Part shown: positions 1 through 64,000 of the stretch, piece by piece
Layout: each line of letters starts with the position of its first letter
Numbering within the stretch: position 1 is the stretch's first letter
Source of the DNA: Malacoraja senta
Taxonomy: Eukaryota
Reading direction: 5' to 3'
DNA: 64,000 bases
Assembly: GCA_038087875.1 (NCBI GenBank)
Contig: CM075987.1
Span: 27,282,001 to 27,346,000, forward strand
Program-made: the position numbers and the translations under genes
Notes under the pieces: model-generated
What the model was told of the DNA's origin: nothing
The model's database searches: none
The model's input: the letters and a program-made list of their open reading frames with translations, nothing else

Positions 1-102
1 CAGCACCAGCGCAATGGAGTTCCCCGTCAAAATCCTGGCCAAACGAGAGAAATCAGAGTGACAGTCAGGTGTCTTCTGGCAGATCCTTTCGTACATCTCC
101 AG
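1..102 (-). CDS. PNPLA7: PNPLA7 coding exon (runs off window), start of patatin domain
   Basis: Minus strand after ttccag acceptor reads [34 protein letters not shown], the NTE-family segment preceding GGGGARG; phase 0 matches the upstream exon. Confidence 0.93.
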
Positions 103-1224
103 CTGGAAGACACAAGATCAAAACACACAGATGAATTCAGGTCAACAAATATGACACACCATGCAAAGGTATAATCATGCAGGTGAAGGAATTAGTGAGA
201 ATGAGAATTAATAATTTACCTTGTATGGGTGGTGAATCTGTGGAATTCATTGCCATAGACGGCTGTGGAGGCCAAATCAATGGATATTTTTAAGACAGAG
301 ATGGATAGATTTTTGATTAGTATGAGTGTCGGGGGTTATGGGGAGAAGGCAGGAGAATGGGGTTAGGAGGGAGAGATAGATCAGCCATGATTCAATGGCG
401 GAGTAGACTTGATGGGCCGAATGGCCTAATTCTGCTCCGAGAACTTATTAAAGCAAAGGTCAGACGAAATAACAACACGGCCAGTGTTCACTATATGTGA
501 ATATATTCAAAATCACAAAAAAGTGTATGACTCAATATCAGTAATTTACTTGCCGAGTTTTGTAAATGTCTTACTATTTGCTTTGAGACCCTACTTCATA
601 AGTTCACGTTACTAATCAAGAATCTGTCAATCACCGCCTTAAAAATATCCATGAACCTGGCCTCCACAGCCGTCTATGGCAATGAGTTCCAGATTCACCA
701 CCCATACAAGGTCAATTATTAATTCTCATTCTCACTAATTCCTTCACCTGCATGATCTGCCCTTGATGATCAATTATACATTAATTGTTCAGCACTAACC
801 ACTGCTCCGAGGATTCGTAATGCTTAATTCAATCTTTTTCATCTTGCCACAGCTGATGCTTTTTCAACGTAGGAGCCTAAAGTAACCCGACACTGATTTT
901 AATTTGAAACCGCTGGAATATTTACTCGGTACAGCCTAATTGCTGTCCGCAAACAGTTTTCAAGGTTATGGGACGAGATTCACTTGTTCATTCATTGCCC
1001 TGTGTGGTCAGTTCACTGGCATCTGTGATTGACATTAACTCCAATACAGTAGAGTCATGGAGTGATACAGTGTGGAAACAGGCCCTTCAACCCAACTTGC
1101 CCACACCGGCCAACAATGTCCCAGCTACACTAGTCCCACCTGCCTGCGTTTGGTCCATATCCCTCCAAACCTGTCCTATCCATGTACCTGTCTAACTGTT
1201 TCTTAATCAGTGACTCTGAGAATC

Positions 1225-1801
1225 TGAGGATTTCTTAATCAGAGTGCCTCTGAAGATCCTCCAGTGCGTCTACTCAGCGGCTGTGGAAAGCATCTTGTCC
1301 GGAAACATCACAATCTGGTTTGGGAATTGCTCTGCCCAGGGCAAGAAGGCTCTGCAGAGAGTAGTGCGTTCGGCCAAACGCACAATGGGAACTACACTCG
1401 CCCCCCCTGCAGGAACTATACATCAGAAGGTGCAGATCCAGAGCCAACAAGATCATGGGAGACCCCTTCCACCCCAGCAACGACTGTTCATGCTACTACG
1501 GTCAGGCAAATGCCTCTGTTGCCATGCTGTGAGAACAGAGAGGTCGAGAAGGAGTTTCTTCCCAGAGCCCATTAGGACTGTAAACTCCTATCTCACCAAT
1601 TTACTGTTGTGTTGTGTCTTTTTAAAATGGCTGTTTTTTCTTTTTTTTCCTCCCACAAATATGTAACATGTGAATATGTGATTCTGTTCCATTCCGTTTG
1701 TAGGTTTGTTTGTTTGTTTGCACAATCCGCGAGCATTGCCACTTTTCATTTCACTGCACATCTCGTATGTGGATGTGACGAATAAACTTGACTTGACTTG
1801 A
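1225..1801 (+). mobile_element. Rex1/Babar-type LINE 3' fragment
   Basis: ORF ..AVESILSGNITIWFG..KALQRVVR.A..RSFFP; AATAAA then (CTTGA)n tail. Confidence 0.75.
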
Positions 1802-2900
1802 TCATTGGGATAGTCCCAACCTCAACTACCTCCTTTGGCAGCTTGTTCCATACACCCACCACCCTTTGTGTGAAAAAGTTACCCCTCAGATTCCTACAAT
1901 CTGCCCTTGACGATCAATTATACAGCGGAGTCATTTGGATTCCAGCTATTTAAAGCTGGCGAGCTCAATCAATTATTTCTGCATTGGTCACTGCTGTTGG
2001 GAAGAATTTAATTTTCACATGAATTAGACATAATGTCAAATTAAATTTCATGCCAATATGGTCTTCGTGGTTTCCAGTTCAAAAATGTCAACGTAATTTT
2101 ACAATAATCCCAATCTCTAAACTAAACTAATTGGTTTGGGAACGGCTCCATCCAAGACCGCTAGAAATTGCAGAGAATTGTGGACATCACACAAACCAAC
2201 CTCCCTGCCATTAACTCCATTTATACCTCCCGCTGCCTCAGCAAAGGCCAGCAGCATAATCAAGGACGAGTCGCGCCCTGGCCACTCCTTCTTCTCCCCT
2301 CAGACAAAAGGTATAGAAGTGTGAAAACGCACACCTCCAGATTCAGGGACAGTTTCTTCCCGGCTGTTATCAGGCAACGTAACCATTCCATCAACAACTA
2401 GAGAGCGGTTCTGAGCTATTATCTACCTCATCGGACACCCTCGAACTATCTTTAATCCGAATTGACTGGACTTTATTTTGCACTAAATGTTATTCCCTTT
2501 ATCCTGTATCTGTACACTGTGGACGACCTGATTGTAATCATGTATTGTCTTTCCTGCTGACTGGTTAGCACGCAACAAAAGCTGTTCACTGCACCACAGT
2601 AGAGGTGACAATAAACTAATCTAAAACTAAAAGTAATTGTCAAAACTGGCTTGAGAATATGGCAGTTGTGTCTCTCCATACTACCCATTGATCAGAACCG
2701 TTCAGCACACAACCTGTTAAAATATCTTTCAGCACACACTCTCAAATTAATAAAGTATCATTATTGGGCCTTTGCTTCCGAGTGCCACAGCCTAAAGTGC
2801 TGGAATTCCACTTCTATTTCATCTCAAAACAATCCCTTAAATACATGGGACATCATCCAAACTTTAAATCAACTGCCTTAATCTAATGAGAGGTTTAGAC

Positions 2901-3198
2901 AGCACGGTGGCGCAGCAGTAGAGTGGCTGCCTTACAGCGCAGGAGATCTGGGTTCGATCCCGACTACGGGTGCCGTCTGTATGGAATATGTACGTTCTCC
3001 CAGTGACCATGTGGGATTTCTCCGAGATCTCCGGTTTCCTTCCACATTCCAAAGACGTACTAGTAGGTTAATTGGCTTAGAGTGATTGTAAATTGTCCCT
3101 AGTGTGTGCATGATAGTGTTAGTGTGCGGGGATCGCTGGTCGGCGTGGACTCGTTGGGCCGAATGGCCTGTTTCCGCGCTGTATCTCTAAACTAAACT
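2901..3198 (+). mobile_element. tRNA-derived V-SINE (HE1-like)
   Basis: A box TGGCGCAGCAG, B box GGTTCGATCCC, V-domain GTTCTCCC.GTG, CR1-like 3' end GGGCCGAA.GGCCTGTTTCC, (CTAAA)n tail. Confidence 0.85.
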
Positions 3199-3348
3199 AC
3201 ATTAGAGACTGGCAATCAAAGTGTTCTTGAGAATATTCCCATTAGAAACCTTCAAGTATTATGCTAAATCTATGTGGTAATATCAAGATGTTGTATTAAA
3301 CTCTACAATTAAGTCAATGGACCCAGAGAGGAGAGGGGAGCTACTCAC

Positions 3349-3531
3349 CAGTTTGGGCAGCCTCTTGTGAGAGAAGACTCTGCGGGGACAGCATAGGTGG
3401 AGGTGCCCCGAGCACCAGCTCCTCATGTTCAGCCACTCCACGGTGCGTGCCGGCTTTGGCCCGTCCTCCTTGTGGAGAAGGATGAGCTGCTTGAGAGCTC
3501 GCACGGCCGTGTTCTCCAACATTCGCTCCAG
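3349..3531 (-). CDS. PNPLA7: PNPLA7 coding exon
   Basis: AG/GT-bounded 183 nt: [61 protein letters not shown]. Confidence 0.95.
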
Positions 3532-3825
3532 CTGCCAACATAGCAACACAAGTCCCATTAGCAACACACATAGTGGGTCTGTTCACACGCATTCATTCTC
3601 CCAACGGCGGCATGGTGGCACTGCGGTCGGTGCCAACCAGGTGGGCCGAAGGGCCTGTTTCCGCGCTGTACCTCCAAACTAAAACCAAACGTGACCGTTA
3701 CTATTTCTCTTCATCGTGCCTCTACGAGGTCTATTCCTTCACAGCTCCTACTCCTATTGTGATGTTGTTGTGTACTGGGTCGGGATAGATATGTCCTGTT
3801 TATGTGCAGGAAGGAACTGCATATA

Positions 3826-4770
3826 AACCAGGGCATCGGAAATGTCTTCATTCTTCTGGGAACGGGGTTTCCCCTCCTCTACTATAGATGAGGCTCTCAC
3901 CAGGGTTTCTTCTATACCCCATAACTCTGCTCTCTCTCCCCATCCCCCCACTCGTAACAAGGGCAGAGTCCCCTTAGTCCTCACCTTCCACCCTACCAGC
4001 CGTCACATACAACAAATAGTCCTCCGTCATTTTCGCCACCTCCAACGTGACCCCACCACTCGCCACATCTTCCCATCTCCCCCCGTCTGCTTTCCGCAGA
4101 GACCGCTCCCTCCGTAACTCCCTGGTCAATTCTTCCCTTCCCTCCCGTACCACCCCCTCCCCGGGTACTTTCCCTTGCAGCCGCAAGAAATGCTACACTT
4201 GTCGCTTTACCTCCCCCCTCAACTCAATTGAAGGACGCAAGCAGCCGTTCCAGGTGCGACAGAGGTTCACCTGCACCTCCTCCAACCTCATCTATTGCAT
4301 CCGCTGCTCTAGTTGTCAGCTACTCTACATTGGTGAGACCAAGCGTAGGCTTGGCGATCGCTTCGTCCAACACCTCCGCTTGGTTCGCAATAACCAACCT
4401 GATCTCCTGGTGGCTCTGCATTTCAACTCCCCCTCCCATTCCGAATCCGACCTTTCTGTCCTGGGCCTCCTCCAAGGCCAAAGTGAGCACCACCGGAAAT
4501 TGGAGGAGCAGCACCTCATATTTCGCTTGGGCAGTTTGTACCCCAGCGGTATGAACATTGACTTCTCCAATTTCCGGTAACCCTTATTGTCTCCTCCCCT
4601 TCTCAGCTCTCCCTCAGCCCTCTGGCTCCTCCTTTTCCTTTCTTCTTCCCGCCCCCCCCCCACCCTACATCAGTCTGAAGAAGGGTTTCGGCCCGAAATG
4701 TTGCCTATTTCCTTCCCTCCATAGATGCTGCCGCACCTGCTGAGTTTCTCCAGCACTTTTGTCTACCAAG
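3826..4770 (+). mobile_element. Penelope-like element 3' portion (GIY-YIG endonuclease plus pLTR)
   Basis: RT-thumb-like FWERGFP..., Cys cluster CSRKKCYTC, NLIYCIRC..LYIGETKR.L..RF..H, ending G.L.P.GMN; followed by ctgaagaagggtttcggcccgaaatgtt; one frameshift. Confidence 0.9.
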
Positions 4771-5454
4771 GGACCGCAGATGCTGGTTTACACTGAAGAT
4801 AAGACACAAAATCCTGGAGTAACACATTAACACTACCCTACTCACACAAGGGATCATTTTCATTTATACCAAGCCAATTAACCTACACACTTGTACGTCT
4901 TGGGAGGAAACTGAAGATCTCGGAGAAAACCTACGCGGTCACGGGGAGAATGAACAAACTCTGTACATACAGCACCCGTAGTCGGGATCGAACGCAGGTT
5001 TCTGGCGCTGCAAGTGCTGTAAGGCAGCAACTCTACCGCTGCGCCACCGTGCTGCCCATATTATCAAATGATATCGTATCCATATATCTTATCTCTTATA
5101 TTACCCTTATATCTTATCAAGTCTGAAGAAGGGTCTCGCCCCAAAACGCACCCATTCCTTCTCTCCAGAGATGCTGCCTGACCCGCTGAGTTACTTTTAT
5201 AGACAATAGACAATAGGTGCAGGAGTAGGCCATTTGGCCCTTCGAGCCAGCACCGCCATTCAATGTGATCATGGCTGATCATCCACAATCAGTACCTTTT
5301 GAATCTACCTTCGATTGAAACCAGCATCTGCAGTTCTTTTCTACATATCTTATCAAATGGTTTTTTTCTGTCCGAAGACAAAAATCTATTGATATTCAGT
5401 TGTAAACAATGAAGAGGGGCAGGCAAACGATGGGCACGTCAGGCTTGGACCCAC

Positions 5455-5623
5455 CTCTCCCACAGTGGGCTCCTGTTCTCCCAGCCCAACAATCAGGATG
5501 CAGTCGGCCTGTCTGATGCAGCGCTGGGTCCAGGGAGTCATGCTGCTGTCAGACTGGTACAGCACGATGCGGTGGATGTCCTCCTGCTGTGCCAGCCAGC
5601 TCGACAGCCGATACTCGTGGATG
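5455..5623 (-). CDS. PNPLA7: PNPLA7 coding exon
   Basis: 169 nt, [60 protein letters not shown]; phases match neighbours. Confidence 0.95.
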
Positions 5624-8259
5624 CTGCAGGGTCACAAAGGTTTAGTCAAGCTGGGAGACCAAGCACCACTAAAAACCCACACAACTCCACGCAGTCTTTG
5701 ACAAGAGCAAACAAACAGCTTGAGGGGAAAAAAAGAGTCTGAAGAAGGGTTTCGGCCCCAAACGTTGCCTATTTCCTTCGCTCCATAGATGCTGCTGCAC
5801 CAGCTGAGTTTCTCCAGCACTTTTGTCTACCTTTGAGGGGAAAAAACGTCTTCAACACAAAAGAAAACGAAATGTGAATGGAATATAAATGTTAAGAGGA
5901 TGGACAAAAATATATTCCACACCGTAGAAGGAAAGAGACAATGCAATATATCCACAAGAAAATCAAGATGCAATTAAATGAAAATAAAAGAGAATTCTAC
6001 TGAATCTGGAACAACAAAGTGTAAACACTCAAGATAGACACAAAGTGCTGGAGTAACTCAGAGGGTCAGGCAGCATCTCTGGAGAAAAAAAGATGGGTGA
6101 CATTTTAGGTTAGGACCTTTCTTTAGACATCCATGTTCTCCAGAGATGCTGCCTGACCCACTGAGTTACTCCAACACCTTGTGTCCATCTTTGGTATAAA
6201 CCAGCATCTTATTACTAGTTGCTCCAGTTTCCTCTTGTGAAATCTGTGGATTTCATCTCTGGATCTGTGATTAGGTTAATGTTATGAATGGCTGTTTTCT
6301 TTCAGGCATTTTTCCAAGGAACCTGACACCAGAAGATCATGTGTAGGAAGGAACTGCAGATGCTGGTTTACTCCGAAAATAGACATAAAATGCTGGAGTA
6401 ACTCAGCGGGTTAAGGCAGCGTCTCTGGAGAGAAGGAAAAGTGATGTTTCAATTTGCGACACTTCGTCAGACTGAGAGTCAGGGAAGGGGAAACTAGAGG
6501 CATGAGAAGGTACAGATCAAAGCAGTCTACATCGATGACTCAGAAAAGGTGGAGCTCACAATGGTCCATTGTTGTCTGGGACAAATGATCATTACAGGGT
6601 TAAGCCCTGGCTGGAATGGATTACAAGGCTCAGTATCACATACCAAGAAACCTTCAGCAGAGAAGCAAAAAATATATATTCATTTCATGAGAATAGATAA
6701 CATCAGATTAGAAAGACAGGGCTAGAGGGAGTCTAGGATAAAGTTCAGCAAAGGATGAGGTTACAAAGTGTGAATGGAACAAAGGTCACTAAAGATAGAC
6801 ACAAAGTGCTGGAGTAACTCAGCGAGTCAGGCAGCATCTGTGGAGAGAAGGAATGGGTGATGTTTCGGGTTGAGACCTTTCTTCAGTCAGGGAATGCAGG
6901 CTGGGACTTTATTCCTTGGCATGCAGACAAAAGGTGATCCTAGAGAGATGCATAAGATCATGAGGGGAATAGATAAAGAATGAATGCAGAGCAGGGGAAG
7001 AAGGGTCTGTACCCGAAACGTCACCTATTCCTTCTCTCCAGAGATGCTGCCTGACTCGCTGAGTTACTCCAGCATTTTGTGTCTATCTTTGGTTTAAACC
7101 GGCATCTGCAGTTCCTTCCTGCGTAAAGGCCACAACTAGTTGGCATCAAAAGCTGTACGGGCTTCTGCAGTTCATTCCTTCTCATCTCCTTCTCCACCCT
7201 CACCTTGCCCTTGACCAAACCCCCCAACATTCTACACACCCACTAAAGGTCCAGTAATGTACCCAAATATTCCACACCAGCCTCTCACAGATATCACTCG
7301 ATTTTCTTTTCTCTCTGCAATATCTGCTCATTTTCCAGTTTTTAATTAACATATTTGTTTTTCGACTTGAGGGCCAGAGCCATGTTGAGCAGACTACGAC
7401 TCTATTCCTTGGAGCGCAGGAGGATGAGGGGGTGATCTTATAGAGATGTACAAAATGATGAGAGGAATAGATCGGGTAGACGCACAGAGTCTCTTGCTCA
7501 GAGTAGGGGAAATGAGAACAGGAGGACATAGGTTTAAGGTGACGAGGGAAAGATTTAATAGGAATCTGAGGGGGTAACTTTTTCACACAAAGGGTGGTGG
7601 GTGTATGGAACGAGCTGCCGGAGGTGGTTGAGACTAGGACTATCACAACGTTTAAGAAACAGGTACATGGATAGGACAGGTTTGGAGCGATATGGGCCAA
7701 ACGCAGGCAGGCGGGACTAGTGTAGATGGGACATGTTGGCTGGTGTGGGCAAGTTGGGCGGAAGGGCCTGTTTCCACACTGTATCACTATGATTTTATTT
7801 GCTGACGTATTTTTGATTCTGAAAATAAAATGTAACCAAATTATCAACGTGACTCTTCGAGCTGTGTTGATAGATGATTCTCTACTCTTTTCAGATATAG
7901 AATATGCAGATTTTGTCTTTTTTGGAGAAAGAGTAACTGCACTACTGCCAATCCTGAACAAGACTAACCTACATAAATTAACAGCAGGACGGTCAGTAAT
8001 CAGAAGACAAAGATATCCAGAGGGAATAGAAGCACATCGCATCAATGTGGACAATTGTTCGCATCTGAAACACGGCCTCAAGGTAGGGGGAGGAGACCCA
8101 TTGGCCTGGATTGTCTCCATAGGTATCAAGCAGCTTGGGACTCCTGTGCAAACACACAGGGTTGTGGGACTCCAGAAGATCAGGAAAGGTCTTCACCAGT
8201 GATCCGACAGGGGTCGACATTCAACTCCTTGTGGAATCCCAAGGGCAGTATTCTTTTTA

Positions 8260-8551
8260 ATTTAGTTTAGAGATACAGCGTGGAAACAGGCTCTTCAGCC
8301 CACCGAATCTGCACTGACCAGCGATCTCCATACATTTACACTATCCTACACACACTAGGGACAATTTACATTTACCAAGCCAATCAACCTACAAACCTGT
8401 ACGTCTTTGGAGTGTGGGAGGAAACCGAAGATCCCGGAGAAAACCCACGCAGGTCATGGGGAGAACGTACAAACTCCGTACAGACAGCACCCGTAGTCAG
8501 GATGGAACCGGGTCTCTGGCGCTGTGAGGCAGCAGCTCTACCCGCTGCGCT
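8260..8551 (-). mobile_element. V-SINE (HE1-like)
   Basis: Reverse copy of the 2901-3198 family. Confidence 0.8.
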
Positions 8552-9997
8552 CTTTTTCCTGACATACCCCAGCACTTGTAGTGTGGAAGCTGTCCTTTAA
8601 CCTGTTCCACATTAGACCTGATGCAGTTTTAGCAACTCCATTCATTTCCACAAGAGAAAAGGCTGCGTTATTTTCTTATGAAATTTAAATTAGGTTTAAG
8701 GTGAGGGGAGGGGTGGGGTAGATTTAATAGGAACTTGAGGGGCAACTTTTTTTTCCACAAAAGGAGGCGGGAATACGGAACCTGCTGCTGGAAGAGATAG
8801 TTTAGGCAAGTACTATCACAATATTTAAGAAGCATTTAGACAGGTACATGGATGACATTGGTTTAGAGGAAAGATAGACACAAAATGCTAGAGTAAGGAA
8901 TATTCCAGAGATGCTGCCTGACCCGCTGAGTTACTCCTGCATTTTGTGCCTATCTTCAGTGTAAACCAGCATCTGCAGATCCATCCTACACATTGGTTGA
9001 GGAGGATATGGGCCAAATGCAGGCAGGTGGGACTACTTTAGATGGGACATGTTGATCGGTTTGGGCAAGTTGGGCCAAAGGGCCAGTTACCATGCTGTAT
9101 CACTATGACGCTAAATTTATACAAGTTTCATATAGATGCAGCATAGAATCAGGCCTTTCAGTCCATGATGACCATCAAGGACCCACTTTGACAATCATCC
9201 TAACCCATTAAATTCTGCCCACATTTTGCCATCAACTGACCTACATACAAGGGCAACCTACAACCTACCAAGCTGCAGATGTGGAAGGAAACGGGAGCAA
9301 CTGGAATAAACCCATGTGGGCAAAGGGAGAATGTTCAACCTCCGTGCAGACGTCTTCGACAATTAAATATAGGAGGTTGTGGGCTGAGATTCCAGTCGTC
9401 CGTCTCTTCAAACCTCGCTGCAGTTTAGAAGAATGAAGGGGGACCTCATTGAAACGTACAGAATAGTAAAAGGCTTGGATCAAGTGGATGTGGAGAGGAT
9501 GTTTCCACTAGTGGGAGAGTCTAGGACCAGAGGTCACAGCCTCAGAATTAAAGGACGTTCTTTTAGGAAGGAGATGGGGAGAAATTTATTTAGTCAGAGG
9601 GTGATGAATCTGTGGAATTCCTTGCCACAGAAGGCTGTGGAGGCCATCAGTGGATATTTTTAAGGCAGAGATAGATAGATTCTTGATTAGTACGGGTATT
9701 CGAAGTTATGAGGAGAAGGCAGGAGAATGGGGTGAGGAGGGAGAGATAGATCAGCCATGATTGAATGGCGGAGTAGACTTGATGGGGCGAATGGCCTAAT
9801 TCTACTATCACATATGACCTCCCTCCCACTCTGACCAATATGTCTGCAGCCTCACTGTTCCAACAAGACACAACTGCTTCCACCCCCTCAAAAAGGATCC
9901 ATTGGAAAATCAGGTAACAAACTACCGATAAAACACTATTGGTTGGAGCAACCTCAGTCAGCGGTGGGTTGGACAAGCAACTGGCAAGTGCCTTTAC

Positions 9998-10061
9998 CTG
10001 TCGAAAGCCGTCGATCCAAGGCGCTGTTTGATGACATCGTTGTTCAGGAGCAAAGCAGGAC
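9998..10061 (-). CDS. PNPLA7: PNPLA7 coding exon
   Basis: 64 nt, ttttag/gtaaag: (G)PALLLNNDVIKQRLGSTAFD(S). Confidence 0.92.
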
Positions 10062-12027
10062 CTAAAACAAAAAACAAAATTCACGTTATGTTTTATTCAG
10101 CAAATTATACAACGTTCTGAGGACTTTTTGGCAACGTGACAGGTCATAAGGGATAGGAGTAGAATTAGGCCATTCGGCCCATCAAGTCTACTCCGCCATT
10201 CAATCATGGCTGATCTATCTCTCCCTCTCAATCCCATTGTCCTGCCCTCCCCATGACCCCCGACACCCGTATTAATCAAGAAATCAAGACGGGATCTCAG
10301 GTAGTCACTGAGATGGCTGATGGTTTTAATTTTCCAAAATTCCAGAGAATGAGGGGAAATTCTCAGTAGATTATAAAATGGCAAGTATCACACCCTTCTT
10401 CAAAAAGGGAAACAAAGCAGGAAACTACAGGCTCTCAACAACGAGAGAGCCATCCATCTGTCTCACAGGACTATCTTTCATCGCATTTACTGGACATTGT
10501 CTTGCACTAGTTCTTCCCTTTATCATGTATCTGTACACTGTGGACAGATCCATTGTAATCATGTATTGTCTTTGAAAGGGAAATATTGTCTGAGCAACTT
10601 ATTGGTTTGATGGGGGATTTTGGTCAGCATGGGCAGGTTGGGCCGAAGGTCCTGTTTGCATATAGTTTGACTCTATGACTCTCCCCACCTCAGTGCCTAC
10701 AGTTCCTTTAAACTAAACTAAACGGGTATGAAATGCTCAGCAGTGAATGGAATGGTCCAAGTCTGGCCTGCTTGCCGGGAGCGATCCGGCCCACTGCTGT
10801 ATCTCAGACAGACACAAAAAGCTGGAGTAACTCAGCGGGACAGGCAGCGTCTCTGGAGAGAAGGAATTGGTGACGTTTCGGGTCGAGACACCTCCTCAGA
10901 CCCAAAACGTCATCCATGCCTTCTCTCCAGAGATGCTGCCTGTCCCGCTGAGTTACTGCAGCATTTTGTGTCTGTCTTCGATTTAAACCAGCATCTGCAG
11001 TTCCTTCCGACACATTTCCGCTGCTATTTCTAATGGGCGAGGTGTCGAGAGTTGGTGGACAGATGCCGGGTGGTCGGCACGTTAACCAGAGATCAGCTGA
11101 TCAATCAGAAGGCACAGGTTGATCGACAGATGGGGACAGATTAATTGTCGCCTTCAAGGTGGCGAGCAAAGGAATCAAGAACGTGATTCTCCTTCCCCCC
11201 CCCCCCCCCCCGATAGGACATCAAGCTTGATTTTTGAAGGGTAAGAATTTTGATTTTAAAGTAGACGACCATGGTACATTGCTAAAGGTTTAAAGGCTGG
11301 GAATATTGTGAGCAAGAAGTGGGTAATGAATGAATGAAGCAATAACAATGTGAATCTGGTCCTTGCCCTTGAGTTTAGCTGGGAAAGTGAGCTCTTTGCC
11401 CGCTGACTGGGAACACGCATCATATAGATGGAGCCCCCATACAGACACATAATTAGATGATGCTCCACTTAACTGTAGATGAGGGGTGAATGCACAAGGT
11501 AACATTAGAAGCCACAGAGTTTTGTCGCAACTGATATTCACAGAGAAGGCAAGGAAGAAAAATATCACAAACTGTAATGGAATTTTAATTATTAGTACCA
11601 CTTAACCAAATGAAAAACCACTGCACACTGCTCTGCCTTTGAATATGCGCAATCATAAAAAAAATAATGTGCATTAGTAAATAGGTTAGCGAGTGTGATA
11701 CATTACAATGGGATGCTAGTTTTCAGCAGAGTTAGTCTAGAAAGGTCAGATGGGAGATTTTATTTGAGATGGGAGCCATTAAAAAGTAAAAATAATATGA
11801 TTATTTAAATTTTTAAATCACACCAAACCTTGCGTCAGATCTAAATTCTAGTTCTCATATCCACAGCCAACAACACAAACACTATCCGTACATAACAAAG
11901 GCAGACATTAGGTGAGTACGACACTGCTGCACTGCCCCAAGTTGGAAGAGATTGTTGGCGCTGGTCGGTGGGCCGGAGGGTCTGTTTCCGCACCGTATCT
12001 CTAAACTAAACCAAACTTTATAATTAC

Positions 12028-12315
12028 TGTCGGAGGGGATCTTGTGCTGCGTTGTGCTGTCCCCATACCCTGTATCTGACTTTATTCTGATAGACACAAA
12101 CACAGCTCGTAGATCAGTGGTGAGTCTATCGAACAAATCGGTTTATTGACCTTATCAATGAGCGAACCCAAAGTGTTTTATCAGTGCGCACTGTCAAGGC
12201 CTTCAATAAAACGCCTGCTTCGATAAACTCACCACTGATCTACCAGCTTTTTGTATTTTGTATCAGAGTAAACTCAGATACAGGGTACAGATATAGCGCA
12301 AAATTCCCTCCTACA
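12028..12315. repeat. ~290 bp imperfect palindrome (MITE-like)
   Basis: taccctgtatctga..agatcagtggtgagt.tatcgaa (12066-12133) mirrored at 12220-12287, with weaker outer extension. Confidence 0.7.
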
Positions 12316-13078
12316 AGGGAATGCACTGTGTTTTGGTATCTCCTTTATTGTCTTGGACTTGGAACACGCCCGGAGGCCTTTATCGAGACGTCGCGGTCTC
12401 ATTGCCTCCCGATCGCCTCGCGGGTCGCCCCATGGCCGACGGTCGATGAGAGCATGGAGGACCGTCGTGAGGGGGGAGGGGAGGAACACTGGAGGACCCG
12501 GCGTGGGGGGACCACTGTGTGGGGGGGGGGGGGAAGGGATAAAAGAAGGAGCCGGCGTGCTTTGTAACATTGTTAGTGCCGTAGGTGGCCACTATTTGTA
12601 TACATTGTGTACGCAGCAAAGAATCTCACTGGGCCTAGTCACATGGGACAATAAAGTATCCCAATTCCTATTATTCCAAATGCATTGCAAGATTCGACAA
12701 AGCCATCATAGTGTTTCCTCTCTGCATCTACAACATTGGGAGTGCCCACTGACTGACCGAGCAGTCTTCATTCGGGGTGAAATAGTGACCCATCAGTAGC
12801 CACTTGTGATGCAGGAGCACAGTCTGAATTCAAAGCTGTTTTCCTCCTGTCCTGACCTCAGGGGAAGGAGGACAAACAAGCAGCAATAGTGATTATGGAC
12901 TGTCGACCACTCCAGGACACTCGAGCTGCATGTCAATGCTTTTGCACAGCCTCATAATTCCTTCTGGGTAGACCATAAAGAGAGATGTCACTAATGCTGC
13001 AAAGGCTTCGACAGACAACAAACAGCATCCACAATTACTGGCAGAAAGATCTCACTCCCCTGCTGCCAACACTCACCG

Positions 13079-13393
13079 GTTTAGTTCTAGTTTAGTTTAG
13101 CGATACAGCACGGAAACAGGCCCTTCGGCCCACCGAGTCCGCACCTACCAGCGATCCCAATACACCGCACGCTGACGCTATCCTGCACACTAGGGACAAA
13201 TTACAACCTTTACCAAAGATAATCAACCTACAAACCTGCACATCGTTGGAGTGTGGGAGGAAACCAAAGATCTCAGAGAAATCCCACGCAGGTCACGGGG
13301 AGAACGTGCAAACTCCGTACAGACAGCAGCCGTAGTCAGGATCGAACAGAGTTCTCTGGCGCTGTAAGGCAGCAACTCTACCGCTGTGCCACC
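13079..13393 (-). mobile_element. V-SINE (HE1-like)
   Basis: Full-length reverse copy. Confidence 0.8.
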
Positions 13394-13440
13394 GGGCTGC
13401 CCTGGCGATTGGTAGAGTGGGTTATTTAAGTGCATCTTAC

Positions 13441-13593
13441 CTATGGCACTGAGGGCATGCCGGAGCTCCAGAGTGAAGGCGGTGATGGGTACCTCCTCGG
13501 ACACAGGCAGGATGGCGACGGTGGAGAGATTACTGGCAGAGCTCCCCACCAGTTCCCACTTGTTGCTCACCGTGTGGATGCCCAAGCCACGTC
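13441..13593 (-). CDS. PNPLA7: PNPLA7 coding exon
   Basis: 153 nt, AG/gtaag: [50 protein letters not shown]. Confidence 0.93.
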
Positions 13594-13646
13594 CTAACAA
13601 CGAGAAACCATAGAGTCGACCCAAGTTATGCAATAGCGACAGCTTC

Positions 13647-13949
13647 TTTAGTTTAGTTTAGAGATACAGCGCGGAAACAAGCCCTTCATCACACCGTGTC
13701 CTGGCCGACCAGCGATCTCCCCACCCACTAACACTATCCTACACACACGAGGGACAATTTACTATCTTCATCGAAGTGAATTAACCTACAAACCTGGCTC
13801 CTTTGGAGTGTGGGAGGAAACCGGAGCACCCGGAGAAAACCCACGCAGGTCACGGGGTGAACGTACAAACTCCGTACAGACAGCACCCGTAGTCGGGATC
13901 AACCCCGGGTCTCTGGAGCTGTGAGGCAGCAACTCTACCGCTGCGCCAA
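13647..13949 (-). mobile_element. V-SINE (HE1-like)
   Basis: Full-length reverse copy. Confidence 0.8.
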
Positions 13950-15141
13950 CCTGCCGCCCTGAGCGACAGACAAGCAAACCGTTTGAAGGGTTGGGACTAC
14001 TGCGGTAGCTCGAAACAGAAGCACTACCTGCTGCACAAAGTGCTGGAGGAACTCAGTGGGTCAGGCAGACCCTCCGTCCAACCAAATGTAGGGTCTCAAC
14101 ACAAAACATCACCAATCCACATTGGATGTGACAGTGCATGCAAGAGTGCAGAAGCAATTCACTCGGTTGTTGCTTGGGATGGAAGAGTTGACTTAAGAGG
14201 AAAGACCAGAGAAGCTACATCTGTCTTCCCTGGGGTGGAGGTTGTTCAGAGAAATGAAACAATGAGCGGTAGACAGCGGGAAAGTCTCCTCTTCAGAAGT
14301 AGATTCAACAGAAGGACAGGTTTAAGGCCAGGGGGAAGATTTAATAGAACAGAATATTTATAGATATATGGTATGGGGCACCACCACCACCCAGACAGCA
14401 GAGAGTTCCTGTAATACTCTGCTTGAGAGAGTGGCTGGAACTGGGTCACTGACGGCTGTGGAGGCCGGCAGTGGATATTTTTAAAGCAGAGATTGACAGA
14501 TTCTTGATTAATACGGGTGTCAGAGGTTATGGGGAGAAGGCAGGAGAACGGGGTTGAGAGGGAGAGATAGATCAGCCATGATTGAATGTCCTAATTCTGC
14601 TCCTGTCACTTTATGACCCGATGTGTCACCTGTTTCTTTTCTCCAGAGATGCTGCCTGACCCACTGAGTTACTGTGTCTATCTTCAGTTTTCCTTCCTGC
14701 TTACTTGGTTACGAGGCTGATTAGCAAATCACTGAGATGATTATTAAGGCAGTTATTAAAACAGGTCACAGTTTTCACCTACATACATTTTGCACAGTAG
14801 ATTTTAACTGTGTGCTTGAAAACAAAATGATTGCTCATTTTAATTCTAGTCAGTGAACCACATCACAGAAAATTGAATATATGAAAAAGTAAAGATTCAT
14901 AGATGCCATCAACAGACTTTCTAGAGTTATCAGAACCACATTTTAAGCCAGTTTCCAGACTGTTTTTATGAGCAGCAAAGCTTCTTGACAATCAGCATAA
15001 CAGAGTGCAGATTTTTATCAAATCTGCTCATCTTACTAAAAATAAATAATCTAACCTTTCAAAAAATGTATTTGCAAACATACTTCAGCATGGGCCTCAG
15101 GTATGTCACTCCACACCATCAGAAAAATGCAGGAGCTCTAT

Positions 15142-15436
15142 TAGACTTTAGAGATACAGCACGGAGATAGGCCCTTCGGCCCACCGAGTCCATGCCGACC
15201 AGCGATCACCCCATACACTAGCACGAGCCCACATTTTAGGGATGATTTACAGAAGCCAATTATCCTACTAACACACACGTTTTTGGAGTGTGGGAGGAAA
15301 CCGGAGCACCTGGAGAAAACCCACGCAGGTCACGGGGAGAAGGTACAAACTCCGTACAGACAGCACCCGTAGTCAGGATCGATCCCGGGTCTCTGGCGCT
15401 GTGAGGCAGCGACTCTACCGCTGCGCCACCGTGCCA
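15142..15436 (-). mobile_element. V-SINE (HE1-like)
   Basis: Full-length reverse copy. Confidence 0.8.
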
Positions 15437-16014
15437 ACCTGAATGGGGAGAATTGATGAGTTTGCCGCCCACTGTTAGAATAATTCTGGGAAAGAGGAAC
15501 TGCAGTGAAGTGGATCGACTGGAAAAGTTAGCCTCCTTCTCCTAAAAGGATTGAAGTTGGGAGGTGATTTGATGGATGGTTTAAAATCATAAAGCGTGTG
15601 AATGAAATGAATAACGAGAAACAGCTCTCAATGCTGGAAATGTCACTAATCAGCCGGTGGAGCTTTAAAGAATGACATGTTACACAAGGGCAATCTTGTT
15701 CATACAGCACCTTGTTCATGATTTGGAACCCCCAGCAACGGGACAAGGAGCTGGGAAAGTGACTGACGGGATTGCAGAGAGAGTCAGCAAAGGCTCAAGA
15801 GAGAGCTCGATAGGGCTCTTAAAAATAACGGAGTCAGGGGATATGGGGAGAAGGCAGGAACTGGGTACTGATTGGGGATGATCAGCCATGATCACATTGA
15901 ATGGCGGTGCTGGCTCGAAGGACCAAATGGCCTACTCCTGCACCTATTGTCTATAAAAGGCCCACACCCATCTCATTTGCCTTTATCGGCCTAGGAACAC
16001 AATTCCTCAGAACG

Positions 16015-16455
16015 GGGGTTTTAGAAAGATTGGGTCGGCTGGGCTTGTATTCACTGGAATCTAGAAGGATGAGAGGGAATCTTGTAGAAACATATAAAAT
16101 TCTAAAAGGATTGGCCTGGCTAGATGCAGGAAAAATGTTCCCAATGTTGGGGGGGGGGGGGGGGAGTCCAGAACCAGGGGTCACATAGTTTAAGAATAAG
16201 GGGTCGGCCATTTAGGACTGAGATGAGGAAAAACTTTTTCACCCAGAGATTTGTGAATCTGTGGAATTCTCTGCCACAGATGGCAGCGGAGGCCAATTCC
16301 CTGGATGTTTTCAAGAGAGAGTTAGGTTTAGCTCTTAGGGCTAAAGGAATCATGGGATATGGGGAAAAAGCAGGATTTTAGATGATCAACCATGATCACA
16401 TTGAGTGGCGGTGCTGGATTGAAGGGCCGAATGGCCTACTCCTGCACCTATTTTT
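16015..16455 (+). mobile_element. CR1-type LINE 3' fragment
   Basis: LGLYSLE.RRMRG.L.ETYKIL.G..FFTQR.VNLWNSLP; similar fragments at ~7385-7790, 9420-9815, 22700-23155, 26970-27360, 34250-34555, 48375-48915. Confidence 0.8.
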
Positions 16456-17050
16456 CAATGAGTCATGCTAGATATGTTTCCAAACACTAATAGTCAAGGT
16501 TAGACAACTGTGCATGGTTCTGGTCACCAGCTTCAAGCACCGTGAGAACTGTTTGAGAAGGTGCAAAGAAGATTTACAAGAGTATTATCAGAGTTGCTGG
16601 GCAAGGTGGATTTTCTTTGAAACAAAGGTGGTTAAGGCAAGATATAACTGACAGAGTATAGGAAGGAGATATAGAACTTAGTGACGCGGTGTCAGGACAA
16701 TAACTTCCCTACGTCAGCGAAAAGGAGCTAATTATTGACCAGGAAGCATGGTGGAGTACATGTCCCAATCAGCGTCAACGGTGCGGATGAGGAAATGGTT
16801 GAGAGCTTCAAGTTTCCCGGCATTAATATTACCAATGATTTGTCGTGGACCAACCACAGTGTACAGATAAATGATAAAGGGAATAACGTGAATAACGTTT
16901 AGTGCAAGATAAAGCCAGGAAAGTCCGATCAAAGATATTTCAATGGTCTCCAATGAAGTAGATAGTAGTTCAGGACTGCTTTCTGGTTGTGGTAGGATGG
17001 TTCAGATGCCTGATAACAGATGGGAAGAAACTGTCCCTGAATCTGGTGGT

Positions 17051-17178
17051 AGATGAAAATGCTGGAGAAACTCAGCAGGTGAGGTAGCTTTTCCTTCACT
17101 CCATAGATGCTGCCTCACCCTCTCCAGCATTTTATCTACCTTCGATTTTTTCAGCATCTGCAGTTCCTTCTTAAACAA
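17051..17178. mobile_element. Penelope pLTR-derived fold-back element inserted in a Rex-like fragment
   Basis: Flanked by CTGAATCTGGTGGT at 17037-17050 and 17179-17192. Confidence 0.75.
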
Positions 17179-17602
17179 CTGAATCTGGTGGTGTGTTTTC
17201 ACACGTCTACACCTTTTGCCCGATGGGAGGGGGGAGAAGAGGGAGTGGCCAGGGTGCGACTGGTCCTTGATTATGCTGCTGGCCTTGCCGAGGCAGCGTG
17301 AGGTGTAGATGGAGTCAATGGAAGGGAGGTTGGTTTGACCCAACAATTTCAACTATTGTAATTTAACAACAATTGTAATTGTTGAGTTGTAATTCAACAA
17401 TTGTAATCGATTCATGGATAGGACAGGTTTAGAGGGATGTGGACCAAACCTGGTTGGACTAGTGTAGATGAGACATGTTGGCTGGTGTGGGCAAGTTGGG
17501 CCGAAGGGCCTTTTTCCATCCTCTATACCCCTCTGACTCTATGACTCTCTGAGTGAACAATTGTAATTCAGAGAGGGGGGGCAGATTATTGCCAGTCTTT
17601 AC

Positions 17603-17678
17603 CTGCTAATGGACAACTGACTTGCTGCAAGTTGCCCAAGATCTTCTGGCCCAACAGATGAATAAGTCGTGTAACCAC
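17603..17678 (-). CDS. PNPLA7: PNPLA7 coding exon
   Basis: 76 nt, tttacag/gtaaag: VVTRLIHLLGQKILGNLQQVSCPLA(G). Confidence 0.93.
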
Positions 17679-19729
17679 CTGTAAAACAAACATGGGCAGA
17701 TTAAACGTGGCCGTCTGTGACCGTTTACTGCAATTCCTGCTTCATCAACATTGCCATCTGTAAAGCAAATGGAATAACAGTTCAAGTTGAAGTTCCCATT
17801 TCTTGTCACGTGCACCAATTAAGGTGCAGTGATATTTGAGTTACCATGCAGACATACAATTAAAAGAACACAATACACAATAGAACATCCACAGTGATCA
17901 CTGTGCTGGAAGGCAATAACGTTCAATCAGTCTTCCTCCTTTTGTTCACCCGTGTTTGGGGCCTTGACCCTCCGCAGTCACCGCTATGGACAGCCCGACG
18001 TACAAGCCCTCTTGTCGGGATGATCGAAGCTCCGACGTCGGGGCGGATCAAACACATAAATAATATAAAACATTGAACGGTTTGAATGCACATCACACCT
18101 CTACTTCCTTAGTAGACTGGGGAAATTCAGCATGACTCCAATGACAGATACAGACTTCTACAGATGCTCCACATAGAGCATTGTGTCCGGTTGCATCACA
18201 GCTTGACTTGTGAACAGCTCTGCCTAAGACTGCAAGAAATTGCAGAGAATAGTAACTGTAGCCCGGTCTATCACACAGACCAGACTTCCCACCATTGACT
18301 CCATCTACACTTCACGCTACCTCAGAAAAGCAGCCAACATAATCCAAGACTTGTCCCACCCCGGTCATTCCTTCTTCTCCCTGCTCCCATAAGGCAAAAG
18401 GCACAGAAGCTGGAAAGGGTGCCTGTTTCCACGTTGTATCTCTAAGGTCTAAGGACTGCTGACTTTGTATCAGTATCACAATGAACTATCAACTCCTGTA
18501 TGGCCAACCCCTGACCAAGGTCATCCAAATGTGCCGTGCAACATCCCACCTTTCCAATAATCTGCAAACTGGTTCATTTATTGTGATCGACAAGACAAAC
18601 TGGCAGCAATCTCAACTTCACAGATGGAGGTTGGTCCAGACCACAAGCCTACCGATTTCTGAAACGCTTTATTCAGCAAAACAACCAAAGACGAGTGCTT
18701 CAGCAGTAAAACAAAATGACTCAGGCCACTGTTACCGTGGAAACAATGCCTCTTGCCGAGCGCTGGGAATAAAATGCTTGCAGAAATGTCACATGCATCA
18801 TTCAAATCAAACGTTTCACCTTTCAACCGGCACCTGCATATAAACTCCAATCATTCTGGTAATAACTGTGCCGCTGACTATTCTGAAGTTGTATATACAG
18901 ACACACCTATGAAAGGAATTCAGAGCTCTGATTAAAAGTGATCATAAAAATGAAGAATTACTTAATCAGTGATCCCAGTGAACTTTACCTGATACTTAAA
19001 CATCATGGAATGACAAATCAGATCTGGAAATTGGCTCAGGTAAAATTGTCCCTAGTGTGTGTGTGTACGATAGTGTTAGTTGACGGGGTGGTCGTAGGTC
19101 GGCACGGACTCACTGGGCCGAAGGGCCTGCTTCGGCGCTGTATCTCTAAACTAAGCTAAACTAAACCCTGCATTAAGATAATACCTGGGGAAAGAGAAAA
19201 TGTGCTAACACTTCAGGTTGACAGCCTTTGTCCGAGCTGGCAACACTGATGAAGGGTCTTCGACCTGGAGCACTAACTCGGTTTCTCTTTTCACAAACAC
19301 CAGCAGAATGTGCTCAGAATATCCAGCATTTTCCACCTGGGTTTCAGATTTCCACTTGTGGGAGAGTCTAGGACTAGACGCCATAGACAGACACAGAATT
19401 AAAAGACGTCCTTTTAGGAAGGAGATGGGGAGAAATTTCTTTAGTCAGAGGGTGCAATTCTTACCACAGAAGGATGTGGAGGCCAAGTCAATGGATATGT
19501 TTACGGCAGAGATAGATTCTTGATTAGTACGGGTGACGGGTCAGGGGGAGAAGGCAGGAGAATGGGGTTAGGAGGGAGAGATAGATCAGGCATGATTGAA
19601 TGGCAGAGTAGCCATGATTGAATGGTGGAGTAGCCGTGATGGGCCGAATGGCCTAATTCTGCTGCTATCACATGATCTGAGTGACGACCTGCCTCACTTC
19701 TGTTGGTCTGAATGGGGAGATGTTCTTAC

Positions 19730-19843
19730 CTGTGGGTATCTGCGCTTGATAGAGTTCAAGGCCCCCTCGGGTAGCTTGGCTAGTTCAGAGTCTCTCACTG
19801 CATGTACAGTGGTGGCGGAGGGCTGGCGCGTGAGGGCTTCCAC
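19730..19843 (-). CDS. PNPLA7: PNPLA7 coding exon (third cNMP-binding domain)
   Basis: 114 nt, AG/gtaag: [38 protein letters not shown]. Confidence 0.95.
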
Positions 19844-20368
19844 CTGGGGTGGGGGTGGGAGACGGAAAGAAAACATGAACTATTAACAAGGAAAGACATT
19901 TTAGCATCTAACTTACCACATTCACATTTAGCAGTAATATTAGAGAATAGATAATGTTAATGGTCGCATGGATAGCCCAGGGTTAAAACATTTATTAGTT
20001 AATCACTTTGAAAAACCACATCATGTAATACAAATGAACTAAGGATACTGGTTTATCTCAAGGGTAGACACAAAATGCTGGAGTAACTCAGTGGGTCAGG
20101 CAGCATCTCTGGAGAAAACGGATAGGTAATGTTTCGGGTCGGGACCCTTCTTCATACTCGAGAAGTTTAAGTCTGAAGAAGTCTGAAAAACGTCACCTAT
20201 GTATTTTATCATACAGAGATGCTGCCTGCACCCCCCCCCCCACCCCAAGTTTCTCCAGCACTTTGTGCCTATCTTTGGTGTCACTTGTGTCTTAATATCT
20301 CCATAGTTTGGAAGGCCTGCATCAATTACTGGAGATGTTCAACTCTGGGCAACAGGAACTCCAGGATA

Positions 20369-21190
20369 TAGAATAGAATAGAATAGAATAGAATAGAATA
20401 CGTTTATTGTCATTGCACAATACTGTGCAACGAAATTCCATTGCATCTCCTCCGGTTAAAAAAATACAAACACGACAACCATTGACACATATGTACACTT
20501 ATTAGTAAAAATAATAAATAAGTATTTAAAAAGAATTTAAAAAGAATGTTGCATTTCTTGGAATTACATTTTGCTTCCCCAGTGTTCTCTGTTGGAATTA
20601 AGTTCTTTTATCGCACATGGGTAGAAACTATTTTTTAGTCTACCGGTGCGAGCCTTCAGAGACCCGAATCGCCTCCCAGAGGGTAGCAGAGTGAAAAGGT
20701 GGTTGGCAGGGTGGGATGTGTCCTGCTTGATGTTTATGGCCTGGCGCAAGCATCGGGCCCTATATATAGCATCCAAGGAGGGCAGTTGAGCGTTTGTGAT
20801 GCTCTGTGCAGTTTTTATAACTCTCTGCAGCGCCCTCCTCTCAGCCACAGTGCAGCTAGCAAACCACACCAGGATGCTATAGGAGAGGATACTTTCCACG
20901 GCGCATTGGTAGAAGGACAGCAGCAGCGACTGTGAGACGTTTGCTCTCCGCAGAGACCTCAGGAAATACAGCCGCTGCTGTGACTTCTTCACGAGAGTGA
21001 CGGTGTTCATTTGCCATTTGAGGTCCTGGGAGATGTTTATTCCCAGGAATTTAAAGCCAGTGACTCTCTCCACCATGTCTCCTTTGATGTATAGAGGAGC
21101 AGGTTCCTCTCTCGTCTTCCTCCTGAAGTCAACGACCAGTTCTTTTGTCTTTGATGGGTTGAGTACCAGGTTGTTTTTGGTACACCAGAC
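20369..21190 (-). mobile_element. Rex1/Babar-type LINE 3' fragment
   Basis: ORF VERV..FKFLG..KK.QQRLYFLR.L..HP...LF.LLPSGRR..NSFYP; (CTATT)n tail. Confidence 0.8.
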
Positions 21191-22289
21191 ACTTGAAGTA
21201 TAAACTTGAAGTAACTGTGCATTAGTTTGAAACCCATCCAGATGAATGGAATAAATACTTATCTGCTGATGTTCTGGGTACGAAAGGGAAAGGAGGTTGC
21301 TGCAGTTCCAAGCCAGTTACTAGTGCAGAGGAACACATCTTGTTGGAAGCTTGAGATTTAACACTTTTAACGACCACTAATGAGAAGCACATTTGCTGTA
21401 CTAAACCACTTACTGATGCCTTCCCTAACGTAGATAAATGTACAAACGCTAGTTTATCCAACTAGTTACTGTCATAGAGTCATGCAGCGTGCCCTTGCTA
21501 TTACATTTAATATCTCTTGAGAACATGATGCTGGGAATTAAATCAGACTTTCACCCACAAGCTAGCCTTTCACATAAACCCTAAAGCCCTATGATCATCC
21601 ACAATGCAGTAATTCCATATCTTGACATTATTCCCATACGCTGTTTAACATCACGTCTTAACAATGTGAAGGTGGGGTCAAGGAAAGAGCGTTCACGTCG
21701 CGGCCATGTTCCCACCACCACGCACAAGAAGCACTCTGGCTGCACAATTTTTTATCTTGTGATGTGGACCCAATAAGAAGAATGTAAAGGTACAATGGGT
21801 AGAATGACTAGATAATCTGCCACTTATTCTTTTCACAATTCACAATATCTGCAAATTTCGGCAGATTGAGTAGGAAAGAAATGCAGATGCTGGTTTACAC
21901 CGAAGATAGACACTAACTCAGCGGGTCGGTCAGGCAGCGTTTCTGGAGAGAAGAAATGGGTGAAGTTTCAGGTCCGAAGAAGGGTCTCGACCCGAAACTT
22001 CACCCATTCCTTCTCTCCAGAGATGCTGCCTGCTGAGTTACTACAGCATTTTGTGCCTAACTCGGGTAGATTCCTGTCCATTCTGCAGGAATGGAAAGAG
22101 AGCAGATTTCTTCCTGACAATCGCTGAATAAATGGAAGGTAGACGAAAAAACCCTGGTTTTACAGATGTAAAACCTCTTATTGTCACATGTACTGAGGTA
22201 CAGTGAAATGCACTTTGTATACAGTTCAGTACGTATCACCGTACATAAGCATCTCAGATACAATCCAAGTGTATAGTAGTTTAGTGTTG

Positions 22290-22590
22290 TACAGTTTGGA
22301 GATAGTGCGGATAGTAGTTTAAAACAGACCCTTCAGCCCACCGAGTCCGCACCGACAGCGATCCCCACATATCCTACACCCACTAGGGACAATTTATAAT
22401 TTTACCAAAGCCAATTAACCTACAAACCTGTACGTCTTTGGAGTGTGCGAGGAAACAGAAGATCTTGGAGAAAACCAACGTGGTCACTGGGAGAACGTAC
22501 AAACTCTGTACAGATAGCACCTGTAGTCAGGATGGAACCCAGGTCTCTAGCGATGTAAGGCACCAACTGTACCGCTGCGCCACTGTGCCG
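22290..22590 (-). mobile_element. V-SINE (HE1-like)
   Basis: Reverse copy. Confidence 0.75.
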
Positions 22591-23462
22591 CACGACTAGT
22601 ACACTGAGACAGATTTGGGGCTATTTTCAGATGATTTTCCAGATGCACAAGTTTTAATTGTCTTTTTCTCCGTCCACTTTCTTTGGAAAAGCACTAGACA
22701 ATAGGTGCAGGGGGAGGCCATTCGGCCCTTCGAGCCAGCAGTGCCATTCACTGTGATGGCTGAATAACCACATTCAGTACCCCGTTCCTGCCTTCTCCCC
22801 ATATCCCCTGAGTCCGCTATCTTTAAGAGCTCTATCTAACTCTCTCTTGAAAGCATCCAGAGAATTAGCCTCCACTGCCTTCTGATTCACAACTCTCTGG
22901 GTGAAAACGTTTTTACTCATCTCCGTTCTAAATAGCCGAACCCTTATTCTTAAACTGTGGCCCCTGGTTCTGGACTCCCCCAACATCGGGAACATGTTTC
23001 CTACCTCTAGCATGTCCAAACCCTTAATAATCTTATATGTTTCAATACGATCCCCTCTCATCCTTCTAAATTCCAGAGTATACAGGCCCAGCCGCTCCAT
23101 TCTATCAATATTTGACAGTCCCGCCATCCTGAGAATTAACCTGGTGAACCTACGCTCTAGATAAAAAGCCAATGACAGTTCTGGGCCAAACACTCGTGGA
23201 TAAACCAGCATCTGCAGCTCTTTCCTACACACTCGTGGATACATGATTGCTAGTATCCTACATCCTTTTTTTGCTACTAACCTACATCCTGGGGGCTTTT
23301 ACTTTGAGCTCTCACCTTGATTTGAGAAGTGGAAAAAGAAAAATGAAATCTCTCGTGCAGCAAGTTTTACCCCTTCACAGCTTCTCAAGCAAGAAAGCAC
23401 CTTGACTGTAGTCATGTAGCAAATGTCGCACCAAACCTATCATAACTACTAGCAGATAATTA

Positions 23463-23775
23463 GCTTAGAGATATAGCGCGGAAACAGGCCCTTTGGCCCA
23501 TGTCCACACCGACCAGTGATCCTCGCGCATTAACACACACACGGGGCAATTTACAATCTTTACCGAAACCAATGAACCTACAAACATGTACGTCGTTCGA
23601 GTGTGGGAGGAAACCGGAGCTCCGGGGGAAAACCCACACAGGTCACGGGGAGAAGGTACAAACTCCGTACAAACCGCACCTGTGGTTAGGATGGAACCCG
23701 GGTCTCTGGCGCTGTAAGGCAGCAACTCTGGCGCTGTAAGGCAGCAACTCTACCGCTGCGCCACAGTGCCGCCCC
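23463..23775 (-). mobile_element. V-SINE (HE1-like) with a short internal tandem duplication
   Basis: Reverse copy; ctctggcgctgtaaggcagcaa occurs twice. Confidence 0.75.
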
Positions 23776-25431
23776 CTGCTTTAATAATGAAGAGCAATTT
23801 CTCAACCAGTCCTACGAACTTCTAACGTGACACATCACGTAGCAACTACCAACATGACACAGCACTGTAGTGCAGCGGTAGAGTTGCTGCCTCACCACAC
23901 CAGAGTTATTACCTCAAAGATGCTGTCTGCCTCCATGAGCAAGTTTGTCTGAAGAAGGGTCTCGACTCAAAACGTCACCCATCCTTTTTCTCCAGAGATG
24001 CTGCCTGACCCGCTGAGTTACTCCAAATTACCTGCTGAGTAACACCAATAGGTTTCAATGAGGTCCCGCCTCATCCTTCTAAACTCCAGCAGGTACAGGC
24101 CCAGAGACATCAAACCCTCCTTATACGTTAATTAAATCATTCCCGGGATCATTCCCGTAAACCTCCACTGGACCCTCTCCAACTCCTCCAACGCCAGCAC
24201 ATCTTCTCTCAGTTGTAACGTAGATGTCCACCACTGATATTCCAGCAACAGCTGCTCCTGCACCTTCTTTAATCCAGAAATACAAGATTCTCATTCTCGT
24301 TAGCCGTTCCTTAATCTAAGGATGCTAAATCTGGCATTGTATTCCCTACATCCAAGTGGATTGGAGCAGCCCAACTCAAATAGACCTGCATGGAACTTGG
24401 TCAACTCTTTCCCAGCTTTCCTTCCTCCTGCACCAAGGAGGAAGGAATCAGTATGAAGGTCCCGAACTGAAACATCACCTATCCATGTTCTCCACAGATG
24501 CTGCCTGACTCGCTGAGTTACTCCAGCACTATGTGAAACGTCACATATCCATGTTCTCCACAGATGCTGCCTGACCCGCTGAGTTACTCCAGCATAGTGC
24601 AGTTTTGTTGAAACTCCTTGTTTCTACACCTTGGTAAATACTAGACCTTGCAGCCAGCGAGTGGTCCCACATCATTTCCAGTGAATAGTTAGTAAAAGTG
24701 CCCATTTTAGTTGAGTTTAGGTTGTAGTCACGATTTAATAGGAACCCAAGGGGTAGGATGGTGGGTGTGTGGAACGAGCTGCCAGAGGAGGTAGTTGAGG
24801 CTGGGACTATCGCAACGTTTAAGAAATGTATGGAGAGGTACACGGATAGGGCTGGTTCAGTCTAGTTTATTGTCACGTGTACCGAGGTACAGTGAAAAGC
24901 TTTTGTTGCTTGCAACCAGTCAGCGGAAAGACTACACATGAATACAATCGAACCATCTGGTTTTCAATGTTCAGTTTGATAAAAGTCCACTTTCAATGCA
25001 CAGAGCCATGCAATAAGCTATATTTTAAAATGAATCACATTTTTATTACTAAAAAAACAGATGCAGAGTACACAAATGATGACGTTTGAGTGATCGAAGC
25101 TGCAAACATCCACTTGGGGGTTGCTAGGTGATTACAGCATCAATGATCCCTCAGCAGTTCCTCCATTGGCAGCTGATGAGGATTTGGTCTAAAGGACAAA
25201 TGACGTATTGTTCAGTGGTTCAAATGCCACAGGTTGTTGTGGAACCTGAACTGACTTCATCCGTGACATATTCCCCGCATCCCTGATGTGGCGTAGACTT
25301 TTCCAAACTTGCATAGCAACAACAAAGCTCGGTACAAAAGACAACAAGTGAAGCCCACCCTTCTGTGTGAACGCTCTCATCTCTTTAAATGGTTCAAAGG
25401 TACTTTATTGTCACATGTACCTAGCTACAGT

Positions 25432-25772
25432 GTTTAGTTTAGTTTAGAGATACAGCGCAAAATCAGGACCTTCGACCCACCGAGTCCATGCCAACCAGCG
25501 ATCCCCACACACTTAACTATCCTACACACACGAGGGACAATTTACAATTTTACCAACCTAATTAACCTACAAACCTGGGGGGCAATTTACAGCGGGCCAA
25601 ATGACCTACAAACCCGCACGTCTTTGGGATGTGGGAGGAAACCGGAGTTCCCGGAGAAAACCCACGCAGGTCACGGGGAGAACGTACAAACTCCGTACAG
25701 ACAGCACCCGTAGTCAGGATCGAACCTGGGTTCCTGGCGCTGTGAGGCAGCAACTCTACCGCTGCACCACCA
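25432..25772 (-). mobile_element. V-SINE (HE1-like)
   Basis: Reverse copy. Confidence 0.75.
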
Positions 25773-26509
25773 TGCACGTCATTCTGGCTCACAGCAAGCA
25801 CAAAGCTCTGAAGCCAGCAAGTGAAGCCACCTCTCTGTGTGAAAACTCTCAACGTTTCAACGTTTGTTTATTGTCACATGTTCGCAGGTACAGTGCAATT
25901 CCTTTTTTGCAGGTGTAGGAAGGAACTCCAGATGCCATTTTAACACCGAAGATAAGACCCTAAATACTGGAGTAACTCAGCGGGTCAGGCAGCATCTCTG
26001 GAGAAAAGGAATAGGTGATGTTTCGGGTCGAGACCCCCCAGACGGGAAGATGGGTACACTGAAGCGATGCACAAGAGTCGCCATCTTGGTGATTCAAGTC
26101 CAGTTGTAAAAAATGTAGGGTCGTAACTTTGCCATAAAGGTCCCAGAGTCAAAGTTCCAAGGCCAGCCTTACATTTGAACTGGCAAATGGGACGAGCCTA
26201 TAAAGAGCATCTTTAAATCACAATGTTTCTATCCACAATTATCATAAGATCATAAGACATAGGAGCAGAATTAGACCATTGTGCCCATCGTTGGCTGCGC
26301 CATTCAATCACGGCTGACCTAGTTTTCACAATTTCAGAGTTCGGATCATGTATCTTGTGTTTTATGACTGTTGGCAGATCAATTTCCTGGCATTAATAAA
26401 GTTCTATCGTATCGTAAAGACCTTTTGAGCTATTAACAGCCTCTCTCTCTCTCTCTCTCTCTCTATAGATGACACAAAAAGTGTTTTTCTGCAATGTCTC
26501 CTTTTGTGA

Positions 26510-26537
26510 CTGAAGAAGGGTCTCGACCTGAAACGTC
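26510..26537 (+). ncRNA. Minimal hammerhead ribozyme motif
   Basis: CTGAAGA-A-GGGTC-TC-GACCT-GAAA-C-GTC (G:U closing pair in stem II). Confidence 0.5.
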
Positions 26538-28427
26538 ACCCGTTCCTTCTCTCCAGAGATGCTGCCTGTCCCGCTGAGTTACTCCAGCTGTTTGTGTCTA
26601 TCTAGCATTGCAGATTGGTTTTATTTGGTAAATTGTTTAAACTGTGCTTGCTGTAGAAGGATAGACCAATTTGGGTTGAAATAACTGGAGGAAAGTAAAA
26701 CTTATTAATAAATAATTTAGTATATTTCTGGAGCTGGAGTCTGATTGAGACTGGGGATAGCTCCTGCCCCTTGAAAGTTGCAGGGGTCTCTTTCTGCTTC
26801 ATTTGGTAACTTGCAATTACACATAAGATGCGAGCCATGCTGAGTGGGTATAAGAAACCCGGCAGTGCCATGACACAACAGAGATTCTTCCAAGGTTAAA
26901 ATGTGCTGTTTTTGCTGTTCCTGACCCTGGGCCAGTATAGACCAGACACAAAGTGGGTCAGGCAGCATAATAAGTTCAGAAGTTCCAGGAGCAGAATTAG
27001 GCCATTCGGCCCATCAATTCTACTCCGCCATTCAATCATGGCTGATCTATCTTTCCTTTCACCTATTCTCCTGTCATCTCCCCATAACCCCTGATACCCG
27101 TAATAATCAAAACCTGTCAATCTCCAGCTTAAAATATCCATTATTGGCCGCCACAGCCATCTGCGGCAATGAATTCCACAGATTCATCACCTCTGACTAA
27201 AGAAATTCCTCCTCATCTTCTTTCTAAAGAAATGTCTTAGATTCTCCCACTAGTGGAAACATCCTCTCCACATCCACTCTATCCAGGCCTTTCACTGTTC
27301 TGTACGTTTCAATGAGGCCCCCCCTCATCCTTCTACACTCCAGCAAGTACAGGCCCAGTGCTCATTCTCCACAGATGCTGCCTGACCCACTGAGTTACTC
27401 CAGCATTCTGCAAAACGTCACCTATCCATGTTCTCCACAGATGCTGTCTGACTCACTGAGTTACTCCAGCACTTTGTGAAACGTCACCTATCCATGTTCT
27501 CCACAGATGCTGCCTGACCCGCTGAGTTACTGCAGCACTTTCTTTGGTTATAAACTAGCATCAACATTTCCTTGTGTCTACATTTTCCAGAGATGCTGCC
27601 TGACCTGCTGAGTTTCTCCAGAATTGGATGTAAAGATTAAAACGATGTCTATCTTTAGTATAAACCACGTCTGCAGTTCCTTGTTTCTACATTCTAGTAT
27701 AGAAGCTGTTTCTCCTTTATGACTTTTGCTGGCGGGCGGAAGTCCGTTTGACTACGAAGAAGGGTCGAGAAGAAGCTGTGCTGATCTGGGACCATCTAAT
27801 CCACGCAGCGCGGAGCGGTAAAGGAAAACAAGTCGGCACTTTATGTGACGACTCCACTTGCTCGTGAATCGCCTTTACCGAAAATAAAACATCCCAGAGC
27901 TCTTGGAAAGTGGCAGCCCATTAATCTTCAGTGCTTCAGTTCAACCATTTGTTCTTTAACACAAGGTGACTTTATCAGCACCAGCACTCAATTAATGAAA
28001 TGCAAGTGATAAATCTCTGAGGAAACTGCAGAAATTATCAGCCTTTTGGACAGGATAGTGAGTAACGGCCTCAGTCTGCTAGCAAAAGTGATAAAGGAGA
28101 AAGAGAAAAAGGCAGCTAGCATCAATCACTCCCTAAAGATATACTCATTGACACATATAATTGCCAGTTATTCTAATGTTAATCGCTGTAAGTCAATGAT
28201 TCTCTGTTTCTCTTGATATTGGTTAGGGAGTAATAAAGTGGGATGGATCCTGGCAGGAAGGCACCACTGGGTCCACGGACTGCGAGGGCCGACTGCATCA
28301 TATCCAAGGGCGAAGAGGAAAAACGACCAAATTAACTGACGAAAAGCTTGAGTTACTTTACTATTAAAAAAAAGTCAGCTCTCAGCTAGGAGTTCACGAT
28401 GGTTTAAACCCAATCACATTTACTGTA

Positions 28428-28728
28428 CTTTTAGACTTTAGTGATACAGCGGGGAAACAGGCCCTTCGGCCCACCGAGTCCGTTCCAACCAGTGATCACC
28501 CCGCACACTAACAATACCCTACACACACTAGGGACAATTTACAATTTTACCAAAGCCAATTAACCTACAAACCTACACATCTTTGGATTGTAGGAGGAAA
28601 CTGGAGCACCTGGAGAAAACCCACATTCATAGGGAGAATGTACAAACTCCGTACAGAGAGGACCGGTGGTCAGGAACGAACCCCGGGTCTCTGGCGTTGT
28701 GTGGCAGCAACTCTACCGCTGCGCCACT
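28428..28728 (-). mobile_element. V-SINE (HE1-like)
   Basis: Reverse copy. Confidence 0.75.
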
Positions 28729-28836
28729 CCCATTGCATTGTTTTACGTAGAAAAAAAGAACTGTAGATGCTGGCTTACAAAAGAAGACACAATGTGCTGG
28801 AGTAACTAGGGCGGCAACGTGGCGCAGTGGTAAGAG

Positions 28837-29871
28837 CAGGTATGTTACAAAACTTACCTTCAGTCGCGCTGTAATTCTGCCACTGGCCGTGTGCGCGATT
28901 TTGGCGCCTTTAAGGGGGGGGCGGGGTTAAAACGCGGTTTCTCCTCCCTTGTCCTGGAAATATTTTGTTGGAGTACAAACCTTCGCTGACAAAATCGTTC
29001 CTACCGGCGTTTTGTGAATTTTTTTTGTTGTTAAATCGTCAATGTCAGCGCTACAGTCATTTTAAAAGCAGCTCCTGAAGCGTCAACGCCAATAACGGGG
29101 ACGGATTTCACACAATGGACAGGTAAACGAAAGTGCTTTCTTTAAATGTATAAAAGTGCTTCTTAAGAAGCCTTTAATTCACATTTTGTCATGCGACACG
29201 GTGATTTTATTCCCCGAATTAACGGCAGTATTTTTCATGCCAATACGGGGTTAAATTCACCGCAAATGAACGTTCCAAAGATCGCGTTCCAGAAATTCTC
29301 ACTCGCAAGATGAATTAAATCCCCATTAATTTACAGGTATTAAACATTCAATTCCTTCCCATTTGGCCTGTAAATTCATGAAAATTAGATTTAAAAATTA
29401 TGTTATATTGTGAATTATTGTGTGAATGTTATTTGGACACAGGCTATTTAAAATATTAATCTATTCTTAAGAAATTGATAGATGTTTAGATCTAGTAATT
29501 GAATTTTGTAATTAGCTACAATTAGGTAACTAACTAATTATATGCTTTACTTTCATGTCTTCGAAGTAAGATTGTTTCATATTTGTTTCAGAATGCTTCA
29601 ATCTATAATACCTGAAAATTTCTTTCAGTTACCATAATTTTTAAGCAAGTTATGGGCTTTTAACTGTCCTCGATCACAGCTTTTGTGTTAAGTCAATGGA
29701 AAAGCAATAGGGAACTAGATGCTAATTTCTGAGTATGATAATGGCCATAACTTTTTAATACTGAAGATATGAAAGTGAATTAAGTGTCAAATTAAACTTC
29801 TTTTTATGCTTTATCTGATGGGATAAATTGCAGACTTTATTTTTAAATCTCAAAATTTTGTAACATTGCTA
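28837..29871. mobile_element. Non-autonomous DNA transposon (~1035 bp) inserted in a V-SINE
   Basis: Imperfect TIRs CAGGTATGTTACAAAA / TTTTGTAACATTGCTA; GTAAGAG duplicated at 28830-28836 and 29872-29878; SINE head left of it and SINE body right of it. Confidence 0.8.
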
Positions 29872-30299
29872 GTAAGAGTTTATACGGCGTTTATCTGTAC
29901 GGAGTTTGTACATTCTCTCTGTGACCCTGTGGGTTTTCTCCGGGTGCTTCGGTTTTCCTCCCACATTCCAAAGACGTGCAGGTTTGTAGGTTAATTGGTT
30001 TGGTACAAATGTAGATTGACCCTAGTGTGTATCGGATAGTGTTAGTGTGCGGGGATCACTGGTCTCTAAACTAAATATCCTCGTCCATCATCCTCGTCTG
30101 TTCATCCTCAATGGAGAGTCTTCAAGTGAGAAGATTCACTTAACAAGTTCTGTATCTCCTGATATTGCACTAAACTCCCAAGAGCCATGGGGGGGGGGGG
30201 GGAATCAAAAATGACAAGAAAACAAAACTAGGCCCTAAAAGAGTTAAAACAGGGCATTTATATATATAAATCCCATGTGTTTTCTCTGAATTCTTTTAC

Positions 30300-30325
30300 A
30301 CACACACACACGCATATATATATAT

Positions 30326-30416
<91 letters not shown>

Positions 30417-30570
30417 TATGAAGTAACATTTAGCACTGTCCAAAAAAATGGTGATCTATATATACACACACATCCAAACATAGTGTGTGTGTGTGTGTGT
30501 GTGTGCGTGCGTGCGCGCGTGTATACACACACACACACACACAAACGTTTATGCACATACATATATATAT
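30300..30570. repeat. (TA)n, (TG)n and (CA)n microsatellite cluster
   Basis: ~100 bp TA run 30314-30413 plus TG/CA runs 30483-30543. Confidence 0.95.
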
Positions 30571-30761
30571 AGTTATGAAGTTACATTTTGCATTCTGTGC
30601 ATGTACAGAATGCAAATTTTAACTTCATAATTTATCAATTGCAGAATGACAAGCCCATTTCTGGCACCACTGTCTGAGCTCAGGTGAGGGAGCTAAATGC
30701 CCAACAGGGTGGGAAAGCTTTCAATGTATATAGCAAGACTGTGCAACGATTGACTACGCAC

Positions 30762-30885
30762 CACTCCAATGAGGTCACCGCGCCCATATTCTCCTGCCAG
30801 CTCTTTCTTCTTGTCGTCCCTCATGATGACTGACCGCAGCCGCCCATTCAACACGATAACCGTGCAATCCGATCTGTCCCCTTGC
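30762..30885 (-). CDS. PNPLA7: PNPLA7 coding exon (third cNMP-binding domain)
   Basis: 124 nt, tgcag/gtgcgt: [41 protein letters not shown]. Confidence 0.94.
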
Positions 30886-31026
30886 CTGCAGAGGAACCAT
30901 AACAAAGTTATTACTGCTGTGCCCTGGAGAAGCTGCTAGTTAATGCAAGTAAGCATGCACGCTGCATGCTGAAAACACCAGCAATGGTGCTGTCTTTAGC
31001 GATAGACAAGTAGAAACATGGATCTC

Positions 31027-33742
31027 CAAGTCAAGTCAAGGGAGTTTATTGTCATGTATCCCAGATAGGACAATTAAATTCTTGCTTGCTGCAGCACAAC
31101 AGAATATTGTAAGCATAAATACACAACAGATCAGTGTGTCCATATACCATAGAATATATATATACACACACATAAATAAACAGATAAAGTGCAATAGGCT
31201 GTTATAGTTCAGAGTTTGTTTGAAGTTGTGTTTAATAGTCTGATGGCTGTGGGGATGAAGCTATTCCTGAACCTGGATGTAGCAGATTTCAGGCTCCTGT
31301 ACCTTCTACCTGATGGCAGCGGAGAGATGAGTGTGTGACCAGGATGGTGCGGGTCCTTGCTGATACTGCCAGCCTTTTTGAGGCAGCGACTGTGATAGAT
31401 CCCCTCGATGGTGGGGAGGTCAGAGCCGATGATGGACTGAGCAGTGTTTACAACTTTTTGCAGCCTTTTCCGCTCCTGGACGCACAAGTTGCCGAACCAA
31501 GCCACGATGCAACCGGTCAGCATGCTCTCTACTGTGCACCTGTAGATGTTCGAGAGAGTCCTCTTTGACAAACCGACTCTCCGTAATCTTCTCAGGAAGT
31601 AGAGGCGCTGATGTGCTTTCTTTATAATTGCATCAGTGTGCTGGGACCAGGAGAGATCTTCGGAATATGCACGCCCAGGAATTTGAAGTTCTTGACCCTT
31701 TCCACCATCGACCCGTTGATATAAACAGGACCGTGGGTCCGTATCCTACCCCTTCCAAAGTCCACAATCAGTTCCTTGGTTTTGCTGGTGTTGAGGGCCA
31801 GGTTATTGTGCTGGCACCATATGGACAGTTGCTCGATCTCCCTTCTATACTCTGACTCATCCCCATCAGTGATACATCCCACAACAGTGTAGTCATCGGC
31901 GAACTTGATGATGGAGTTCGCACTATGACCGGCTACGCAGTCATGAGTATAGAGTGAGTACAGCAGGGGGCTAAGCACGCCGCCTTGAGGTGCTCCCATG
32001 CTGATTGTTATCGAGGATGACACATTTCCACCAATACGGACAGACTGTGGTCTGTGAATGAGGGAGTTGAGGATCCAATTGCAGAGGGATGCGCAGAGAC
32101 CCAGATCTGAGAGCTTGGTAACCAGCTTGGAGGGGATGATGGTATTAAATGCCGAGCTGTAATTGATTGATTGATTGATTAGATTTTATTGTCATTTGAA
32201 CCTCAAAGAGGCTCAAACGAAATTCCATTTCCACAGCAATACAAACAAAACAATTCCTACACGACACACAAACAATTCAATTTACAGAAAAACATCCATC
32301 ACAGTGAATCTCCTCCTCACTGTGATGGAAGGCAAAGTCTTTTCTCTCCCCTGCACCATTTTTTCTCCCGATGTTGAAGCCCCAGGCGGGCGATGTTAAG
32401 TCCCACGGCCGTTGAGGCTGCGCCGGGCGGTGTACGGCCTCGCTCCGGGCCCAAAAGTCACAAAGTTGGAGGCCCCGGCGGGCGCTGGAATGTCCCGCGG
32501 CCATTAAAGCCGCGCCGGGCGATTTACGGCCCCGCTCCGAGTCGTTCCAACCCCGCGACACGGGCGGGAGAAGTTGCGTTGCGGGAGCTCCGGAAAGCGG
32601 TCTCGCACCCGGACCCGCGAGCTCCCGATATCATAGTCCACAGGTCTGCAGCTGGAGCTCCGGAGTCGGGCCGCAGCAGCGAGCCACCACCGCTCCTCAC
32701 GCTCCGAGGCCGGCCAGCCCCACGGTGGTAAGTCCGCAGGCTCCGCGACTGGAGCCCCCAGGTCGTCCCGGTCGGAGGCCGCTCCACGGAGCTAGGCCCC
32801 AACGACAACGGAGACCCGACAGGGAAAAGGTCGGGTCTCCCGTGCAGGGAAGAGATTTTTTAAAGTTTCCCCCTCCCCCCCCCCCGCCCACATATACACA
32901 GTGAAAAACAATATTTTTAAAACCATAACTACATTTAACTAGACAAAAATTTAAAAAGACAGACGGACTGCAGTCGAGCCGCTGCCGTTAGGCGCCGCCA
33001 CTTCCTGACTTAATCAATGAATAACAGCCTGACATATGAGTTTTTGTTGTCCAAGTGGTCCAGAGTGGAGTGGAGAGCCAGTGAGATCGCATCCACCGTT
33101 GATCTGTTGTGGCGGTAAGCGAACTCCAGTGGGTCCAGGTTTTTGTCGAGGTACGAGTTGATTTGCGCCATGATCAACCTCTCAAAGCACTTCATCACCA
33201 CCGAAGTTAGTGCCACTGGTCGATAGTCATTGAGGCACATCACCTTGCTCTTCTTGGACACCGGTATAATTGATGCCCTTTTAAAGCAGGTGGGAACCTC
33301 AGACTCAGAAGTGAGAGGTTGAAAATGTCCGTAAAAACTCCAGCCAGTTGGTCCGCACAGGTTTTTAAAACACGACCAGGTATACCATCAGGTCCAGGCG
33401 CTTGCCGAGGGTTCACCCCTCTGAAGGATTTTCTGACGTCGGCCTCTGTGACTGTGACCGAAATACCATCACGGCGAATGGGGGCTCGGGAAGGCACATC
33501 AGTGTTCTCCCTATCAAAGCGTGCGTAAAACGCATTGAGCTCATCAGGAGGTGATGCTTCGCTGACATTTGAGCTGCCTCCTGATTTCGCCTTGTAGGAG
33601 GTGAGGGCATTCAAGCCCCGCCACAGCTGCCGAACATCTGTCTCATCCTCCAGCTTGGAGCAGAAGTCCCTATTGGCCTTTTTGATGGCCTTACCAAGGT
33701 CGTATCTGGACCTTGTAGACCTCTGTATCTCCAGACCTGAAT
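31027..33742 (-). mobile_element. Rex1/Babar-type LINE, 5'-truncated and frameshifted, interrupted by an insertion at 32164-33010
   Basis: ORF pieces with [66 protein letters not shown]; (CTTGA)n tail. Confidence 0.9.
32164..33010 (-). mobile_element. GC-rich non-autonomous retroelement inserted in the Rex RT
   Basis: Splits the LFIDYSSAF codons with TAAT on both sides; (AATC)n tail after AATAAA; CpG-rich body; related to 37062-37846. Confidence 0.8.
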
Positions 33743-34913
33743 GACTGGGATCTGGACTTCAGAAGATGCTGGTAAACAGAAAAGGACGCAATGTGCTGGA
33801 GTAACTCAGCGGGTCAGGCAGCATCTGTGGAGAACATGGATAGGTGACGTTTTAGTCAAGAGTCTTACGAAGGGTCGTGACTCGGAAAGTCACCTATCCA
33901 TGTTCTCCACAGATGCTGAGTTACTCCAGCACCCTGTGAAACGTCACCTATCCATGTTCTCCAGAGATGCTGCCTGACCCGCTGAGTTACTCCAGCACCC
34001 TGTGTGCCCTGTCTTTAGTGATGCATTGTATTATTTGTCCAATAAAATGACTGGATTTAGTCTGTTGTTCTGATCTGAGTTCTACATGGAGAAATTGTAA
34101 TATTTTCCAGTCATAATACAAGATGCAGTGATTCTCTAGACACAGCTAATGCCCTTCTCCATCCAGCCCATCCTCTGGTACATGCATCAGTGGGGCTCAG
34201 ACATGCACCAATGTGAGTCGGGAAGGTAGAAGAAACACATGATATCGTTCACGTTATAGGAGCAGAATTAGGCCATTCGGCCCATCGAGTCCACTCCGCC
34301 ATTCAATCATGGCTGATCTCTGCATCCCAATCCCATTTTCTTGCCTTCTCCCCATAACCCTTGACACCCGTTCTAATCAAGAATCTATCTATCTCTGCCT
34401 TAAAATATCCACTGACTTGGCCTCCACAGCCCTCTGTGGCAATGAGTTCCATAGATTAACTACCCTCTGACTAAAGAAGTCCCTCCTCACCTCCTTCCTA
34501 AAAGAGTGCCCTTTAATTCTGAGGCTGTGACCTCTGGTCCTAGACTCTCCCACCAGTACGTGGGATTGTTTCATGGGACAACTCGGGCGAGTAGACAGTG
34601 ACATCTTCAGCCGTGTAGATGCTCGAGCTGCTCTACCCGTGACCAACTGTGTCAGTGGATAACTGGACTTCCCCACATTGTCTTCAACCAGACAATGTAA
34701 ATTGATATGGAGTTTGAGTTTCAGTTGAGTTTATTGTCACGTGTACCGAGGTGCAGTGAAAAGCTTTTGTGGCCTGCTAACCAGTCGGCGGAAAGACAAT
34801 ACGCGATTACAATCGAGCCGTTTACAGAGCGGAGGATCAGTTTGTGGGATCATTCTTTTGCGAAGCCTCCTGTGGGACTATGAGCATCCTGCGTACATCA
34901 TGGACCTTAGTAC

Positions 34914-35045
34914 CTGTACACCGCTCGGCCCGCTTCCACTGCCATCCAGTCCAAGGCAAAGTCGATCTGTCTGACAAATGGAGACATCCTCCTCACCACC
35001 GTGTGAGCCACGGGTAACACCACGTTAGGCTTCTCTCTCATGATC
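34914..35045 (-). CDS. PNPLA7: PNPLA7 coding exon
   Basis: 132 nt, [47 protein letters not shown](R). Confidence 0.94.
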
Positions 35046-35541
35046 CTTTTAAATGGAAAATAAAACACTAATTAGTGCATGTTCAGTTTTCACAACCGCA
35101 ATCAAATCCAGTCTGTTTGCGTTACCAAAGACCAATATTATTTAGTTTAATAGGATTAACAAGCTCATCAGGAAGGCTGGCTCCATCCTGGGGGCGGAGT
35201 TGGATTCATGGGAGATGGTCTTGGAGGGGAGGATGCTCCTCAAACTGCGGAACGTCCTGGACAATACAGCTCACCCCCTCCAGGTCAACCTGAGGAGCAC
35301 CTTCAGCAACAGACTGGTTCCACCAAGATGCAGCACAGAACGCCACAGGAGATCCTTCTTCCCTGTGGCTATCAAACTGTACAACTCCTCCCCCTTCTGC
35401 CGTGGGGTAGACTGACTCCCCCCCCCCCACCGCCCCCTCCCCAATCTTTGCCCATCCCCCAAGCCTTTCCACTCGTCACTTTAATTTCATGCTCCATGCG
35501 TTTCTGTGTTTCTATGACAGTTGGAAGACTGTATTGTATCG

Positions 35542-35830
35542 TAGTTTAGAGATACAGCGCAGAAACAGGCCCTTCGGCCCATCGAGTCCACACTGACCAG
35601 CGATCCCCCTGCACACTAACACTACCCTGCATGCACCAGGGACAATTTACACTTATACCAAGCCAATTAACCTACAAACCTGTACGTCTTTGCAATGTGC
35701 GAGGAAACTGGAGCACCCGGAGAAAACCCATGCACTCACGGGGAGAACGTACAGACAGCACCCATAGTCAGGATCAAACCCGGGTCTCTGGCGCAGTGAG
35801 GCAGCAACTCTACCACTGCGCCACCGTGCC
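35542..35830 (-). mobile_element. V-SINE (HE1-like)
   Basis: Reverse copy. Confidence 0.75.
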
Positions 35831-36182
35831 ACCCTCGCGCTTTATGAAACTTTGAAATTATCTCACTACATAAAAACTACTCAATAAAGATTTTGAATCG
35901 GTTTCCAAAGCAAGACGGCAAGAATGAAGTTGAGAGATTTTTCCACACAAAGGGTGGTGGGTGTATGGAACGAGCTGCCAGAGGAGGTGGTTGAGGCTGG
36001 GACTATCACAATGTTTAAGAAACAGTTAGACAGGTACATGGATAGGACAGGTTTGGAGGGATATGGGCCAAACGCGGGCAGGTGGGACTAGTGTAGATGG
36101 GACATGTTGGCCAGTGTGGGCAAGTTGGGCCGAAGGGCCTGTTTCCACACTGTGTGACTCTGTGAGAGGCTGGTGGACTTAC

Positions 36183-36388
36183 TCGTAGAAGTGGCACTTG
36201 GAGATACACAGGAAGGTGCAGTCCCTCTGAGTCTTGATGCTGAAGATGAGGGGCTCCCCAGTCAGCACTGCCAGTTGGCCCACTATCTCACCCGGGTGGG
36301 CAACAAACAGGCAATTCTCCTCCTCCCTGTCGATCATTCGCTGGTAAACATGTAGCAGCCCCGACACCACAAAATGAATGCTGACATC
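36183..36388 (-). CDS. PNPLA7: PNPLA7 coding exon (second cNMP-binding domain)
   Basis: 206 nt, ccacag/gtaagt: [68 protein letters not shown](E). Confidence 0.95.
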
Positions 36389-36509
36389 CTGTGGAGGCAG
36401 CAACACTGGGTCAGTAAACACATTCGCCAGACTGAAATGTTCCTCTGTTGTCAATACAGCAGCAATTCTCTTTCTAGGCCACCATAGCCAAACTTATGGA
36501 AATTCAGCA

Positions 36510-36722
36510 AAGATAGACACAAAATGCTGGAGTTGCTGACCTGAACTCAGCTGGTCAGGCAGAATCTATGGAGAAAAGGAAGGGTTTTGGTTCGAGGAAG
36601 GGTTTTGACACGAAACGTCACCTATTCCTTTTCGACAGAAATGCTGCCTGACCCGCTGAGTTACACCAGCATTTGTATCTATCTTCGGCATAAACCAGCA
36701 TCTGCAGTTCCTTCCTTCACAA
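36510..36722. mobile_element. Penelope pLTR-derived fold-back element
   Basis: Inverted pLTR halves flanked by GGAAATTCAGCA at 36498-36509 and 36723-36734. Confidence 0.75.
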
Positions 36723-37061
36723 GGAAATTCAGCATCTTGCTTCAAACAAAAAGTAGTTAGACGAGATTGACTTATTCTTATTACCACATCGAAGGAGACC
36801 GTCATAACTAGAATTGTTGTACAGGTACTTGTAGATCATTGCTGCTAAATTAGCAACATCGTCAAGTATATTTTATAATACCGTACACGGTGGAACAGGC
36901 AGGGGACAGGAACAGCGGCGTGAACCTCACAAGTTAAACCCAAACTTTAACACAAGCCACACTTGCGCAGATACTGTAGAACAATTTTTGAATTCTAGAG
37001 TTTGTGCAGATCATTAGATTTTAAATGACTAGTCCAGAAAAAAAAATAAAAGTATAAAAGT

Positions 37062-37846
37062 ATCCTTTATTGTTATTCAGACATTTCAGTCTGGATGAAA
37101 TTGTGAACCTTGCAGTCATAACATAGAATAAAATAACAAAACACACACTTAACACAGTTTTACATCCACCACAGTGAGTCTACCAGGCAACTCCTCACTG
37201 TGATGGAAGGCAAAAGTCTTAAAGTCCTTGTCTCTTCCCGCCTTGTTCTCCCTCTGCGTTGAGGCGATCCAGGCTTCCGATGTTGTGACCCCGCCGGGTG
37301 ATGGTAAGTCCCGCGGCTGAATCCGAGCTCCGCAAACGGGCCGGTTCAAACTCCGCGGCCCAGGGCGGTCGAAGCTGCCGAAGCTGCCACCCTCCAGTCC
37401 AGCGGACGAAGCTGTTGTTGCGGGAGCTCCGGAAAAACAGGTCACCAACGTGTGACCTGCGAGCTCCCGACGATGTCGTCCACTCGGCCCGCGGCCGAGC
37501 CTCCGAGGCTCCGAAGTCGGGTCGCCGCCGCCGCAACAGCCCTGAAGTCGGCCAGTGAGTGGTGAGTCCTGGCTCTGCCTCCGGAGCCTCGAGGTCAGTC
37601 CCAGTTGGAGGCCGCCAACTCCGCCATTAGGCCTCAGCGCAGACGGAAACGGAGACGGGGGATATGACAAGAAAAGGTCGCATCCCCCCGAAGGAAGAGA
37701 CTAAAACAAGTCCCCCCCCCCCCCCTCACATACACAACTAAAATAAACTGAAATAAACTGTAACAACGAGACAAAAGAAAAGGAAAAAAAAGACAAACAG
37801 ACTGCAGGCGAGCCGCAGCTGCTAGGACAGCGCCGCCTCTTCCGGA
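37062..37846 (-). mobile_element. GC-rich non-autonomous retroelement, relative of 32164-33010
   Basis: Same architecture: 5' GGAAG(A/T)GGCGGCG..CGGCTCG.CTGCAGTC, G-run, CpG-rich body, 3' hairpin, AATAAA plus short-repeat tail. Confidence 0.7.
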
Positions 37847-37896
37847 AGAATTAGAAGAATTAATAAACCCGTGCAATCTTATTGCTTTTGTTTTAT

Positions 37897-38750
37897 CCAG
37901 TTGGGCCTTGTAACCAAAGTTAGATGGGCCTAACCAAAGTTAGTTGGGCCTGTAACCAAAGTTAGATGGGCCTTGTAACCAAAGTTAGTTGGGCCTGTAA
38001 CCAAAGTTAGTTGGGCCTGTAACCAAAGTTAGATGGGCCTTGTAACCAAAGTTAGATGGGCCTAACCAAAGTTAGTTGGGCCTGCAACCAAAGTTAGATG
38101 GGCCTTGTAACCAAAGTTAGATGGGCCTGTAACCAAAGTTAGTTGGGCCTAACCAAAGTTAGTTGGGCCTGTAACCAAAGTTAGATGGGCCTTGTAACCA
38201 AAGTTAGATGGGCCTAACCAAAGTTAGTTGGGCCTGCAACCAAAGTTAGATGGGCCTTGTAACCAAAGTTAGTTGGGCCTGTAACCAAAGTTAGATGGGC
38301 CTTGTAACCAAAGTTAGATGGGCCTAACCGAAGTTAGTTGGGCCTGTAACCAAAGTTAGTTGGGCCTGCAACCAAAGTTAGTTGGGCCTGCAACCAAAGT
38401 TAGTTGGGCCTGCAACCAAAGTTAGTTGGGCCTGTAACCAAAGTTAGATGGGCCTTGTAACCAAAGTTAGATGGGCCTAACCAAAGTTAGTTGGGCCTGC
38501 AACCAAAGTTAGATGGGCCTTGTAACCAAAGTTAGTTGGGCCTGTAACCAAAGTTAGATGGGCCTTGTAACCAAAGTTAGATGGGCCTAACCAAAGTTAG
38601 TTGGGCCTGTAACCAAAGTTAGTTGGGCCTGCAACCAAAGTTAGTTGGGCCTGTAACCAAAGTTAGTTGGGCCTGCAACCAAAGTTAGTTGGGCCTGTAA
38701 CCAAAGATAGTTGGGCCTGTAACCAAAGATAGTTGGGCCTGTAACCAAAG
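37897..38750. repeat. Minisatellite, 20/22/23-bp unit variants
   Basis: Roughly 39 tandem units of (T/C)AACCAAAGTTAG(A/T)TGGGCC plus nothing, TG or TTG. Confidence 0.95.
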
Positions 38751-38995
38751 ACAGGCGGAGGGGCAGGTAGTGTTGAGGAAGCAGGGACTCTTTACTGGAC
38801 TTTATCTTGCACTAAACGCTATTCCCTTTATCCTGTATCAGTACACTATGGATAGCCTGATTGTAAATATGTTTAGTCTTTCTGCCGATTGGTTTGCACC
38901 AACAAAACAAGCTTTTCACTGTACCTCAGTACACTTGCAATAAACAAAACTAATATTAATGAAAGGCTTAGACTTAAAGATTGCCGTGTTCTTAC

Positions 38996-39073
38996 CTGAT
39001 CACCTTGCCGTGCTACCACCATTCCTGCTTTCACTTGCTGAAGGCTCACCCTCCCATCCAGCAGTGACGGATC
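38996..39073 (-). CDS. PNPLA7: PNPLA7 coding exon
   Basis: 78 nt, ttcctag/gtaag: DPSLLDGRVSLQQVKAGMVVARQGDQ. Confidence 0.93.
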
Positions 39074-40049
39074 CTAGGAAGAAGAAGGAAAAGCAGTGAT
39101 AAGAATAATCCATTTCTGCTCTAACCTTATCTTCTGTACTGCTCCAATTTCAAGATCTCCTCCGTCAAGCTGTCAGAAGGACATCTGATTACAGGCTGCT
39201 CAGACTACAGCTACTTGCCTTGGTCTCAGCTACATCAGAATGTAGCTCGAAAGGCAACTTCCAAATGTGTGACATATCTCCCAAATCCTACACCTCACGC
39301 TGCCTCGGCAAGGCCAGCAGCATAATCAAGGACGAGTCGCACCCCGGCCACTCCCTCTTCTCCCCTCGGGCCAAAGATACAGAAGTGTGAAAATGCACAC
39401 CTCCAGATTCAGGGACAGTTTCTTCCCAGCTGTTTCAGGCAACTGAACCATCCTAGCAACAACTAGAGCAGTGCTGAACTACTATCTACCTCATTGGTGA
39501 CCCTTGGACTGTCTTTGATCGGACTTTACTGGCTTTATCTTGCACTAAACATTCCTCACGTTTATCCTTTATCATGTATCTGTACACTGTGGACGGTTCA
39601 ATCATAATCATGTATTGTCTTTCTGCTGACTGGTTAGCAGGTAACAAAAGCTGTTCACTATCTTGGTACACGTGTCAATAAACTGAACCCAAGCGTGAAA
39701 TCCCAACTTCCGTTAATTTAATCCCAGGGCCGGCAAGAGAGGCCTGATACAACCCAGGCCAAATATTGAAAAGCAAAGGAAACAAAAATAACACCATGAG
39801 GGGAGATTTTTGTGGTTAGTGGCTCTGATTGGATTCTACGTAGGACACCATTCAGCCCATCTGAGTTGGATGATCAGCCATGATCATATTGAATGGCGGT
39901 GCAGGCTCGAAGGGCCGAATGGCCTACTCCTGCACCTATTTTCTATGTATCTATGTATCTAATCCCTGCTGGCACCCATTCACCCACCACTCCACTCCAC
40001 ATATTCCCCTCAACCTCCACACCCTCGTCCATTGCCTTTGTCACCTCCT

Positions 40050-42946
40050 ATATAACCATATAACCATAACAGCACGGAAACAGGCCATCTCGGCCCTTCA
40101 AGTCCGTGCCGAACATTTAATTTTTTTTTTTTTTTTTTTTTTTTTTAATTAAAAATAAAATGCTTCCCCCTAGTCCCATCTACCTGCACTCAGACCATAA
40201 CCCTCCATTCCTTTCCCGTCCATATACCCATCCAATCTATTTTTAAAGGATAACATCGAACCTGCCTCCACCACTTCCACTGGAAGCTCATTCCACACAG
40301 CTACCACTCTCTGAGTAAAGAAGTTCCCCCTAATGTTCCCCCTAAACTTCTGTCCCTTAATTCTCAAGTCATGTCCCCTTGTTTGAATCTTCCCTACTCT
40401 CAATGGGAAAAGCTTATCCACGTCCACTCTGTCTAACCCGCTCATAATTTTAAAGACCTCTATCAAGTCCCCTCTTAACCTTCTGCGCTCCAAAGAATAA
40501 AGACCTAACTTGTTCAACCTTTCTCTGTAACTTAGTTGCTGAAACCCAGGCAACATTCTAGTAAATCTCCTCTGTACTCTCTCTATTTTGTTGACATCCT
40601 TCCTATAATTAGGCGACCAAAATTGTACTCCATACTCCACAATTGGCCTCACCAATGCCGTGTACAATTTTAACATTACATCCCAACTTCTATATTCAAT
40701 GCTCTGATTTATAAAGGCCAGCACACCAAAAGCTTTCTTTACCACCCTATCTACATGAGATTCCACCTTCAGGGAACTATGCACAGTTATTCCTAGATCC
40801 CTCTGTTCAACTGCATTCCTCAATTCGCTACCATTTACCGTGTACGTCCTATTTTGATTTGTCCTGCCGAGATGTAGCACCTCACATTTGTCAGCATTAA
40901 ACTCCATCTGCCATCTTTCAGCCCACTCTTCCAAATGGCCTAAATCTCTCTGTAGACTTTGAAAATCTACTTCATTATCCACAACACCACCTATCTTAGT
41001 ATCATCTGCATACTTACTAATCCAATTTTCCACACCTTCATCCAGATCATTGATGTACGTGACAAACAACAGTGGACCCAACACAGACCCCTGAGGCACC
41101 CCACTAGTCACCGGCCTCCAACCTGACAAACAGCCATCCACCATTACTCTCTGGCATCTCCCATTCAGCCACTGTTGAATCCATCTTGCTACTCCACCAT
41201 TAATACCCAACAATTGAATCTTCTTAACCAACCTTCCATGAGGAACCTTGTCAAAGGCCTTACTGAAGTCCATATAGAGAACATCCACTGCTTTACCCTC
41301 ATCAATTTCCCTAGTAACCTCTTCGAAAAATTCAAGAAGATTAGTCAAGCATGACCTTCCAGGCACAAATCCATGTTGACTGTTCCTAATCAGACCCTGC
41401 TTATCCAGATGCTTATATATATTATCTTTAAATATCCTTTCCATTAATTTGCCCACCAATGACGTCAAACTAACAGGTCTATAATTGCTAGGTTTACTCT
41501 TCGAACCCTTTTTAAACAACGGAACAACATGCGCAGTACGCCAATCCTCCGGCACTATTCCCGTTTCTAATGACATTTGAAATATTTCTGTCATAGCCCC
41601 TGCTATTTCTACACTAACTTCCCTCAATGTCCCAGGGAATATCCTGTCAGGACCTGGAGACTTATCCGTTTTCATATTTTTCAAAAGTGTCCGCACCTCC
41701 TCTTCTTTGAATCTCACAGTTTCCATTGCTACTCTGCTCGTTTCCCTTACCTCACATAATTCCATATCCTTCTCCTTCGTGAATACCGAAGAAAAGAAAT
41801 TGTTCAATATCTCCCCCATCTCTTTTGGCTCTGCAGATAGCTGTCCACTCTGACTCTCTAATGGACCGATTTTATTCCTTGTTATCCTTTTGCTATTAAT
41901 ATAGCTGTAGAAACCCTTTGGATTTACTTTCACCTTACTTGCCAAAGCAACCTCATATCTTCTTTTAGCTTTTCTAATTTCTTTCTTAATATTCTTTTTA
42001 CATTCTTTATACTCCTCAAGCACCTCATTTACTCCATGCTGCCTATAATTATTGTAGATCTCTCTCTTTTTCCGAACCAAGTGTCCAATTTCCCTTGAAA
42101 ACCATGGCTCTTTCCATTTTTTACTATTTCCTTTCAACCGAACAGGGACATAAAGATTCTGTACTCTTAAAATTTCACCCTTAAATGTCCTCCATTTTTC
42201 TTCTACATCCTTCCCATAAAACAACATGTCCCAATTCACTCCTTTTAAATCCTTTCGCATCTCCTCAAAGTTAGCCTTTCTCCAAACAAAAATCTCAACC
42301 CTAGGTCCAGTTCTGACCCTCTCCATAATTATATTGAAACTAATGGTATTGTGATCACTGGACCCGAAGTGCTCCCCGACGCATACCTCCGCCACTTGCC
42401 CTGTCTCATTTCCTAACAGGAGGTCCAGCACTGCCCCTTCTCTAGTAGGTACCTCTATGTATTGCTGCAAAAAACTATCTTGCACACATTTTACAAACTC
42501 CAAACCATCCAGCCCTTTTACAGAATGTGTTTCCCAGTCTATGTGTGGAAAATTGAAATCTCCCACAATCACTACCTTGTGCTTACTACTAATATCTGCT
42601 ATCTCCTTACATATTTGCTCTTCCAATTCTCGCTCCCCATTTGGCGGTCTATAATACACCCCTATAAGTGTTGCTACACCTTTCCCATTTCTCAGTTCCA
42701 CCCAAATAGCCTCCCTAGACGAGCCCTCTAATCTATCCTGCCAAAGCACTGCTGTAATATCTTCCTTGACAAGCAATGCAACACCCCCACCTCTTGCCCC
42801 TCCAATTCTATCACCCCTGAAGCAACGAAATCCTGGAATATTTATTTGCCAATCACAGCCCTCCTGCAACCATGTTTCACTGATCGCCACAACATCATAC
42901 TTCCAGGTGTCAATCCAGGCTCTAAGCTCATCCACCTTTCTTACAA
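40050..42946 (-). mobile_element. CR1-clade LINE, 5'-truncated, intact ORF2 (EN+RT)
   Basis: Uninterrupted ~925 codons with ISETWL, VYYRPP, GDFNFP, SDH, NYRPVSLTS, DFSKAFD, GVPQGSVLGP, YADD; 3' UTR ends in (TTATATGG)-type repeats; TCCT on both sides. Confidence 0.95.
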
Positions 42947-43080
42947 TCCTCAAAAAACTCAATCGTTAATAAGTCTTGTAAAGATCTGATACAAAACAAA
43001 GTTCCTTCTACAGGATATGATTTTACAAATCAAAATCTGTAACTGACCAACACTAAGTTAACAATGTGTTAATAATAATT

Positions 43081-43366
43081 CGGCACAGTGGGGCAGCCTT
43101 ACAGCGGCAGAGACCCGGGTTCGATCCTAACTGTGGTGCTGTCTGTGTGGGGTTTGCACGTTCTCCCTGTGACTGTGTGGGTTTTCCGCAGGAGTTCGAG
43201 TTTCCTCCCACACTCCCAAGATAGGTAGGTTAGGAGGCTAATTGGCTTCAGTAAAATTGTAAATTGCCCTAAGTACGCAGGATAGTGCTGGTGTGCGGGG
43301 ATTGCTGGTCGGCACGGACTCAATGGGCCGAAGAGCCTTTTTCCGCGCAGTATCACTAAAGTCTAA
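43081..43366 (+). mobile_element. V-SINE (HE1-like)
   Basis: Forward copy with B box GGTTCGATCC. Confidence 0.75.
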
Positions 43367-44327
43367 GACTGAACAAATAGTAACGGAGATGGCAGCATTA
43401 GCAAGCTGACTCAAGGCCTCAATGCTTGCTCTCTAGATTACAACACTACAGGTTTTAAGTGTGCCATTATTCAGCTACATAACTGACAAGGCCACATAAA
43501 CCATTTGGTGCATAGCTTGGCAGCAATTTGCAAAGAGCAAATTAGCTAAAGGAATGATATTTCACTCAACACATGACAGTCTTTACACAAAGCAATTCAT
43601 TCTCATCTTTCATTCAAACATTCCCAAAATGATCCTCCGCAAAGGATACATTGTCAAATGAAAAGCCCGCAGGAGAATGAATGACATGCTCGGAGGGAAG
43701 ATTCAGCTAGATTTGAATGAAAAATGAAAGCAAAGTGCTTTGTGTGGAAGACTCTTGGTGTTAGTGAACTATTGGTAAATTTGTTCTTTGAGAATCACTG
43801 CCAAGCTGTGCATTAATTAGATTAGGTCGTTGTGAATAATTAATGGTTTGAATAGCAGCACATACTTGAAGTACATCAAAGCCTTGAAACAGCTTCCTCT
43901 GGTCCAGAAACCAAATGTGGCCGAGGGTGAACTCAGGAAGGGAAATTACTGCAGATACTTAAACCAGGTAGCATCAGCAGAGAGCAAAGTAAAGGCAATG
44001 TTTCAAGTCCAGGACCTTTCATCAGAATAATTTCTGTCCCCACAGCTGGTCTGACCTACTGAGGAGTGCCAGTATTTCCAGTTTTCATTTCCAATTAGAA
44101 TCACAGAGTGATACAGCGTGGAAACAGGCCGTTTGCCCACACCGGCCAACATGCCCCATCTACACAAGTCCCACCTGCCTGCAAAAGGCCCATCTCCCTC
44201 CACAACTGTCCTATCCATACACCTGTCCAAATGTTTCTTAAACGTTGGGAAAGTACCTGCCTCAACCTTTAGGCCATTCGGCCCATCAAGTCTACTCCGC
44301 CATTCAATCATGGCTGATCTATCTCCA

Positions 44328-44576
44328 TTTTCAACATGTTGAAAATCCAGCGGCAACCAGAAAGACGCTACGACTATTTTGGCGAGTGAGGAGACGCCTC
44401 ACGACCATACAGGCGACACCCTGGTGACATGTCGCGGGGTGAATTCTGTATGGTTGTGAGTAGTCGCCCAAAGAGTCGTACCTTGTCACCGCTGGATTTT
44501 CAACGTTGAAATTTTTCGACAACCTGCAACGGTGCCGGCAGTCGCCGAAAAAGTTGCGTAAGTGGGACAGGCCCAT
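44328..44576. mobile_element. Partial fold-back MITE (Harbinger-like end)
   Basis: Internal inverted repeats TTGAAAATCCAGCGG / CCGCTGGATTTTCAA and ACCATACAG / CTGTATGGT; ends TAAGTGGGACAGGCCC; left terminus not seen. Confidence 0.55.
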
Positions 44577-44914
44577 TGGACACCTGCTGGAACCTGCACT
44601 GTTACATAAATGTAGGTGGTTGCTGCTAACTCCAAATAGATTTGGACGCTCAGATATGCATAGGATGCGGTCGCCTGGAATAAACAATTAGTGAAACAGA
44701 TAACTCCATCAGGAGGAGTTTATCTATTCAACACTCCCTGAGTTAATACATATCGCAAGCAAAGAAGAATGGACGTGAAGACTTGAAGGGCTGAATGGTC
44801 TCATTCTGCACTTATCACTTATGAACTTGAAGAAAATGTATATAATGGGATCAGGCTTTGTATATGCTGAACATTATTGATCAAAATGTAGGCTAGCACT
44901 ATATTGTTGATAAT

Positions 44915-45225
44915 TTTAGACTTTACTTTAGACTGCAGACATACGGCGTGGAAACAGGCCCTTCGGCCCACCGAGTCTGTGCCGACCAGTGATCATTCCA
45001 TAAACTAACACTATCCTACTCACTAGGGTCAAGTTACAATTTTTTTTACAGAAGCCAATTAACCTACAAGCCTGCACGTCTTTGGAGTGTGGGAGAAAAC
45101 CGGAGAAAACCCAAGCAGTCACAGGGAGAAGGTACAGACTCCGTATAGACTGCACCCTTAGTCAGGGTCGAACTCGGGTCTCTGCCGCTGTGAGGCAGCA
45201 ACTTTATCGCTGCTCCACTGTGCCA
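44915..45225 (-). mobile_element. V-SINE (HE1-like)
   Basis: Reverse copy. Confidence 0.75.
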
Positions 45226-45851
45226 CACATAACTTCAGGAGTTCTTCTGAACATAATCTCCATCTATAACTTCAGAATGTGATCATCAGCACAGTTTATG
45301 CTCAGCATCCACTAGTGTTGTGGCACCGTGATACAGTTACGTTCTATAAATAATATTTGCTATCACTTTACTAACTGGCTGGCAAAACAGATCAACTCTT
45401 ACATATTACGCTACAATATAGCAGAGTTTCACTTCAAGATATGATGTGCATTCAATAATGTTCACTTGACGTCCAGTTTCTTATTTGACGCGATGGAAAA
45501 TCAATCATACAGCAGCTTAAGAGTAATCGAATTAAAATTTCGTAAATTTATTTTCATCCAAACTGATTAGTGTAAAAAGGTTCTCAGAGCCAAGTGTGTA
45601 ATCAATCATTCCTTGATCGGGGCTTGGATCGGAATCTGTAAGATTAAAAGACTCAGCAATCCTTTCGGAAGGAGCAACACAGGGAGTGAAAGACTTAAAC
45701 AGCTCATCTGCAAACATTTGCCAGGAAAACAGAGTCCAATAAGCGAGTTTGGTATTCCGAAAAACGCAAGGAATCCTGGGATTTGACAAAGGTCACTCGC
45801 TATAAAGAAAAAGCAAATGTATTGCATCTTCTGAATGTAGTCAACAACATA

Positions 45852-46190
45852 CAGGTCCACCACCGATTTTCCGGCACCCTTGTTTCCAGGGTTATCCATG
45901 TTGCCGGACCACCAGAGGTCACCAGTTCCAAGAGGAGTCCAAAGTTGGCGTCGGAAGTCGGCTCTGGCCGGGATGGAGTTCCGGACACAGCGGGCACAGC
46001 GGGCCTATTCCATCCGCCGATCGGCCGCGGAAGTCCCGATGAGGTGGAGATCGGCCTCCTCGCCCGGCCTAGGCAACACATTTTTGGGGGGGGGACATCC
46101 AGGGGGAATTTCAAGTGCGCTCTGGTAATTTTGTCCAGATTAAAGGAGGTGCCAGGCCAGCAGTTTGCTGGAAAATCAGCGGTGGACCTA
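45852..46190. mobile_element. Tc1/mariner (pogo/Tigger-like) MITE
   Basis: TA-flanked; left CAGGTCCACCACCGATTTTCCGGCA vs right reverse complement TAGGTCCACCGCTGATTTTCCAGCA. Confidence 0.75.
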
Positions 46191-46245
46191 TACCACGTTT
46201 GTTTTGATAAAAAGGTCGGCTGAGGCAAGTATTTTTAGAACTTAC

Positions 46246-46395
46246 ATCTAGTTTCATCAAAGTCAGGAGATCCTTCTTGGCAGCCTCTAGGATCTGTTGC
46301 TTATGGTTGGTGACTATGCCAGTGTGGTCCTCACCCTCAGTGTAATGGTAAACGCTGGGTTGCTCGAGCATAGTCACACTCTTCTTCACTGTGGT
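46246..46395 (-). CDS. PNPLA7: PNPLA7 coding exon
   Basis: 150 nt, caatag/gtaagt: TTVKKSVTMLEQPSVYHYTEGEDHTGIVTNHKQQILEAAKKDLLTLMKLD. Confidence 0.9.
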
Positions 46396-46549
46396 CTATT
46401 GAAACAGAAGAATTAAAGTTAGCTACATATATACGTAGATAGATTTATTTCAGGTTTTCAGCATCTGCGCGTTTTTTTAGTGTGTTTTGTCTTGTTTCTC
46501 CAGGATTCTTTACAAAAATATGAGCATCACATATCTTGAATATTTTATA

Positions 46550-46716
46550 TTTAAGAAGGAACTGCAGAAGCTGGAAAATCGAAGGTAGACAAAAATGCTG
46601 GAGAAACTCAGCGGGTGAGGCAGCATCTATGGAGAGAAGGAAAAAAACACTTTTTTTCCCTTCGCTCCATAGATGCTGCCTCACCCGCTGCGTGTCTCCA
46701 ACATTTTTGTCTGCCT
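46550..46716. mobile_element. Penelope pLTR-derived fold-back element
   Basis: Inverted halves flanked by TTGAATATTTTATA at 46536-46549 and 46717-46730. Confidence 0.75.
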
Positions 46717-47580
46717 TTGAATATTTTATAGAAATGTTTAGTTTATTGTCATGTGTACCGAGGTACAGTGCAAAGCCTTTTTCTTGCATGGTATCCAATC
46801 AATGGAAAGACTATACATGATTACAACCAAGCCGTCCACAGTGTACAGATACAGGATAAAGGGAGTAGCGTTTAGTGCAAGATAAAGACCAGTGAAGTCT
46901 GACTAAACTTTAAGGGTATCCAATGAGGTAGATCGCTGGTGACATCCACTCTCTAGTTGGTGATAGGATGGTTCAATTGTATCTGTGTAACCTCACCCAT
47001 TCCTTCTCTCCAGAGATGCTGCCTGTCGCGCTGAGTTACTCCAGCATTTTACTCCAGCAAAATTCAATATATATATATATATTTATATACACACCAGTAT
47101 ATATATATATATATCTACACAAAATAAATATATATATAGAGAGAGAGGCAAAAAGACCCAAAGTGCTGGAGTAACTCAAGAGTCCAGAGTGTTTTATTGT
47201 CACATATCCCAGCCAGAACAGTGACATTCTTACTTGTGGCAGCACAACAATAATAGTGCAGAAAGACAAAGCCAATGCCCCCCCGGGTCTCTGGAGTTCA
47301 GAGATTATCAGCAGGTCAGGCAGTGTCTCTGGCAAACCAGCTGTGCATACCCAGTATTTTAGTTTTATTTATTTCATAGCAGCTGCAACTTTTATTATAT
47401 TAACATTACGATTCTCAATCGTGCTGAAGCAATCAAATTATTTATAACACGTGCTAACTACCAGAATGGCAAATCCAAGATAACGACAGGATCCTTGATG
47501 ATTTAGAACAGGATGTCATTTGTTCCCTTTGTTAATGATGCCCAACTTGGTCTGCCTCTGCTGCAGGCTTCACGAACTAT

Positions 47581-47608
47581 CTGAAGAAGGGTCTCGACCC
47601 GAAACGTC
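47581..47608 (+). ncRNA. Minimal hammerhead ribozyme motif (Penelope pLTR-derived)
   Basis: CTGAAGA-A-GGGTC-TC-GACCC-GAAA-C-GTC: hammerhead core, stem II, palindromic ACGT helix III, GUC triplet; helix I is very short. Confidence 0.6.
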
Positions 47609-47705
47609 ACCCATTGCTTCTCTCCAGAGATACTCCAGCAATTTGTGGCTATCTTCAGTCGCCCATAACTCAGTTTCATTAACTGTTGTACAAAGTGATA
47701 TTTAC

Positions 47706-47812
47706 CTTAATACCAGACATGGCAGGACTGGAGCAGTGCTCTTCTGCCAACAGACTGACCCTCGCTCTCTCACACGCTGTGTTCATGTCAGATTTACCAC
47801 CCGCCAATCCTC
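47706..47812 (-). CDS. PNPLA7: PNPLA7 coding exon (linker; most 5' coding exon visible)
   Basis: 107 nt, ttgcag/gtaaa: (G)GLAGGKSDMNTACERARVSLLAEEHCSSPAMSGIK, resembling the recalled SDxxMACxRARV linker of PNPLA7; ends phase 0 as the next exon needs. Confidence 0.85.
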
Positions 47813-48666
47813 CTGCAATGAGAAAAGGCAATTACTTCCCAGCAAAAGAACTGTTCATTAATCCAATAATACAGGATACAAATTCCCAATGACCTGTATC
47901 ACCACATTGAGCGTTAAAGGTTAGTTTTAATATGCAATGAATCCGCTGGATTTGGAGGGAGGTGGGGATAGAGAGTCATAGAGTCATACTGTGCAGAAAC
48001 AGGCCTTCCAGTTCCCTCCCACTTTCCAAAGACGTACATGTTTGTAGGTTAATTGGCTTGGAAAAAAATCTTAAATTGTCCCCAGTGTGTGTAGGATAGC
48101 ACTAGTGTACGGGGTGATCGCTAATCGGTGCAGACTCGGTGGGGCAAAAGGCCTGTTTCCGCACTGTATCTCTAAAGTTTAATGTCTAAAGAGAAGTGAG
48201 AGAGAAAGAGACATCTTTTGTTGGAACAATCTCCTGTGATATTTTGAGAACCTGATATTAAACAAAATGACGTATCAAAATAATATCTCAATATTTTAGC
48301 ACGTGTAGTTCCTTCTCCCTCATTTTCACCCACAGTTCAATTACCATTTCTGGGCAAGTCACCATGTCTACATAGAAACATGGAAACATAGAAAAATAGG
48401 TGCAGGACTAGCCCATTCGGCCCTTCGTGCCAGCACCGTCATTCAATATGATCATGGCTGATCATCTAAAATGAGTACCCTATTCCTCCTTTCTACCCAT
48501 ATCCCTTGATTCCGTTAGCCCTAAGAGCTAAATCTAGCTCCCTCTTGAATGCATCCAGTGAATCGGCCTCCACTGCCTTCTGTGGCAGAGAATTCCACAC
48601 ATTCACAACTCTCTGGGTGAAAAAGTTTTTCCTCATCTCAGTCCTAAATGGCCTACCCTTATTCTT

Positions 48667-48840
48667 GTTTAAGAAAGAACTGCAGATGCTGGAAAAATCG
48701 AAGGTAGACAAAAAAGCTGGAGAAACTTAGTGGGTGAGGCAGCATCTCTGGAGCGGAGGAATAGGCGACGTCACCTATTCCTTCGCTACATAGATGCTGC
48801 CTCACCCGCTGAATTTCACCAGCTTTTTTGTCTACCTACA
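48667..48840. mobile_element. Penelope pLTR-derived fold-back element inserted in a CR1 fragment
   Basis: Inverted halves flanked by CCTTATTCTT at 48657-48666 and 48841-48850. Confidence 0.75.
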
Positions 48841-49111
48841 CCTTATTCTTAAACTGTGACCCCTGGCTCTGGACTCCCAACATCGGGAACATTTTTCCTG
48901 CCTCTAGCCTGTCCAACTATCTCTACACTAAACTCGTGACACTCATCAGTAAGTCTCCCTTGAAGGACTTGCAGCTGAATAAACTATTGCAATCCGTTTG
49001 ATTCATGATCAACACACTTTTCCGGAAATCATTTGGTCTATGAATGAACCGTCTGAGCTCCATGATTAGATTCTATCTAACAACTCATTCTGGTGCGCAA
49101 GCCACGATTAG

Positions 49112-49408
49112 ATTTTAGTTTTTGTTTGGAGATACAGCGCGGAAACAGGCCCTTTCGGCCCACTGAGTACGCACCGACCAGCGATCCCTGCCCACTAAAA
49201 CTACCCAACACACACTAGGGTCAATTTTACATTCATACCAAGCCAATTAACCGGCAAACCTGTACGTCTTTGGAGTGTGGGAGGAAACCGAAAATCTCGG
49301 CGTAAACCCACGCAGGTCACGGGGAGAACGTACAAACTCCGCACAGACAGCACCCGGGTCTCTGGCGCTGTGAGGCAGTCGCTCTACTGCCGCACCACTA
49401 TGCCGCCC
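49112..49408 (-). mobile_element. V-SINE (HE1-like)
   Basis: Reverse copy with internal deletion. Confidence 0.75.
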
Positions 49409-50062
49409 TATTTCTATTTGTTTTTGTCCTTGAGCACCCTCTGTAAATGACCCACACGCCTACATTAGGCCAACATTCACTACTTTGTTTCTGTTCCTCT
49501 CCACTGAACATCCCTTTAGGGTCAAGGACAAATTGTGTGTTTCCAAGGATATTGCCTTTAATAAATCGGTCAAAAGAAACATTAAAGATTGCTGACGCAA
49601 ACTATGGGACATTTCCTTTGTCACTATGTGTGTTATATGTCAAGAAAAAAGAATCATTAATTTTTCAGTGATCATAAATCTGCCCTCCACAAAATAACAA
49701 TGCCCCTTGTAATGTCTGATGGAAATTTCTCAATGGTATCGTCTTTGTTATTGCTGTCTTAAGAAGCACCACTAAATCCACAAAGTGTTTTCATGCACAT
49801 ATTACCGCTACTTCAAACCATTGTAATGTTTGCTCAATGCACGTGACAACGTGACAACTACATTATTAAAGTGATACACCAAACAGTAACTTAAGCATGG
49901 AATGATGCCCATAAAGGCAACATTTGACATAATGAATGCAAAACTGCTGCAATGTGTAGGAAGGAACTGCAGATGCTGGTTTAAACCGAATATTGAAGAT
50001 AGACACAAAAAGCTGGAGTAACTCAGCGGGACAGGCAGCATTTATGGAGAGAAAGAATGGGT

Positions 50063-50090
50063 GACGTTTCGGGTCAAGACCCTTCTTCAG
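50063..50090 (-). ncRNA. Minimal hammerhead ribozyme motif, sense to PNPLA7 pre-mRNA
   Basis: Minus strand gt-CTGAAGA-A-GGGTC-TT-GACCC-GAAA-C-GTC-ac. Confidence 0.6.
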
Positions 50091-50186
50091 ACTGAAGAAA
50101 GATCTTGACCCGAAACGTCACCCATTCTTTCTCTCCAGAGATGCTGCCTGTCCCCCTGAGTTACTCCAGCTTTTTGTGTCTATCTT

Positions 50187-50325
50187 CAATATACATACCA
50201 CTGGGCTGTAAGCCACCCAGCCAAATTTGGGATGCTGTTCATACAATTTGGGCTGGGCCTCACACTGACAGTGGAGGAGGCCCAGGATAGAAAGGTCAGT
50301 GTGGGAATGGGAAGGGGAGTTAAAG
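50187..50325 (-). mobile_element. Penelope GIY-YIG C-terminal fragment
   Basis: HFNSPSHSHTDLSILGLL..KL.EQH matches the C-terminus of the 4047-4580 ORF. Confidence 0.75.
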
Positions 50326-50426
50326 TGTGTGAGAAAGAACTGCAGATGCTGGATAAAATCGAAGGTAGACACAAAATGCTGGAGTAACTCAGCGGGTGAG
50401 GCAGCATCTCTGGAGAGAAGGGATGG

Positions 50427-50626
50427 NNNNNNNNNNNNNNNNNNNNNNNNNNNNNNNNNNNNNNNNNNNNNNNNNNNNNNNNNNNNNNNNNNNNNNNNNN
50501 NNNNNNNNNNNNNNNNNNNNNNNNNNNNNNNNNNNNNNNNNNNNNNNNNNNNNNNNNNNNNNNNNNNNNNNNNNNNNNNNNNNNNNNNNNNNNNNNNNNN
50601 NNNNNNNNNNNNNNNNNNNNNNNNNN
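50427..50626. other. Assembly gap (200 N)
   Basis: Run of exactly 200 N, probably a placeholder length. Confidence 0.99.
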
Positions 50627-50999
50627 ATAGCCCATCTGGCAGCTGCCGTCTTCGCTTGTTTTGGAAGCTCTGCTGACCCTGTGCACGCGCCTCATCAATT
50701 GAGGGTGCTATCAAGCAGCCCTATACTAGGTGCTGCTGACCTGGCTTCTGGAGCCTGGTTCTGACATCACTCCTCCTGGAGTATGTTTCGTTGGAGCAAC
50801 CTGTGTACAGGTTCTCCATTTGGAATATCCACTTCAGAAAGTGGTATCCAACCTTGGAGGTGAATCCTAACTGACTCTTGCTCCATGACCCTGACTTGTA
50901 TGGTGCCTAGCACCCAACTGACGCTGGCTCCGTTCTTTAATGCACAAGTCCACAGTTCTCCCCGCTCCCAGCCGGCGACTGTTGTAGGGTATGAGGCAG

Positions 51000-51410
51000 T
51001 CCTTTACCTACCGCATTCCTGCAGCTTTTTATAGGCTTTGCCTTGCCCCACTGGTGCTGACTAAATTCCCTTCAGCCCCAATATCCACAGTCGCTATGCT
51101 GTCGACTGTACCGTGGTCAGAGGCGGCTGGTCGCCGACCACAATATTGCGACTTTTTACCGGCTGTGCCACTCGCCTCCCCCACTTGCCCGTTTTTTCCA
51201 TGATGCCTGTGGAAAAATCCCCACAGACCCACAGCAAACGGACACAAAAATACTTGAAAAAAGTTTATCCTTACCTTGTAGTTGAAAACTACAATTCCAC
51301 TAGAGGAGCTCTGCTCCTCGCGTCCGTTTGCGCCAATGCGTCTGACGTAATGACGCGCAGGCCCACTGCCAGGGTTCTTCACGAAGTCACTCGCGTGACT
51401 CCGAAGTAAA
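51000..51410. promoter_or_regulatory. CpG-rich bidirectional promoter PNPLA7/MRPL41
   Basis: Elevated CpG; ACTACAATTCC (ZNF143/THAP11-type) 51288-51298, CCAAT ~51333, CRE-like TGACGTAA and TGACGC 51343-51356, near-palindrome AGTCACTCGCGTGACT 51385-51400. Confidence 0.7.
51275..51345 (-). other. PNPLA7: Putative non-coding first exon of PNPLA7 (5' boundary unknown)
   Basis: Strong minus-strand donor AAG|GTAAGG at 51275/51274 in a CpG-rich stretch, no ATG upstream; position fits a head-to-head arrangement with MRPL41. Confidence 0.5.
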
Positions 51411-51697
51411 ATCATGAGAGGCATAGATAGGGTCGACAGGCAGAGATTAGTTTAACGGCATAATGTTTGGCATGGACATTGTAGGCTGAAAGGCCTGTTC
51501 CTGTACAGTTCTAACTATAATCATTTCCTCTCAGTGATCTTGCAACTATAACATGCACAATTATTTTGGAATATTACAAGCTTTTCTCTGGCTGAACTGG
51601 CAATTAATCAAACTACTGGAAAGTTAGTGAAGAATTATACCTTTGACTGTAGAGCATCCTTAACAAAGTTATCCATCTCTGTTAGGTGTAATTAGCC

Positions 51698-52105
51698 ATG
51701 GGATTACTATCGAATCTGGCCCGAGGTTTGGTGCGAGGAGCTGATCGAACCGCAGAAATCACAAGTAAACGTGGTCCCAAGAGTTTCTACCGATCCAGGG
51801 GAGCCAAGCCAACGGGATATATAACTTCCAGTGGCAAGTTTGTAAAGATAAAAAAAATGGTGCCTGAGCTGGTGGTTCCTAATTTAAAAGGTTTCCCCCT
51901 GAAAGCGTACGTGTCGTACAAAGCACCGAGTGGAACAGAGCAGCCGCTAACGGCCAAGAAGCTCTTCATGGAAACTGCTGCTGTGCAAATCGAGAAAGAT
52001 TTTCGGGAAGGTACCTTTGACTCGAATCGCCTGGAAAAATATGGCTTTGAACCATCACAAGAGGACAAAGTCTTCCGGCTGTTTCCAAAAAATTATGTGC
52101 GGTAA
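51698..52105 (+). CDS. MRPL41: 39S mitochondrial ribosomal protein L41 (mL41)
   Basis: 135-aa [74 protein letters not shown] Kozak; acceptor tctgttag ends 51685; single coding exon as in mammals. Confidence 0.97.
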
Positions 52106-52215
52106 TAAGAACTGTATTATCTCAGATTAGCCCTTTTTCCCTGACTGGCTTGAGAAATGAGACGCTGCTGCTATCGGGGGAATCTGTATGGTTTTGTACA
52201 TGCCACGGGATGGGG

Positions 52216-52221
52216 AATAAA
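52216..52221 (+). promoter_or_regulatory. Likely MRPL41 polyadenylation signal
   Basis: AATAAA ~110 nt after the stop, followed by GT/T-rich sequence. Confidence 0.6.
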
Positions 52222-52552
52222 TATAGTTTTGTTGTGCTAAAATGTCTGAACAAATGTCAGGCACTCAATCATACCAATACATTTATGTATGTTTTTTTTT
52301 AATTAACCCTGAGGATTAAACCATGTTAACCCATATCTTTTTATCTCTTGTGCTTATTGTTAATATTTCAGGACATAAAACGTAAAACCCATTATCTACC
52401 TATACTGTAGAAGAACAGCCACATTTTATTTTTACAAGCTTGTTTTGTGGCATAAGGATATTTGGAGCAATTGAAAAACTAAATTTGTTGAACAAAATGT
52501 CTTGCATATTATTAAAAAATGGTCAATTCATTATTTTGCAAACAAATTTATA

Positions 52553-53400
52553 CAATAGACAATAGGTGCAGGAGTAGGTCATTCGGCCCTTCGAGCCAGC
52601 ACTGCTATTCATGGCTGATCATCCCCAATCAGTACCCCGTTCCTGCCTTCTCCCCAAATCCCCTGACTCCGCTATTTTTAAGATCCCTATCTAGCTCTCT
52701 CTTGAAAGCATCCAGAAACCTGCCTCCACCGCCCTCTGAGGCAGAGAATTCCACAGACTCACCACTCAGTGAGAAAAGGTGTTTCCTCGTCTCCGTTCTA
52801 AATGGCTTACTCCTTATTCTTAAACTGTGGCCCCTGGTTCTGGACTCCCCCAACATCGGGAACATGTTTCCTGTCTCTAGCGTGTCCCTTAACAATCTTA
52901 TATGTTTCAATGAGATTCCCTCTCATCCTTCTAAACTCCAGAGTGTACAAGCCCAGCTGCTCCATTCTCTCAGCATATGACAGTTCCGCCATCCCGGGAA
53001 TTAACCTTGTAAACCTACGCTGCACTCCAATAGCAAGAATGTCCTTCCTCAAATTAGGGGACCAAAACTGCACACAATACTCCAGGTGTGGTCTCACTAG
53101 GGCCCTGTACAACTGCAGAAGGACCTCTTTGCTCCTATATTCGATTCCTCTTGTTATAAAGGCCAACATGCCATTCGCTTTCTTCACTGCCTGCTGTACC
53201 TGCATGCTTACTTTCATAGACTGATGTACAAGGACCCCCAGATCCCGTTGTACTTCCCCTTTTTCCAACAACGCCATTTAGATAGTAGGTAGGTTAACTG
53301 GTCTATAATTCCGTTTTCTCTCCCGCCTTTCTTAAAAAGTGGGATAACATTAGCTACCCTCTAATCCACAGGAACTGACCCTGAGTCTATAGAACATTGA
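52553..53400 (-). mobile_element. CR1-type LINE 3' fragment
   Basis: RDLGVLV..LYRALVRPHLEYCVQFWSP..VQRRFTRLIPG; typical 3' UTR. Confidence 0.85.
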
Positions 53401-56400
53401 AGAATCTGAAGAAGGGTCCTGACCTGAAACATTACCCACCCATGTCCTCCTGACATGCTGGCTGACACACCGAAGGGCCTGTTTCCATGCTGTATGACTC
53501 TTGGTTCCAGAGACATTGTATTGGCTTGAGAGACAGGCTCAAATATGGTGCTTGTTAGTTAGACCGATGACTATGTTCTATGTCCTGGTTCCATATTGAA
53601 ATCCAGACATTAAAATATAAATGAATTACTAATGCTCTATCCCAGATCTTGTGATTCATTTTAAATGAAACTCAACAAAAATCATTAGGATAATTTAAAT
53701 CTTAGAGCTCAGTCTCTGGATTTTAATGTTTTTTTCTCCTCAGTAGAAGTTGCGATCACTGTCGTACATAGCATTGTACGGCACTATGCCCGTTGATGTT
53801 TTCAACGATGATGATAATGATTCTCTCCAGCTTATGTGCATTTCTTCAGGATCACGTTCATTGCCTTAAATCTGGAAGTTATGTCATGTGTTGTAGCAGC
53901 TTAAAGAATCTGTCACTTGCTGCATATAACTTGTATATTGGATTTCAATAAGAATACATGAATTACAAATTGGAAATAAGTTGCTCTAAACCATGTTTGC
54001 TAGCTGACAGCAAAAAGCTTTTCACTGTACCTCGGTACACGTGACACTAAACTGAACAAATCTAATCGCACCTCCCTGCCACATTCCCAATTCAAGAGTC
54101 AAGAGTGTTTTATTGTCATATGTCCCAGATAGAACAATGAAATTCTTACTTGCTTCTTTCTGTTCTTTGTTTCTGTTGTCCACTACCATATCTATGTTTT
54201 TGATTGTTGATGTATTATCGGTTTCAACAGTAACCCTAAAAGCAAATCCTCCAGCCTCCTATCTCATATCAGCAACAATCCTTCCAAGGTCTGTATTATC
54301 ATCTTCTTGAGTATGGCATGCACAGCCTAAAATTGTAGGTCAACGTGTTCTATTTGATCTATTTGTTTGTGCACGTCAGGTTGATTGCATTAGTCAAAAC
54401 AGGGTGGACCACGTGAAGGTTGCAATCTCCCACCTGTGTAGTGATTTGAAATTAGCTCAACAAAACTGGCCTTCACTGAAATTGATACCACCCTTTCTCT
54501 CTTTGCTCTCTTTGATGCCTGATAATTATTTCCTTTATTAAAATATTAGCTTTCCCAAAATTTAATAAAGTAGCAAGACTATAATTATCCAAATTAACTC
54601 ACTCCCTTTTTTAAAAATTAATAATATATTGGCCATTCTCCAAACCTCTAGCAAACTTCTAAGTGTAGTAATGTCAGTATGAAAGAGTGGCATAAAGGAT
54701 TATTATTGCTATCAACTATCAGTAAGACAACATCTTTAAAAAGGATAAACATGTAGGTCATGTCCTTCAGAACTGATCATTTCATTCAGTAATGGGGCCT
54801 GCGCCTCCATCTTGTGTCTCAGGGATTCCAACTCCTGTTCCAGACCTCCCAGTGCAGACCCAACCCGGATCACAGGTACCGACAGTTAATCCACCGCTTT
54901 TCGCAACAGTTCTCCTTCCGCGCCCTGCATTCCACTGGGCACCATGCACTGGCACCCTATCTTTGCTGGCACAAGCAGGCCCACGCTCTGATTCTCCTGC
55001 AGCTCCAGGCGTCACTCACCCAGAAGTCTTAAGCAGGATCTCCTATTCCTTTTCTCAAGAGATACTACCTGACCCGCTGAGTTGCTCCAGCATTTTTGTG
55101 TCTACAAAATATACATTATGCTAAGTTTCCCTCAGCGTTCTTCCAAACTGTCATAATAGGATCATCTGTGGAGGGAAAGGGACAATGTTTGACGTCGGGA
55201 CCCTTCTTCAGAATTAACGCTCCACAGCTGCTGCTATATTGTTACACACTGGAAATGTCCAGTATTTTCTAAAGTATTCTTTGAAGTAACTACTGCCTCA
55301 AAATGCAGCAATTTGCTCGAATTTTTAACCTCCATTCCCAAGGATTTCCAACACATCCCTATGCTCAGTACATCTCATTGGTAGACTACCATACATTAAC
55401 ATACAGTATTTAACAAAATGTCATTCTTTAACCCAGGATGATTTGAATTTGTTTCGTTCATAATACTTGGAAAGTGGCTGGTGGTTAAATCCTCAAAGCT
55501 GTATCAGGTCTATGTAGTTTTAACTGTTGCTTTATCCGAACACGCCAGAAAGTTGTCTTAACCTAGAGGTTTCTTCATACATGGTTAGAAAAGTTTTTTA
55601 GCCACTCAGGTTTTGATTATGAACGCAAGTGTAAATTATATTATATATTTATGGTCAGGTCAAAAACGAGTCTTGATTTACCATTAGCAGTGACTAATTT
55701 TTTTATTCAAATACAAAAGGAGGAAAATGTGTATTTTTCTGCTTTATGTCACTTTAAATAAAGATATATAATGTGTTGCCAAAATGGCATTTGCTATTAC
55801 CCTGTTTGAATACAACCAAAATATTGAGATCACTTCCATTAGCTGAAGTTTTTTTTAAAAGATGACCAGAGAATATAATTTAAACAAACATTAAATTCCA
55901 CGATTAAACTAAGAGCATAATATAAATGGAACATTTAATCAGAGAAATTAAAATGTTTCCCTTCATTTCCCCCACCCTCCCCCACTATAAGCACATACAT
56001 TTTCATTGGAGAAAGCGATAGGTGTGTTTAACCTCTTTTCTCCCCATTGAATGTTACTGAAACATTCATCTCAGATGTCAGTGCAAGGAGGAAAGAGAAA
56101 GATAGAAACATTAAAAACATGTAGAACAGCATTATTACAAACAGCTTTCTGTACCCCATGAAATACACTGTAGAATCTTTGCAAGAATATTCAAGAACAA
56201 ACATAAAATACTGAATTGACCAAACAAATAACTCTTTAATTACATTCTGGAGTGTCTATAAGACATGTCTGTATATATATTTAAAATTTGCCTTGCACAT
56301 CAGTGGAAGACAGTTGCAAAAAAGATCGATAAAAATTGTTTAAATCCATACATCGGTAAAAATAAATTTAGTCTTGCTCAACTACTATGGATTTCCTTGA

Positions 56401-56765
56401 AATCCAAAAGCAGCACTTAGCAAAAACTCCTGAGATCCAAAGCACCAGTTAATTAGAGGTCCACAGGACCAAAACACTTTGCTGTGAGGAGCTTCAATTG
56501 TATAGTTTCTCATGTCACCAGAAATGTGATTTATAATAATTTACCAGTCACAGAACATGGTCAGAGAAAAGCAGAAAGCATCGGTTTATAAAGATCATTG
56601 GCTGAAGATCTAAATTAACCCTTGACACCAGACCCCTGGAATTATTTTTAAATCCTGGGTGGCATAATCTGATTTAAATGACGTACAAATCCCTCCTCAA
56701 TTCTTCTGTAGGTCTAGTATTGGGATTAATGAAGAGGCGTTTCAGACTAAATGATCCACGCATTA

Positions 56766-57105
56766 CAGGAAATCTCTAGTGTACAAAAGGATTCTGTTCC
56801 TGAGAACTGTTTGTTATGTGAACTGTTTGTAAGTCAGAGATAAACAGAAACATCTGTAACGGGAGATCCGGAAGAGCGACAGTCAGTCGGCCTAGCTGAC
56901 TCACTGAATAAACAAGTCTCCAGCGCTCGCCTCAATCTAGCACCCATTATTGCAGCTGGTGAAAGACAACAACGGAATCGCCCCATTCCCACCTGCCACG
57001 ATAATGCAGCCAACAAATTCTTCCTTGCACATCCCACTAGTCTCCACACACTTGTCTGTGTGTATGGGGCATCCAGTCGCGTGTTTGTAACGCAGGGAGG
57101 ACGTG
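56766..57105. mobile_element. Old Tigger-like MITE downstream of the DPH7 stop
   Basis: TA-CAGG... left end, ...GTTTGTAACGCAGGGAGGACGTG-TA right end, repeated subterminal GTTTGT(A/T)A motifs; degenerate. Confidence 0.45.
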
Positions 57106-57428
57106 TACCATTAATATTATATTTCTCATTGTATCTTTTTTTCCAACCATATTTTAGTATTTTACTATTATTTAACAATGTGATCAATTACATCGCAAGG
57201 CTACCAACTTCTCTCCCACTTTCCCCTTCACCTGAAGCATTTATGCAGCTGAGAACTTAGAAAAATCACACCAAAATCTTGGCACTATTTTAAGAATAAT
57301 GAACTGTTATAAATTTCATGCCCAACTTTTCTACAGGATACTGAAAATTAAAATGATCAAACTATGCTCTTCCCTCATGCAATCTGGCCTCACCAGTACT
57401 TTATGATAGTATACACTTTTTGAAAAAA

Positions 57429-57901
57429 TTAAGTGGAAGATACAGTGTTGTTTCTTTCCCACTTCCAAACATGCAAGACATGGTCATAGAAGGAACATGT
57501 TGCCAACAAATCACCTTTCTTTTTAGTCCAATCAATCCCGGCCTTGAAGTTCTGCTGTTCTTTCATGGCAAGGTCCGTACTTGGACATTGAGAGGTACCA
57601 CTGGCCTGCAGACTGCTTGAAGACCTAGAGCCATAATCATCTGCCTCATCTTCCACCACCATATCAAATAAACCTGTGGGAGATTCATACTGAATCTTTA
57701 GATGCTGGAACTTGACTACTGCTTCCTTTGTTCCTTGTTCACGATCCTTTTTCCTCTGAGTTTCAGCTAATAACGAAGGTACAGACCAAGGCTCTGAGGT
57801 GGGTTGAGCATCGATTGATAACCTTGACCAGTCTGCCCCATATGCCAGTGAATTGTGTAATATGTATGAATAAAGAATCGGGCATCCTTCTTGACCTGTA
57901 G
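57429..57901 (-). CDS. DPH7: DPH7 (diphthine methyltransferase/WDR85) last coding exon
   Basis: Reads ..CPILYSYILHNSLAYGADWSRL..LLATCSFYDHVLHVWKW..stop; HxSLAYGADWS and LATCSFYD motifs of DPH7; phase 1 matches the upstream exon. Confidence 0.92.
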
Positions 57902-58284
57902 CTGAAGAAAACAGAAACTATTTGAATTAAAATAAACACGTACTATGAAATAATACATATAATTGAAAAACAGTTAATACACAACTGTTATACAATCCCG
58001 TTCAAAGGGTCTTGACAAACAAACGCATGGTTACCGAATTATTTGCAGTTTACGGTTAAACCCAATCATATCCAGGCTTCTTAATATCAATTTTATACGA
58101 TGCTGCCTTTCATTCTATTATTTTGAGTTCAGTGGTAAAAAAGCTGTCATTTTGTGTAAACAGATAGCAATTACTCTTAAATTCAGTCTCAGCCACAATA
58201 TTCACCAGCTGTAATACCTTATCTATCAAGAATCTTACAACTCACTAATGACTTAGTTATGTGACCAACGAGTGATTCAGACAA

Positions 58285-58475
58285 AATAGACACAAAATGC
58301 TGAAGTAACTCGGTGGGCCAGGCAGCATCTCTGGAGAGAAGGAATGGGTGACGTGTCGGGTCGAGACCCTTCTTCAGACTGAAGAAGGGTCTCGACCCAA
58401 AACATTATCCATTCCTTCTCCACAGAGATGCCGCCTGTCCCGCAGAGCTACTCCAGCTTCTTGTGTCTATCTTCG
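58285..58475. mobile_element. Penelope pLTR-derived palindrome in DPH7 intron
   Basis: Two inverted halves joined at cttcagactgaag; both hammerhead cores carry GAAA mutations. Confidence 0.75.
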
Positions 58476-58683
58476 CTTTAAATATAAAGTAGTACTTCCT
58501 CACAAATTCAAACTACAGAAACAAAGAGGTTTAAAAACTCCAAATTACAAGAAAATATTTTCCAGCTCTTTTGGTGTCATCCATTTCAGGATCTGCCCTC
58601 CAGAAAACTGCCCTGCTAATGAAGTTTGCATGCAGGCAACAGAGAACATAATCGAGAATCTCACAAATCATTTCCAAGTAGAC

Positions 58684-59107
58684 TTAGACTTCTGATCAAT
58701 AAGAAATCCTGACTGACAAAATTATTTAAAACATTTTCTGTTATTGTAATAAATTAATAATTCTTTAAATGCCCAGTAAACCATAATCCAAAATCATACC
58801 CCTAAATTGATCCTGCACACATCTGATGTCAAGGAAATCAGCATTTTGTAACAGTATTTTCACCAAACGCTGACATTTTTCTCTTTGTCCAGGGACATTG
58901 AAGCTAAATTTATCACTTCAATTTCTGTCTCTGCTGAGATCAGATAGTTCACCAAGAATTAAACTCATATTTCTGATCTGTAAGCGATTAATTACAGCAC
59001 CAAACAATTAATTTACTACAAATAAGCTGTCCAGGCTGACGATGCACCTAAGAACATTGAACACAACCATTTCTATTTTAGCAAATAGACGTTAGCATTT
59101 AACTGTT
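58684..59107. repeat. Direct repeat copy 1 flanking the L1 (~424 bp)
   Basis: Nearly identical to 63122-63551 (ttagacttctgatcaataag...gcatttaactgtt), a few small differences. Confidence 0.95.
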
Positions 59108-62100
59108 TTTTGTTGTTGTTGTTTTTTTTAATAATATTTTTATTTTATTAGAAGTACAATTGTATACAATCATATTTTCATAATACCTTTTATGTACAGC
59201 TTCTTATTTTTTAAATTTTTTGTAATGAAGAAAAAGAAAAAAGTTAGATAATGAAAAATAGAAAAATGTGAGATATAAAGTGTGTGAAAAAGAAAAATAA
59301 AGAATGAAAAAAGAAAGTTGAGACATAGAAAATAGAAGAAAGAGAATAAAAGAAGAGAAGAGAAGAAAAGAAAATAGAAGATAATTTATAATCTTGACCA
59401 TCCGCAGTCACGGATTAGCTTTTACACCTGTTTTGCACCATATGTTTCCAAAAAGACGACAAATGGAGACCAACTCGTTATGAATTGGTCAAATTTATCT
59501 ATTAGGAGGAATCGCATTTCCTCAAGATGTGCGGTATCCAACATACTTGCAATCCACATTTTGAGCGTTGGTATTGGTGTATTTTTCCAAAATTTCAATA
59601 TTAATTCTTTTGCTATTATTAAACCATAATTAAAAATTGACTTTTGAGATGAGCTCAATTTGTTCCCGTCTTCCATTACCCCAAATATAATCAATTCATT
59701 ATTGGGTTCCATTTTTGTCTTAAATAGTTTTGTAAATATTTTGAAAATATCACTCCAAAATCCATGAAGTTTTATACAAGAAACAAAAGAGTGTGTTATA
59801 GTTGCGTCTTGGGTTAAACATTTATCGCAAATGGGCGATATATTTGGATAAAATGTATTTAATCTTGTTTTTGAGTAATATAATCTATGTAAAATTTTTA
59901 ATTGGATTAGATTATGTCTTGCGTTAATCGAACACTTGTGAATGTATGTCAAATACTTTTCCCATGTAGCCTTCGTAATTTTTTATCAATAATTCCCGTT
60001 CCCACTCTTCTCTAATTACCTCGGTCACAGGTAAATCTATATTTAAGATACTATTATATAAATATGATATTAATTTTTGTGTATCAGCTTTTATATTCAT
60101 TACTTCTAGTAAATCAGGAGTTATTTTTTGATATCCCTGTATGTATGTCTTCAAAAAATTACAAATCTGAAAATATTTAAAATAATGAGTGTTTTTCAGT
60201 TTAAATTTTAATTGTAATTGTTGAAATGATAATAAATCTCCCATTTCATACATGTCCCCGATCCTTTTAATTCCTGAACTTTCCCATTGATTATATATTT
60301 TATCCATCATAGATGGTTTAAATAAAGGATTATTTGCTATTGGTGTTAACAATGATAGGTTTCTTAATTTTAAGGATAATTTTATTTGTTTCCATATTCT
60401 TATTGTATCTTGTATAATTGGGTTTTTCTTATATATTGTATTGTTCATTTTTTTCGGGGAGAAGAGGATTGTTCCTATATTACAAGGATAACAATCCTCT
60501 TTCTCCATTTTTATCCATTCTCTCTGTTGAGTTGAACTATCCAACCAGTAAATTATATTCTTAATATGTATTGCCCAATAGTAATACAAAAAATTAGGGA
60601 GTGAAAGTCCCCCGACATCTTTTGGTTTACATAAGTGTTCTTTTTTAATTCTATGTGATTTGTAATCCCAAACAAAATTAGTAATATTAGCGTTCAGTTT
60701 AGAAAAAATATATTTTGGTACATATACTGGTATAGATTGAAATAGGTATAATAACTGTGGTAGGAAGCTCATTTTAATAGCATTTATTCTGCCTATTAAT
60801 GATAAAGGGAGTGTTTTCCAAAATTGTATCATTATATTAAGTTTATTTATTAAGGGTATAAAATTGGCATTGAATAAAGCTTTATGTTTTCTAGTAATCT
60901 GAATACCCAAATATTTGAATTTTTCTGTTGCTATTTTAAAGGGGAATTTCAATAAGTGTGTGGATTCTTGAGGTTTTAACGTCATGATTTCACTTTTGTT
61001 CCAGTTTATTCTATATCCAGAAAAGGACCCAAATTCCTCTATTAAATTTAATAAATTTGGTATGCTCGTTTGTGAATTTGTTATATATAACAAAATATCG
61101 TCTGCATACAATGAAATTTTATTAATTGAGTCCCTGGTATTATAACCCTGAATATTCGGATGGCTTCTTATACTTTCAGCCAGAGGTTCTATCATAAGGG
61201 CAAATAGCAGAGGTGATAAAGCACATCCCTGCCTATTATCCCTTGATAATTGAAATTTTTGAGATAACATGCTGTTAGTTAATATTTTTGCCATCGGTTT
61301 ATCATATAATAATTTCACCCATGCAATAAAGTTCTCTCACATATTAAATTTTTGTAATACTTTGTATAAATACTGCCATTCTACCTGATCAAATGCTTTC
61401 TCTGCGTCCAAAGAAATAATTGCTAAGTCTTTTTCCTCCAATTTATGTGAGTACATTATATTAAACAGGCGTCTCAAATTATTAAATGAATATCTTTTGG
61501 GTATAAACCCCGTTTGATCAGGGTTTATCAATTTACTAATATATTTGCTTAGTCTTCTAGCTAAAGTCTGCTAGAATTTTCTGGTCTGTATTTAAAAGTG
61601 ATATAGCTCTATATGAGCCCGGTTCCTCTAGATCTTTATCTTTCTTTGGAATAAGCGTAATAGTTGATTCTGCTAATGTTTCAGGTAGTTTATTTTCTTT
61701 AAAAACATAAGTATATAAATTAAATAGATAGGGGGTCGTTATCTCATGAAACTTTTTATAAAATTCATTACTAAAACCATCTGGTCCCGGTGTCTTACCA
61801 TTTTTCAGCGATTTTATTGTTTCACCTATTTCTTCGATTGTAATTTGCGCTCCTAGTTCTTCTTGTTCCAAAAGGTCAAGTTTTGGTAGATTACATTTAT
61901 CTAAAAAGTTTGTAATTTTACTATCTTCTGTTTTGGTTTTTGATGTGTATAAATTTTGATAAAATTGAGCAAATCTTTTATTGATATCTTTAGGTAGTGT
62001 TAGTAATTCACCATTCTCGGATTTAATTTTATTTATAGTATTTTCCTTTTCCTGTTTTTTCAATTGACGCGCCAACAGCTTATGTGGTTTGTCACCAAAC

Positions 62101-63121
62101 TCAAAATGTTCCTGTTTTGTAAGTTGGAATAATCTTATTACTCTTGCCGAGAGAATTTGGTTAAGTTTAAATTTCAGTAGTATTATCTTATTATGTTTAT
62201 CTATAGTGGGATCTTTAGCATTATCTAACTCTAACTGTCTTATTTCTTGTTCTAACAGCATCTGTTCTGTTTTATTCTTCTTATTTTGAAATATTTCATA
62301 TGAAATTATAATTCCTCTAATAAATGCTTTAAAAGTTTCCCATATTAAAGAAGGTGAGGTACCTGGTGTATCATTTATCTCAAAAAATGATATAATTTGT
62401 TGTTTCAAATATTGATAACCCTGTAAGTCATTTAATATATATGTGTTAAACCTCCAAAAAAAAATTCTTTCCCGGCATTCCTTCAAATTTTACTAAAAAA
62501 GTCAATGGAGAGTGATCAGAAATACTACTAATATGGTAAGTTGGGTTAATTATATATGGCATTAATTTCCTATCCACTAAAAAATAATCAATTCTTGAGT
62601 ATGTTTTATGTACCGAAGAGTAAAACGAGTATTCCCTTCCTGCTGGGTTAGCAGATCTCCATACATCTGTTATGTTAGTATTTTTTATATATGTATTTAG
62701 AAATTCACTAGTCTTAGATTTTATATTACTCCTTCTTTGTTTTGCTGATTTGTCTAAGTATGGATCTAAAACACAGTTGAAATCCCCTCCTATTATGACA
62801 TTTTGATAATTAAACTCCAGTATTATATCTATAATTTTCTCAAAGAATTGAGGGTTATCAAAATTCGGAGCGTAAATATTTACCATAGTTATTGGGGTAG
62901 CATAAATTTCTCCCGAAACTATGATATACCTTCCCTCTTTATCTGATATAGTATTCTTTAATTTGAACAGTATACCTTTTCGAATAAGAATAGCCGTACC
63001 TCTAGATTTAGAAGTAAATGACGAATAATATGTTTGGCCTATCCACTTCGCCTTTAATCTCATTTGTGTTTCCTGTTTCATGTGAGTTTCTTGCAAGTAA
63101 ATTATGTCGCTTTTCAAAGAT
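59108..63121 (-). mobile_element. L1-clade LINE, 5'-truncated at the start of ORF2, frameshifted
   Basis: Consecutive minus ORFs give APE (LQETH, GGDFN, SDH), RT (PGPDG, YRAISLLN, DAEKAFD, RQGCALSP, YADD) and a C-terminal CxxC..H..C; 3' UTR with AATAAA and an A/AAC tail at ~59108-59150. Confidence 0.93.
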
Positions 63122-63551
63122 TTAGACTTCTGATCAATAAGAAATCCTGACTGACAAAATTATTTAAAACATTTTCTGTTATTGTAATAAATTAATAATT
63201 CTTTAAATGCCCAGTAAACCATAATCCAAAATCATACCCCTAAATTGATCCTGCACACATCTGATGTCAAGGAAATCAGCATTTTGTAACAGTATTTTCA
63301 CCAAACGCTGACATTTTTCTCTATCTTGTCCAGGGACATTGAAGCTAAATTTATCACTTCAATTTCTGTCTCTGCTGAGATCAGATAGTTCACCAAGAAT
63401 TAAACTCATGATATTTCTGATCTGTAAGCGATTAATTACAGCACCAAACAATTAATTTACTACAAATAAGCTGTCCAGGCTGACGATGCACCAAAGAACA
63501 TTGAACACAACCATTTCTATTTTAGCAAATAGACGTTAGCATTTAACTGTT
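63122..63551. repeat. Direct repeat copy 2 flanking the L1 (~430 bp)
   Basis: Nearly identical to 58684-59107. Confidence 0.95.
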
Positions 63552-63562
63552 AAAAGACTCAC

Positions 63563-63735
63563 TGAGTGCACCCTCACAGTCCAGGATGTGGTATCCATTG
63601 TGCATGCATGCCGCAAGCAGCAGACCTTCCTGACTTGGATGCCACTTCACCCTCCATACACCTCCCTGGACGTGGGTATCTGCCAACGGCCGCTTCATCT
63701 GCCGGGAATCCCAGATAAGAACATGTTCGTCATAA
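63563..63735 (-). CDS. DPH7: DPH7 penultimate coding exon (WD40)
   Basis: 173 nt, ttcag/gtgagt: [57 protein letters not shown]. Confidence 0.95.
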
Positions 63736-64000
63736 CTGAAAAGAAAAATAGAATGAATAAAATTGATCGTTATAAACAGAAACAAGTCTGTTCACATATT
63801 GAATTAGTTACATTCATGGTTAAAGTACACAATACTTTTTTTTTTAAAAGAAGCAATTTTTCTTCTCAATTTCCCCTTTAGCCATTGAACTCAAATTTCA
63901 CTGTACATTAATTGGTACATGTGACAATTAATTTGAATCTTGAACTAGCTTTCTCAAAAAATCACCAGGAAACATAACTTTAGTAAAGATGGAGAACTTT

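Follow-up and report, generated by a model that had tools for sequence, protein, structure and literature searches.

A 64-kb stretch of the genome of the skate Malacoraja senta (hereafter the window) contains many short palindromic elements composed of inverted copies of a Penelope pLTR. Are these hairpins a distinct mini-retroelement that is copied as a palindromic unit, or is each of them put together where it lands? A sequence-only reading had offered both options, the second as a stereotyped abortive product of Penelope integration that is formed at each insertion. Our results support the second. We consider it probable, at roughly 70%, that the hairpins are minimal, dead-on-arrival insertions of an endonuclease-bearing (EN+) Penelope-like element (PLE) of the Neptune/Nematis type, and that each was built at insertion. 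The evidence for building at insertion comes from this one window.

The Penelope origin of the hairpins is supported. Two features describe the candidate source:

3822..4767, plus strand: 5′-truncated Penelope-like element, comprising the end of a thumb/linker/GIY-YIG ORF, the 3′ region and the pLTR up to site 1
4577..4673, plus strand: putative 97-nt intron, suggested by motifs only (GT, polypyrimidine tract, CAG), that ends at the arms' 5′ boundary

The element, previously placed at 3826-4770, is present at about 3822-4767, nested in an older pLTR tail. It is 946 bp long, has an open frame from 4020 to 4580 and is bracketed by an 11-bp duplication with two mismatches (3811/4768). This copy is truncated and lacks the RT core, and in a domain search its ORF end matched GIY-YIG weakly (E 0.0014, under the cut-off). 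Homologues of the ORF end, with 49-76% identity, include RT-bearing proteins, and one full-length relative carries both RT and GIY-YIG. Judged by these protein sequences, the source is an EN+ PLE with RT as well as C-terminal GIY-YIG in one ORF. A CX2-5CxxC linker before GIY-YIG is described in a passage of PMC8557442 as a mark of the Neptune/Nematis clades. The window ORF contains this linker, as do 81 of the 97 full-length relatives; at the level of sequence motifs, the linker assigns the source to the Neptune/Nematis type. An ORF start within the pLTR is unsupported: frames through the tail differ among six arms and gave no credible homologue match.

We searched the window with an arm profile made from 19 of its own arms. 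The profile found 55 pLTR arms, which cover 4,733 bp or 7.4% of the window, and had no match in the reversed window or in four shuffled windows. Abutting arms (gap of at most 20) are head-to-head in 12 cases, head-to-tail in 5 and tail-to-tail in 1, and a 13th head-to-head pair is separated by a spacer. All six of the additional palindromes previously noticed near 6030, 10806, 20060, 21880, 49955 and 58285 are among these 13 fold-back loci, to which no strand is assigned (TSD, target-site duplication):

6025..6209: fold-back pair of greater age, for which no TSD was found
6788..7124: head-to-head arms separated by 107 bp of unrelated spacer; TSD 6781/7125, degraded
8870..8989 (locus 8858): short fold-back pair; degraded TSD 8855/8990; splits an older LINE
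10806..11017: fold-back pair whose junction overlaps by 3 nt; TSD doubtful
17051..17178: fold-back pair with a right-arm tail; TSD 17037-17050/17179-17192; splits an older LINE
20033..20283: older head-to-head pair with an 11-bp filler
21870..22062: fold-back pair with a 3-nt junction overlap
33763..34018: fold-back pair of subfamily C with an internal 66-bp duplication
36510..36722: fold-back pair, left arm ending at site 1 (the pLTR end), right arm tailed (site 2); TSD 36498-36509/36723-36734
46550..46716: fold-back pair of subfamily A, tail on the left arm; TSD 46536-46549/46717-46730
48667..48840: fold-back pair of subfamily A with an ACGT palindrome at its centre and a left-arm tail; TSD 48657-48666/48841-48850; splits an older LINE
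49955..50190: fold-back pair with its centre on a quasi-palindrome of 9 nt at the 5′ boundary of the pLTR; arms identical at 77 of 80 positions; no TSD found
58283..58474: fold-back pair that shares the centre of 49955; lacks a clear tail, and no TSD was found

The pairs are 120-340 bp long (213, 167, 174 and 128 bp for the inserts at 36498, 46536, 48657 and 17037) and derive from at least three pLTR subfamilies. Their arms are ORF-less and cut down to 25-135 nt. Other insertions consist of one arm or less:

5120..5344, plus strand: single tailed arm with a later LINE piece inside (5196-5295); 12-bp TSD 5109-5120/5345-5356
5734..5832, plus strand: single arm that begins at the 5′ boundary and reaches site 1, with 95% similarity to the pLTR of the Penelope at 3822..4767; TSD 5720-5733/5833-5846
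6342..6500, minus strand: single tailed arm that extends beyond the 5′ boundary across a tract of pyrimidines that ends in CAG
23203..23226, plus strand: 24-bp tail-only insertion; 15-bp TSD with one mismatch

The predicted stability of the hairpins is 40-180 kcal/mol, and one arm was found to fold no better than its shuffles (z -0.95). Rfam gave only sub-threshold matches to microRNA-like hairpins and no hammerhead family. The pLTR motifs had no matches in viral contigs or in prokaryote genomes. Metagenome searches gave none, then two in a second search; these are alike only around a 20-base motif and were rejected as chance. A host exon had no solved-structure match.

Each element had been thought to carry its own direct repeat. 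The five repeats named as examples are exact: 36498/36723 (12 bp), 46536/46717 (14), 48657/48841 (10), 17037/17179 (14) and, for a single arm, 5720/5833 (14). As a general rule the claim holds only in part, with perfect TSDs in 4 of the 13 pairs (10, 12, 14 and 14 bp), degraded ones at 8858 and 6788, and none at 49955, which lies inside the span originally assigned to the family. A convincing TSD is absent in 7 of the 13. An automatic search (score of at least 10) passed 4 of the 13 pairs (8858, 36498, 46536 and 48657); among controls it passed 2 of 156 pairs of mismatched ends and 6 of 300 sites chosen at random. The profile ran too far at one end of 17037, so that the search overlooked this pair.

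Two copies were already known to split older LINEs, and we found a third. Paralogous empty sites exist for 48657 (n = 3), 17037 (n = 2) and 8858 (n = 4). Given that these three pairs interrupt older LINE copies whose paralogues have the repeat once, they are true insertions. The existence of short hairpin-shaped insertions is confirmed. Among the joints listed for contigs of runs X3, X4 and X5, which included no piece for 46536, no orthologous empty site was seen. The left junction of 36510..36722 also occurs in contigs of runs X3 and X4; this copy is shared with related species and therefore shows no orthologous empty site. Joints that skip 183-190 bases at 48667..48840 occur in all four runs, with 2-34 contigs per row among the joints listed.

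The two arms of a pair are indeed inverted pLTR copies, but they differ in extent: one stops where the pLTR does and the other continues into a tail of about 35 nt. A tail is present on one arm in 11 of the 13 pairs, on neither in 2 and on both in none (p = 0.011 versus an independent 50:50 choice). Partner arms share 15 rare variants versus 3.1 expected, a number reached in 0 of 5,000 permutations; within the nine subfamily-B pairs the count is 7 versus 1.9 (fraction 0.0004 of 7,330). In three pairs (20033, 36505 and 58283) the partners are no more similar than unrelated arms. The fold-back point varies among the 12 pairs examined, as the sequence-only reading had it, although not randomly: 49955 and 58283 have one 9-nt centre, and one junction type is common to 10806, 21870 and probably 36510. 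Junctions overlap by at least 3 nt in 8 of 12 pairs versus 35.5% of random junctions, a weak excess. Together, the one-arm tail, the shared rare variants and the differing junctions favour construction at insertion, by priming from both strands on one RNA, over a palindromic master. Shared partner variants could also stem from later gene conversion or hairpin repair.

We propose the following sequence of events. The GIY-YIG endonuclease would nick both target strands 10-15 bp apart, which would give the TSDs observed here; a passage of PMC11167929 reports in vitro cutting of both strands for another PLE. Both 3′ ends would then prime reverse transcription on pLTR RNA, at two positions separated by about 35 nt. 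One site would presumably be used per strand; two start sites are known in vitro for another PLE. This would leave the element's 3′ ends both facing outward and a tail on only one arm, the geometry observed in the pairs. The shared variants suggest that a single RNA or a single source locus is the template of both cDNAs. The cDNAs would terminate prematurely or run off at a fixed boundary that lies immediately 5′ of the hammerhead core and is probably the 5′ end of the RNA. Finally, the two same-sense cDNAs may be linked where short stretches are self-complementary, in some cases with filler between them, a step to which the junction overlaps lend slight support. Were one strand alone extended, the outcome would be a single arm, a stub made up of the tail only, or a truncated element of greater length. 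In LINE-1 twin priming, both target strands likewise prime, yielding an inversion with a TSD; the two LINE-1 cDNAs cover different parts of the RNA, whereas those of the skate pairs cover the same part.

The fixed boundary is where 22 of the 24 arms that reach model position 6 end, within positions 1-6 and against a background hazard of 0.0054 per base; the ends were scored by eye, the six-base interval was picked post hoc and partner arms are non-independent. It borders the putative hammerhead motif on its 5′ side and resembles both an initiator and a splice acceptor. Only 2 of 44 scored arms extend upstream of it. This stop within six bases at such a site suggests run-off cDNA from the RNA's 5′ end. 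The upstream flanks of boundary-ending arms show no relation among themselves or with the ORF end. We rejected a spliced template with a first exon, as 0 of 12 upstream flanks exceeded the random 99th percentile against the ORF end or each other. Hammerhead cleavage was also rejected as the main source of 5′ ends: model positions 31-40 contain the ends of just 5 of 38 arms, and these are scattered. Both core boxes of the putative hammerhead and the intervening hairpin occur in 10 of 20 arms that span them. By eye, 3 of 5 arms have a G ahead of their first A (possibly a copied cap) and 2 single arms have a T-to-A change, both too few to count.

A narrower version of construction at insertion is conceivable, and we put it forward tentatively. 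The hairpins may be 'strong-stop'-like products, for which a Penelope protein dimer would prime both strands at two start sites of one RNA, only 100-135 nt from its 5′ end. [quoted passage not shown]

An unlikely alternative also makes the hairpins at insertion and differs from our preferred explanation in the template only, which would be a separate short RNA and not the 5′-terminal part of the full-size mRNA. This non-autonomous, pLTR-derived RNA of about 100-135 nt, SINE- or retrozyme-like, would have its own start at the 5′ boundary and be mobilised in trans by the Penelope protein. The sharp 5′ end shared by the arms and the scarcity of arms passing upstream are consistent with it. So are head-to-tail joins of tail end to 5′ boundary, which rank with the best-supported among the joints listed (21-45 contigs per row, all four runs). 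Subfamily C carries a recurrent internal duplication of its own, 66 bp long, and part of 10.64898/2026.07.22.740005 describes pLTR-derived non-autonomous elements. However, the pLTR of an ORF-bearing copy has 95% identity with the 5736 arm, and stumps would lose bases upstream of the boundary if transcription starts there. In addition, the hammerhead core is intact in only half of the spanning arms. The tandems in the window are the 66-bp internal duplications, which lack the first core box, and no full-unit tandem array occurs within the 64 kb.

Palindromic masters, transcribed and copied whole as hairpin units, are improbable. They would produce the identical centres at 49955 and 58283 and the junction type of 10806, 21870 and probably 36510, and these observations count against construction at insertion. 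A fold-back junction joining opposite strands at 46993-47580 is also recurrent (30-46 contigs per run, among the joints listed). However, most of the 12 junctions differ, and the recurrent ones sit on self-complementary pLTR spots, where independent events would converge. At 17051, 36510 and 46550 the tail-less arm stops at site 1 beside the TSD, which is not expected of a 5′-truncated copy of a unit. Moreover, there are several subfamilies, and the same ends, together with TSDs, are found on single arms, the 24-bp tail-only insert and the 946-bp Penelope. A distinct mini-retroelement copied as a palindrome is thus not favoured.

We give still less credence to self-priming (snap-back) of the second arm on an antisense template or the first cDNA, as proposed for rotifer PLEs in part of PMC3846280. 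It fits the palindromic centres at 49955, 58283, 48667 and 8858 and predicts shared variants too, but alone it explains neither the filler at 20033 and the foreign spacer at 6788 nor outer ends that are exactly the two RT start sites plus a TSD. Finally, a MITE or other TIR DNA transposon would be short, palindromic, ORF-less, TSD-flanked and abundant, but we dismiss it given asymmetric ends with a tail on one arm where symmetric terminal inverted repeats are required, TSDs of 10-15 bp where a fixed length is required, variable insert lengths, TSDs on single arms and a sequence that ends a GIY-YIG retroelement; chance neighbouring of independent insertions is excluded by the 12:1 orientation bias and the shared variants.

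The hairpin structure is ordinary for the PLE class. Passages of PMC3846280 and PMC8557442 describe EN+ PLE insertion units that consist of a pLTR, an adjoining inverted 5′-truncated copy, a one-sided 30-40 bp tail and a TSD (8-10 bp in rotifer examples). The skate pairs share the head-to-head inverted copy, the tail at one end, the junction palindrome, the TSD and the strong 5′ truncation. They differ from the units described there in that both copies are cut to short, ORF-less stumps, and in their very high density (13 pairs in 64 kb). Their 5′ ends also pile up at one boundary, on which those passages are silent. With inverted copy, tail and TSD, the skate hairpins are the smallest form of a described PLE landing mode, and the near-uniform 5′ start of the copies is their one less ordinary trait. 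The structure had thus largely been described at class level (in parts of PMC3846280, PMC8557442 and PMC4209133); the literature searched, with few subscription papers, held no account of the skate family or of its 5′ boundary.

For Poseidon_Ac in vitro, the relevant part of PMC11167929 reports cutting and extension of both target strands, two internal RT start sites that bound the tail, and a predicted dimer. As in the skate arms with their putative hammerhead, the two sites lie downstream of a hammerhead motif, and product length is set by the template's 5′ end, as in our model. However, Poseidon_Ac belongs to a different clade from the skate element with its CX2-5CxxC linker, that part of the paper does not tie the two sites to inverted pairs, and a conserved ORF through the tail is not demonstrable in the skate arms. 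Minimal PLE hammerheads, which resemble the skate arms, are mostly single and ascribed to truncated PLEs in the parts of PMC4209133 covered. These parts also report Schistosoma pairs 100-700 bp apart on opposite strands and a D. virilis intron that ends at the helix I 5′ edge; they contain no analysis of TSDs, tails or junctions and no cartilaginous fish. Non-LTR retrozymes, as portrayed in sections of PMC7229834 and 10.64898/2026.07.22.740005, are likewise short, ORF-less and pLTR-related, and they bear hammerheads, as the skate arms putatively do. By contrast, they form head-to-tail tandems with canonical ribozymes, whereas the skate pairs are head-to-head with minimal, often decayed cores. 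A retrozyme assignment is not supported: head-to-tail tandems with a complete type I hammerhead per unit were not found in the window.

For annotation, about 7% of the window consists of stumps that automated annotation might label as SINEs, MITEs or repeats of unknown type. The nurse shark's NSRE1 may be such a stump family. Part of PMC1513397 reports it as unclassified and nurse-shark specific, about 100 bp long, with 17 copies in 170 kb, no protein match and no signal from little skate DNA. An 18-base piece of the NSRE1 probe given there matches 11 arms with at most 3 mismatches (0.01 expected by chance), a likeness that consists of one short motif; that account mentions neither a PLE link nor inverted pairing. 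With regard to mechanism, the gain is modest. A passage of PMC8557442 describes the PLE cycle as undefined, and one tail per pair, same-source arms and a fixed 5′ stop are rules that can be counted genome-wide. Hairpins inside introns could feed RNA editing or small-RNA pathways. If the strong-stop reading is true, the genomes of skates and sharks would contain a very extensive natural archive of the PLE integration cycle, from which the use of spliced versus unspliced RNA templates could be read.

The arms of this family correspond to the final 100 bases of the Penelope-like element (PLE) at 3822-4767. The best protein relatives of this Penelope fragment come from rays, sharks and one skate, which makes a skate or ray the probable source of the DNA. 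Relatives of ~820-1,900 aa mostly contain a reverse transcriptase (RT). The end of the fragment's ORF has a weak GIY-YIG match and a CX2-5CxxC linker, a mark of Neptune and Nematis according to an excerpt of PMC8557442. Each arm starts with a hammerhead-like core, and both boxes are present in 10 of the 20 arms that span it; Rfam gave no hammerhead match. The 3′ ends lie at site 1 (model position ~98-101) or at site 2, ~35 bases further. The extension from site 1 to site 2 is the PLE "tail"; in vitro, two RT start sites bound this tail (PMC11167929). At least three pLTR subfamilies are visible among the arms, one of which has a 66-bp head-to-tail internal duplication with an identical junction at 24468-24594, 27365-27541 and 33861-34018. 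The 946-bp Penelope (region 3804-4824) inserted into an older pLTR arm, within its tail, and is flanked by a degraded 11-bp duplication; the other side of this host arm is cut by a different repeat.

A profile built from 19 arms detects 55 arms, which cover 4,733 bp (7.4% of the window), in vertebrate DNA with many LINE remains, and matches none of five control sequences scanned alongside. All counts refer to the 64-kb window unless a sequencing run is named. The arms group into 37 units, of which 13 are head-to-head pairs; abutting arms are head-to-head in 12 cases, head-to-tail in five and tail-to-tail in one. The arms are very abundant, and their summed depth in run X1 (~10^7 vs ~30 for unique contigs) is no copy number and supports nothing finer.

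The fold-back pairs are true, well-supported insertions, given their TSDs, paralogous LINE copies with a single repeat, and contigs that skip the pair at 48657. Five direct repeats named in the sequence-only reading are all exact and correctly placed. Its claim that insertions split older LINEs cleanly was borne out: the repeat occurs once in three paralogous LINE copies for the pair at 48657, two for 17037 and four for 8858. At 48657, contigs from all four runs (X1, X3, X4 and X5) skip 183-190 bases. An automatic search found a direct repeat scoring at least 10 in 4/13 pairs, compared to 2/156 mismatched end pairs and 6/300 random sites, while manual reading of the 13 pairs gave perfect TSDs in four and degraded ones in two.

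In the pairs, the 3′ ends of both arms point outward. One arm carries a tail in 11 of 13 pairs, both arms in none and neither in two; one of the tail-less pairs, at 33763, has a partial tail under threshold. Partner arms have 15 rare variants in common, vs 3.1 for permuted partners (7 vs 1.9 within subfamily B alone), and three pairs show no special similarity between partners. Junction positions do differ among copies, as the sequence-only reading had said of the fold-back point. Junctions overlap by at least three bases in 8 of 12 pairs, vs 35.5% of random junctions, which is a weak signal; this test left out the pair with a 107-bp spacer, and other junctions hold 7-16 bases of filler. That spacer (6890-6996) is 83% similar over 42 bp to 7431-7472, and is possibly captured LINE sequence.

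At 49955-50327, the tail-bearing arm has seven extra bases past site 1 that mirror the other arm's flank. This pair adjoins an older Penelope ORF piece (50186-50327, minus strand) and has no TSD; either a template jump during insertion or subsequent template switching on DNA could explain the oddity. Contig joints at 47580-49951/49953 in X1, X3, X4 and X5 connect the tail end head-to-tail to the 5′ boundary (21-45 contigs per row and run), and no such join occurs within the window.

This boundary is the common 5′ stop of the arms, just 5′ of the hammerhead core. The 5′ end was scorable in 44 of 55 arms; those omitted have internal tandem repeats (five), are cut by later insertions (three), lie at an assembly gap (one) or are tiny (two). 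Among the 24 arms that reach model position 6, 22 stop within positions 1-6 and two continue, with ends read by eye and the six-position interval picked after seeing the data, so the very small p value overstates the certainty. The pile-up is plain, and the flanks upstream of the arms are unrelated. In the two copies that extend past the boundary, a pyrimidine tract with CAG at its end lies at this point and looks like a splice acceptor. The boundary bases also match the initiator consensus, YYANWYY. A transcription start is weakly favoured over a spliced template, because first exons are absent from all arms and the single arm at 5736 starts with the genomic AG. In an excerpt of PMC4209133, the intron of the D. 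virilis PLE ends at the same ribozyme spot. Ribozyme cleavage was rejected as the cause of the boundary, since the expected cut is ~30 bases downstream.

We propose, with a probability of roughly 0.7, that the hairpins are built at insertion by two-strand priming at sites 1 and 2 of one RNA. Both target strands would be nicked, 10-15 bp apart, and would prime at these sites of the same RNA, presumably one site per strand, with a single RNA templating both cDNAs. Each cDNA would either terminate prematurely or be a run-off product ending at the boundary, the putative RNA end, and the two would be joined at short self-complementary spots. The TSDs, geometry, one-tail rule, shared variants and boundary are seen in the window, and for another PLE both-strand cutting and two RT start sites are established in vitro (PMC11167929). 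A separate short pLTR RNA could serve as the template instead, which we consider unlikely. Copying of palindromes as whole units is more doubtful still: single arms (5736 and 5120), a 24-bp insert that consists only of tail (23203) and the 946-bp Penelope have the same ends, with TSDs. Such a continuum from stub to Penelope is the outcome of abortive target-primed reverse transcription and disfavours a palindromic master. Of the two options in the sequence-only reading, the abortive product of Penelope integration is the supported one, and the palindromic mini-element is disfavoured. Snap-back self-priming to make the second arm is very improbable. A DNA transposon or chance neighbours can practically be dismissed; the elements fail the MITE test.

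Other features of the window are as follows.
36179-36390, minus strand: exon with a cyclic-nucleotide-binding domain (domain match), presumably resembling PNPLA6/7
37899-38750: 22-bp minisatellite, 38.9 copies
40170-42965, minus strand: CR1/L2-type LINE with an open 931-aa endonuclease-RT reading frame, probably young
51692-52105, plus strand: mitochondrial ribosomal protein ORF (Pfam MRP-L27)
57429-57917, minus strand: stretch we liken to DPH7, no Pfam match
59422-63159, minus strand: frameshifted ORF2 pieces, presumably L1-like
PNPLA7, MRPL41 and DPH7 adjoin one another in mammals. The pair at 36498 lies ~110-120 bp upstream of the probable acceptor of the exon.

Unique pieces of X1 show no differences from the window, and X3, X4 and X5 differ by ~3-6%. 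An X3 contig enters the 36498 element by 66 bases and an X4 contig ends inside it, at ~36576; both organisms thus carry the element at this site, and the copies are therefore old. Overlaps for X5 and for the 49955 junction point in the same direction and span just 20-28 bases, under the 31-letter bar. Among the contig joints listed for the runs against the window, there was no orthologous empty site.

Inverted truncated copies, one-sided tails, junction palindromes and TSDs are on record for PLEs, as here (PMC8969392; excerpts of PMC3846280 and PMC8557442). The structure is already largely described for PLEs as a class, and in the literature searched we found no paper on this arm family or its 5′ boundary. 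Close hammerhead pairs on opposite strands are noted in Schistosoma (excerpt of PMC4209133). The elements fail the retrozyme test. One piece of the nurse shark NSRE1 probe (excerpt of PMC1513397) matches 11 window arms; it is therefore probable that a shark relative came to light in 2006 and was left unclassified. As a countable handle on PLE integration, the one-tail rule and the 5′ boundary are the main points of note.
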